A stretch of 64,000 bases of DNA from Plasmodiophora brassicae (GCA_036867785.1 CP145414.1:310001-374000), one strand, 5' to 3'; shown: positions 1 through 64,000, numbered from the stretch's first letter. Program-made: numbers and translations. Notes: generated by a model from the letters alone, not told the origin.

Positions 1-105
1 GAACGCGTCAGGCCAGCGTTGTGCACGCTGATGCATGGTAAGTCTGTGCCGAGTGTACCAGTAGTCGTGGCAGTGTCAGTCCCTCCCCACTCTCGTACTA
101 CAGTC

Positions 106-1810
106 ATGTCGACGACGCCGGCGCCATCCAGCGACTCGGCGCTGGAGAAGCATCTGGTGGCGCGCGTTCATCGCGTCCTGCAGCAGCTGGGCGACCGGAC
201 GACCTTCACCGACTTCGCCGACCTGACCAGGCACGTCTCCGCCTTCCTCCTCGCCACGTTCCAGATCGTCACGCGGCGAACCCTACCCAACGTCAACAGG
301 TGATCACGTTGGCGTCGGCATTGCCCGCCCGGTGCTCCGCTGACAACAAGTCAGGGCGCCGTCCAAACCCGAGCACCATCGCCACAATGCTCAACTCTTC
401 CTGGACGCCCTGCGCCAGCACATGGGCATCACACTGCCCGGGGTCGACGCCGACCTCATCTGTCAAGGCGACCGGGACGCCGTCCTTCAGTGCATCGAGG
501 TGATCGAGTTCCTGCAGCGCAAGCGCCTGCGCGCCGGTACCAGCGCCGTCCTGGGCGCCAGCGCCAACGCGTCCGACGTCGGCGGCGAGGTCGCCGACGT
601 CGAATCACTGCAGTCGTGGAACGACGTGCTGGCCGGCCTGCAACTGCCCAGCGTCGACACGTTCCAGGAGCTGCGCGAGAACGCCAGCAGCGTGTTCACG
701 TTGGCCACCGAGGCCATCGTCAAGAAGCGCCTGCCCAACATCGTCCGGCGCCCGCTGCTCAAACAGCACTACATTGACAACGCGCGCGTCTCCCTGGAGG
801 CCTTGTCCAGGCATCTGGGTATGGCCGGCGCTCTCCTGATCGCCCCGGAACAGATCGCCAATGGCGACCCGATCGCCCTACGTCACTGTGCGACCTTGCT
901 CGACCAGGTCGGCCAGCGGCCCATCCCGGGGGGCAACCGTGCTGACGGTCGTTGCGATCAGGCTCGCAACGTGCGATCGTCGCCCCGCGCGACAACGTCG
1001 CAAGACGAAGGAGCGAACGGTGCTCCCTCTGCACACCTGTCGAAGGGCGCTCCAGCGCGAAAGCAGGAGCCGATCCCATCGTCGGCGCCGGACTCGCCTG
1101 GTCGTAAGCGTCGCGAGGTGCTGTACAACGGTGGGTGGCCGCGTAAACGCTCGCGCCACACGTGTGTGTGATCCCATGTGGCCGCCGCAGATCTGCTGAT
1201 GCGACAGGTTCGGGCGATCGGGCGGAAGCAGGAGATCGAGCTGGACCGGTGGCGCCTGCACCTGCTGAAGGTCAGCGCCGTCGAGCTCCGCCGCGACCAG
1301 GCCTGGCGGCACAAGGTGCAGACCGACATCTGCCGCAACACGACCATCATGAAGAAGGTCAGGAGCGATATCCAGCAGTACCAGAGTGCGTTCGGGTGCC
1401 TCCGCTCGTCGTCGCCAGCGCGTTGCTGACCGCCGTTCCCAGTTCGGAAGGTGTTCAAGGAAGCGCTGAAGCTGGAACGGGACTACATGCGGCAGCAGCA
1501 TGCAGCGTTCAAGGCCAGGCGCCAGGAGCTGGAGCGGCAGTGGTTGAACAAGAAGATGTCGATCGAGGGGTTCTTCCGCGACAAGTACGAGATGCTGTCG
1601 GCCGGCATCGAGAGCGACCGGGCGCGCCGCCAGTTCCAGGAGATGGACCTGCGGCGCGCGCTGCGCCGGCTCGAGAAGGAGCTGAAGGACGAACGGCAGA
1701 AAGGCCTCGAGGGCCTGCGCCTGAAGCTCGCGCAGGAGGACCGCCAGGTCGTCCTGGGCGTCACACCGGACAAGATCCTCGATCGCCTGCTCAAGATGCG
1801 CGTGCACTGA
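106..1810 (+). CDS. Multi-exon centrosomal coiled-coil protein, CEP95/DUF5745-like
   Basis: ATG 106. Two repeated helical CH-like segments (..DLICQGDRDAVLQCIEVIE.., ..EQIANGDPIALRHCATLLD..) and a C-terminal coiled coil (ORFs 1178-1429, 1451-1810), joined by short GT-AG introns. Confidence 0.5.
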
Positions 1811-1933
1811 AACGACGACGGCGCGTTGTTGCAATTGAGGTGAATTCAGTTTATAGACCAACGCGCGAATTGCGACCAATTGACAGGGAAATGGGGGGGA
1901 GCTCTTCTAAATAGACAGGGCCAGCGACGGGAG

Positions 1934-2875
1934 TCAATGCTGAAGTATCCTGGCGGTGATGCCAGACGCGAGTAGTTCAGCAGACACGGGCATGACCATG
2001 GGGGCCGGGATGCTCATCGGCGACATGACGGCGGCGAAGGCGGACGTCGCCCCGGTCGGCGATTGTATGATCGGTGACCTGGCCGACTTGGGCGAGTTGC
2101 CGGCCGGCGGCGTCGACACGCTCTGGTACAGCCAGGGCGACGAGTCCGGCTTGATCGGCGGTATGGAATGCCTCTTGACCGCCTCGCGCTTGATGATCTC
2201 GGTGACCGCGTTCACCATCATCATGCGCTGGGCGGCGGGCCCGCCCGCCGGCTCGCCGATCCGGGCCGCGCTGGCCGCCGCCGCTGCCCGTTTCACCATC
2301 TTGCCCGGCTTGCCCAGGTTGATGATCTCCGGGTTGCAGTCCTTGTGCATCTTCATGTGCTTCTTGGCGTTATACGAGCGCACGAACCGCTTGTCGCAGA
2401 CCGAGCAGGCATAGGGCCGCTCGCCCGTATGCATTCGCGTGTGCCTCTGCAACGACCCGCCTTCGGCGAACGCCCGGCCACAGGTCACGCATCGGTAGGG
2501 TCGCTCGCCCGTGTGGATCCTCGTGTGTCGCTTCAGGTCGGATGCCTTCAGGAACGCCTTGTCGCAGGTCTCGCAGTTGAACGTCCGCTCGCCAGTGTGC
2601 GCCCGCTTGTGACGCTTCATGTCGGCCAGTTTGGGGAACTCCTTATGGCAGATCGGGCATGGGATGCCGGACATTGCCACGGTCGGTTCCGATTGCGGTT
2701 CTCCGGGGATGATGGGCGGCGGCGATATTGGGGGCGGCGTCGGCTTCAGATCGGGGGACGCGGCCGCGGACGTCGACGCCAGTGTCAGCAGGGCCTGGGC
2801 GCCGCCCGTCTCATCACGGCCTTCCTTCTTGACCAGAGCGGCTGTGCTGCCCGCCATCGGGACGACGGCCTCCAT
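1934..2875 (-). CDS. C2H2 zinc-finger transcription factor (4 fingers)
   Basis: CPICHKEF..HKRAH followed by HTGERT/HTGERP linkers, four fingers in total. Start taken at MEAVVP. Confidence 0.85.
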   Translation of the reverse strand: MEAVVPMAGSTAALVKKEGRDETGGAQALLTLASTSAAASPDLKPTPPPISPPPIIPGEPQSEPTVAMSGIPCPICHKEFPKLADMKRHKRAHTGERTFNCETCDKAFLKASDLKRHTRIHTGERPYRCVTCGRAFAEGGSLQRHTRMHTGERPYACSVCDKRFVRSYNAKKHMKMHKDCNPEIINLGKPGKMVKRAAAAASAARIGEPAGGPAAQRMMMVNAVTEIIKREAVKRHSIPPIKPDSSPWLYQSVSTPPAGNSPKSARSPIIQSPTGATSAFAAVMSPMSIPAPMVMPVSAELLASGITARILQH

Positions 2876-3802
2876 GGTCGCTCCCCACAGGTAGATCTGA
2901 TCGCGACCTCCGCCTCCCTGGGAACGCGCGAGCAACCCCTCTGGCGGCGGCGCGACACGAAAATGAAATGAGGTCGACGACCCCCCGGGCGCGGTCGCGG
3001 CCTCCCGTCGCCCCTTGTCGTCTGACTGGGCAGATTATTATTAAACGGCGACTCGGCGCCGGTTCGCGTTACTCGCCCTTGACATGTAACGCCCCCCGCT
3101 CGCCCCCCGACTGTGCCGTGTAACCCACCCCGCCGCCGCGCCAACTCGCGCCGGAATCGCGTGTTTTGACACCCGGGTGGTGCGCTCGTTTTGCGCCGCA
3201 GTCGAAATTTCGCTGCCCCGTTTTGCACGGGCTTGATAGGTGCCACCGGGAAGTGCGTTCCCACATAGAGAGAGAGCCAGGCCGTGCTTGCCACAGTCGG
3301 CGCCGAAGCTTCCTGCAGCTGTACACTGACACGATGCAGCGGCGCAGTTGAGCTGGGACGCGCTGACGTCCATGAGGAAATGTCACCGACCGAGCCTTCT
3401 GGAAGCAGGAACCTGGTCTGGGTCGCTGACGAGGATGTCACATCCGTGGGAATCGTCGTCTGATCGCGTTCCGGGCTGCCGACTCAGTGAGGCAGCCGCG
3501 TACGGCTACGTTAGACGAACCAGCGTGTGACGATAGCGCGCACAGAGTCAAAGAACTGAATTTGTGGCTTGCACATGCGCCTGCCGGGAGCTGATGCGGC
3601 GATCCACAAATGACACGCCACCAATGGCCCGTATTCAGCGGTCCGACAAGGACGAATCCAGTTCTCGTACCCAGCCCCCAACCTTTCTGGCACGACGCAG
3701 TTGCCACCTTCCCTGGCGCATTGCAATCCGAGTACCGGTATCCGACATACAGTCATGCCATCGGCAAGTCACCTCGTTCCCGAATGGTTATTCCAGATAA
3801 TA

Positions 3803-4582
3803 TTATGAACTCGGGAGCTCAGCTGGACTTCCCGGGGACGCGCTGCCAGCATCGAGAAGGACGAAGACGGCGAACGAGGATAGCAGGAGGACCGTGGGCG
3901 ACAGGAATGCGGAGACGATCGAAGCGAGGAACCGCGCAGCGATATGGACGACGGCTCTGCCCACGTGGGCGATGGCGGCCAGCGCGGTGGTAGACGCAAC
4001 GAAGACAGCCAGGGCGAGCACGGCCTTCTTCCTGCCTTTAATAGCCGGATCTCGATACAGTTGTCGAATGACCGTAACGGGTGACCTGCCGTAGAAGAAC
4101 TGAGACAGCGCCTCGGTGCTGGTGTCTGTAGTACGGCGTTAACTGTCAGGAACGTAAGACAGGAGGGACGCAGGTCGAACGTTACTTGAATGCGGTTTCA
4201 TGAATCGGTACACCCTCGTAAACGCTGCGCTGACACCGGACAAGTACGCATGGCGGGCGCGCCTCTTCAGGTTCCATACGACGACCTCATCGACGATGTT
4301 GTCGACGTGGTGCCCTGCTGCGGTGGCCGAAGAGGACAACGTAGAACTCCAGAACTGAAACCGTTTACTGGCAGCGTATCAGCAGCCCCCCCAACTACTG
4401 CGTTCCAGACCGGGATTGTACCTCGATGAAACAGCACCAACGGCATGACCCGCAGCAGCCGAAAGCAACTGCAGGACGCGCTCGGCCAAGGACGCCGGGG
4501 GCGGTGTCTCGGCATCAGCATCAGCAGCAGGTGGCGCAAACACGAGGAGTATCGCGATCACAGCAGTCGTTGCAGGTTGCAT
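3803..4582 (-). CDS. Putative multi-exon secreted/membrane protein, unknown function
   Basis: Signal-peptide-like start MQPATTAVIAILLVFAPPAADA, coding-like segments at 4250-4340 and a hydrophobic C-terminal segment (3803-4021). Exon structure uncertain. Confidence 0.4.
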
Positions 4583-4933
4583 CGCACCAGTTGCAGTTGG
4601 GGGGGCCAGACCAGCGCCCCTCGCCAAATTAGCGTTTCGGGGCGCTATCACCTATGCGGAAGTCCGCTCGGCGGATGCGTACCGCTGTGCGTCGTCGACG
4701 TCGCCGCCGGCGCCACTCCACGCCGTCATTGCGCCGGACTGTCACTGCCACAGGCGGGGTCGGGTTATTTTTGGTACTGGTAGGTACCCTCGTCCCTCGT
4801 GCGATGGCCCTACGTATGGACTGTGGGCTGTGTGGCTTATTGCCTACCAGCGTAATGCGATAAATCAGGTTGCACATGTAGGCCATAGGTATCGGAGGAG
4901 CAGGGCAACGTTCAAATCGGTGAGCGGAGGACG

Positions 4934-5301
4934 TCAGTCAAGGACGACCTTCGTTTGGTTCTCGTTCATTTCGTTGCGCTTCATGATGCTGTCGATGGCG
5001 GCTTTCCTTTCGAAGAACGATCGACGGCACATGACCCACGTGACCAACGACATGCCGAGCATGGTCTTGATTCCGCGGTCCGTTGCCAACCACAAGGACT
5101 CTGTGACCACCCCGCGATTCAGCATGCGGCGCCCCGCGACCAGCGCGACACGTTCCCCATACGTGTTCGGCGGTAACGGTGCGCACCCATGGCCAGGCCG
5201 GTGAATATCCCCCAGAGGCATGCGTTACGGAAGCAGGGCATCCGTTTGACAGAGAACATCGGGTCCAGCGGGTCGTACGCCGGCGCCTTCTCCATCGACA
5301 T
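4934..5301 (-). CDS. COX20: Cytochrome c oxidase assembly protein COX20-like
   Basis: MPCFRNACLWGIFTGLAMGAHRY..., then an intron, then ..SLVTWVMCR.. This is the two-TM, two-Cys pattern of COX20/FAM36A. Confidence 0.75.
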
Positions 5302-5589
5302 TTCCCCACGGACTTTGAGCGCGATGGGGGAAGGGAACCGCTCTGCTGAGTCGCCCTCGCATCCATTCCATCGTCGTTGACAGCGAACGCACGCGCAATA
5401 CGCGACGATGCCGTATGCTCGAAGGTGTCCGATGGACTCTCAGTTGCACTTTGGGGAGATGGCCCATCAGAATAGGGGTATGTGCTGTTGCTGGATCTGG
5501 ATCTGATCCGCGCGGCTTCCGGCGTTGCTCTCGGAGTTGCAATTTCCGCCACGCATTGCAGCGCATCGTTCGTCTGCCTCGGGTGACAG

Positions 5590-6143
5590 ATGGCGGCTCC
5601 GGAGATGACCAAGGTCGCTCAGGCCTTCGTCCAGCACTACTACACGATGTTCGACACGAACCGAACACAGCTGTCCTCGCTCTACGTCCGTCTGCGGCTG
5701 CCGTCTGCATTGCGTACCTGATCGTGCTCGTTCATGTAGCAACCGCAATCGATGCTGACCTTCGAGGGCGAGGCGTTCATGGGAGCTGAGAACATTGGCA
5801 ACAAGCTGAACGTACTAACGATCGCTGGGGTTCTTTCAATGGCGGAATCTAACTCTCGTTGTATTAGAGCCTGCCGTTCCGCAAGGTTGTCCACAGCATC
5901 AAGACAATGGACATCCAGCCATCCGGTTGCAATGGAATTCTCATTGTCGTGTACGAATGTGCTTCTATTCGTTGTCTGAATCGGCACAGCGTTGATTTGC
6001 TCCCTGTGTGTGGCAGGTGCGGTGACTTGAAGATCGACGATGACGCCAACCCCCTGAAGTACTCGCAGACGTTCCACATTCTGCCAACGCAGCAGGGGTC
6101 CTGGTGGGTCCACAACGACCTGTTCCGCCTGAACATTGGCTAG
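5590..6143 (+). CDS. NTF2: Nuclear transport factor 2
   Basis: Spliced: AQAFVQHYYTMFDTNRTQLSSLY / SMLTFEGE..GAENIGNKL / ..DIQPS / GDLKIDDDANPLKYSQTFHILP..WWVHNDLFRLNIG*. Confidence 0.92.
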
Positions 6144-6399
6144 ACGCCCGGCCTCGCTTGCACCCAGCCAGTTCATCTTCGCAATAAACGCCGCTCATCT
6201 CCTGTTGACGCCATTGTCGAGGCACTTCACAGTTAACCGTGCTGATGTGGGCGGCGCCGCATCCTTCTCTACCTGCACGGCGAGCTCGGCACAATCGTAA
6301 CGTTGCCACTGTCAGCGCAACCTCGTGGCTGTCCTAGGACAGGATCCCAGTCGCACAACGATAAGAACGCGGTGAGGTTCCCCTAGCTTGGTGGTGCCC

Positions 6400-8044
6400 A
6401 TGTTGCAGCAGCAGCAGCGATCGCAACCGGCGCAGAGCCGGCGCCGGTCGATCGTCGTCACGATCGTGATCGGGTCTGCTATCGGGGTCTGGTTCGTGTT
6501 CTGCCTGTCGCAGTTCGGTGACGGTCCTCCCAAGATATCCAGGATCCTTACCAAGCAAACCGGCGACGTCGAGAAGAGCCCGCCATCTTTGAAAGTTGCA
6601 GCATCGAAGATCGAAATCCCCGTTGCGCCCATTGAAATCGTACACCAACCGCCTGCTACCAACAGTGAAGGTTCACCCAAGGTTGAAGGTCAGACGAAGA
6701 AGGAAGGACAGGCGGAGAAGGAAAATCAGACGGAGGAGGAAGGTCACGCGAAGAAGGAAGGTCATGCCAAGAACGAAGGTCATGCGAAAAACGAAGGTCC
6801 GACGAAGAAGGAAGATCCAGTAATGGAAGGCACTGGAGCCGATAAACCGGGGACGGCTGAAGTTGAAACACCTTCACCGAAGAACGACAACGTTGACGAC
6901 AAACATGCAGCTGCTGAGGCAACCACAACAAAGGATGGCGATGCAAAGTTCGACCGGTCGTCGTGCCGAGTGGCTTTGGTGACGGGGATCTCCGGGATGA
7001 TCGGTTCCCATGTGGCCAGAGCGCTGCTGAACGAACGTGACCCGTTCTGCTACAAGGTGGTGGGGCTGATCCGCCCCCGGACGGACCTGTCGTCGCTCGC
7101 TGGCATCATCGACGAGATCAAGTTCGTCATTGGCGACATTACCGATTCGTCGGCCATGTACGACATGATGGAACGGGAACGACCCGACGTCGTGTTCCAT
7201 TTCGCAGCACAGGCGATAAACGGGATCTCCTTCGGCCTGGCCAAGATGACACTGGACGGAAATGTGCAAGGCACATTGAACCTGTTCGAGGCGCTTCGCA
7301 TCGCGAAACTGAAACCGCGCGTCCTCGTCGCTGGATCCTCAACAGAATACGGTCGGTCGGCGAACACGCACGAGTAAGCGCATTTGCGTTCGTTTGGAGT
7401 CATGCAGTGACGCGCTCTCCTGCAGTGGGCCGATCCCCGAGGACATCGTCCTGGACCCGGTGTCCCCGTACGGGATCAGCAAGTTCGCAACCGAGAAGAT
7501 CGCCAACCAGTATTACATATCGCATGGCATCCCGGCGCTAACAGCGCGTATCTTCATTCACGTCGGCGTTGGCGGCACGGATTCACTGGCGATCAACCAG
7601 TTCTGCAAGCAGGTCGCCTTGGCGGAACTCGGGTTCAGCCCACCGGTTATCAAGCACGGCAACCTGGACACGGCTCGCGACATCACCGACGCCAAGGATT
7701 CCGCTGTGGCAATGATCGCTCTGGCCGAGAAAGGCGAACCCGGCGAAGGTTACAATGTCGGGTCTGGCAACTCGATGCGCATCAGCGACCTGCTCAAGAT
7801 CGCCGTCAGCATGTCTAAAGTCCCGATGACCACCGAGCTCGACGAAACGCGCCTACGCAGCTTCGACGAGAAGGTCCTCGTGGCCAACGTCGACAAGCTG
7901 AAGAAGGTCACCGGGTGGACACCGAAACCCGACATGGAAGGCACCATTGGCAACATCCTGGCGTACTGGCGGACCAAAGTTCGAACGCTCTACTGCAAAC
8001 GCCCCGACGGAACCGACAAGTGCGCTACGGCCGACTCCACGTAA
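6400..8044 (+). CDS. GDP-mannose 4,6-dehydratase / GDP-keto-deoxymannose reductase-like extended SDR with N-terminal membrane anchor
   Basis: ALVTGISGMIG, HFAAQ, SSTEYG, SPYGISK (YxxxK), GNLDTARD. One intron at ~7374-7425. TM segment IVVTIVIGSAIGVWFVFCL. Confidence 0.8.
6685..6812 (+). repeat. Imperfect 18-bp coding tandem repeat (EGHAKK/EGQTKK) in the stem region
   Basis: gaaggtcaYgcgaagaaS-type units repeated ~7 times. Confidence 0.7.
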
Positions 8045-8186
8045 CCGGCCTTGCAATACAACCCGCTGCAGTCCCGCCGTCGCTGCTGTGCAGTCGCCAG
8101 TCGGCTCGCAGCCTCGCACAAAGCTGCAGAAGGCCGCGACTGCAGGCGGCACCGTCCGTAGGTAGTCGCGGAGTACGTACCGCGCA

Positions 8187-8525
8187 ATGGCGTTGGTGCA
8201 CGGCGTGTCCCGTGCCGGCGGCGAGCACACGGAGGTCGTTTGCCAGGCGCTGGCCGACGCCGTGTTCGTCATTGTGACGCAGGTCGGCGATGTGTCGTGC
8301 ATTGTGGATGCGGAGGTGGAGCGCGCCGGCCAGGATCCGATCCATTCGGTGCGGGTCGTGCTGGGCGAGTACAGCCCCGTTGCCGAGCTCGTCGCGCGGC
8401 GTATCCTGGAGTCACTGTCCCCGCCTAGAATGCGTCTGGTATTATCGTTCGGACTCAAAGACCGCTTCTCCACCGATCAAGTCAAAGATCTGGTCGACGT
8501 CATTCTCCAGCACAAGAATTGGTGA
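8187..8525 (+). CDS. PSMG3: Proteasome assembly chaperone 3 (PAC3)
   Basis: HTEVVCQALADAVFVIVTQVG...SVRVVLG...RLVLSFGLKD; 112 aa, matching PAC3 size and pattern. Confidence 0.8.
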   Translation: MALVHGVSRAGGEHTEVVCQALADAVFVIVTQVGDVSCIVDAEVERAGQDPIHSVRVVLGEYSPVAELVARRILESLSPPRMRLVLSFGLKDRFSTDQVKDLVDVILQHKNW

Positions 8526-8822
8526 TAAAGGTACTATATATTCATTGTCCGAACCCGTTGTCACGGTTGTGTTTCGTCCTTAATGCGCGATGTCGAGCCA
8601 GGGGCATTACAAGTGTGTCCCCTGGGGTTACTCACGCGCTAGATCAAAACGTTTGGGCCGTCATCAGATACCCGACTTGAATGCAGACGATCAAGTCGGC
8701 ACTTCGGTACGGCCAACATTGACATTCACGAATTCGTACCGTTCAGTCCGGCTGCGGTCCCCAGGCATTGCAGACCGCAAGTAAATAAACTGCTGATTTA
8801 GGAATGTGACGTACGCAGGGAC

Positions 8823-9327
8823 TTAGTCTTCGTCGGGGTCCAGGCCGTATCTGTCATACAGCGAGCGATTCGCGACGCCCTCGTACTCGGCCATCTTGCC
8901 CAGTAGCATCTGGCCCGCGTCTTTCATGTCGTTGTACCGATGCAACGCACTGATGTATGCATCGGTTTCCGCCTTCCTGAGAGCACGCGTTCGTTACACG
9001 GTGGATATCAACGAGGCGTCCAGAGCGTCTGACTTTGCACGCAGCTCCCTGGCGGTCTGCTCCAGGCGTTTCACCTTGGCGTCGTCCGATTCAGGCTTGA
9101 TGTAGAAGATCTCGTGGCGCGCTGCAGTCTTGTCAACAGGAACAGTGGCGATCTGACTGCGAAGAACACCGACCTGAGCGCCCAGAGCCCCAACTTTACC
9201 ATTCGGCTCCCTACACGCGATCCGCATTCGCTGCGACGAACGTATCCAGTGCTTGGCGATCGGCCGCATGCTCGTTGAGAACGTCGCTGACCAGGCGCGG
9301 CTCCTCAAGTTTGTCGACGTCCAACAT
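8823..9327 (-). CDS. SWI5: DNA repair protein Swi5/Sae3
   Basis: C-terminal exon YISALHRYNDMKDAGQMLLGKMAEYEGVANRSLYDRYGL is the Swi5 signature. Two introns. Confidence 0.85.
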
Positions 9328-9463
9328 GCTTGTCGCAATTATGGCTGGCGCGGCAGAAACGCCGGAACCTTTCGGCGCCGTCAGCTCATACCTATGCAGA
9401 TACATACGTCGATGTCGTCACAGCGCCTGCATAGCCCCCGTGATGGATTCGCAGATTGGTCGT

Positions 9464-9859
9464 TTATGATTCCAAGAATATGGTGCTGAATCCCATTGCA
9501 ATGCATGATATGCTGATCAGAGGGCTGAGCCTTTCGCCTACACGGAAAACGAAATGAACTCATTGTATATCGATAGGCATGCGGCAGGGATGACGAACCG
9601 ATACGCGCGAACTTCCAGAACAGACCGCGGAACCTATCAAATTCAGCCATCGATTGCGGCCAACGGAATAGGGCCGTGCATGCGTACCCGTTCTTGTGCG
9701 CGTCGAGCAGGGCGGGCCAGCGAGCGTGCAGGTAGGCGCACGTGCAGATGGCCAGCAGGATGACACAGAGCAGGCTCTGGAAGTTGAAGAAGGCCGACTG
9801 GTGCGCATCGCAAACGTCAGCACCCCGCCTCGCAACCGCTGGCCACGTGCACCTACCAT
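9464..9859 (-). CDS. TMEM167: Protein kish (TMEM167)
   Basis: ATG then intron, then [25 protein letters not shown] / [12 protein letters not shown] / [15 protein letters not shown]. Confidence 0.9.
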
Positions 9860-10130
9860 GATGACGGTCGAGCGCGGCGGACTGCGAAACGACGGGCTGC
9901 CTCAGCCAACTCAGACGTTCCACTTTTATCACATGCGGCGAACCGGAGGAGCTGCTGCAGCCGCACAGTCGGCCACGTGCCGAGCCATGGGGCGAACCCG
10001 AAAATGGCTGTGTCGAAATTTTATGAACAAACAGTACCGCGGTGTGGTTACGACGCCGACCGCACAATACAATAAAGTATGGTCATAGTTTGTTCGTCGA
10101 GGGTAGCGCAGTGCGCGCGGGCAGGTGGGG

Positions 10131-11260
10131 ATGACCAGGGAGGAGGTGAGCCGGGCGCTGCATCGGGCCCTGGCCCAGCACGGCGCGCTGGCGGTGCAGT
10201 CGCCGTCGCAGGCGGACCTGGTGGTCATACCGTCGTCGACGCCGCTGCTGGACGCGTTCGGCAAGCTGATCGGGCGCAATTTCATGTCGGCGCCCGTCTA
10301 CGACGAGGCCGGCCAAACCTTTATCGGGTACCTCGACTGTCGTGATCTCGTGTCGTTCTGCGTGTTCGCCAGCGACGAAAGCAACTGGCAGCCGTCGCTG
10401 GGCGACCTCGTCAAGATCGGCTCGAAGGGTGCCCCGGTAGCGGCGACGGCTGTCACCGTTTCCTGTATGCATGCGATCAAGGGTCGCTCTGGAACCGCTC
10501 GTTAACAGGGTGCGGTACTCAGATCTGGCTCGTCGGCATCCGTTCTCCTACGTGTACACAACGGATTCGCTGGCGGTGGTGGCGTCTCGCTTGGCGCAAC
10601 GCGAGGTGCACCGCGTCCCGGTGGTCGATAAGGCGACCGGCGAGATGGTCGCCCTGATCACGCAGTCGGCGCTGGTGTAGTGGGTCGTCGACAATAAGGC
10701 TCTGCTGGGTAGGTCCATACGTTCGACGACGACGTTGGCCCCGTTCAACTGTCCTCGTCGTGCTAGGCGATGTGTTGCGCCATCCCCTCAAGGATATCGG
10801 CCCGCTTGGGACGTCTCCTGTTGTATCCGTATGCGCAACGTCGCCCGTGCTTGACGCGTTCAAGCTCATGGACGAACACAAGATGAGCGCCGTCGGCGTC
10901 GTATCCCAAGCAGTACGTCACCGTCGACGGGTTGTCTGCTGTTGCTCGCTCACTGATGTGGTTCTGCTGGAGAAGGGAGACCTAGTCGCTACGGTTTCCT
11001 CGTCCGACATCAAGTTCTTCCTGCGCACGAAGTTCCCGATGACGCATACCGTGATGGAGTTCGTTCAGTCCATCAACGACCAGATGGTCGACATCCGGTC
11101 CCCGTTGATCTGCGCGTCAAGGAACACGCCGCTGGGCGACGTCATTGGCCGCATGGCGAAGGCCAAGGTCCATCGCGTCTTTCTCGTCGACGACAAGGAC
11201 AAACCGGTCGGGATCGTGTCTGTCACCGATGTCATGAAGCTGCTGGGCGACAGGAAGTAA
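10131..11260 (+). CDS. CBS-domain protein (Sds23/AMPK-gamma-like, 4 CBS repeats)
   Basis: NFMSAPVYD, VHRVPVVD..LITQSAL, KMSAVGVV, VHRVFLVDDKDKPVGIVSVTDV across 4 exons. Confidence 0.85.
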
Positions 11261-11366
11261 ATTCGCTACGATGGGCCCGTACCATGTCCACAACCCAAGT
11301 TCGTGGCCGTCCTCATTGTCAGCGGAAGCAACATGAACGAACGGTACATTCATTTGGGTCAGCGGT

Positions 11367-11753
11367 CTACTCGATGGCGTACTGGCTATCCCCCTCGGGC
11401 GTATCGGGGCCCTCGGCGGCAGACGCCTTCTGCACCTTGCGGGCGACACGCTGGGCCTGAAGGCGCACGTGTTTCGGCGTCCAGGACGACAGCTTGACGG
11501 CTCCGCGCTTGATGCCACCGACAACCGACTTCAGGCGCGATCCGACCCCGCTCTCGTATTCGCCGTCCGACTCGCCGCGGTCACCCGCCTCGTCACTGTC
11601 GTCCTGCCTGATCGGCTTGTACTCCGCAGACGCCTTCGAGAACGATCCCGCCACGCCCCACAGCCATTCTCCCGACGAACGCGCCTTGGCTAGCGCATCC
11701 TGCAGCGCCTTTGCTGTCGCCGACTCCTTGACGGTCGCACGCTTGCCCTTCAT
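11367..11753 (-). CDS. Hypothetical protein
   Basis: ~128-aa ORF with coding-like composition filling the gap between the CBS and Ku80 genes. Confidence 0.45.
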   Translation of the reverse strand: MKGKRATVKESATAKALQDALAKARSSGEWLWGVAGSFSKASAEYKPIRQDDSDEAGDRGESDGEYESGVGSRLKSVVGGIKRGAVKLSSWTPKHVRLQAQRVARKVQKASAAEGPDTPEGDSQYAIE

Positions 11754-12107
11754 CCCAGCACGCCCACCCATGTATCAACTGTCGTTGCAGATGCGCAACT
11801 GGAGCAGTACGGCATCCGATCGTATCTAGCAGTTGTCCAGCATCCAGCAAATATCGCTGCGGCAATGCTCACTGGCAGGGGCGCCAGCCTGCCTTCGACA
11901 GTCGTATGTGTGTGTACAAGGCTAGCCAGAAAAAGTGCACCGAACTCGGCCTGGCGGTTGGCAGCCACGTTGGCGTCGCGGACGACAGGGTCGGTCCAGT
12001 GCCCCACTTGTCTTCTGCTTCTGCCCAACGTGGCTACGTCGTCGCGCGTGCAGCCCGCCCTGCTGCGTGACTTGCGCAGTATTCATTGAGGGGTGCAGTT
12101 GCGACGA

Positions 12108-14225
12108 ATGAAGGAAGCGGTCGTGTTCGCTATCGACGTCGGGTCGACGATGACGGCCGAGGGTATCGCGCAGTGCAAGAGCGTGCTGCGGCACGAGCTG
12201 CGACGGAAGTTCATCCAGGGTGGCCAGGACGAGGTCGGCCTGGTCACGTTCGGGTCCGGGACGACGCGGAACGTGCTGAACGACGAGCATTCTGGCGAGT
12301 ACGTGCACGTGGAGGTCGTCAGCGGGATCGTGAAACCGGATGTGTCGATGATGGAGCACGTTGATGTCATTGATCTCTCCGGGGAGGAGGTCGAAGGCGA
12401 CACGTTCGACGCGATCGTCGTCGCCCTGAACGAATTGCACGTTCGCGTCAAGAAGTTGAAGTTTGAGAAGCGGGTCGTCGTGCTGACGTCGGCAGGTGGC
12501 GAATCGCCGCCGCCGGACCAGATCGAAGAAATCGCATCGCTGCTGAAGGGCCAGAACTGCACCGTCAAGGTCGTGTTTCTCGGTGACAAGAATGGGCACA
12601 CCGAGAATCGAGCGGCGCTGAAATTGCTCGTCAAGTACTGTGAGGGCGAGTCGATGACGATGAGCATCGACGAAGCGTTGGCGATTGCGTCGCGACCGGC
12701 CAAGAAGAGCGTCCGCCCGACGGCGAAATACAAGGGCCCCTTCGAGATCACGTCGATCGTCAAGCTGAACGTGAGCACGTACGGGAAAACCATGATCGCG
12801 AATCTGCCCAGCCTGAAGAAGCAGTCTGACCGGGCTCCAGACTCGGACATCAAGCTGCAGACGGCGTCCTTCAACAAACAGACGAACACTGAGGTCGAGC
12901 GCGAGCATCGCGTCAAGGCCTACCGATACGGCAAAGACCGTGTGGCAATCTCGAACGTCGACGAGGCCATGTATGAGTGCACAACATCCAAGTGCTTGCA
13001 AGTGATGGGGTTCCTACCGAGGACGTCGCTCCCCAGGTAGTATGTGTCCTCTGCCTCTCTGCCCGGAACCGCCTTGTGACGCGTTGCAACCGCAGGCACC
13101 TGTTCATGTCGAGTGTTGACTGTGTCGTTGCCAATCCTGATTATGAGGCAACCGTCGCTGGCTTCCAGGCCGTCATGATCGCCATGACCGAGCTTGACTA
13201 CGTTGCGATCGTGCGTTACGTGAAGAGGGACGGCGTGGCGGCTAAACTCGCCGTTCTGCACCCTGGCATCGAGAATAGGACCGACGTAAGACTGGTTGTC
13301 TCGATCCACAATGTAACCTAACCTGCGACCTTCGTTCAAGGTTGCCTACCTGAACATCCTCCCTTTCGCTGACGATATGCGGCAGTACGACTTCGGATCG
13401 GTCTCGGGCGTCCAAGTCACCAAGCGGCAGCTGGATGCCGCTGACGCGCTGATTGACAATCTCGACCTGTCCCGCGCCTGGAAGAGCCCAGAAGGCGAGG
13501 ACGTCGAGGCTCTCGACCCTGATTTCACGTACAACCCCGTTCTGCAGCGTTTCTACGAAGCGCTTGAAATCAGGTCGCTCGATCCCGACGCGCCAATTCC
13601 CGACCTGTCTCATGACGTCCGGTCAGCGATGGAGCCCATGGAGGATTTGTTTGATGCTGCACAGAGCAGCTTCGATGCGTTCAAGCAGGTTTTCCCGCTG
13701 GAGGCTGTCCCTGAGAAGAAGAAGCGCGCTGGTGGCGAGCGCGCCGACTGGCGGGCACAGCTCGAAGCAGCGACTGCAGAGGGGGTCGACGGCGTGCCTT
13801 CCACAATTTCAAGCATTGAGGACTACCAGCACTTGATGGCTAATCCGGAAACGTCAGCGACCGCAACGCTCAGGCTCGTCGACGTCGTCGTGAAGACGCT
13901 GGACGAATCGTTCCAGGGCAGTGCCGACACGCAAGCGCTGGACTGGCTGGAGACTGCCCGAACAATGTGCCGCACGATGGCGATGTTCGACGCGTACAAC
14001 AACGCGCTGGAAGTCGTCAAGGAGCGCGTCCCGCCCGCGTTCCTTGACAAGATGGCATCACGCGGCCTGTACCCCATCGACAGCAGCGAATGCAAGGGCA
14101 GCCCGGTCGCCCCCGAAGAAGCCCGCCTGTTCTTCACCCAACCGTTCCCCACCGCGATCGCCGACACGACCGGAACCGGCAACGACGACGAATCCAGCAT
14201 ATGGGACGAATGGGGCGATCTGTAA
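12108..14225 (+). CDS. XRCC5: Ku80 (vWA + Ku core + C-terminal domain)
   Basis: EAVVFAIDVGSTM, DEVGLVTFGS, KAYRYGKDRV, AIVRYV, ILPFADDMRQYDF, YNPVLQRFY. Introns at ~13037-13095 and ~13286-13340. Confidence 0.9.
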
Positions 14226-14378
14226 CCTGCGCGAATCCTTCGTGCTATTCGTTTACCTATATTCTCACCCCTATTCGTATAAATAACGTGCCATGGGGCA
14301 TTTCCGTGGCGCCCTGTGACGGGCAGCATGCCCTAATATGCGGTCTCGGGAAGCCGAGTCGTCGCCAACCCCCTTGTT

Positions 14379-14591
14379 CGTGCATCCGTCAATGATCGCC
14401 GCGATGTCCGCGTCACTGCATATCTGGTTTGACTACTGGAAGGACTACCAGATATGCAGTGACGCGAACATCGCGGCGATCATTGACGGATGCAGTGGCA
14501 TCGGTATGATCCGATGCCACTTTCGCGCTTCCAGTAGTCAAACCAGATATGCAGTGACGCGGACATCGCGGCGATCATTGACGGATGCACG
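14379..14591. repeat. Foldback / triplicated inverted repeat at the truncated 3' end of the YR gene
   Basis: 14379-14442 is the reverse complement of 14528-14591. A third partial copy lies at 14447-14494 (1 mismatch). An 11-bp hairpin spans 14494-14521. Confidence 0.9.
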
Positions 14592-15146
14592 TAGCGCTCG
14601 TTGGAGACGCACCACAGACTTCCGAAGTCATAGACCTGCCTGCGCCAGTCCGTTGCCGCCCACCTGTGATCGAACACAGGCAACGTCGGGTGGTGTCCGC
14701 CTAGCGACAGGTCGTGACACCCACGGACGGCTCGTGCACACCGGTCCAGCTCTTTCTGCTCATAGCAGTGATACTTTGCTGCGGCACTCGTCCCTGAACG
14801 GCCGCGCGACCACGCCTGGTCGCTCCACCCGCCGTACATGGCGGCGGACGCAGCAGATAGCTGGGGGTGACCCAAGGCTTTGGTAAAGCCACAGTTGCGA
14901 AGGCTATGGTTGGTCAGGCCATCTGTCACATGTTGTCGCATGCCATTAGCGTCAAGGACCCGGTACACCTCCTTGAAAATCCCGCCGAAGAAGGCGGACT
15001 CGTTGCCAGCACGAACGGCATCTGGGAACAGGAACGGTTCGTCCTGTTCGCCAACGGCAAGCGCCCCGAGCACCCCCATATGGTATGCATATGCGTTCAG
15101 AAGGTTACGAACCGGAGTCGGTTCCATTGTCTCCGCCACAGGCAGA

Positions 15147-15770
15147 ACCTGTGTCTCCCTCGTCTTCACGCGGAGCAGCCGGACATCCAGCGTGCCGCCG
15201 CGTTCGGTCGACAGGCGCAGGCTCTGCTGCGTCTGCTTCGCCATCATCACATCCGATGTTCGACCCATCAGCAGGACGCCCATGTTCAATGCGAATCTGC
15301 GGGATCCGTTAGCCACATGCGAGTTATACTACGCGTTCCTCAACTTACAATAGCGAGAAGCTCTTCGGGTTGTCGAGCTCGGCCAGGACATTCGATGCGA
15401 TGATCCAATCGGTCTCCGTGAAAGGAGCCGCGTTGGTCGCGATAACTTGCCCGGCCTGAACTCGCGTCTTGGTCACGTCGTTGACCAGCCGGTTTACGCT
15501 CGGCGCCCATTCCTGCGGCGACAGCCATCCACACTGCGCAGTGATGTCCCGGCAGCGGTACATCATGTCCACGTGGATTTGGGACAGGTACTGGGTGAGT
15601 GTTCCTGGTCGGACATGGATGCCGGTACGGCACCATGCAAGGAAACGCTCGAACAAGTAGCGGCCGCACTGTCCCTTAACGTCCGCTTCGCACATAGACG
15701 CGTACGATTCTGGCGCCTGCCGTCCTGCCCGTCTTCGTGTTATTGCATGCGTTGAAACACCGGCACATAT
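15147..15770 (+). repeat. 624-bp direct duplication of target sequence, left copy
   Basis: Matches 20863-21486 (acctgtgtctccc...cggcacatat). Confidence 0.92.
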
Positions 15771-15959
15771 AATCAGGACACTGTTGCGACCTCGAGTTCG
15801 CAGTCCGTGGCGGAGTCCGTGGCGGAGTTCGTTGCTGACTGACCTATCTGGCTTTGCGGACATTCCGGACATTCTCACGGTGCTGCCATGGCAGTTCACG
15901 GACTACTAAAGTTATTCTGTTATTGTCCTGCTTGAGTTCACGTGTCCCGTGCTTCAATT
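15771..15959 (+). repeat. 5' LTR (189 bp, AAT...ATT termini)
   Basis: Identical to 20674-20862 and followed directly by the PBS. Confidence 0.92.
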
Positions 15960-15972
15960 GGTTTTGGGCCCA
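15960..15972 (+). promoter_or_regulatory. Primer binding site, Copia-type (half tRNA-iMet)
   Basis: GGTTTTGGGCCCA, one mismatch from the copia PBS GGTTATGGGCCCA, immediately after the LTR. Confidence 0.7.
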
Positions 15973-15984
15973 TCCCAAGCCTAC

Positions 15985-16101
15985 CTCTGTCCCTGTTTCT
16001 GTCCCTGTTCCTGTCCGTGTTCCTGTCCCTGTTCCTGTCCTTGTTCCAGTCCCTGTTCCTGTCCCTGTTCCTGTCCCTGTTCCTGTCACTGTTCCTGTTC
16101 C
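15985..16101 (+). repeat. Pyrimidine-rich hexamer tandem array (CCTGTT/CCTGTC)n in the retrotransposon 5' UTR
   Basis: About 19 degenerate hexamer units. Confidence 0.85.
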
Positions 16102-16180
16102 AGCGTCCGAAGCCCCTCGTGATCCAGCTCGCGTCGTGACCGCCCGCGTTCCGTCTCCGTCTCTCTCGTGATCGCCCGCA

Positions 16181-17131
16181 ATGGCGGAAGACTGGAACCA
16201 GCTCGTTACAGGCCTTACCTCCCAGATCCAGATCCTTCAACAACAGCAACAGCAGCAGCAGCAGCTACTGCAGCAACAGCACGACCAACTGCTGCAACAG
16301 CAACAACAACTGACGCAGGCCCAGGCCTCCCCACAACAGCGAACGGTCTCACAGCATCATGCTCCTGAGCCCAAGGTCAAGCTTCCGCCCATGTACAACG
16401 GCGGCCGGGGCGAACTTCGCGGCTTTCTGAACCAGATCAAGCTGGTTATCACTCAGCGGCCCAACACCTACGCGGCCGACGCTCAGAAGGTCGCGCTGGT
16501 GGGCCAGCTGTTGGGTGGGGACGCCCTAAAGTGGTTTAACCCACTGTTCGAGCGGAATAACGACCTGATGAAGGACTTCAGCGCCTTCGTCTCCGCAATC
16601 AAGAGCAGATTCGGGGACCCGAACCTCGCAGAGACCGCGGCCCGCAAGCTCCAGCACCTGCGTCAGGGCAGAGGCACTGTCGCCCGCTTCGCCACAGAAT
16701 TCCAGAATCTGGCGGCGGACGCTGGGTTCAACGACTCAGCCTGCCGACACATGTTCCGCGCCGGCCTGGCCAGGGACGTGCAGTTCCTGCTGCTGTCCCT
16801 ACCCGTCGCCGAGACGCTTGACGAGCTTGTCATACAGGCAATTCGGTGCGACAACCGCCTGGCCGAGCACCGATCGGCCACCGCCCTCGTTCCTGTCCCT
16901 GCTGTCTCCGCCGCCGCAGTGCCGTCCGCTCCTTCCCCAGCCCCGGCCGCCGCGGTTGGGGATCCTATGGTTATCGACGCCGCGATCGGCGGTGGGCCCC
17001 GCGCGCCCTTAACCCAAGACGAGAAAGATCGCCGTCGTCGCGAAGGCCTGTGCCTCTACTGCGGGGTGGCTGGTCATGTCGCAGTGTCCTGCCCTGTGCG
17101 TCCGCAGGGAAACGCCTCCCGGCGTGGCTGA
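16181..17131 (+). CDS. gag: Gag, Ty3/Gypsy (chromovirus/Sushi/PEG10-like) type with CCHC knuckle
   Basis: PEPKVKLPPMYNGGRGELRGFLNQ, LGGDALKWF, LRQGRGTVARFATEF, PMVIDA, RRRREGLCLYCGVAGHVAVSCP. Confidence 0.9.
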   Translation: MAEDWNQLVTGLTSQIQILQQQQQQQQQLLQQQHDQLLQQQQQLTQAQASPQQRTVSQHHAPEPKVKLPPMYNGGRGELRGFLNQIKLVITQRPNTYAADAQKVALVGQLLGGDALKWFNPLFERNNDLMKDFSAFVSAIKSRFGDPNLAETAARKLQHLRQGRGTVARFATEFQNLAADAGFNDSACRHMFRAGLARDVQFLLLSLPVAETLDELVIQAIRCDNRLAEHRSATALVPVPAVSAAAVPSAPSPAPAAAVGDPMVIDAAIGGGPRAPLTQDEKDRRRREGLCLYCGVAGHVAVSCPVRPQGNASRRG

Positions 17132-17153
17132 AATCCCGGTCGGTCGCCACGTC
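17107..17153 (+). promoter_or_regulatory. -1 programmed ribosomal frameshift signal
   Basis: G GGA AAC in the gag frame (17107-17113). Stem ggcgtggc (17121-28) / gccacgtc (17146-53) starts 7 nt downstream. Pol lies in the -1 frame. Confidence 0.8.
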
Positions 17154-20100
17154 TACCAATACACCTGTTCCATCATGTAACCCCGACCACTTCTCTCCCG
17201 AGCCAAGTATGATTTCCGCGTCCACCAACCTCGTCGAGCACTTGGACCGTGTCCTAAGCATAGACGTGTCCCTTCAACTCGACAATGGCAAGACTGTACA
17301 GACGAAGGCACTTATCGACTCAGGAGCAACCAACGACTTCATACACTCCGACTTCGCCCGCGCTCACAACGTTCCGCTCACCAAGAAACCCGCACCGGTA
17401 GATCTGGAGGTAATTGACGGGCGGCGGCTACCGAAGGTGGCGCTGGAAACGGCCCCTGTCCGCCTCAGCATCGGCAACCACTCCGAATCGATCATGTTGA
17501 ACGTAATCGACTCCCCACGATTCCCGATTATCCTCGGCATGACCTGGCTCTCGAGGCACAACCCGAACATTAACTGGACACGCCGAACGATGGAGATTAC
17601 TCGTGTCACTCAGGACGCCGCGCGCGAACAGAGCGAACCCAAGGAAGCCATCACAGCCCTAACCTTGCACGACACTGACGTATTCCCTCAGCAACCAGAC
17701 CCACCACCTCAAGACCTCTCGCCACCCCCACGACACGAACGGCGGTCGAGGGCCCGTGTTGACAGCGGCAAGGCACCATACGCAGTCCCACTTCCCGGTG
17801 ATTGGAACCAAGCCCAATGCCTCAAGCGGTGGCACCACCGACTCGGCCATCGTAACCTGCGGGACGTCATCCTGATGGCAAACCACGACCTCACCGAATC
17901 CATGGAGATTCTGGCGCAGAAGGTTGACAAGTTCTGTGAAGGGTGCACTGTCGCGAAAGCCAAGGAACGCCCTTTCCCGTCGGAGTCCAAAGACAAGGAG
18001 TGGAATGTTCTCGAGAGAATCGACGTCGACGAATGCGGTCCGCTTCCCGTTGCGTCACTCAATGGGGAACGGTACTTTATCACGTTCACAGAATTCGCAA
18101 CCAGGATGAAATTCACATTCCTGCTGCACCACAAGAACGAGGCGCTGACCAAGTTCAAAGAGCTCAAGGCACGAATTGAGAACCGCCTGGAGAAATCCAT
18201 TAAGATCCTGTTCGGTGACAACGATGGAGTATTCATCAACGACGAGTTCAAGGCGCTCCTGCAGGAATGCGGGATCGAATGGAGATCAACGGTGGAGTAT
18301 TCTTCTAAGCAGAACGGCGTCTCCGAACGTGGCCACCTGACGCTCATGGACTCCGGCCGCGCAATGCTCGTACACGCAAGGCTTCCCAAGCAGTTCTGGG
18401 GACCCGCAATCCTGACTGCCAGCCACGTCCATAATCTCTGCCCCCACCCTCGCGATCCCACGACAACGCCCCATGAAAAGCTGTCGCGTTCGAAACCCGA
18501 CATCCGCTATCTCAGAACGTTCGGGTGCGACGCATATGGCTACGTCCCGTCCAGCCAGAGAACGAAGCTGGATCCACGCGCTGTGAAAGGCATCTTCATC
18601 GGATACGCGGACCACCAGAAAGGGTACGTTCTCTATCACCCGTCGTCCGGCCTAATCAAGGTGTACCGCAGCGTGACGTTCAACGAAGACAGCTTCGGCG
18701 GCCGCAGTGCAGATGACGCACTCGCTGATCCCGACGAGCCCGAGTCCGAATACGACGGCAACTACGTCCCCTCCGATGACGAATCCGCCGTCGAGGGGGC
18801 GCAGCTTGCAGGCCCCAGTGAGGATCCGCTGTCTCCCATTCAACGGGCTCGGCGTACCCCCCGCAAGCCAGACCGTCTTGGAGACCCCGTTCATCACGCC
18901 TGGATCGCGTCACTGCAACCTACCCACGACGCCCCCATCCACCACATGTGGATAGGTTCCACACATCAATGCGAGGACGACGACGGCGCCACACCCAGCG
19001 CAGAGGACCCCGACACTCCAACCACATACGAAGACGCTATGGCAAGTCCCGAGGCAGAGTTCTGGACCAAGGCGATGACCGATGAATTGAACAGCCTGAC
19101 AGAGCACAAAACATGGGAAGCCATCGAGCGACTACCCGTTGGGGCCCGTCCCATCGGATGTCGCTGGGTGTACAAGCGCAAAATCATGAAGACAAGTCAG
19201 GTTCCGCCAGACTCCACCTGGGTGCTTCGCCACGACCCCGATGGTGTCACCACCCACCGGTATAAGGCTCGCCTGTGTATACTTGGCTACAAACAGCGCG
19301 AAGGCGTCGACTACACCAAGACGTACGCGCCAGTTATTCGCAGCGACATCCTCCGCCTAGTACTAGCCCTATCCGTCCACGACAAGGAGATTATCGCAGA
19401 GCAGATGGACGTGATGACGGCATTTCTGAACGCCTACCTCACCGAAGAGATCTACATGGACTCTCCGAAGGGGTCGAAGGCCAGAACCCGCTTCGTCAAG
19501 CTCCTTCGATCGATCTACGGCCTGAAACAGGCACCAAGAGAATGGTTCAAGGTCATCGACGCCTTCCTCGTCAACGAATGTGGGTTCCAACGAGCCAAGT
19601 CCGCGTCGTGCTTGTACTTCAAACGTAGTCCAACCGGAAGGCTCGTCGTCGTTGGGGTCTACGTCGACGATATCCCCATCGTCGGACATCCCGAACTTGT
19701 ACACGAAACCAAGTCATCCCTCTCAAGGAGATTCAAGATGTCTGACATGGGTGAACTTCAATCCGTCATCGGCCTCGACGTGGATAGACAAGGTGGATCG
19801 GTGTTTCTGTCACAGGAACGCTACACGAAGACCATCATCGACACCTACGGCATGGCTGAATCGCGCCCCGTCTCGACACCGGCAGACGCGAACTTGAAGT
19901 TATCCACATCACTGTGCCCGCAGAACCAAGCTGACCGTGAACTAGTCGCGTTAGAAGGCCAGCGCATCAACTACCGAGCGGCAGTAGGCCACCTAATGTG
20001 GCTACTACACACTCGCCCAGACATCGCCTACGCTGTGAACGAGGTCTCACGTTATGTTCAAGACCCAGGGCCAGCCCATTTCGTCGCGCTGAAGCGGATC

Positions 20101-20745
20101 TTCAGGTACCTCAACGGCACGCGCAACTACGGGCTCCTGTTCGAAGGAGGTGGGGAAGCAACCACACCATTCCTAGTCGGCTATTCCGACTCTGACTGGG
20201 CAGGAGACGTCGACTCACGTCGGTCAACTTCTGGATACGTGTTCCTTCTGAATGGCTGTCCGGTTTCGTTCCGTTCTAAGAAGCAGACCACAGTCGCGTT
20301 ATCATCGTGCGAGGCGGAGACGGTGGCATCAACACTCGCGGCAACAGAAGGCGTATGGTTGCGCAATGTGCTGGACGAACTAGGTTTTCCACAAGCTCAG
20401 CCTACGCTCCTAAACGTGGACAACCAGGGGGCGATCGCGTTTGCCAACAGTGAAATCAACCACAGCAAAATGAAACACCTCGCGCTCAAGGATCACTTCG
20501 TCAGAGAACTGGTGGCATCCAACCTGATCAAGGTGCACTATGTTCGCTCAAGTGACAATCTAGCCGATATCTTCACGAAGCCGCTGGGGAAGGTCAAGTT
20601 TGTCGAATTCCGGCAGGCTCTCAAGTGCGTACCTCGTCCTGACCGAATCCCGAACTCTTCGGTCGAGGGGGCGAATCAGGACACTGTTGCGACCTCGAGT
20701 TCGCAGTCCGTGGCGGAGTCCGTGGCGGAGTTCGTTGCTGACTGA
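17107..20745 (+). CDS. pol: Pol polyprotein: Gypsy-type aspartic protease, then Copia-type pre-integrase/integrase, RT (RVT_2) and RNase H
   Basis: ALIDSGATNDFI..IILGMTWLSRHNPNINW; WHHRLGH..CEGC; DECGP, DNDG, QNGVSER; YKARLC, QMDVMTAFLN, IYGLKQAPREW, YVDD; YSDSDWAG, SSCEAE, VDNQGA, NLADIFTK. The stop lies inside the 3' LTR. Confidence 0.92.
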   Translation, partial: GKRLPAWLKSRSVATSTNTPVPSCNPDHFSPEPSMISASTNLVEHLDRVLSIDVSLQLDNGKTVQTKALIDSGATNDFIHSDFARAHNVPLTKKPAPVDLEVIDGRRLPKVALETAPVRLSIGNHSESIMLNVIDSPRFPIILGMTWLSRHNPNINWTRRTMEITRVTQDAAREQSEPKEAITALTLHDTDVFPQQPDPPPQDLSPPPRHERRSRARVDSGKAPYAVPLPGDWNQAQCLKRWHHRLGHRNLRDVILMANHDLTESMEILAQKVDKFCEGCTVAKAKERPFPSESKDKEWNVLERIDVDECGPLPVASLNGERYFITFTEFATRMKFTFLLHHKNEALTKFKELKARIENRLEKSIKILFGDNDGVFINDEFKALLQECGIEWRSTVEYSSKQNGVSERGHLTLMDSGRAMLVHARLPKQFWGPAILTASHVHNLCPHPRDPTTTPHEKLSRSKPDIRYLRTFGCDAYGYVPSSQRTKLDPRAVKGIFIGYADHQKGYVLYHPSSGLIKVYRSVTFNEDSFGGRSADDALADPDEPESEYDGNYVPSDDESAVEGAQLAGPSEDPLSPIQRARRTPRKPDRLGDPVHHAWIASLQPTHDAPIHHMWIGSTHQCEDDDGATPSAEDPDTPTTYEDAMASPEAEFWTKAMTDELNSLTEHKTWEAIERLPVGARPIGCRWVYKRKIMKTSQVPPDSTWVLRHDPDGVTTHRYKARLCILGYKQREGVDYTKTYAPVIRSDILRLVLALSVHDKEIIAEQMDVMTAFLNAYLTEEIYMDSPKGSKARTRFVKLLRSIYGLKQAPREWFKVIDAFLVNECGFQRAKSASCLYFKRSPTGRLVVVGVYVDDIPIVGHPELVHETKSSLSRRFKMSDMGELQSVIGLDVDRQGGSVFLSQERYTKTIIDTYGMAESRPVSTPADANLKLSTSLCPQNQADRELVALEGQRINYRAAVGHLMWLLHTRPDIAYAVNEVSRYVQDPGPAHFVALKRIFRYLNGTRNYGLLFEGGGEATTPFLVGYSDSDWAGDVDSRRSTSGYVFLLNGCPVSFRSKKQTTVALSSCEAETVASTLAATEGVWLRNVLDELGFPQAQPTLLNVDNQGAIAFANSEINHSKMKHLALKDHFVRELVASNLIKVHYVRSSDNLADIFTKPLGKVKFVEFRQALKCVPRPDRIPNSSVEGANQDTVATSSSQSVAESVAEFVAD
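20665..20673 (+). promoter_or_regulatory. Polypurine tract
   Basis: GAGGGGGCG abutting the 3' LTR, typical of Copia. Confidence 0.75.
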
Positions 20746-20862
20746 CCTATCTGGCTTTGCGGACATTCCGGACATTCTCACGGTGCTGCCATGGCAGTTC
20801 ACGGACTACTAAAGTTATTCTGTTATTGTCCTGCTTGAGTTCACGTGTCCCGTGCTTCAATT
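20674..20862 (+). repeat. 3' LTR (189 bp)
   Basis: Identical to the 5' LTR. Confidence 0.92.
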
Positions 20863-21486
20863 ACCTGTGTCTCCCTCGTCTTCACGCGGAGCAGCCGGAC
20901 ATCCAGCGTGCCGCCGCGTTCGGTCGACAGGCGCAGGCTCTGCTGCGTCTGCTTCGCCATCATCACATCCGATGTTCGACCCATCAGCAGGACGCCCATG
21001 TTCAATGCGAATCTGCGGGATCCGTTAGCCACATGCGAGTTATACTACGCGTTCCTCAACTTACAATAGCGAGAAGCTCTTCGGGTTGTCGAGCTCGGCC
21101 AGGACATTCGATGCGATGATCCAATCGGTCTCCGTGAAAGGAGCCGCGTTGGTCGCGATAACTTGCCCGGCCTGAACTCGCGTCTTGGTCACGTCGTTGA
21201 CCAGCCGGTTTACGCTCGGCGCCCATTCCTGCGGCGACAGCCATCCACACTGCGCAGTGATGTCCCGGCAGCGGTACATCATGTCCACGTGGATTTGGGA
21301 CAGGTACTGGGTGAGTGTTCCTGGTCGGACATGGATGCCGGTACGGCACCATGCAAGGAAACGCTCGAACAAGTAGCGGCCGCACTGTCCCTTAACGTCC
21401 GCTTCGCACATAGACGCGTACGATTCTGGCGCCTGCCGTCCTGCCCGTCTTCGTGTTATTGCATGCGTTGAAACACCGGCACATAT
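20863..21486 (+). repeat. 624-bp direct duplication, right copy
   Basis: Matches 15147-15770. Confidence 0.92.
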
Positions 21487-22018
21487 ATAATCAGCTCTAC
21501 CTTCTGCGCGTTCCCGCACCAGGAAACGATCAAAGTGGTTCCTGGCCGTCTCGAACGTGTTTTGGCCGTCGGGACGCGATGGCCAGAGTTGGCCAGGCGC
21601 AGGCGGTGCTGGTGGTTGCCTCAAAGCCTCTTCGTGAGACGCCGCCTTGCGTTCCCGCGTCATCGCTTTTCTGTATGGAAGCCGGAGTTGCTCGTCTGTG
21701 ACTTCGAGCGTGGTGGTACCCGCGTCCGTGAACGCGCTTGCAGCAGTGCCTCGTTCCGATGTGACGGGCAGGGAAGAAAGCCGCCGTGACAGGAAGAAAG
21801 TGGCCGTGCCAGGAAGAAAGCAGCCGAGTAGTGGTGCGAGCAACCAATGTGACGCGCAGCAAGTGCCTGGAACTCGGAAGCCCCACCGAACGCCCCACCG
21901 GCCGGATGCCCCACGGAATGCCCCACCGAGCGGCCCTTTACTGGGAGCTGCGGGAACGCGTGCGTTCGCCATATCTGGACATTCTAGTTGACCTGACGCC
22001 TTTCAAATATGTGACAGT

Positions 22019-22957
22019 TTATTGCATTGTTTCGGCTGGCTCGTGTTCGACAAATTCGGACACAATTTTGTCAGCCAATGGAACTGCATACGGCGGCTTA
22101 TTCGCCGCGAGCTCCCACAGCACGAACCGACCCGACGTCGCCGAATTGACCCCCACTTTTTTCCATGTCGACGTGTCGGGGTTGACAGGAATGGGGAGTC
22201 TTATGCGAAATGTCGTTCGGGGCGCCTGACTGTACGATGGACGGTGGTGCGCGAGTTCTTCATCGAGCGCATTCAGGCGTCCGTAGTATGTCTGCGGTTC
22301 GTCCGTCGATGCCCAAGTCGCGCACATGACCTGGGGTGAGAATAACGCAGTCGGCCAGCCATAGGAAATGATGGCGGTCTGGGCGTCGTCCTCATCTAGA
22401 TCGACATGGACGTCCTTGGCGTCGGGAATGCCGAACATCCCCGCACAGATGACCACGCGGTCCGTCTTTGTCGCTGCATCCCGGTAGACGGCGGCAAACA
22501 CGGGAGGATTGTCGATATCCACGGCGGTACGGGTCTCCGACTCGCTGGGCAGAGCAAGCTTGTACCTCTTCCGACTGCTTTTTGAATCCGAGTCATCGCC
22601 ATTGGATTCATCATTGTCCTCGCTCTTGTCTTCTGGCGCGCTTGTATCACCTCCTTCATTGTCGCCTTCTTTGCCTTCTTCAGACGAGCGCACTGGAGTA
22701 CATATTAGAATAAATAAACGTAATGGTGTACGTTGCTTACGGAAAGTGCCCTGCTTCAGCTTCGTCTCGTTAAAATGACGCCGGAACTTGTCCATGGTGT
22801 ACGCCTGGAAATCTGGATACTTATTGTATACGTCCTGCGGCCGAGTCGTCGAGGTTATCGTCCCGTCGGCGCAAAGCCTGTCCAGCAGTCGTTGCGCCGC
22901 AGACTTCTGGGTCCAACGCTTCATTTTAGGGTGTGTCGCGTTCTCACGTTGCAACAT
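22019..22957 (-). CDS. Harbinger accessory protein (ORF2; putative DNA-binding N-terminus, acidic linker)
   Basis: 312-aa ORF inside the TIRs, divergent from the transposase. Probable in-frame 48-nt intron at 22740-22693. Confidence 0.7.
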   Translation of the reverse strand: MLQRENATHPKMKRWTQKSAAQRLLDRLCADGTITSTTRPQDVYNKYPDFQAYTMDKFRRHFNETKLKQGTFRKQRTPLRLFILICTPVRSSEEGKEGDNEGGDTSAPEDKSEDNDESNGDDSDSKSSRKRYKLALPSESETRTAVDIDNPPVFAAVYRDAATKTDRVVICAGMFGIPDAKDVHVDLDEDDAQTAIISYGWPTALFSPQVMCATWASTDEPQTYYGRLNALDEELAHHRPSYSQAPRTTFRIRLPIPVNPDTSTWKKVGVNSATSGRFVLWELAANKPPYAVPLADKIVSEFVEHEPAETMQ

Positions 22958-23604
22958 CGGTCACCAGATGTTTCAACGCAGTTCTCCCTCCGTTCGTCTA
23001 ATTGGGCCCCGTTTCGGATTGGGCCCCCTTCGTCGGGTCGGGCGACCCCCTCGTCGGATCTGGCACCCGGCATCCCGTTTGTCGGATCGGGGCTCTACGC
23101 CAATGACGTATTTGGCGTGAAGGCAATCGACGGCTTTTGCAGCACGCCAAATACGTCATTGGCGCCTGTAACGTAACGCAGGAACGTCTACTCATACAAC
23201 TTCTCCGTCATACCCTGTGTGGCCGATACGGTCTATGACCTGGTTAGCGAGTAAGTTAACACACCATATCGTGAACACCTTATACGTACCCTGCGGAATC
23301 GATAATGAAGGATTTCTCTTGAAATGCGGGCATTTGAACTTGAACATTATGCCGGTGCCCCGACCATTTGTGAACCTGATTATAACACAGCCATTTATGT
23401 GGAACACAATTAGTCACGATTGAAAGAAAGTCGAATGTACGTAGCAGCCGGCAACTATCAAAGAAGAAGATATCGCGAAGCTATAGACGAGATATTGGCA
23501 CTGGAATTGGTGTAGTACCGACGTTTCATCAACCTACGGACGTTTTGCATGGCGCCAAAGTCGTATTTGGCGTCAAGCCAAACGTCAACATTGGCCGCAC
23601 GCAA

Positions 23605-24516
23605 ATGTCGACTTTGGCGGAGGCTGCCACAGCCGACGACTTCTGGGCGTTGGGACATACCCTGACCCGGCATCGGGTATCGCATGGGAGAGCCACCGGG
23701 CATCGTCGGTTCCGGGCGATGTTTGGTGTTTCCCCAGACGTTTGCTCTCTGCTGTGGGCATTATTGCGAGGTGACCTGCCGCAAACAGCGAAGCCGATTC
23801 ACTTATTGTGGTCGCTTCTGTTCTTAAAACGGTACGATACTGAGCACATCAACCGAGCAATAACGGGAGCCGATGAAAAAACGTTCCGGAAATGGGTATG
23901 GGCGTTCATACAGCGGCTTGCCAATCTTGCAGTGGTATTATTCGCATACAACTGGCATGTTTAATTCGTGGTTGACCTGTGCATTCAGATCCAATGGAAA
24001 GACCGCTTCGCCGGTGCTCCAAGGCATTGCAATTGTTTCGTGTCTTTGGACGCGACTGATTGCCCCATACAGGAGCCGTCGCCGTTCGATCGAAAATGGT
24101 ATTCCCACAAAACCAATGGGCCAGGGGTCCGGTACGAGGTTGGCATATGTATTAGAACTGGTCGAATTGTCTGGGTCTCCGGGGGTGTTCCTTGTGGTGA
24201 TTGGCCCGACCTAAAGCTGGCACGGTTCGGTTACCTGGCACATGTTCGCCAAGGGGAAGTAACGATTGCGGACAAAGGTTACCGTGATCGTGGCTTTTTC
24301 AAGTGGCCTGAAGATGATGATCCAATGAACACCATAATCAAACGCATTTTGGCCCGACACGAAACGGTCAACAAGCGTCTGAAGGTGTTCGAAGTGCTGA
24401 ACCAGCCGTTCCGACATCCGCGCTATCGCCATCCGCAATGCATGCATGCGGTCGCCAACGTTGTGCAAATGATGCTGCAGAACGGCGAACCATTATTTAG
24501 TGTCCAACCAGTATGA
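23605..24516 (+). CDS. Harbinger DDE transposase (DDE_Tnp_4-like), 1 intron
   Basis: SLDATDCPIQEP..WYSHK, WPDL, IADKGY, ARHETVNKRLKVF. Intron at ~23935-23988. Confidence 0.88.
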
Positions 24517-24870
24517 TCCCACAGCATATGCATCGATCACCACTGAGCATATGGCGCATATTCCCCAACATTTTGTTAAACGCTTTCAGTTCAACGCGCC
24601 AGCAGCTTTGCCAGCTCTCGTATATGGAAATTACTACCGGGTGTTACTAAGTCCATACTCTACGATGTCACAAGGATGCAGATTTATTATCATTGTTGGG
24701 TTCTGATCAATTATTGTTATTGGTAGCAGATTTCGTAATGTATGACGGTTCCCGCAGCTCCCTGATATGCATTTAAAATAATGTGTTGAGCGTTTGCGGG
24801 ACGGAAAAAACGAGGACGGCGCTGGGCGGCCGCGACGACGTCACTGAAGGCTGCCCCGACCCTTCGGTGA

Positions 24871-26257
24871 ATGCCTTCCGCAGTCACTGACGGCAGCGGC
24901 AGCGAGTCGCCGTCGATGCAGAGGACGGCTGGTCGGACGCAGCAGTTCATCGCCTGTTCGCTGGTGGTCTTCTCCTGTTTCACGGTGTATGGCGTTCTGC
25001 AGGTGGGACAACCCGGGCGGGCGGCGCGCGCGTTGACCACTGATAGCGCTGCTGGCCAATGCAGGAGTATATACTGAAGCGGATTCCGGGATACGAATAC
25101 GGGACGTTCATGACGCTGTTCCAGTTCACCGTGTCCGGGTTGCTGATGCACGTGTACCGGAACGTGTCCGCAGGCGGCCAGAAGCCGACCAACGCCCCGA
25201 TCCACGCGTTCGCCATGATCGCGCTGCTGTCCGTCGCGTATGTTACGGGTCTGTCCACAGGTCGCCACATTGGTGGCTGACCGGCTTCGAACGCAGGACC
25301 GTCGGCCTGAGCAATGTGTCCGTTTCGTATCTGAACTATCCGACTCAAGTCCTGTTGAAGAACGCGAAACTGATCCCGGTGATGCTTGTCGGGAGATTGT
25401 GGCTGGGGAAGGCGTACTCTACGTTGCACTATGTTGCCGTTGTTTCGCTGACGGTCGGGCTCATCATTTTCTCTGTCGGCGACTCCTTGTCGAAGACCGA
25501 GTTCAACGTCATGGGTAGCGCGTCCTGCTGGGTTCCTGCGTTCATCCGCTGCTGACCCGGGATAGGTCTTGTACTCATCAGTGGCGCCCTGCTTGCCGAT
25601 GCGTTCATTGGCAACGTCCAGGAACACATTCTGTCAGCGTATCGCGTTTCGACTGTTGAGCTTGTGGGGACGACGCCGCCGTCGCGACCGACGCCCGTCG
25701 TCTCACACGTGACGCGTTTCAGATTTATTTCACAAAGCTGTTTGGCGCCATGTTCATCTGCTTCGTATGTCTCGCCATGGGGGAACTGTCACCTGCGCTC
25801 CAGTTTGTCCAAAGTCACCCATCGACGGTTGCGTACCTATTGGTAAGCGGTCGCATTCGCTGTGCTGCTCGAACTCACGGTTCGCGAAGATGTACAGTGT
25901 CTCAGGCATGGTCGGCGAGCTATCCGTGCTGACCCTCATCGAACTGGTATGTATGGCCACACTGTCACGACACGAGTCACTGTTCCCATGGTTGGATAGT
26001 TTGGTGCCCTCGAAGCTGTCACTGTGACATCGCTGCGGAAAATGTTTACAATCATCCTGAGCTTCCTCCTGTTCCCCAAGCCCGTCAGTGCAATGCATTA
26101 CGCTGGCGCCGCGATTGTGTTCGGCGCGATCGCGCTCAACGTCTACACGAAGAACGCGAAGGCCATCGACCCCATCATCGCGAGGATAATGCTACGAATC
26201 GGCTACAAGAAGCCGATAGCATATACGACGCTCGACCAAGTGCAGACCATGGCATAA
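24871..26257 (+). CDS. Nucleotide-sugar/PAPS transporter, SLC35B (UAA) family
   Basis: YGVLQE, SVSYLNYPTQVLLKNAKLIPVM, ADAFIGNVQE, TSLRKMFTIILSFLLFPKP. Multi-exon. Confidence 0.88.
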
Positions 26258-26320
26258 TGCAATCGCATTACTGATGGCGCCGACATTGTTCTTCATAATC
26301 TAACATTATAAAATATTCCT

Positions 26321-27692
26321 TTACTTTACATGCCTCCGCTGCTTGCTTACTACGGCAGCCCGTTTCTTGACCTTCTTCTTGACCTTGAACTTCCGTTTCT
26401 CACGCTGCTCCGCTTTAGCAACCTTCTTCGCCTCCTTGCGCTGCTCGCGCCGTTGCTCTTTGGTCAGCACAGGCCGATCGGGTTTGTCAGCGTGTGTAAC
26501 GTCGTCTGCGTCGTCACTTCCATCGTCATCATCACTAGCAGCACTGCCACTGCCAGAGGCTTCGCTGTCGGTTTCCTCTTCGCTACTGGATTCATCGTCG
26601 TCTGCATCGCTGACGACCATTCGTCGGAGCGCCAGCGACAGCATTGCGCTACCCTGGATCTCAGCGCGGGGCGCTTCACGATCGAAGTCATACAGCTGGT
26701 CCAGCGATGTTGGCATTGTGCAATGTGCGAATTCGCTCTCCTTCAGGTCGACTTCGTCACCGCCGTCCGCCACATGCTGCTCTGCTTCAGCTAACTTGTC
26801 GTCAAACATGGCCTGAGAAGCGAAACACGTTACCGCTTAACGTTTTCAGCATTGGGGAAATCGGAATCCTTACCTGAAGCGCGCCTTCGTCGCCCAGGGA
26901 CGCGTCGGTAATGATCTCGAAGAGCGTACGAGGAGCAACACACAGTACGTTGTGCTTGTTTCTGAAGAAGTTCGTGATGTTTCGACAGTCGGCAAACAGG
27001 AACTCCAACGCCATCGGATGGTCCATCTCGACCGACTGCGACACATCGATGAGGACGCATTGCCCTTCGTGATACAGGATGTTGTACTCGCTCAAATCGG
27101 CGTGGACTAATCGGCAGACGTGAAACATGCGATACATAATGCCGACCATCTGCTCGTATGCCCCAGCGGCCTTCTTGGACGATAGCACAGCGTCCTTCAG
27201 GCGAGGCGCTGGAACTCCAGTGGTGCTGTCACCAATCATGGACATGACCAGCACGTGGGAGCGCAGGACAACCGGGCGTGGACAGGGAATCGCGGCAGAG
27301 TGCAGGCGTTTCAGGTTGCGAATCTCCTTCTCTGCCCAGACTTGGACCATCTTCAGGTTGTTGTTCTTGCAGAAGCCGTGTCGGAAACGGTGCTCGCCAA
27401 CAACGTACCGTTCGCGGTCCTTGAACACAAGGATGGCGGTCTTGAAGACCTTAACGGCGAGTTGCTCGTCGTTTCCGACGGCCCTGTACACATTGGCCTC
27501 TTTGCCAGTGGAAATGCACCCACCGATATCGCTGAGGACACCGGTATTGAGCATTTTGAACAAGATCAATCGGGTGCGGTGATCGAGACACTGATCGGTG
27601 GTGGCGCGTTCCTCTTTGCCGTGTCCTGGACCGGCCGTGGTACGCTGGACCTCGGGGCCGGCATCGTACCAGTCGTCGTCAGCGCCGCTCAT
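26321..27692 (-). CDS. RIOK1: RIO1 atypical Ser/Thr kinase
   Basis: CISTGKEANVY, FKDRERYVVGEHRFR, WAEKEIRNL, LVHADLSEYNIL, IDVSQSVE, and a Lys-rich tail EQREKRKFKVKKKVKK. Confidence 0.93.
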
Positions 27693-28339
27693 GGCAGATA
27701 CCCTCCAGGGAATCTGCGCGCGGACTCCGTGGAGCGCGCGGTCCAACCCCGAACCGACCAGGTCACATTGCAGGAGAGCCGAGCGTTTCGGTCGTTTATA
27801 ACGGGCGTGATAACGTCTGCCATAGTCTCATAGAGGAGTTACATAACGCGTTACGTCCCATTTATGACGACCAGAACACCAAATCATAGCTCACGCGTGC
27901 CTCAGATTATAAGTTCACTTCCTCGGTATCCGAGTCGGCCTATGTACCGATAACGTCGTCATGGACATCCTTCGGCTTCCGGACGCGATCGACCTAATCG
28001 CGATCACAGGTCTCCTCAAATTCGGTGTCGTCGACCGGATCCATCAGTTCGTTTTCTCCACACCTGTCGGCAGCACATTCCGGGCGAGATATTCCGTCCA
28101 GGAGTGGACATCAATGAGGCGCTCGAGGAGCCCGTCTATTGGCCGCGCGAGCGGAACCTTTCGCGACCAATTCGGACGAGTTGAACGAAACTGCGATACC
28201 ACGACGTTCATTACCTATTTGCATTTCCGGAACAGGTTTATCTTGCCTTTGAATTGTGGGCGTGGTGACGACGCGATGGTTCTGATCACGTTGGTTCACC
28301 GTGAAATCGGCCCGCGTGCGCGACAGCGGTCGCCAGGTC

Positions 28340-29050
28340 GCTGTATCACCTGAGGAGTATCCCTCAGCTTTACGATCTCGCCGTTACCGGTCCTACCACA
28401 TCTGCAACGACAAGAGGGCGTTCGTGCAGATCAGAGGTCATGAGGAGAAGATACTGGGTGGAGACAAGGACTACAAGGGATGTCAAGTGGAAGGCATCGG
28501 CACGGTCAAGATCAGGACCGGTAACAACGAGATCGTAAAGCTGAGAGATACTCTGTACGTACGTACCCGCGTTGAAGACAAATCCGATTTCTGGACGGAA
28601 GGCCATTGATTCCGGGTGCGTTGCACGGCGCGACGAGAAGGTCACTGAGTACACAAGAAAGGCGACCAAGAAGTTGGCGCTGGTCCTGAAGCGCCTGTCG
28701 AATGGCTATTGGGGACAGGAGGGCACGCAAACGAAGGGAGAGGTTGAGGTGCTGTACGGGAAGCAGGAGGAGGCCAACACTGGAGCAATCTCAAGGTTAC
28801 GGAGCGAGACCAACTTGATTGGATCGTCGGGATCAGGATCACGAGACAAGCAAATGGAGACGTAGCGCTAAGTCAAGAAGCATACGTGAACGCGTTGTTA
28901 GAGAAGTCCAAGATGACGGAATGCAAGGGAGCAGCGACACCCATGGATGGGCATACACGACTGAGCGTTCGAGGTGGGAATCCCGCCTGCAAGAGACAGT
29001 GGCATTATCGTCGGCGGAGTCAGGGATCGTCGCGACTTCCAACCCGGGAG
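28340..29050 (+). pseudogene. Degenerate Ty1/Copia pol relic
   Basis: Fragments with stops and deletions: YHICNDKRAF..VEGIGTVKI..LRDTLYV (Copia protease region), QEAYVNALLEKSKMTECKGAATPM (RT end), LQETVALSSAES (RNase H). Confidence 0.7.
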
Positions 29051-29595
29051 GTAGGCAAGCGGCGAGCAATGCCCCACTGCTGACGGCGTCGTCACTCGTC
29101 AGCGGTCGGAGGCCGCCTGTCACCGTGGCGTTACCTAAAACGTCCAGGAAGACGTCCCCGGAGCAGGGGGCTGCGCTGGGTGGTCAAGGAATAATAAATA
29201 TCCCGTGACAGGGTGTGTGTGTGTGTGTATAGGAACCATGGACCTGTACGTACTACGCGTTGGAACGCGCGCGATCGACGGCCAGCTTAGCTCGACACCC
29301 GGCGGCGCGGCCTTCTCGGCGGCGAATCGAGGCGCCCCGCGTCTCCATATATCTGGTGTAACCATTAACTGGGCGTTACCGGTAGTACCCAGTCGGCGCT
29401 GGGTCGTATCGGCGCGGGGTGGCTGACAAAACGGGTCTGGGCCGGCCCGTCCCACTGCCCCGCGTTCTATGAATAGACGGGGCGGCCCCGGGGCAAGCCA
29501 CGCACAAATCGGGGGAAGTGCGCTGGGCCACGACGGCCAGGAGGTAACCCACGCGCCCGCCCCGCGCCACTGGTTGCTCCAGACGCGACAATCCG

Positions 29596-30498
29596 ATGGA
29601 TTTCGCCGAGTGGCCCGGCGAACCGATCCGCTCCTACTGGTGCGCCGTCTGCCAGCAGTTCAGCGTCAAGACCGCCGGCCAGATTGCCCAGCACGAGCGC
29701 GAGCACCAGGCGGGCGCCGCCGCAGCCGCAGCCGCCGCAGCCGCCGCCGCCGCCGCCGCCACCGCCACCCCACGGTCCGACCCGGTGGCGGCGCCGTCGT
29801 CGCCAGCCGCCGTCAGACGGAGAGGAGCGCCGCCTGCCCGAAATGTCTTCGTCTGCCCGTTCGACAACTGCAGCATCTCGTTCAAATGCAACAGCCACCT
29901 GGAGCGGCATATTCGCACCCATACGGGCGAGCGCCCGTTCGGCTGCGCCACCTGCGGCAAGGCGTTCAAGCGGCAGAGCCACCTGACGCGCCACGAGATG
30001 ACCCATATGGAAGGGCGCCCGTACACGTGCGGCGAATGCCACAAGTCGTTCACGACGACGGACGCCCTGAAGAAGCACCTGCGCCTGCATTACGGGGAGC
30101 GTCAATTCCAGTGCACGCTCTGCGACAAGGCGTTCTTCACGGCCGAGAACCTGCGCGTGCACACGCGCTCGCACACCGGCGAGAAGCCGTACGCCTGCCG
30201 GTTCTGCGACAAGGCCATGACGACGGCCGGCAGCCTCAAAGAGCACGAGCGCATCCACACGAACGCCCATAACCTATTCGTGTGCGTCGCCTGCGCGACG
30301 ACGTTCACGACGGCGAACGCGCTGCGCGTCCACCTGCAGACGGCACACAACGACGGCGCCCCCGTCCAGCACTGCGGCCTGTGCCAGCGCGGGTTCTCCA
30401 GCTCCAGCAACTTCAACAAGCACATGAAGCGCGCCCACTCGCTGGAATTGCACGGCGGCGACGACAACGACAACGACGACGATGACGCGTTCCGTTAA
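29596..30498 (+). CDS. C2H2 zinc-finger protein (~7-8 fingers, poly-Ala)
   Basis: Repeated CxxC..HxxxH with HTGERP/HTGEKP linkers. Confidence 0.88.
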   Translation: MDFAEWPGEPIRSYWCAVCQQFSVKTAGQIAQHEREHQAGAAAAAAAAAAAAAAATATPRSDPVAAPSSPAAVRRRGAPPARNVFVCPFDNCSISFKCNSHLERHIRTHTGERPFGCATCGKAFKRQSHLTRHEMTHMEGRPYTCGECHKSFTTTDALKKHLRLHYGERQFQCTLCDKAFFTAENLRVHTRSHTGEKPYACRFCDKAMTTAGSLKEHERIHTNAHNLFVCVACATTFTTANALRVHLQTAHNDGAPVQHCGLCQRGFSSSSNFNKHMKRAHSLELHGGDDNDNDDDDAFR

Positions 30499-30568
30499 GC
30501 GCCTGTTGTTGTTGCTCCATCGTATTAGGGCAGTCGTGGACCTACACAGGTGAATATTATATATAAGT

Positions 30569-31507
30569 CTATTTGTTCGTCGCCACATCGACGTCGTCGT
30601 CGTCGCTGGTCTGGTTCGCGATCGTCGTAGTGGTCCTCAGCAGGGCGATTATGGCGAGGCTGTTCCCGGCGAGGGCGGCCACGCCCAGGAACCAGTACGA
30701 CACGATGAACGCGAGCGCGTTGGCAGGCGATAGCAGAAGCGCGGCCAGGGCGACGATGACGCCGGGCAGGGCGGCCACGTAGGCGATGGTGCAGACGGAG
30801 GAGACGAGTAGGAGCGTGTTGAGGCGCAGGAACAGCGGCGCGTGCGTGCCCAGGCTTTCGCTCATGGCGCCCGACAGCGCGCGTTTCGTGGCGACGGCGC
30901 GGTACGCGATGTGCACGGCGAACAGGGCGCGCAGGGCGGCGAAACAGGCGGCGACGATCGGCAAGTAGATGCGGACGAGCCTGGGCGCGACCGCCAGGAC
31001 GACGACGACGACAGCGTCGAACACGATCGGGAGGAAGGCGACGACGCCGACAAATTGCCGCATCCAGGATCGCAGGCAGGTCCAGGACGGCGCCGGTTGG
31101 AGGCCATCCGACGACGAGTCGTCGAGGAGGGGCCGTCGTTTCGGGTCGTGGCCGACGGCCGACTGCAGGAGGCGGACGGCGTCCTGCTGCCTCTGGCAGG
31201 AGTTGCGCAGGCGGTGGACGACCATGGTGGACGTCAGGCCGACGCCCTGCAGCCCGAACAGCAGGAACGACTGCAACCGCCACGGGATCACGTTCCACGA
31301 CAGCACGCCGTCGACGACGGCCCAGGCCAGCAGCGCCATCGACAGCGTCTCGCCGACGACGGGCACGACGGACGCGGCGGTCCGGATGCGACGTCGCGGC
31401 CCGCCCGCCCCCGACAGGCCCGCCTGCTCGACCAGGACGGCGACGCCGGCACAGGCCGCCAGCGCCAGCGGCAACGCCGGCAGCCAGAGCCACGATGAAA
31501 ACGACAT
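30569..31507 (-). CDS. Multi-pass membrane protein, unknown function
   Basis: ~312-aa intronless ORF with about 8 hydrophobic segments. Confidence 0.6.
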   Translation of the reverse strand: MSFSSWLWLPALPLALAACAGVAVLVEQAGLSGAGGPRRRIRTAASVVPVVGETLSMALLAWAVVDGVLSWNVIPWRLQSFLLFGLQGVGLTSTMVVHRLRNSCQRQQDAVRLLQSAVGHDPKRRPLLDDSSSDGLQPAPSWTCLRSWMRQFVGVVAFLPIVFDAVVVVVLAVAPRLVRIYLPIVAACFAALRALFAVHIAYRAVATKRALSGAMSESLGTHAPLFLRLNTLLLVSSVCTIAYVAALPGVIVALAALLLSPANALAFIVSYWFLGVAALAGNSLAIIALLRTTTTIANQTSDDDDVDVATNK

Positions 31508-31692
31508 GTCCACGTTTGCATTCGTTTTTTGCACGTCCCGTTCACCACCACGTCGCTGTCGGCGCTGCCGCTCGTCTGCTGCAGCCTGCACTACGTGCGC
31601 CCGTGACTGCGCGACTCGGGCTGCACCGCAAATAGCGCGACCGACGGTTCGACGCAGGGCCCGGTCCGTTTACTGACGCGTGGGTGTTTCGC

Positions 31693-31908
31693 CTACTCGG
31701 CGTGCTGGTGGCTGCACGCGATCTGGTGCTTGAGCAGGGCGTTGCGGACGACGGCCGCCTCCTGTTTCGTCTTGAAGTGCAGCGCGAGGTGGTGGTCTTC
31801 CTCGACGTCGGCCATGGCGACCTTGTCGTACCCGCCCTGGTCCAGGACGTCGTTCACGATCTTCAGCTGGTCCTCGCTGCCGATCACGGCCTGGATTAGC
31901 GACGGCAT
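31693..31908 (-). CDS. Small 71-aa protein, possible ferredoxin-like (beta-alpha-beta-beta-alpha-beta) fold
   Basis: ATG-started ORF with strong GC3 codon bias and alternating strand/helix pattern. Confidence 0.5.
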   Translation of the reverse strand: MPSLIQAVIGSEDQLKIVNDVLDQGGYDKVAMADVEEDHHLALHFKTKQEAAVVRNALLKHQIACSHQHAE

Positions 31909-32024
31909 CGCGTCACGTCGCCTCTAATCGGAAATGGGCCGACGAACGCGATCGGTACTATCTGTCCGCGCGCACCCCCTCCGGATACGATCGATGCGCG
32001 CACGCCCTCTATTCTGTATTAAAT

Positions 32025-34572
32025 CTACCCGAACAGCACCAACGTGCGCTTCTTGGACGATTTCTGTTGCCGTCTAGACGGCCTGGCGTCGTCCGCTCTG
32101 TGAAATTCCGGGTCAGGTCGCAACGAGCTTTTCCGTTCACAGCCGGCAGCGATGTGCTGGTACAGGACGGCAATGTAGTCGACGAGAACGTACAGGTCAG
32201 TGGATGGCGCGATCGTCAGGGCCCGCAGGACACGTTGCCGAACGCTGTCGTAGTCGTTCTGGGCGGTCCGGAACAGGTTCTGCAACTGCGTCATCGTCTG
32301 GATCGACAGGTCGATGCCGTTGAGCGGGTACCCAATATCCAGATCGACCATCTTCAGCGACCGGGCCGTGTTCCTCGTTCGTCGTAGCATGGCGGGCGTC
32401 ACCGGGATGCCCTCCTCGGACGACAGACGATCCTGAAGCATGCCGAGGCAGTCGTTCGCGAACGCAGCGAAGAACTGGAGACGTTTCCGAACAACAGGCG
32501 GGACAAGGAGCGTGTCGGGCGCGACCTCGGAGACCGGGCCGACGAGGTCGCTCCACCGATGCAGCGGTCCAGCGGATGGGGTCGCATCGCCGTTCAGCGA
32601 TAACGAACTTAACGAAGGGAACGCTTCCTCCGTTGGTGGGACGATGACGGGTGCTGACGACGCCGGACTGGGACGCGATTGTTGTGATTGATGTTGCCGT
32701 TGTTGTTGCTGCTGCTGCTGCTGCTGCTGGTGGTGCTGTGGTTGTTGTCTCGCTTGGGGACCTTGTGCGACGGCGAGCAGGGCGCGCTTGTGTCCAGGGT
32801 GATCAGCGGGCATCAAGGCGACCATCTCGTTGAAGATCTGCTTCGATTCGGGACTCATCCCGAATATGTCGATGAACGCGTCGAAGAAGGACGCCGTCGA
32901 TTCCTGGTCGCCGCTTGACGCCAGGTACCGTTTCGCCATCTTCTTGAACTCGCGGACCCGCCCATCGTCCCCCCTAAGCGCCTGCTTCATCCTTGCGGTT
33001 AAGGCAACGTTTCGCGCCGACGCGGCTTCCGGTTTGACGACCGCGGGTGCTCGTTCGGGACCGTTGCGAACCCAAGAGGGGGCGGCGACCGGTTGCCGAG
33101 CGGCCCCTCGCGCTGAAGGCGCGGAACGGCGAGGGCCAACCGCCTCTTCAAGCGTTGGGAACGCTTCGTCAGTGGGCGCTCCACTGGAGGATCGAAGACC
33201 AGCCCACGCGAACCCGGCCATCGAAGTGGACGTTGATGAGGATGTGGTGGCTTGCGGGAACTGCTCCAGGTCGTGCAGAGCAATCACAGGCTCGGGAGGA
33301 GGGTTAGGTGCCGCCGCCGCGACGGCTGGATCTGGAGTACGCCGCCCTCCCGCGTCGGCATTCGGCATCCGATAGTTCAGCTCCACTGGGACAACGATAT
33401 CAACACTAAGAAGCTCACGCCCAAAGCATGGACGTACCTTGCACGTTGCCCATTGCACGTCGTTCCTTTTGTGTCAGGTTCGCACTGTGCACCTGTAGAC
33501 GGTGTGCTTGCAGACCGACTTCGCTCGCGAACACAACGTACCTCGCCTTGAGGCACTCGTCGTCGTCGCACAGATAGTGGTGCTTTCTGAAATGCTGCTC
33601 CAACCTATGCGCACGTTCCCGTCAGAGTCACGGCGGGACAGTAACCAATGGATGGCGCGCCGACTCTTTGTACGTTCTCTCGTATCGGTGCTTCTCGGTC
33701 GAACTTCGGCAGAAATGACAGTGGTAATGGTCATGCTCCATGTGGTAGTAGATTTCATCTGGGCCATAGAATGCGATGCGGCAGAACTGGCAGACAGGGT
33801 GTGGATCCATGCCAGGTTCGCGACCTTGCCCTTTGCGACCGTGCTTCATGTGGCTCTTCATCTCTAGAGGACGTGTCAGTACACGGAACCGAACGTCTAA
33901 CAAGCGTACAACCGGGATACCATCCTCTGTATACAGCTGCATCTCGCCGACGAACGTCTTCCGATGCTGAGCACAAACCTAATCGATCGTCAGGATACGG
34001 TAGCGCAACATGATGATACAGGTTTCTCCAATACCATGCAGAACATGAGTTTGTGGTCTCGGCGAAGGTGGGCCTGTAACTTTTCGAGTGTGAGAAAGTT
34101 CGCTTTCACACCGTTCTTGTCGCAGATAACGCAGTGACACGTCAGCAGCTTGTTGTAGTTGGCAGCCTGCAAAGAAACTGTAAGCGCCCGACGCTAGACG
34201 CGACAGGGTGTGTCATGGACAACCAGTTCTCGTGACGTTGCACTAGCTTTTATACTCGGGATCGGGATCAACGACGCGTTGGAGTACGAAGTGAACGGCC
34301 GCGCTTTTGCCGCTGCATCAAAGATGACATCGGACCATTCTGATTTGCCTAGGTAGCAGTACAAATAAGGGCAGGGTACTGCCGAGCGGGACGGCAACCC
34401 TACAGAATGGACAACGACGCGGGTCGCCGCAGTACCGGGTGATCTTCACGGCACACGTGGCGCAGACCAGCCGATCGTGCGCGCATGGCACAACCGCAAC
34501 ATCGACCAACGGAAACACGCAGATCAGGCAGGATTTCGACGACGCATCGTCGGCCGGCAGCTCGGTCGTCAT
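32025..34572 (-). CDS. ZNF598: E3 ubiquitin ligase ZNF598/Hel2 (ribosome quality control)
   Basis: N-terminal RING CLIC..PCAH..CATC..CPFCR, HPVCQFC..HMEHDHYHCHFC, HFRKHHYLCDDDEC..VVFASEVGLQAH, EAFPTL/EAFPSL motifs. Multi-exon. Confidence 0.85.
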
Positions 34573-34734
34573 CGGCGCCGGCTTCGTCGATCGTGCGCTC
34601 GCGTCCGAGTCGCTCTGACCTCGGACACTTCTCCGGACTCCGTACGTCGAGTGCTACAGGGAGCTGCGGGAACGCGTGCGTTCGCCATATCTGGACATTC
34701 TAGTTGACCTGACGCCTTTCAAATATGTGACAGT

Positions 34735-35673
34735 TTATTGCATTGTTTCGGCTGGCTCGTGTTCGACAAATTCGGACACAATTTTGTCAGCCAATGGAAC
34801 TGCATACGGCGGCTTATTCGCCGCGAGCTCCCACAGCACGAACCGACCCGACGTCGCCGAATTGACCCCCACTTTTTTCCATGTCGACGTGTCGGGGTTG
34901 ACAGGAATGGGGAGTCTTATGCGAAATGTCGTTCGGGGCGCCTGACTGTACGATGGACGGTGGTGCGCGAGTTCTTCATCGAGCGCATTCAGGCGTCCGT
35001 AGTATGTCTGCGGTTCGTCCGTCGATGCCCAAGTCGCGCACATGACCTGGGGTGAGAATAACGCAGTCGGCCAGCCATAGGAAATGATGGCGGTCTGGGC
35101 GTCGTCCTCATCTAGATCGACATGGACGTCCTTGGCGTCGGGAATGCCGAACATCCCCGCACAGATGACCACGCGGTCCGTCTTTGTCGCTGCATCCCGG
35201 TAGACGGCGGCAAACACGGGAGGATTGTCGATATCCACGGCGGTACGGGTCTCCGACTCGCTGGGCAGAGCAAGCTTGTACCTCTTCCGACTGCTTTTTG
35301 AATCCGAGTCATCGCCATTGGATTCATCATTGTCCTCGCTCTTGTCTTCTGGCGCGCTTGTATCACCTCCTTCATTGTCGCCTTCTTTGCCTTCTTCAGA
35401 CGAGCGCACTGGAGTACATATTAGAATAAATAAACGTAATGGTGTACGTTGCTTACGGAAAGTGCCCTGCTTCAGCTTCGTCTCGTTAAAATGACGCCGG
35501 AACTTGTCCATGGTGTACGCCTGGAAATCTGGATACTTATTGTATACGTCCTGCGGCCGAGTCGTCGAGGTTATCGTCCCGTCGGCGCAAAGCCTGTCCA
35601 GCAGTCGTTGCGCCGCAGACTTCTGGGTCCAACGCTTCATTTTAGGGTGTGTCGCGTTCTCACGTTGCAACAT
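34735..35673 (-). CDS. Harbinger accessory protein (copy 2)
   Basis: Identical translation to 22019-22957. Confidence 0.7.
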   Translation of the reverse strand: MLQRENATHPKMKRWTQKSAAQRLLDRLCADGTITSTTRPQDVYNKYPDFQAYTMDKFRRHFNETKLKQGTFRKQRTPLRLFILICTPVRSSEEGKEGDNEGGDTSAPEDKSEDNDESNGDDSDSKSSRKRYKLALPSESETRTAVDIDNPPVFAAVYRDAATKTDRVVICAGMFGIPDAKDVHVDLDEDDAQTAIISYGWPTALFSPQVMCATWASTDEPQTYYGRLNALDEELAHHRPSYSQAPRTTFRIRLPIPVNPDTSTWKKVGVNSATSGRFVLWELAANKPPYAVPLADKIVSEFVEHEPAETMQ

Positions 35674-36320
35674 CGGTCACCAGATGTTTCAACGCAGTTC
35701 TCCCTCCGTTCGTCTAATTGGGCCCCGTTTCGGATTGGGCCCCCTTCGTCGGGTCGGGCGACCCCCTCGTCGGATCTGGCACCCGGCATCCCGTTTGTCG
35801 GATCGGGGCTCTACGCCAATGACGTATTTGGCGGGAAGGCAATCGACGGCTTTTGCAGCACGCCAAATACGTCATTGGCGCCTGTAACGTAACGCAGGAA
35901 CGTCTACTCATACAACTTCTCCGTCATACCCTGTGTGGCCGATACGGTCTATGACCTGGTTAGCGAGTAAGTTAACACACCATATCGTGAACACCTTATA
36001 CGTACCCTGCGGAATCGATAATGAAGGATTTCTCTTGAAATGCGGGCATTTGAACTTGAACATTATGCCGGTGCCCCGACCATTTGTGAACCTGATTATA
36101 ACACAGCCATTTATGTGGAACACAATTAGTCACGATTGAAAGAAAGTCGAATGTACGTAGCAGCCGGCAACTATCAAAGAAGAAGATATCGCGAAGCTAT
36201 AGACGAGATATTGGCACTGGAATTGGTGTAGTACCGACGTTTCATCAACCTACGGACGTTTTGCATGGCGCCAAAGTCGTATTTGGCGTCAAGCCAAACG
36301 TCAACATTGGCCGCACGCAA

Positions 36321-37232
36321 ATGTCGACTTTGGCGGAGGCTGCCACAGCCGACGACTTCTGGGCGTTGGGACATACCCTGACCCGGCATCGGGTATCGCA
36401 TGGGAGAGCCACCGGGCATCGTCGGTTCCGGGCGATGTTTGGTGTTTCCCCAGACGTTTGCTCTCTGCTGTGGGCATTATTGCGAGGTGACCTGCCGCAA
36501 ACAGCGAAGCCGATTCACTTATTGTGGTCGCTTCTGTTCTTAAAACGGTACGATACTGAGCACATCAACCGAGCAATAACGGGAGCCGATGAAAAAACGT
36601 TCCGGAAATGGGTATGGGCGTTCATACAGCGGCTTGCCAATCTTGCAGTGGTATTATTCGCATACAACTGGCATGTTTAATTCGTGGTTGACCTGTGCAT
36701 TCAGATCCAATGGAAAGACCGCTTCGCCGGTGCTCCAAGGCATTGCAATTGTTTCGTGTCTTTGGACGCGACTGATTGCCCCATACAGGAGCCGTCGCCG
36801 TTCGATCGAAAATGGTATTCCCACAAAACCAATGGGCCAGGGGTCCGGTACGAGGTTGGCATATGTATTAGAACTGGTCGAATTGTCTGGGTCTCCGGGG
36901 GTGTTCCTTGTGGTGATTGGCCCGACCTAAAGCTGGCACGGTTCGGTTACCTGGCACATGTTCGCCAAGGGGAAGTAACGATTGCGGACAAAGGTTACCG
37001 TGATCGTGGCTTTTTCAAGTGGCCTGAAGATGATGATCCAATGAACACCATAATCAAACGCATTTTGGCCCGACACGAAACGGTCAACAAGCGTCTGAAG
37101 GTGTTCGAAGTGCTGAACCAGCCGTTCCGACATCCGCGCTATCGCCATCCGCAATGCATGCATGCGGTCGCCAACGTTGTGCAAATGATGCTGCAGAACG
37201 GCGAACCATTATTTAGTGTCCAACCAGTATGA
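36321..37232 (+). CDS. Harbinger transposase (copy 2)
   Basis: Identical translation to copy 1. Confidence 0.88.
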
Positions 37233-37536
37233 TCCCACAGCATATGCATCGATCACCACTGAGCATATGGCGCATATTCCCCAACATTTTGTTAAACGCT
37301 TTCAGTTCAACGCGCCAGCAGCTTTGCCAGCTCTCGTATATGGAAATTACTACCGGGTGTTACTAAGTCCATACTCTACGATGTCACAAGGATGCAGATT
37401 TATTATCATTGTTGGGTTCTGATCAATTATTGTTATTGGTAGCAGATTTCGTAATGTATGACGGTTCCCGCAGCTCCCAGGAACCGACAACGTCCCCGGC
37501 GGGATCCTTTTCGTCCACGACGAGGCCCCGCGTCTC

Positions 37537-39894
37537 CTATCGCATTCGTCGCATATGGCCGTGCTGAACACGTGCGCCCAAGTCGGGTATGTCGACGGAT
37601 CTGGTGATGCTTGATGCGGCCAGAACTGGCACGTCTGCAATCGCTGTGATCAAGTGCTCGGTGACGATGAGCCGCTTGCTCGCCGATCGGCGTTGGAGCA
37701 CGATGGCAATGCAGGCGAGCATGCCGAAGAATGTGAACGCGCACCCAGTGACAATTAATGCAACGTTTTCGATGTGGGAGGCGTCGGATGCACCGACGAC
37801 CGTTGCGTGCTTGTTGCTTGGAGGCAGTGACGCTCCAAGGTTCACGTTGTTCTGGACCTTAATGAAGTAGATCTTGACGGTTCCGACCGTTCTCGGAAGG
37901 CTGTTATCCTGCAAATAGTTCCCGGCCTTGAAGTAGACGTTGTGCGTTGCCCAGGACGACGCGTTCATCGTGTATGTCTCGGTATAACCATTGAGCATGC
38001 AGGTGACGATGTTCGCGTTTACCTCGATACTGTACGAATATTTCTGCCCAAAGGGCGCAGCGTATCGTCCTCTAGCTGGCGATACAATTCCCAGGTTCTC
38101 CTTCACCGACGCAAATAGGACACCGCCCCGTTTCGGATCATTGTACCAGTAAACCTTGACGGCTTCGCTGCCGTCATCATAGCCATGGATCTGCCCGATA
38201 ATCATTCGGCCCGTGTAGGACAGGGCAGCGACTCGCCCCGTCACTTCCAGACGGTTGGACAGCATGGGCGTCGAGCGGCGGTCAAACCAAAAGTCGACCT
38301 TGTGGCGTAGCTCGGTTCGAGGATAATGTGACCCTTCCGTCGTGTTGCCGTCAGACGGTGTCGAGAACGACATGGCGCCATCGACCGGGTCTGTGAAGAA
38401 GTTGTCGGAGTCGTTCCAGCCGATCGGGCTGTAGCCGATCTGAACTGGTGATATTGCCAGCTGCAATGTGAACTGAGACAGGTTGAAGTTCCCCGAGGGC
38501 GGTGACCTGGGGTCCAAGAAAGGCATGTCTGACGTTGACGTCGCTGCTGTCGGCATGGCAGTTGTCCTCACAGCTGGCGCCAGCCTAGGTAGCGTGGTCG
38601 CCCACGATGCGGACGACGTACCGCTGGAAGGTGCAGATGGCATCCTGATCCTGGATGCAGAAGACTCTCTGGTCGGCTGTACAGAAACGAGTTTAGGCTG
38701 CGGTCCAGAAAGTGTTATGGTTGCCGGTACAGGTTGCGCTCTAGACGGTGCTGCAGAACGTGTCCTCGTCGGCGGTGGAGAAGTTCTCCTGGTACGCGTG
38801 AGGGAAGGCGTTCTGCCACCCGGTGGGAAACGTGTTCTGGTCGACGGTGGAGAAAGTATTCTATATGTCAGAGATGCAGACGGTGCTCTGACCGATGCCA
38901 ATACAGACGGTGTTCGTGTCGGCGGTGCAGAAGGAGTTCTGGACGGTGGTGACGATGGCGTCCTGGTCGGTGGCGCAGACCGTGCTTTGAGCGGCGTAGA
39001 CCTTCTTGTCAGCGGTGGAGAAGGTGCTCTTGGTGTAAACGGTGTTTCGGTAGTCGGTGGTGGAGATGGCTTCTCGGTTGCTAGGGCCGGTGTTGTGGTG
39101 CTGATTGCCTTGAGGCTGGCATTGCTCTGGACCCTGATGGAGTAGATCTTGACGGTTCCGATCGTTCTCGGAAGGCTGTTGTCCTGCAAATAGTTCCCGG
39201 CCTTGAAGTAGACGTTGTGCGTTGCCCAGGACGACGCGTTCATCATGTATGTCTCGGTATAACCATTGAGCATGCAGGTGACGATGTTCGCGTTCACCTC
39301 GATACTGTACGAATATTGCTGCCCAAACGGCGCAGCGTATCGTCCTCTAGCTGGCGATACAACTCCCAGATTCTCCTTCACCGACGCATATAGGACACCG
39401 CCCCGTTTCGGATCATTGAACCAGTAAATCTTGACGGCTTCGCTGCCGTCGTCATAGCCATGGATCTGCCCGATAATCATTCGGCCCGTGTATGACAGGG
39501 CAGCGACTCGCCCCGTCACTTCCAGACGGTTGGACAGCATTGGCGTCGAGCGGCGGTCAAACCAAAAGTCGACCTTGTGGCGTAGCTCGGTTCGAGGATA
39601 ATGTGACCCTTCCGTCGTGTTGCCGTCAGACGGCGTCGAGAACGACATGGCGCCATCGACCGGGTCTGTGAAGAAGTTGGCGGAGTCGTTCCAGCCGACC
39701 GGGCTGTACCCGATTTGAATGGGTGATATCGCCAGCTGCAACGTGAACTGGGACAGGTTGAAGTTCCCCGAGGGCGGCAACCTGGGGTCCAGGTTTTGCG
39801 CGCCTACCAGTCCAAAGTGCGGCGCGATCGCAGTCAGAGCCAGCACAACGCTGATCTGGACGCGAGGCTTTTGCTGCGAGAGCCTGGACGACAT
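37537..39894 (-). CDS. Tandem polysaccharide lyase family 7 (alginate/polyuronate lyase) with signal peptide, Pro/Thr/Ser linker and C-terminal TM
   Basis: Two domains, each with YPRTELR, IIGQIH and YFKAGNYLQ. N-terminal VQISVVLALTAIAPHFGLVGA. C-terminal VALIVTGCAFTFFGMLACIAIVL. Confidence 0.88.
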   Translation of the reverse strand: MSSRLSQQKPRVQISVVLALTAIAPHFGLVGAQNLDPRLPPSGNFNLSQFTLQLAISPIQIGYSPVGWNDSANFFTDPVDGAMSFSTPSDGNTTEGSHYPRTELRHKVDFWFDRRSTPMLSNRLEVTGRVAALSYTGRMIIGQIHGYDDGSEAVKIYWFNDPKRGGVLYASVKENLGVVSPARGRYAAPFGQQYSYSIEVNANIVTCMLNGYTETYMMNASSWATHNVYFKAGNYLQDNSLPRTIGTVKIYSIRVQSNASLKAISTTTPALATEKPSPPPTTETPFTPRAPSPPLTRRSTPLKARSAPPTRTPSSPPSRTPSAPPTRTPSVLASVRAPSASLTYRILSPPSTRTRFPPGGRTPSLTRTRRTSPPPTRTRSAAPSRAQPVPATITLSGPQPKLVSVQPTRESSASRIRMPSAPSSGTSSASWATTLPRLAPAVRTTAMPTAATSTSDMPFLDPRSPPSGNFNLSQFTLQLAISPVQIGYSPIGWNDSDNFFTDPVDGAMSFSTPSDGNTTEGSHYPRTELRHKVDFWFDRRSTPMLSNRLEVTGRVAALSYTGRMIIGQIHGYDDGSEAVKVYWYNDPKRGGVLFASVKENLGIVSPARGRYAAPFGQKYSYSIEVNANIVTCMLNGYTETYTMNASSWATHNVYFKAGNYLQDNSLPRTVGTVKIYFIKVQNNVNLGASLPPSNKHATVVGASDASHIENVALIVTGCAFTFFGMLACIAIVLQRRSASKRLIVTEHLITAIADVPVLAASSITRSVDIPDLGARVQHGHMRRMR

Positions 39895-40225
39895 GACATT
39901 GGAGGGTGATAGAAATAGATCATGCCGAGCGTACCAAATATCTGCTACGCTGTGCTGTAACTCATGGCGGAAACGGTATAGAGGACGCTGTACGTCGTTC
40001 AATCGACAAAGGACGATACGCGGGTCCCTCGAATTTACAGGCAACATAAATAATGTCATCGTCCACAAGACGGCAGCCTGGCGCTGGCCTCGTTGTCTGC
40101 TGGACGCCGAATCCAGGCAGCCACCTATAATCCTCCACACCACTAAACCGAGTGGCGTGATCGGGCCCGTAACCTGCAAGGGGTTGCGCTCAACGGGGTT
40201 GTTATATATAGTGGAGGGGGTTGCA

Positions 40226-41341
40226 CAGGCCTCATAAAAAGTGGTACGTACCACTTTTACCGTATTTAAGCTAAAAGTGGTACGGCTCTGGCCTTAAAAC
40301 TGGCTAAAAGTGGTAAGGTCCAAAAAGGGGCCCTGCAAGTCTTTTGCCCATCTTGCAGATGACTTTGGTGTGCTCGACGGCGGCTGCCACTTGGCGGAAC
40401 GACATGCCGCACGACACGTGGGAGATGGCGAGCTTGAATCGCATGTCGGTCTTGATCGTCACCGTGTAGCCGTCCTCGTCGTCGTTCACGGTGAACAGCC
40501 GCAGCGCGTGCGAACGCAGCTTCTCAATCTTACGATTGCGGTCGTGGATGCCGGCCACGTCGTCACCGTCGGCGTCAAGTTCGTGTGCCGGTCGGAACAG
40601 CATTTGGCCGATGATGACATCGACGATCTCTGTCGACACGTCGACAATGATCTCGTCGCTCTCCATGTCGAGATAGTTGAATATAAGGTTTGCGCGCGGC
40701 TGCACGTTGTCGAAGAACGCGTCCTGGTCGACGGCCGACAGGTATTCGGCCCACTTGGTGGCGTGCTGGTTCTGCAGGTGCGCGGTCATGGTATCGGCGC
40801 GGAACTTGCCCGAGTAGAACTGGTCCGTTGTGCGCGCACCGCGCTTCCGGCCGGCCGCCACGATCTCGCGGCCGAAGTACAGGCACATCTTGCATCGCGC
40901 CTCCTTGACGACGTGGCCTTCTTGGCACGTGACCTCGAGGGCGAACTTGCACGCATACGTCCTCTGCCATTTGCCACGCGACGCCATTCGACCGAGACCG
41001 GGCGCAGTGTCGGCTTTGGCTTGGTTCGCAAGCAAGACGCAAACCTACCTCCACTACTCTCCACTCTCCACTCTCCAGAAATAGTTATTCGCAGTCTGGA
41101 AGGAGCACGACGGACCCCGATCCAGCTCAGTCCAGCTCGCCAGACTCTCACCAGGTCGAAACTTGTCCGGAAAGGTCCGACAGGACTCCCAAATGTCCCT
41201 GTTGGTGTCCCTGAGGCGCATAGCGTCTGCTACAGTAGTATTGGATAGTTGTCAACACATTTCTTAAAAGTGGTACAAACCGGCCGCTAAATGTGGTCAA
41301 AGTGGCATCTATTAATAGTTTACCACTTTTTATGAGGCCTG
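40226..41341 (-). mobile_element. Non-autonomous (internally deleted) hAT DNA transposon, 1116 bp
   Basis: Perfect 21-bp TIRs CAGGCCTCATAAAAAGTGGTA, 8-bp TSD GGGTTGCA (40218-25 / 41342-49), subterminal AAAAGTGGTA repeats. Confidence 0.92.
40304..40987 (-). pseudogene. Truncated hAT transposase (N-terminal zinc-finger region only)
   Basis: CKMCLYFGRE..HLQNQHATKWAEY, CGMSFRQ. Reads directly into the subterminal region with no catalytic domain. Confidence 0.75.
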
Positions 41342-41539
41342 GGGTTGCACCTAGGAGGGAGCGGGCGAAGCGCAGCGAGCCCCGAACGACTAGTAGCCAC
41401 CTAATGCAGAAGCGCCTGCATGCATGTCATGCTTCATTTTCAGTCGTACAACGTTCATGTGGATACCGCAGCCATACAATACGGCTATCGCGTCGATATA
41501 CGTTCTGATGATATCATGCCCGTTGATGCTCTCGTCCGT

Positions 41540-41720
41540 TCATCCGTAGTCGCACCCCATGTGCATCGTTTCGATCGAGTACGAGCATCTCGATATCCAG
41601 ATCTACAGACACCTGGCTATAACCTTACAACATGGAGCCTTGTCGCCAAGAATTTGTTCAGGACACTCACCGCCAATTGCCTCACAGCAAGAACAATGGA
41701 ACGAGGCTCCCATTGTCACG
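41540..41720 (+). pseudogene. Degenerate 3' fragment of a paralog of the downstream 7TM gene
   Basis: IEYEHLDIQIYRHLAIT..WSLVAK versus RYEYAPINIQIYHLLAITWGLVAE (42949-43020), with a frameshift. Confidence 0.7.
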
Positions 41721-41793
41721 ACTAGTACGGGCAGATTCATGTCGCCGCCGTACCTGAACGAACCTCGCTTGCACCGAATCGTGGGGGACGTCC

Positions 41794-43095
41794 ATGTCTA
41801 GACGAGTCCAGCCGTGTGGCGAGGTGTCCTCCACGCCGATTACGGGCGTAGACGAGATGATCGCCATGGAACATGACATCAAGCTTGGCCCGGCGGCGGC
41901 CAGTTACATCCGGCTGCTGTTGGTCCTGGGGCTACGGTCGCCCATGGGCGCTGAACGACACTGGTGGAACCTGTTCCGTCGCGCCCTGACCGCCTTAGCC
42001 ATGTGGACAGTCGTCGTCCTGCAGCTGTGGACGATCGGATCGATCCCCTTCGACAACTTCTATTTCGCGTCCGTTGTCATCGTTCTAACCGTCATGGCCG
42101 CCATGCTGTACACGTTGCAACTGGAGAAATCGTTCCGCAACCGGGACAACCTGCTGCTCGCCATCCGGGTCAGCATTGGCGACTCGGAGGAGGCCGCCAG
42201 CGTCGCCGAGCGGTTCATCGCGAACAGCCGCAGGCCCTCCGTCATCTTTACAGCGATCGGCTTTCTCACATTCGTCGTGGTGAGTGTCACGTTCTCGACA
42301 CATGTTCGCTCGTAGTGACAAGCGCCACAGCCGATCAACTTTAACGTCCCTGAATTGCATCCGTTGTTCATGACGACGTTCCCGTTGATGCAGAACGTCG
42401 CCCTGGGCGTGTTCTCCAGCCTGATCATGGGCGTGTTCATGATTCCGACGCTACAAACGTCAATGACATCGCCCTGCATCTTCAACGTCATTCTGATGAA
42501 CAGGTTGAGAGCGCTGGACGCGCTGGTCCGGACCGGGTTGAAGGGCAGCATGACGACGAAACGGTGGAACGAGCTGATCGGCGAGATCGGCCGAGAGTAC
42601 AGTCGAATTCACGGCGCCTGCGAGATGGTGAACGCGGAGAACTCGTCGCTTCTCTTAATCATGCTTGTCGGCGGCGGCGCGAACATCATCTTTGTCCTGA
42701 GGACGCTACTTTTGGTGACACTGCCGGCCAACGTCATCAGCGTGATGGTGTTCTTCATGTTAATATCGCTGCGGTTGATGTTGTCGGTGGCGACGACGAG
42801 CGCCACAGTGGACTCACGGTCCCATCGGGTCGCGAGCTCCATAAGCCGTCTGGACCCGGGCGCCGACCAGTCCCATCTGGACGTTATCGATGACCACGAA
42901 CGGGTCGAGGTCCTCCTTATCCATCGTCGCATCCAGTCAATGCTGCATCGTTACGAGTATGCACCGATCAACATCCAGATCTACCACCTCCTGGCGATCA
43001 CCTGGGGCCTCGTCGCCGAGATCACCTCTATCGCGTTCACCGCCCTCATCGTTCTTTACAATCTTAGCACAGGGACCAGGATCGAGGGCGCTTGA
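41794..43095 (+). CDS. Gustatory-receptor-like 7TM ion-channel-superfamily protein (candidate)
   Basis: ~416 aa after splicing a 51-nt intron (42280-42330). About 7 TM segments. C-terminal INIQIYHLLAITWGLVAEITSIAFTALIVLYN resembles the GR TM7 motif. Confidence 0.6.
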
Positions 43096-43322
43096 CCGAC
43101 ATCCCTATAGCAACGATAACATGTCGGACTATACACGACCAACTGGACGTCAATAACCGAGGGATCCCTCCTTACGTGACGCCGGCAGGAGGTGGTTGGT
43201 GGCGATCATGCATATGGTGGTTGGAGACAACTGCGGGACTGCACACCCGCGACTGCAGCTGCAGGCCTGCAGCACACGCGGACTGCGTGAGATGCAGCTC
43301 GCGCACTGCGTCGCAGTCGTCG

Positions 43323-43802
43323 ATGTCGATCGATGACGACGACGCAGGCGTCGCGTGCAGCGAGTCGGCGAACCTGCTGACCGGCGGCGACTGGGACGAC
43401 AGCGCGCTGATTGCGGCGTTCGACCGCGACGTCGAAGATTACCAGGCATGGCACGGCATCGCGCAGGAGCCGCGCCCGCATCGGCACACGCCGCGCCCGA
43501 AACGACCCCGTACGGAAGCCCCCGTTGTCAAGGAGGACGGCCAGATATCCGACGAGGAGGACATCGAAGTGAACGGGGCGGCCGATATTGGCGATGCCGT
43601 GTCTGCCCCTCCACCATCCGTCCTGGCGGACGCGGAACCGTCCGGCGGGTCGCCTTCCACTGCTGCGATCCCACCGCCTCCTCAGGTCGACATGTCGCCC
43701 GACCTGTACAACGCGTTGCTCGCCTGGTACTATGCTGGATATTATGCCGGACGGAAGCAGGCCATCGACGAGATGTCATCCATGAATGCACGGAAACAAT
43801 AG
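43323..43802 (+). CDS. SMN: Survival motor neuron protein (Tudor-less)
   Basis: Gemin2-binding DWDDSALIAAFD and YG box LLAWYYAGYYAG. Confidence 0.88.
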   Translation: MSIDDDDAGVACSESANLLTGGDWDDSALIAAFDRDVEDYQAWHGIAQEPRPHRHTPRPKRPRTEAPVVKEDGQISDEEDIEVNGAADIGDAVSAPPPSVLADAEPSGGSPSTAAIPPPPQVDMSPDLYNALLAWYYAGYYAGRKQAIDEMSSMNARKQ

Positions 43803-43898
43803 AGAGCACGTATATTGTATCAGACGCGGGCACTGTACGTACGGCTATCGATCAGGGTACCACGTTCGGTTAATCAGTCGGCGAGCGTTGTTGCGACG

Positions 43899-45436
43899 AT
43901 GGCGACGACGGATGCGAACGCGGCGCCAAAGTCTCCGGAGGTCCAGATGATGGACGCCCTGTTCCGGGAGAAGTGGCTGGCGGATAAGGTGGCGGCCGCC
44001 GCTGCCGAGAACCAGCAGCTGAAGTCGAGGATCGAGATGGTGCAGAACGAGGCGGAGCAGTCGCGATTGAAGCAAGTCTGGTTGCGTCTCCCCGAGCGCG
44101 CTTGTTTACCTGTCCGTTGACCGTGCTCGCGCAGGGTGACCTCATCTGGTTCTATCGAAAAGAGGCGGAACAGAAGGAGAAGGTCATCAGCAGCCTGACG
44201 CAAACCAACCTGAAGCTGGAAGCCACCATTAGGGAAGTGAAGGAGAAAGCCGAGGACGAGATTAAGAGGATGGAGGCGCAGAACGGCCAGGTCAAGAAGG
44301 AGCTCCAGGAGCACCTGGAGAGGCTAACCCGGGAAAGCAAAAGCCTGAGAGATTTCAGGTCGGTGTCGTTGACGCCCGGTGCTCGATGACGCCCAACTGG
44401 AAGTGTGACTTCATTCGGCAGTGAACAGAAGCGGGAACTGGAGATGCAACTCGCCGTCCTGAAGAGCACGCTGGAGGCTGAGCAGAAGGAGATGGCGAAG
44501 AAGGTTAACGACCTGGAACGACGGAACGTCTCTGAGAAGGAGCGTTTGAAGAAGGAGATGCTGCTGAAGATCAAGGAGACCAAACTGAGTCTGCTGGCGA
44601 TGACCGAAGGTATGGGGCTTGTTTGTGCTCGCGCCAACGTCGTCCTCAGCTGTCGGGGCCGCAGACCAATTACACACGACAACAAAGCGTGCGATCATGG
44701 AGAACGAGCAGATGACGATCGAACTCCAGTACCAGAGCAAGGAAACGGAGCGCCTGCTGGGAAAGAATTCGAAACTCCAGACCGAGATACAGAGGCTTCG
44801 CCGTGAGGTCGACATTCATAAGGAGACAGAGGTGAAGTTGGCCAAGCGGACAAACTTCTTCCAGAAGCTGATCAAGAAGCTGAACGAGAAGTCGAAGGAG
44901 TCCGATAAGACGATCAGCGACCTGCAGGCGCAGCAGGCGATGACGCAGCGCAGCGGGGCCAGTAAGCTCTTCGCCGAAAACCAGGTAATCCGCCAGCTTG
45001 AGCGGCAGCTCGAGACCGCCATGGAGGAGAAACGCGACAGCGCCGCCGAGAGCGGCGTCCTGCGCGCCCAGCTCCAGATGGCGAAGAACAATCTGGCGCA
45101 GTTCCTCGAACTCCAAGACGAATCCGTCACGTTCATCTGGAGCGAGATCGAGCGAGCCCGCGCCGCCTCCCGCCAAGGTTCGGTGACGTTTGCGGCAGAG
45201 CGTGTTCCTATCAGCTCGCTGAATGGGTGGGGGCAGGTGGAGGGACATCCGTCGCGGACCTGCCGGCATCGGAACGCGAGCGATTGCTCAGCACGATCTT
45301 TGAGCGCCTGCGGACACTGAAAGATTCGTTCGCGCGCGACATCTCCCTTAGCCTGATGGACCCGGTGCCACCCGGGGGGAGCAGCAGCGGAAGCACCCCC
45401 AGGGCGCTCGGCGACAGCACCCCCGTGGGTGTATAA
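43899..45436 (+). CDS. CFAP157: Cilia/flagella-associated coiled-coil protein, CFAP157-like
   Basis: EKERLKKEMLLKIKETK, LHTTTKRAIMENEQMTIELQYQSKETE. Multi-exon coiled coil. Confidence 0.7.
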
Positions 45437-45568
45437 ATACACCTGGCCACGTCGACACGCGCGACGCGTTTCCGTCGACGTCACCAGTCGGAGTTGACTA
45501 CACCGCAGCGTCACGTCGGCACTCAGGATGCGCCGCGTAGTCCGCGAAGAATTGCCACTGGAGAAGCC

Positions 45569-46177
45569 ATGGCAGAGGTCAGCGTCGAGGCCGACGGTGA
45601 GGAAGCGGCCGCCGTCGCCCTGCACCGGTTCAATGTCAGCGCGGCGATGCCGACCAGGCAGGTGGTCGGGCGTTTGTGGCGCGAGACGCGCCAGCACGAG
45701 CGAGTGCTCGTCACCGGCCTGGGCGGCGCGCTCAACAACCTCGTCGACGCAGTGCAGATTCTGGTTCGCGCAAGTGCGGTGGAGGCCGTGTCGATCAAGA
45801 CGGGGACGGTCCATCGACGTGGGAGCCATGTCCCCCAGCTGGCGATCACTATTGCGCGCCGTCCTGTGCCGACCATGGCGAGTGGCCGGCAACACCGGGT
45901 GTCGTCATTCGTCGCGTCGCTCGGCACGAACGAGTCCGTCTCGGTCGACAAGATCACAGCGTTAGACGTCGCGGACGCAACCGGGGCAAAGTACACCAAG
46001 GAGGTACGCGCGGCCGCAGCGCGCCTGACCTTGTCCGACAGTGGCGCTCGCGATGGCCTCGTACCGCTCACGGAAGGCGTTGATTTCCTGTCCGGAGCAC
46101 TTGCCAGCCTCAACGACCAAGAGTTCGGTCAGGCCATGAGCGTCTTGGAAAAGCGGGCGATCGTGCCGGGCAGCTGA
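45569..46177 (+). CDS. Alba-domain nucleic-acid-binding protein with C-terminal helical domain
   Basis: ERVLVTGLGGALNNLVDAVQIL..SIKTGTV..PQLAITIAR fits the Alba pattern. Confidence 0.7.
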   Translation: MAEVSVEADGEEAAAVALHRFNVSAAMPTRQVVGRLWRETRQHERVLVTGLGGALNNLVDAVQILVRASAVEAVSIKTGTVHRRGSHVPQLAITIARRPVPTMASGRQHRVSSFVASLGTNESVSVDKITALDVADATGAKYTKEVRAAAARLTLSDSGARDGLVPLTEGVDFLSGALASLNDQEFGQAMSVLEKRAIVPGS

Positions 46178-46251
46178 TTGTGTCATGCCTTACCATCGCG
46201 CCTTGATACAGCATGCAACGCGAACGATTGGCGGTACATTATGTTGTTAGT

Positions 46252-47376
46252 TTAAACACCAGCGGTGGGTGCGCCCTTGTCCCATGGCGACGACATGGTC
46301 GGTTTGCGGCAGTGCATCATGTAGTTGATGTCCAGATCCGATTCCGACAGCGACCAGTGCCGCCTGACTGGATCGAGGACGACGCCGGTCTGGTGGACCG
46401 GGTCGAGGCCCACTCTCCTAACCATGTCGGCCAGCTCGTTCGGCATGACGAACTTGTTGAAGTCGTGCGTTCCTGAACGATCTGATGTCAGCCAGCGCGT
46501 TATCTTCCTGCACTCAATCAGCGCCTGACCAGGCTTGACCCAGCGAAGTAGATACTCGGCACCGACGATTGCTAGCGCATACGCTTTGGCGGTCCGGTTA
46601 ATAGTGGACAAGAACAAGGAGCCGCCTGGCTGCACACGTCGCAGCCATGAGAAGGTCAGAGATCAGATCGCGAAACGAACCTGCCAACCTTGACAACACT
46701 GGCCACATTCTTGACGAAGCCGTCGCGACATTTGGCGTTCGGAAAGTGCTCGATGACCTCGAGGCAGGTCACGACGTCGAATGCCTCCCATGCCAGGCCC
46801 TCGCAGAAGCCGACGACCTCCTCGACACCGCCGTCGAAGTATGCCAGGTTCTGCGACGTGAACAGCGGGTCCCGCTTGGCGTGGATCTTGGCGGCCATGA
46901 CCGCCTCTGCGCAGCGATCGACACCGACAACGGTGGCACCGAGTCGCGCCAGACTCTATCGGCATAGCATTGGGATCAGTACCGACACGATGAGCGCGAT
47001 AGCCAACAACCTCGGTGAGGATGCCCGCCCCGCAGCCGACATCGAGAATCCGAAGGCCACTGAATGGGAACGCGTTGGATTTCAGGTCGACGCCTAATCG
47101 CGACGCGATGTAACCGATCCGGACCGGGTTCATCAAGTGGAGCATTTCCCTGGCGCACGGTCGTCGCCGTCAGCGTCCCGCTCGTGAACCGACGCCGGCA
47201 CGCCGGGTTTACATGGGCCCATTCGGCTTCCACCAGTCGTCGGCCATCTTGGCGAACTTGGCGATCTCGTACCGATCGTACCCGCCCGTGACGGTCGCAT
47301 CGCAGACGTGCCGTGATCGCTGAAGCAGCCGCCTCCACGACTGCGACACGGGCCTCGGTGCCGCGGCCGACAGCAT
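46252..47376 (-). CDS. COQ3: Ubiquinone biosynthesis O-methyltransferase
   Basis: EIAKFAKMADDWWKPNGP, LHLMNPVRIGYI, ILDVGCGAGILTE, FDVVTCLEVIEH, STINRT, GTHDFNKFV. Confidence 0.92.
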
Positions 47377-47691
47377 TTTGCAGTCTCCATGCCGAAGCTG
47401 CAGCCCCCATACCCGACCGTACCCGCCTCGCAGAACGCAGCACTGAACTATTCTTCGGCCGGCCGTTTCTGATGTCAACTGACCCAGCGGATCTCGCCGG
47501 CTGACTGCGCCCGTTTCCTCGGCAGCCACGAATATCCAAACACCACCTCCAGTTGCCAGGTATCTAAACTGTATCGACGCATGGAACGACGAGAAGGCGA
47601 ACCGAGGCGAGCCCCTGTCCTGCGTCGGGACTCGTTCTACAAGCCGGAGTCGTCACGCGCCGAACGGCATCGCATCCAGTTGCAGCAATAA

Positions 47692-48870
47692 ATGCGACCT
47701 CGTCAGACGTGTGCGCGTGTGCATCGACGACGGAGCAAAGTGTGTGAGCTGCAGGCGACGGAGTCGCACGACGAGAAACCCCGTGGCGAGAGCCGGTTGA
47801 CGCCGATGGGCGGCAAGGCAGCGGGTACCGTGGCGACGGCGCCTGCGCCGGGCAGCACGGCGCCAGCGGAGAAGGTGCATGGCCCCTGGTACAAGCAGCG
47901 CATCCCGGTGGGCTTCTGCCTGCACGTGTTCGCGGTCGTCGCGCTGAACCACTACCCGGTGCCGTTGTGGCTGCTGCTGATGGCGCTCATCTGGAACGAG
48001 ATCGCGCACCTGCTGCTGTGCGGGCAGTCTCGGGGGCACCGGTATAAGGTATGGGTCCCGCGACTGATCGCCGCTGCCGGATGCATCTCCAGTGGCATCG
48101 ACTGGTACCTGGGGACGGTCGCCCCGCATCTGCTCTGGAAGTCGGCCGCCATCAGGACCGTTGGCGTGTTCGGCCTGATGATGGCACTGAAAGCCGCCTG
48201 GAAAGATATCGGCAGCGTCCTGTTCTTCCTGCTAACTATAACCGCTGCCACTAAGGTCACTCATCACCATTTCGTCCACGATCCTCGTTTCCTCAACGAC
48301 ACGGGTTGTCAGGTGTTTATCATGGCCCCGATTCAAGCGTTCATCACGCAGGTCGCCATCGTCGCGGCGTCGGACGCGTTCCAGTACTTCATTGGGAAGC
48401 AGTTCGGCCGATTCAAACCCGTTCCGCTAATCAGCCCGAACAAGACGATTGAGGGGTACGTCGGCGGCCTCGTCTTGTTAAATATCCTGGGTCCGCTGGT
48501 CGCCCTGGATCCACTGGACATCATGTACCTGACCTGGTTCAACGGCGTGATCCTGTGCGGCATGCTTGGCGACCTGGCGATCTCGAGTTGGAAACGGTTC
48601 CACATGCTGAAGGATACGAGCGACCTGCTGTCGTCCCATGGTGGCATCCTGGACCGAGTGTACTCTCATGTGGCGGGTTTCCTTTGGACGGTCGTGTTCG
48701 CCGCCGCCAACGAGCGTTCTCTCAACGAGGACTATACCGGTTGTAGCTCCTACCGGATGTCTTTCGTCACTGCAGCGGTCTGGGCTGTGATCTGGGCCAA
48801 ATTCATCTATGAACGGGGCACGCGTTTCTATCGCAAGATCCGAAGTCGGCGTACGAAGAAAATCCAATAG
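47692..48870 (+). CDS. Phosphatidate cytidylyltransferase (CdsA-like)
   Basis: SDAFQYFIGKQFG, ISPNKTIEG, GDLAISSWKR, KDTSDLLSSHGGILDR. The start may be at MGGKAA (~47806). Confidence 0.85.
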   Translation: MRPRQTCARVHRRRSKVCELQATESHDEKPRGESRLTPMGGKAAGTVATAPAPGSTAPAEKVHGPWYKQRIPVGFCLHVFAVVALNHYPVPLWLLLMALIWNEIAHLLLCGQSRGHRYKVWVPRLIAAAGCISSGIDWYLGTVAPHLLWKSAAIRTVGVFGLMMALKAAWKDIGSVLFFLLTITAATKVTHHHFVHDPRFLNDTGCQVFIMAPIQAFITQVAIVAASDAFQYFIGKQFGRFKPVPLISPNKTIEGYVGGLVLLNILGPLVALDPLDIMYLTWFNGVILCGMLGDLAISSWKRFHMLKDTSDLLSSHGGILDRVYSHVAGFLWTVVFAAANERSLNEDYTGCSSYRMSFVTAAVWAVIWAKFIYERGTRFYRKIRSRRTKKIQ

Positions 48871-48911
48871 ATGGTGTGCATACTTCGTACAAACGCTCCC
48901 TAATTGCTTTA

Positions 48912-51397
48912 TTACAATTTCCGCAGCCAATGGAGAACGTTGATCCAGTGGTCGGATTCAGTATCGACGCGATCGGTCAACGAGTGCCCATTTCCCGGAT
49001 AGATGATGCAGCGCGTCTCAACCCCTCTTGCCTGTAAAAGGTGGTAGTAGTCGACTGCCTGACTCATGGGCACTCGCTTATCATTCGCCCCCAGCATAAG
49101 CAACAATCTGCGCACGCCGTTAGCTGTGAACAAGAACGACGAAGCGTTATACAGACGGCGTGTTGACACGTTCGATCATCGAAATGGGCGAACATTTGTA
49201 CATTGCCTCGTAGTGCGCCGCGGACGGAACGCCCGTTGGAGAAAACGCCAGCCCACACTCGATAGCGCACCAGTCAGCGATATCAGTAGTGGACATCATA
49301 TGTGCAACGTTCGCGACTGGGTTCCTCGCCACTGCCGACCTGAACCGATCAGGGTACTTCGCAATCAGCCACAAGGTCAGGAAGCCGCCTAACCCTCTCA
49401 TGAGAACCCATAACTGATGCAGATCAAATGGATGTGGCCGTACCGTGGGAACCACCCATAACGGCAACGTTGTCCTTTGAAAGCGGCGGAAATCGAGAAA
49501 GTACAGCGTCGACAGCCCTCATGCAATCCTCGACGTCCTGTGTCCCACAACGCCCTGGCAAACTCTCCAGCATATCCTGACCGTATCCTGTCGACCTAAT
49601 TGCCGAGGCGAGGAGTCAATAATGATCAACCAAACGTGACTGAGGACGACGACCCGCGGTAGTTAATCTCTAATAGGGCAAACCCTTGAAGAGCGAGAAA
49701 TGCTACACTGGTAGCGAAAGTCGTCGTGAAGGCGCTGTGTGGACCACCGTGTGGAAACGCGATCAGACGAGTATCCTCCTTGATTGTCCCGACAAGGATC
49801 GCATCGAAGAGCCCGTCCACGTCAATGACACAGTGCGGAATTGAAAGGTGGTTCACGGGGGACGGAAACGGTAAAGGCGGAGAAGATACAGCCGTCCAAA
49901 GCACCTTCTGCACGTTGGAGGGATCCATCCGCCCGATGAAAGCTTCGGGAGGACGACCGACAGTTTCCAATTTGACAAGGATATCAAAACCGTGGACGTC
50001 CAGCACATCGGCAGATGAAAACGGACCCGGAATATCTAATTCCTGAACAGACCCATTCCGTGTGTCGATCACTAGCAGAGCAAACCGGGTTTGACACTGG
50101 CTAGCAACAACGATGTTTGCAGTATCTGCAAGCCAGCATCGCGTGGGAAACCCTGAGACCAGACATCAGCAGAAGGCGTATCAGATAGCCGATCTGAGCG
50201 GAAGTGACAGCCCACCTCGTGGCCACAAGCCGGGGAATGTGTTGTTCGCGCGTACAACATCCACAATCGTTCTGGTTGATTGAAGGACAGGGCCATCAGC
50301 CCAGCTGAGAGATCGTAAACGGCTGCAAGATATATGGAAGCCTACGTCATCGGTGGTGACGTAGACCAGCACGCTGCCATCGTGATTGAACCGTGGAAGC
50401 GTCGCTGAGTGATCTGCTGGGGTTATGCAGGTTGCGCATTCGTCTCGGCGTTCCAAACTGGCCACTACAAGGCAAACTCTCAGATGTCACGAGCGCCGCA
50501 CGAAGTACTCGAGCAGCGTGAAACATACCGAACATCGACGAGCGTCTCGTATTGAAGTGAAGAAGACCGAGACGTCTACCCGTTTGAGGATATCCGACGG
50601 CGAGTAGATATGGTTGACGTGGATGAAAAACCACCTATACAGTGTCAGGCACCAGTGGAACAGACCGGGCACCAACGTACCTGTCCCCAGCTAAACTTCT
50701 CGTTAAAGGCTTTCTCCAGAACAGTCGCAAGCAATCGGTTGTCGACAATATCGACAAGGACCACGATCGTGCGAAGTAGGCCAAGTCCTTCTCCCCAGTC
50801 TTGCTTATAGTCGTACTGTGTGCCTCTAGACGGCTGCGAGCCTGCGTCGTTTCCGTGGGCCGGCGTATCATTCCAGAACGACTGCCTGTCATCCGGTTTC
50901 ACATCGGCGCTGAACGCGAATTTATCGCAATCCGCTGAGAAGGAAGCGCCCGAAAGGCACGACCCGCCTTTCGGCAGGTCGCCACAGACCTTCTTCAGAG
51001 ATGTTGTCAATGGCGGGCGACCTTGACGGTAAATCTCCAGAAATGCTCCGGTGTCATCTGACGGCTTCCGGATAACCGCACGACAACAGCCCCGGTGGCA
51101 GTACGACGACAACGATACCGGAGCGGTCACCTCAAAATCAGCAGGCGCGGTCGTCTGTACTCGATTTCAGAACTCGCACCCGGACCGTGCTTCGTACCGG
51201 CCGTATACCTGCAGGCGGGCGCCGTCGACGCTATGCGTGGACGAGATGGCAACCGTGCTGTTCGACGCGCGGTGCTTGTACGTCCACTGCAGGCTGGCGC
51301 ACCGGCCCGCATGCGTGAACCGCCCGGTCGACAGCAACGCGCCCGCCTGCAGCGCGTCCCACAGGGCGAGCTCGTCGCCATCATCCCGGGCACCCAT
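48912..51397 (-). CDS. APEH: Acylamino-acid-releasing enzyme (S9C peptidase)
   Basis: QDWGE, FPHGGPHS, INYRGS, GG(S)HG/GFL, AVARNPV, GANDKRVP, YPGNGHSL. Many introns. Confidence 0.88.
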
Positions 51398-51645
51398 CAC
51401 CGCAGGTGGTAAAGTGCACGCTGCACGCCCCAAAGCAAAATGGCACGTCCGGGGCAGCGCCACTGACAGCGGGCCCGATCCGGTGACCCCTCTGGCCCCT
51501 CTGACCCCTCCCAGCAGACTGCGAGACACCCATCAACGTGTTCAGGGGTGGCTCTCTGAAGTTTGACCAACCAGGATCGCATTGGGGCGATGGATGGCAG
51601 CGCATCCGGCATGGGGCGGTTGCGCCACAGACGGGCAGCACGAGC

Positions 51646-53954
51646 ATGTCGTCGGACGGCGACGAGGTCGACGACGATGACGTCTGGGCGGCGGCGGCGG
51701 CGGCGTCGCCGTCGGACCCGCCGATCCGGGGCGGTCTGCCGCCGGACGCGGTCGCTAGTCTGAAGCAGTCGATCGATGCGCACCTGCGGGCGAACAGTAC
51801 GTAACGACAGCGTTGCCGCAACCCGGTCCGGTGACGCGCCCGCCAGACATTTACGAGACGGTCCGAGGCATCGTTGGCGGGTTCCTGTCCGAGAAGCAGC
51901 TGGATTTCAGCGGCGAGGATCGTGTCATCAAAGCGTTGCACGAGAAGGGCGTCATCGACGATATCGTGACGGCGCTGGGCGGTGGGACGGCCGTGTCGCG
52001 ACCCGTGCAACCGCACCTGCCGGGGAGAGTCCTCCCGAATCGACGGTACCTTGTCGTCAAGGTTCGACCCGGTCGCGACTTCGTCGAACAAGTCGTCAAC
52101 GAGTCGTCGAGCGTCAGAATTAGCGATCGCGTGCCGCTTGGAATCCGCGTGCTGATGATCCACCCAGGGGTCCATGCTGACGTTGTACGTCCAGTTCGGG
52201 CACCAGCGGTTCTGTTCGCGTCCAGTGATCGCGCAGGCCACACCCGAGTTCAACGAGGTCTTCATGCTCGACCTGCAGAGCGTCGGGTCGCGCTCCAGGA
52301 ACCCGGCCATGGTGCCTCTGGCCAATGTCCTCCACGTTCGGCATCGCCTGCATGCGACCCTCGTCAAGGAGGACATTCGTTCGAAGCGGCGAGAGGTCCT
52401 GTCCTCGCAGCACGTCGAATGGAGGTATGCGTGCTCGATGGAGCGTTGCACTGGCAACGAGTGACGAGTGTTTGCGCCAGAACGGTGCTGGAGACGGGGA
52501 CCAAGTCGTTGTGCTTGGAGCTGTTGAGTCGCCGGACGAACTCTGATCGTTCGCCGATCGGCCTAATTGACCTGGAGCTGGAGATCGCCCCGTCTCCCAG
52601 GCCGGGTGCAACGGGCGCACCCTTGATCGACCCGAGCATCATCGACAAACAGATCGCATTGGAGCAGAGCACGACGAGCGCCAACCGACGCCGGTTCCAT
52701 TCGTACGCGAAATCGTGGTGGAACGACTACCTGCAGATACGCCCGGATCACCTGCAACGGGTGATCAAGATGTTCGCCTGCAACGAGGACGACGAGCGCG
52801 TGTTTGTTTGCACGTTCCTGCGCCCGATCCACTGCAGCCGCATCCTGCCGACCGCTCTGCACGCGGCTCGCTTCGTGCGCCTGATACCGTTCGTCCCGGA
52901 TGTCGATGTCGGCGGCGAACGCACCAATGTGTGGAATAGCCTCCATGTCTTCCTCAGCCGCGGCTATGGCGATGTCGAGGACCACTGTGCCCTACTCTGC
53001 AGCCTCCTCCTGGGATTCGGTCTGGACGCTTACGTTGTCTGTGGGAAGGTCCTGCACATCGTATTCGTCGTTGACGGGATCCGATCTGAGAGCGTTGCGC
53101 TTGTAGAAGCACGATGGTCCGCATACGTGGGTGATGACGAGGGAGTCGAAAACGCGGGCCATGTTCTGGGACAGTTGCACAGGGCGTACGTATGCTGTTG
53201 AGGCGCGTAACATGGCGAACGACCTTGCCGAGAAGCTGCCGTTCGTGTCCATCGGGTGCCTGTTCAACCACAGGAACTTCTATGCGAATGTCCAGGAGGA
53301 CAACACGGCCAGGGCGACGCAATGGGATCTAACAGATCCGATGCAGTGGAAGGCGATGACGGCGGACGCGATCCGCGTTCTGCCAGGCTGTCCGCCGATA
53401 ACGCTGGCGATGAACCCGATTGACCCGGTCACCGCTGCCGTGCAACTGGAACACAGCCTGTATGACATGATCGAGGACTATAGGAGGGATAACCTGCAGG
53501 CGGAAACGTCCTGGGATGAGCATCTGTAGGTAGTCGGCAACTGGAGCCGCTCGTAGGCTGGCCTAAGTGTGCGTTTCGCTCAGGTCTCACTGTATAAGTC
53601 CAGCTCTGGCAGCGTACGAATCGCAATGTGTCACAGGCGTGTCGTACGGGAACGCATTATTCCAAGAGAGCATTCGGCATACGATCCCGCTGCGCTTTGC
53701 GTTCAAGGCGTTTCCTTGCCAGTTTGATCACCGCGAATCGGTCCGATGCAGATGATGGCGTCCGTTAACCGTGAACTGACGATGGGGAACAGGGGAAAAT
53801 CATGGCCCACCTTCTGCAGTCGAAGGTCGCCGTCGACATCCTCCGAACGATGAGCTCGTTCGTGCACTTTGCATTGCGTGTCCATATCGTACCCTATGCC
53901 GAGAACGTCGCCGCCACATGGGTCATACTAGGCGTCAAATGGCGAACCTCATAA
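51646..53954 (+). CDS. CEP76: Centrosomal protein CEP76 (C2 + transglutaminase-like)
   Basis: [89 protein letters not shown]. Confidence 0.88.
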
Positions 53955-54014
53955 ACCGACGCATCCAGGCGACGACGTCTTGACAGTGTATTTGCGCTTT
54001 TAATTCTGCCAACA

Positions 54015-54961
54015 TTACATGTACGCTCGTACAACCTTATTGATAGGTGCTGCAGAGTGGACCAATCGTTAGATACACATTGGCATGGGGACGACACACC
54101 GACGAGACGCTTACCTCGGCACTGCGGGCACTTGCCCGACTTGGCAATCATCTCCTGGCAGTCGCTGCATAGACACAGGTGCATGCAGTCGAGGATGATG
54201 AACTCGGTCGGGTTCTCTAGGCAGACACAGCACATTCCAATGGGGACCTTGCCCTTCTCCTTCAGGTCGTCGAAGTCCGACATCGTGATGCCCAGCGACG
54301 CTAGCATCACGTTCAGCTCGTCGTCGGATATCCCTTCCTGCTTCCTGAGCTCGCGGAGCAACTTGTCCTCCTCGGGCGATATCCGCTTATCGGTTATCGC
54401 TAGCCTTAGGATCTTCAGATACATCGCTCGCCCGTCCTGCTGCGTCGCCGGAGCGGATGCCGACGACGCCGAACACGAAACATCGCCCATGTCGAGATCG
54501 GGAGCGGATGGGGCGACAGCCGCGGGTGCCGACGCTACGATCTGCGAGTTTGGCGCGAACTGTTGCCCAAACTGTGTGTGCATGGACGGGAAATTCGGTC
54601 CACTCGCCTGCATTGGAATGGCCGTGTTGAACGTCGGCAGATGCGGCTGCGGGTTCAGGTACATCGGATTCTGGGGCGACATCGACACCGATCGGCTTAC
54701 TGCCGTCGTCTGCGGCTGCAGTTGCTGGGTCGCATTAGCCGCGCTCGGCGTCGGCGGTGGTCGCGGATCCTCCCAGGCCGTCCGTCGTTCGATGTGATTC
54801 ACGAAGTATTTGCGCTTGGTCCGCGGATCGACGCGCGCTTCCCAGCCCTGCGGCAGCGGCCGCGGGTCGTCCCAGGTCGTCGTGCGCGTGTTGTGGTCGA
54901 CGAAGTACCATCGTTGCAGCTTGGTGTCGAACTTGGCGTCCCAGCCCGCCGGAAGAGCCAT
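54015..54961 (-). CDS. WW-WW / TerB-like helical / RING E3 ligase
   Basis: [22 protein letters not shown] twice; [19 protein letters not shown]. Last intron at ~54114-54050. Confidence 0.85.
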
Positions 54962-55331
54962 GGCGCAGTCGTCGTCGCCGCCCGACCGGTCACGGAATGC
55001 CCGTTATAGAATGTCCGCAACTCGGCCGTGCGTGCCCCACAACACATGTTCTAATTTTGGCGATGAATTCGGTCCCCAGACGTCGCCCGCCGGACGAGTT
55101 GACGCGGGACCAGCACGTCGCGCGTATGTGCCTAGTAGCTCTGGTCAACGTATAAACAGAACGCCATCTTCGCGACTTTCTTTATACAGCTCGGTCCCGA
55201 CGACAGGCCACAGCGCCGATCAGGCGAACCATGTGCACGGCGATGGACATCTCGAGCTGGGCGTGCTGCGGGAGCCGAAACTGCGACTTCATTGGGAATA
55301 ACGATAGAATACAGGGGCAGCACATGGCTCA

Positions 55332-56294
55332 TCAAGACGTGGCGCTCTCGCCCAGCTTCCCGAGCCAGCCGGATAATCGTGTCATCGGACCAGCGGTGCT
55401 GGCGTTGTGGGCGCCCTGCAGCAACCGGATTATGGCCGGGTGCTCGTCGTAGAACAGGGCGCAGCCCAGCGGCGTGTCGCCCATGCCGTCTCGGGCGTTG
55501 ACGTCGATACCGGGCGTCATCAGTAGCAGTTCGACCATCTGCTGGTTGCCTTTCATGACGGCCGTATGCAGCGGCGTCATGCGCGAGGTGTCGCATCGGT
55601 TCACGTCGACGCCGGGCGCGTTCAGCAGCATCTTGACCAGGTTGCACTGCCCATCCCATATCGCGTTGTGCAGCGGCATTCGTGAGAAATTGTCGCCCGC
55701 GTGGACGTCAATCCCGGGTACGCTCAGGAGCAGCTGGACGATCAGTTCATCTCTGCGCCAGATGGCCCAGTGAAGCACGTTGCCGACGTAACCGCACCAG
55801 ACAGCGTTATTGACGACGGTGACATCGCCACCTGCGCCGACGAGCAGGCCGTAAACCTGTCCGACGATCGTGTCCTGCTCCGGTGCCCGCGCCGCCTCAG
55901 CAAGCCGTATCATACCAGGCGCCCTGTTCACGATGGACTGGACAGCATCCACTGGCAGCATCTTGCGCGCCGCAGCGATATCAGCCCAGACGCCGTCCAC
56001 CAGCAAACGCTTCTTCAGGTGATCCGCCGACGAAACCAGCCGACACTGTGTGTCGACGTCCACCACATGGTCAACTGGGTTCGCGTTGGTCACCTGTAGG
56101 GCAGCGCTCGCGACGTCGTGGCTGTTCAGCGACCCGGGGTACTTGGCGCCCGCAGCTGACCCAGGGGCGTCGCAGACAGCATCGGGACGCAGCGTGGCAC
56201 CTTGGACGAGGCCAGCGATAGCGCCCACCGCCACGAAACACGACAGCGCCGGATAACGACGACGGTGGCGCCGGCGATCACCAGCGCTTCGCAT
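55332..56294 (-). CDS. Secreted ankyrin-repeat protein (effector candidate)
   Basis: Signal-like ALSCFVAVGAIAGLVQGA, then four ankyrin repeats (LHWAI, PLHNAI, TPLHTAV, TPLGCAL). Confidence 0.8.
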   Translation of the reverse strand: MRSAGDRRRHRRRYPALSCFVAVGAIAGLVQGATLRPDAVCDAPGSAAGAKYPGSLNSHDVASAALQVTNANPVDHVVDVDTQCRLVSSADHLKKRLLVDGVWADIAAARKMLPVDAVQSIVNRAPGMIRLAEAARAPEQDTIVGQVYGLLVGAGGDVTVVNNAVWCGYVGNVLHWAIWRRDELIVQLLLSVPGIDVHAGDNFSRMPLHNAIWDGQCNLVKMLLNAPGVDVNRCDTSRMTPLHTAVMKGNQQMVELLLMTPGIDVNARDGMGDTPLGCALFYDEHPAIIRLLQGAHNASTAGPMTRLSGWLGKLGESATS

Positions 56295-56484
56295 TGCGCC
56301 CGCCGGACTGTGCCCCGATCCTGCGACGCCAAACACCCGCACGGGGGCCTGCACCCTGCCTGCAAGGTGCCGACCCAAGTGTCTATGTATAGTACGTGTG
56401 CCGGTCGACCCAGCCGGTTCCGGGGCTTGTTGGCGTGTCGTTTCCATCTCGGCACAACCGGCAAACGCGTTATTGACCAATGAG

Positions 56485-64000: not shown

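What the first reader, a model, noticed from the sequence alone, without database searches (positions are those of the whole stretch)
15771..20862. Intact chimeric LTR retrotransposon: Gypsy Gag-protease fused to Copia integrase-RT-RNase H
Seen: Gag (PEPKVKLPPMYNG, PMVIDA, RRREGLCLYCG) and protease (ALIDSGATNDFI, IILGMTWLSRHNPNINW) carry Ty3/Gypsy chromovirus/Sushi-PEG10 signatures. Downstream in the same open frame are a Copia pre-integrase (WHHRLGH), the integrase placed before the RT, an RVT_2-type RT and a Ty1-type RNase H. The PBS and PPT are also Copia-like. Established: Copia elements normally have UBN2-type Gag and a DSGAS/TxHM protease, and the two superfamilies are anciently separate. 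Inference: a cross-superfamily recombinant (junction ~17600-17820). Open ORFs and identical LTRs indicate it has transposed recently as a chimera.
Basis: partly seen in the sequence, partly recalled or inferred. Interest (0 to 1): 0.93.

Follow-up and report, generated by a model that had tools for sequence, protein, structure and literature searches.

The report
Copia retrotransposon with Gypsy-type coat genes
This is an intact, recently mobile jumping gene whose coat protein and protease come from one great family of such elements (Gypsy) and whose copying and inserting enzymes come from the other (Copia); it belongs to an old, rare hybrid lineage rather than being a fresh accident.

Summary
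Window 15771-20862 is an LTR retrotransposon with two identical 189-bp LTRs, an open gag and an open pol.

- **Mosaic.** Gag and protease match only Ty3/Gypsy models and chromovirus-type polyproteins. Integrase, RT and RNase H match only Ty1/Copia.
- **Not a fresh chimera.** Six further distinct elements from metagenomes, at 42-56% pol identity, share the Gypsy-type protease joined to Copia IN-RT. Contig L001 also carries the same gag, and L002 its C-terminal end. In all three elements pol is in the -1 frame, with the only in-phase slippery heptamer (GGGAAAC or GGGAAAT) just before the gag stop. This is an old hybrid lineage.
- **Which way it arose.** Gag/PR identity to chromoviruses lies within chromovirus diversity, while an unrelated Gypsy element in the same window shows none. 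That favours capture of a chromovirus gag-PR module. An outgroup-rooted RT test, however, could not exclude a basal Copia position.
- **Recent mobility.** One run shows an empty site, and other loci have 5-bp duplications.
- **Unexplained.** This copy is flanked by a perfect 625-bp host duplication.

I found no published description in seven full-text searches.

The parts
15147..15770 (.). left copy of the duplicated host stretch X that flanks the element
   Evidence: 100% identical to 20863-21487 over 625 nt; base 15771 is shared with the LTR start. In runs X2 and X4, X is a separate 625-nt contig at about twice the depth of its flanks.
15771..15959 (+). 5' LTR, 189 bp, ends 5'-AATCAG...TTCAATT-3'
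   Evidence: Identical to 20674-20862. Its exact ends are confirmed by contigs from other loci that diverge at 15771 and after 20862.
15959..15976 (+). putative primer-binding region (TGG...), primer not identified
   Evidence: Sequence read. No tRNA gene in the window. No complement of 7 nt or more to the LTR, so no sign of self-priming.
15965..16122 (+). pyrimidine-rich 12-nt tandem repeats in the 5' leader
   Evidence: family D1, 10 copies. L001 has 33-nt C/T-rich repeats in the same place.
16181..17131 (+). gag, Ty3/Gypsy chromovirus/PEG10 type, with one CCHC knuckle
   Evidence: Pfam Retrotrans_gag, DUF4939 and Ty3_capsid. PDB PEG10 capsid 1.8e-11. 8077 relatives at E<=1e-3. CCHC motif present.
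17107..17113 (+). GGGAAAC, candidate -1 ribosomal frameshift site
   Evidence: The only in-phase X XXY YYZ heptamer in the gag/pol overlap. The same site lies at the same relative place in L001 (GGGAAAC) and L002 (GGGAAAT). It is the heptamer used by PEG10 (passage in PMC2800197).
17107..20745 (+). pol, read in the -1 frame from the slip site; the frame is open from 16822 and ends 72 nt inside the 3' LTR
17299..17607 (+). aspartic protease, Gypsy type (LIDSGA ... IILGMTWL)
   Evidence: Pfam RVP_2 3.5e-8. 34-45% identity to the PR of 5 of 6 Gypsy polyproteins and 0 of 8 Copia.
17608..17772 (+). variable linker that holds the module boundary
   Evidence: Unaligned and variable among lineage members. 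Contigs of four runs break at 17744-17773.
17773..18708 (+). Copia-type pre-integrase (HHCC), integrase core and SH3-like domain
   Evidence: Pfam gag_pre-integrs, rve and SH3_retrovirus. 32-42% identity to 8 of 8 Copia and 0 of 6 Gypsy.
19210..19884 (+). Copia-type reverse transcriptase (YVDD)
   Evidence: Pfam RVT_2 3.8e-58.
20086..20658 (+). Copia-type RNase H (DSDWAGD)
   Evidence: 37-48% identity to 8 of 8 Copia polyproteins; motif present.
20665..20673 (+). short polypurine tract GAGGGGGCG abutting the 3' LTR
   Evidence: Sequence read.
20674..20862 (+). 3' LTR
20863..21487 (.). right copy of the duplicated host stretch X
   Evidence: A contig of run X8 joins 15594 to 21310, which is the empty site with a single X.

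Best explanation
The element is an active member of an old, rare lineage of LTR retrotransposons. In this lineage a Ty3/Gypsy (chromovirus/Sushi/PEG10-like) expression module is joined to a Ty1/Copia replication module. The Gypsy part is gag, the -1 frameshift site GGGAAAC and the aspartic protease. The Copia part is pre-integrase, integrase, RT and RNase H, in Copia order.

Most likely a Copia-type element acquired the gag-PR module of a chromovirus once, long ago, and gag and pol have since descended together.

Inferred life cycle:
- Transcription starts in the 5' LTR.
- Gag is the main translation product.
- A minority of ribosomes slip -1 at GGGAAAC and make Gag-Pol.
- The Gypsy-type protease cuts the polyprotein.
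- The Gypsy-type capsid encloses the RNA together with Copia-type RT/RNase H and integrase.
- The cDNA is integrated with a 5-bp target duplication.

Shown here: intact frames and motifs, the mosaic, its conservation in relatives, the conserved slip site, insertion polymorphism and the 5-bp duplications at other loci.

Inferred only: frameshifting itself, particle formation, the primer, and the direction and date of the module exchange.
For: **Mosaic.** Pfam and module BLASTP agree.
- Gag hit 6/6 Gypsy and 0/8 Copia polyproteins; PR 5/6 and 0/8; IN, RT and RNase H each 8/8 Copia and 0/6 Gypsy.
- The Gypsy comparators were chosen by gag similarity, so the PR result is the independent one. The Copia comparators were chosen by pol similarity, so their lack of gag/PR similarity is the independent one.

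**A lineage, not a one-off.**
- P0001-P0005 align at 47-53% identity over 63-95% of pol. P0005 is the same element as L001.
- PR is of the Gypsy or general retroviral aspartyl type in P0002 (RVP_2 2e-12), L001 (RVP_2 5e-6) and P0004.
- L001 carries gag (Retrotrans_gag, Ty3_capsid) followed by pol in the -1 frame. L002 has the gag C-terminus followed by PR and IN.
- P0001 and the best gag hit P0160 both sit on a contig of 10556 bp from the same source.
- 104 of the other 115 listed Copia hits carry Copia gag and/or Pol_BBD (my count from the listing). The 5 without such hits that I re-scanned showed, at most, weak Copia-type gag or protease matches and no RVP_2 or Ty3_capsid.

**Co-descent.** Win, L001 and L002 gags fall in one clade, 98* in FastTree on 184 rows. 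Win and L001 do so again at 95* in the quick PMSF tree on 52 rows, where L002 was not included. The pol clade has 100* support.

**The gag-PR lies within Gypsy diversity.**
- All 5 informative gag-pol fusions among the top 150 gag relatives are Gypsy/chromovirus, and none has RVT_2. So is P0158.
- Win gag is 32-39% identical to Gypsy-linked gags. That is the same range as Gypsy to Gypsy (25-44%) and as win to L001 (35%).
- The lineage gag profile matches the Gypsy gag profile at E 2e-73, but the Copia gag profile only at 1e-11. Gypsy against Copia gives 8e-9.
- A different Gypsy element in the same window has gag/PR with no significant similarity (best E 0.37), although its pol matches chromovirus pol.

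**Slip site.** It is conserved in 3 of 3 elements and is the same heptamer as in PEG10.

**Mobility.** The empty site in X8, the TSD TATGC (X2/X4) and a probable TSD CCCCA (X7) are all.
Against: **Rooting is open.** In the RT tree with three Gypsy RTs as outgroup, the free search placed the outgroup away from the lineage. The AU test, however, did not reject lineage plus outgroup together (p 0.657). The constrained tree even had a log-likelihood 16.7 higher. The RT data therefore allow the lineage to be sister to all other Copia; long-branch attraction is possible either way.

**Limits of the gag tree.** It is rooted only at the midpoint. The pol type of the other 16 gags in the 19-row lineage clade is unknown. 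The careful search did not finish, so only quick and FastTree supports exist.

**Junction not bridged by contigs.** No listed contig of the four runs spans 17744-17773 with 31 letters on both sides. Within this genome, contiguity rests on the assembly itself.

**Frameshift stimulator.** No stable RNA structure was predicted downstream of the slip site (z -0.38).

**This copy.** It lacks a normal target duplication (625 bp instead of 5), so its own insertion may not have been an ordinary integrase event.
Confidence: 0.75

Rival explanations
1. Basal Copia lineage. The element belongs to a branch that split off before all other Copia and simply kept the gag-PR type that the common ancestor of Copia and Gypsy had. 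No recombination took place.
For: The AU test does not reject lineage plus Gypsy outgroup as one side of a branch in the RT tree (p 0.657; the constrained tree has the better likelihood). The lineage is a well-separated clade with a 0.54 stem.
Against: - Gag and PR usually evolve faster than RT. Here they are 32-45% identical to chromovirus gag/PR, while RT, IN and RNase H give no BLASTP hit to the same Gypsy polyproteins.
- The similarity is to one Gypsy subgroup only. Another Gypsy element in the same window shows none.
- The lineage gag is no closer to the Copia gag profile than ordinary Gypsy gags are in any meaningful way (1e-11 against 8e-9).
- In the IN+RT-RNase H tree the lineage is sister to two canonical Copia (P0039, P0015; 99*) inside the Copia radiation under midpoint rooting.
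- It shares the GGGAAAC slip site with PEG10.
Confidence: 0.12
2. Recent de novo chimera. A Gypsy and a Copia element of this genome recombined near 17600-17820 shortly before this copy inserted.
For: - Contigs in four runs break at 17744-17773, exactly at the module boundary.
- The gag-PR part is laid at several times the depth of the IN-RT part, and the dominant variants differ from the window copy by 10-22 letters in contigs of 522-839 nt, about 2-3%.
- So a more abundant relative shares gag-PR but differs downstream.
Against: - Seven distinct elements at 42-56% pol identity share the architecture, frame and slip site.
- The 8 loose letters that continue the abundant variant after 17773 (TGCCCTAC) read in frame as V-P-Y against the window's A-P-Y. 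The variant therefore seems to continue into the same Copia-type pre-integrase. Eight letters are weak evidence.
- Parts of IN-RT reach 3-4 times flank depth, which suggests diverged copies of the same kind. The tool warns that depth is not copy number.
Confidence: 0.05
3. Artefact. A mis-assembly or a nested insertion of one element into another only looks like a chimera.
For: The odd 625-bp flanking duplication and the lack of a bridging contig at 17744-17773.
Against: - There is one continuous open frame from PR into IN, one pair of identical LTRs, and no remnant of a Gypsy RT/IN or a Copia gag inside.
- An independent metagenome contig (L001) and single predicted proteins (P0002, P0004) have the same joined layout.
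- The X duplication is backed by twofold depth in two runs from different studies.
Confidence: 0.02

Closest known systems
Ty1/Copia (Pseudoviridae) LTR retrotransposons
   Same: Domain order PR-IN-RT-RNase H. RVT_2 reverse transcriptase, gag_pre-integrs, rve, SH3_retrovirus and Copia RNase H at 32-48% identity to 8 of 8 Copia polyproteins. 5-bp target duplication at other loci.
   Different: Gag and protease are not of Copia type: no Retrotran_gag_2/3 and no Pol_BBD. Gag and pol are separate frames with a -1 slip site, not one ORF. LTR ends are AA...TT, not TG...CA.
Ty3/Gypsy chromoviruses, the Sushi-ichi group and its domesticated derivative PEG10
   Same: Gag (Retrotrans_gag, DUF4939, Ty3_capsid; PEG10 capsid 7lga at 1.8e-11). 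RVP_2 protease with DSGA and ILGMxWL. -1 frameshift heptamer GGGAAAC. Gag relatives with a known pol are chromovirus type.
   Different: No RVT_1 RT, no RT_RNaseH, no Integrase_H2C2 and no chromodomain. Integrase precedes RT.
Gmr1-like Gypsy elements (Goodwin & Poulter 2002; seen only as reference B6 in PMC2774666)
   Same: A mix of Gypsy and Copia traits: integrase placed before RT.
   Different: Going by that paper's title and my recall, Gmr1-like elements are Gypsy elements with a rearranged domain order. Here RT, RNase H and IN are themselves Copia by sequence.
CoDi-A Copia elements of diatoms, with a chromodomain (passages of PMC2774666)
   Same: A Copia lineage carrying a trait otherwise typical of Gypsy chromoviruses, discussed as modular evolution.
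   Different: There the added trait is a small C-terminal domain, thought to have been captured independently. Here the whole gag-PR half is of Gypsy type and no chromodomain is present.

Membership tests
Ty1/Copia (Pseudoviridae) | Reverse transcriptase of the Copia (RVT_2) type | tested here: met
   RVT_2 3.8e-58. RT 33-42% identical to 8/8 Copia and 0/6 Gypsy.
Ty1/Copia (Pseudoviridae) | pol order PR-IN-RT-RNase H with Copia-type integrase | tested here: met
   gag_pre-integrs, rve and SH3_retrovirus lie upstream of RVT_2.
Ty1/Copia (Pseudoviridae) | Copia-type gag (Retrotran_gag_2/3) and Copia protease (Pol_BBD) | tested here: not met
   No hit in the window element. 104 of 115 other listed Copia hits have them (my count).
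Ty1/Copia (Pseudoviridae) | 5-bp target-site duplication | tested here: inconclusive
   Not at this copy, which has a 625-bp duplication. Met at another locus (TATGC) and probably a second (CCCCA), judged from loose contig ends. Whether those copies are full length is unknown.
Ty1/Copia (Pseudoviridae) | PBS complementary to initiator tRNA-Met (3' end or internal part) | not testable with these tools
   No tRNA gene in the window and no genome held.
Ty3/Gypsy (Metaviridae), chromovirus branch | RVT_1 RT followed by RNase H and then H2C2 integrase | tested here: not met
   None of RVT_1, RT_RNaseH or Integrase_H2C2 was found. 0/6 Gypsy polyproteins were hit by IN, RT or RNase H.
Ty3/Gypsy (Metaviridae), chromovirus branch | Retrotrans_gag/Ty3-type capsid and RVP_2-type protease | tested here: met
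Ty3/Gypsy (Metaviridae), chromovirus branch | Chromodomain at the integrase C-terminus | tested here: not met
   No Chromo hit.
Gmr1-like Gypsy elements | Gypsy-type RT with integrase moved upstream | tested here: not met
   The RT is RVT_2/Copia. The definition of the family is recalled, not read.

The most novel reading that the evidence does not exclude
An undescribed, still active clade of LTR retrotransposons that straddles the two great superfamilies. A complete chromovirus expression cassette (capsid, nucleocapsid knuckle, GGGAAAC -1 frameshift signal and protease) has run a Copia replication and integration machinery over long evolutionary time.

If so, capsid/protease and RT/integrase modules are interchangeable across the Copia-Gypsy divide.

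A bolder extension: the linker between PR and pre-integrase is a recurrent exchange point. In this genome a more abundant sister subfamily shares gag-PR at about 97-98% identity but diverges downstream of 17773.
Probability: 0.45. Interest if true: 0.72.

Novelty: new variant of a known kind. Interest (0 to 1): 0.62.

Why it matters
- **Classification.** LTR retrotransposons are sorted into Copia and Gypsy by RT phylogeny and domain order, and the two are treated as anciently separate. A long-lived lineage with a Gypsy structural half and a Copia enzymatic half would show that whole modules can cross that divide and stay functional.
- **Annotation.** This bears on how elements with mixed domain hits are handled, since they can easily be taken for nested insertions or artefacts.
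- **Origins.** It also bears on models of how retroelement and retrovirus genomes were assembled from modules.
- **A natural experiment.** A Gypsy-type protease and capsid must here process and package Copia-type enzymes.
- **The 625-bp duplication.** With exact LTR ends on both sides, it is a separate oddity that may record an aberrant integration.

Tried and rejected

- No whole genome is held for the window, so a copy census was impossible.
- Gag alignments A1 and A2 were too variable for the search for related loci. I used the pol alignment A3 instead. It gave 3 loci from 489 candidate stretches; L003 is only 25% identical and was not used.
- The viral-contig scan found no relative.
- The 'longer' gag search gave a single hit, probably crowded out by the poly-Q stretch.
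- The PR region has no PDB sequence match.

**Analyses that led nowhere**
- RNA fold downstream of the slip site: z -0.38, no support for a stimulator.
- Self-priming as in Tf1: no complement of 7 nt or more between the PBS region and the LTR.
- Outgroup rooting of the RT tree: inconclusive.
- The careful gag tree did not finish in time, so I report the quick tree.

**Expression.** No RNA holder is listed on record.

**Reads.** No listed contig bridges 17744-17773, and 323 records were not shown.

**Literature.** Full-text searches found no description of a Copia pol with Gypsy gag-PR. These cover open-access papers and preprints only. Repbase and subscription journals were not searchable, and supplements were closed.

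**Ideas rejected**
- The in-window Gypsy element as donor of gag-PR: no similarity.
- A Gmr1-like rearranged Gypsy: the RT is Copia.

Full report
**1. What is there**

Window 15771-20862 is bounded by two 189-nt direct repeats, 15771-15959 and 20674-20862, that are 100% identical.

- Between them lie a 316-aa gag ORF (16181-17131) and a pol frame open from 16822 to 20745. Pol overlaps gag in the -1 frame.
- Pol ends 72 nt inside the 3' LTR.
- Neither ORF has a stop. The CCHC knuckle, protease DSGA, integrase HHCC, RT YVDD and RNase H DSDWA motifs are all present.
- A short polypurine run, GAGGGGGCG, abuts the 3' LTR.
- A TGG-initiated stretch follows the 5' LTR. No primer could be assigned: the window has no tRNA gene, no genome is held, and nothing suggests self-priming.

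**2. The mosaic is real**

Pfam places the two halves in different superfamilies.

| Part | Pfam hits |
|---|---|
| Gag | Retrotrans_gag 1.1e-14, DUF4939 9.7e-11, Ty3_capsid 2e-8 |
| Pol N-terminus | RVP_2 3.5e-8 |
| Rest of pol | gag_pre-integrs, rve, SH3_retrovirus 5e-26, RVT_2 3.8e-58 |

- No Copia gag model and no Pol_BBD (the Copia protease barrel) matched.
- A typical Copia polyprotein scored Retrotran_gag_2 7.7e-51 and Pol_BBD 5e-25 (P0006).
- Canonical Copia gags can hit Retrotrans_gag weakly, at about 1e-5, underneath a strong Retrotran_gag_2 hit (P0037, P0096). A Retrotrans_gag hit alone is therefore not diagnostic. What counts here is the combination and the absence of Copia models.

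BLASTP of the separate modules gave a clean split.

| Module | Gypsy polyproteins hit | Copia polyproteins hit | Identity |
|---|---|---|---|
| Gag | 6 of 6 | 0 of 8 | 32-39% |
| PR | 5 of 6 | 0 of 8 | 34-45% |
| IN, RT, RNase H (each) | 0 of 6 | 8 of 8 | 32-48% |

- The Gypsy comparators had been found through gag, so the PR result is the independent one.
- The Copia comparators had been found through pol, so their silence on gag/PR is the independent one.
- Gag also matches the solved PEG10 capsid domain (7lga, 1.8e-11).
- Muszewska et al. 2011 (PMC3248453, passages read) report RVP_2 with Gypsy and RVT_2 with Copia in fungi. This is the usual association that the element breaks.

**3. It is a lineage, not a fresh accident**

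- The pol search returned 153 proteins, of which 120 were listed. Five (P0001-P0005) are 47-53% identical over 63-95% of pol, including the protease region.
- All other hits are at most about 41% identical (mostly 30-37%) and align from the integrase onward.
- By my count from that listing, 104 of the other 115 carry Copia gag and/or Pol_BBD. The 5 exceptions I re-scanned gave at most weak Copia-type matches to gag or protease, and none gave RVP_2 or Ty3_capsid.
- In the alignment, P0002-P0004 share the protease blocks D-S/N/G-G-A and ILG-M/L-xWL.
- The single metagenome scan found contig L001 (44% identity) and L002 (42%).
- L001 has the same gag type (Retrotrans_gag 1.1e-11, Ty3_capsid 8.6e-9), then pol in the -1 frame with RVP_2, gag_pre-integrs, rve, SH3_retrovirus and RVT_2.
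- L002 has a gag C-terminus with the same knuckle, then PR and IN, with a frame break in PR.
- P0005 is the same element as L001 (identical stretches). That leaves seven distinct elements counting the window's.
- P0001 and the best gag hit P0160 both lie on a 10556-bp contig from the same source, which suggests a fourth gag-pol pair.

**4. Frameshift site**

In each of the three gag/pol overlaps there is exactly one in-phase X XXY YYZ heptamer. Each lies some 20 nt before the gag stop.

| Element | Heptamer | Position |
|---|---|---|
| Window | GGGAAAC | 17107 |
| L001 | GGGAAAC | 1536 |
| L002 | GGGAAAT | 340 |

- Reading -1 from the window site reproduces the pol frame.
- GGGAAAC is the PEG10 slip site (PMC2800197, one passage read).
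- No stable downstream structure was predicted (z -0.38).

**5. Which way did it arise?**

Evidence that the gag-PR module comes from inside Gypsy diversity:

- A search of 1.84 billion representatives with gag aa 54-316 found 8077 relatives at E<=1e-3.
- Of the 7 long proteins among the best 150, 5 carry Gypsy/chromovirus pol domains (RVT_1, Chromo, SH3_Tf2-1). Two are uninformative and none has RVT_2. P0158 is also a Gypsy polyprotein.
- In a 184-row FastTree, the three Copia-linked gags fall in one 19-row clade (98*) with a short stem of 0.2. The six Gypsy-linked gags lie outside it, on more than one side under midpoint rooting.
- A quick site-heterogeneous tree of 52 rows agrees (95*). The careful search did not finish.
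- Pairwise gag identity is 35% between window and L001, 32-39% between window and Gypsy-linked gags, and 25-44% among Gypsy-linked gags.
- The lineage gag profile matches the Gypsy gag profile at E 2e-73 and the Copia gag profile at 1e-11. Gypsy against Copia gives 8e-9.
- A different Gypsy element in the same window has gag/PR with no significant similarity to this one (best E 0.37), although its pol is recognisably related to chromovirus pol.

So the similarity is to one subgroup of Gypsy. It is as close as members of that subgroup are to each other.

On the enzyme side:

- The lineage is a 100* clade, sister to two canonical Copia (99*), inside the Copia radiation under midpoint rooting.
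- Against this, the free RT-only tree with three Gypsy RTs as outgroup put the root elsewhere. The AU test did not reject lineage plus outgroup together (p 0.657), and that constrained tree was better by 16.7 log-likelihood units.
- The root of Copia relative to this lineage therefore stays open, and long-branch attraction could act either way.

I favour a single ancient capture of a chromovirus gag-PR module by a Copia backbone. The alternative would need fast-evolving gag and PR to stay 32-45% identical to chromoviruses while RT, IN and RNase H diverged beyond BLASTP detection.

**6. Recent mobility, and an odd insertion**

I laid contigs of four runs from four studies on 14500-22000.

- One contig of X8 joins 15594 to 21310. 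That is the empty site with one copy of the flanking stretch.
- Contigs from other loci end or start exactly at the LTR termini. A left flank ending ...TATGC (X4) and a right flank starting TATGC... (X2, X4) indicate a 5-bp duplication.
- X7 gives a second probable pair, CCCCA, although its left-flank consensus has only 0.58 agreement.
- The family therefore moves by ordinary integration and is polymorphic among strains.

The window copy is different.

- It is flanked by a perfect 625-bp duplication, 15147-15771 and 20863-21487.
- In X2 and X4 that stretch is a separate 625-nt contig at twice the depth of its flanks (548 against 273/285, and 141 against 70/71). X2 may be the source sample; X4 is from another study.
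- I cannot tell whether this reflects two half-site integrations 625 bp apart or unequal recombination between two nearby insertions.

**7. A sister subfamily**

- Across 16769-17728 the contigs in all four runs carry letters that differ from the window, 10-22 per contig of 522-839 nt. They are laid at several times the depth of the IN-RT part, whose contigs match the window almost perfectly.
- Contigs break at 17744-17773, which is the PR/pre-integrase linker.
- The 8 loose letters that continue the abundant form in X8 read in frame as V-P-Y where the window has A-P-Y. The abundant form therefore probably also runs into a Copia pre-integrase.
- This is thin evidence, and contig depth is not copy number.
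- No listed contig bridges the boundary with 31 letters on both sides.

**8. Comparison and novelty**

- By RT, domain order and integrase the element is Copia. By gag, protease and gag-pol expression strategy it is a chromovirus-like Gypsy.
- It fails one defining feature of each superfamily. It is not a Gmr1-like rearranged Gypsy either.
- Seven full-text searches and passages of PMC2774666, PMC3248453 and PMC5718144 gave no description of such a lineage.
- The literature does accept modular evolution of LTR elements, for example the CoDi-A chromodomain.
- Repbase, subscription journals and supplements could not be checked.
- I rate it a new variant of a known kind, of real interest to transposon specialists, with the direction of the exchange still to be settled.

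Noticed in passing
window 15147-15771 and 20863-21487: The element is flanked by a perfect 625-bp direct duplication of host sequence instead of a 5-bp one, and both LTR ends are exact. A contig of run X8 shows the empty site with a single copy. In X2 and X4 the 625-bp stretch has about twice the depth of its flanks. The host sequence just right of the duplication (21489-21494) reads AATCAG, the same as the first six bases of the LTR. Candidate causes are two half-site integrations 625 bp apart, or unequal recombination between two nearby insertions.
   Followed up: partly
window 15771-15773 and 20860-20862: The LTR termini are 5'-AAT...ATT-3', not the usual TG...CA. The ends are confirmed by contigs from other loci that diverge exactly there.
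   Followed up: partly
window 16508-17773 versus 17774-20774: In four runs the gag-PR part is laid at several times the depth of the IN-RT part. The dominant variant there differs from the window copy by about 2-3%, and contigs break at 17744-17773. This suggests a more abundant sister subfamily that shares gag-PR but diverges downstream. Depth of contigs is not copy number.
   Followed up: partly
window 15965-16122; L001 299-488: Pyrimidine-rich tandem repeats (12-nt units here, 33-nt units in L001) lie in the 5' leader between the LTR/PBS and gag in both elements. Their function is unknown.
   Followed up: no
window 20470: Contigs in X4 and X8 join an unrelated AT-richer sequence to the element at 20470. 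This is probably a truncated copy, or a copy interrupted by another insertion.
   Followed up: no
window 21939-24762 and 34655-37478: A 2.8-kb repeat at 99.9% identity, with 313-aa minus-strand ORFs that have no Pfam match. Several different left neighbours at 21939-21943 in the read contigs show it is a multi-copy element of unknown type.
   Followed up: no
window 60613-64000 (+): A separate Ty3/Gypsy element (aspartic protease, RVT_1, RT_RNaseH, Integrase_H2C2) runs off the window end. The RT is split between two frames at 62575/62576. Its gag/PR is unrelated to that of the hybrid element.
   Followed up: partly
window 37537-40293 (-), 47692-48870 (+), 51759-53201 (+): Host genes: a protein with two alginate lyase (Alginate_lyase2) stretches and an internal 670-bp repeat (37847-38516 / 39122-39791, 95.5%); a CDP-diglyceride synthase-like gene; and a CEP76-like centrosomal protein, which points to a flagellated or centriole-bearing eukaryote.
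   Followed up: no
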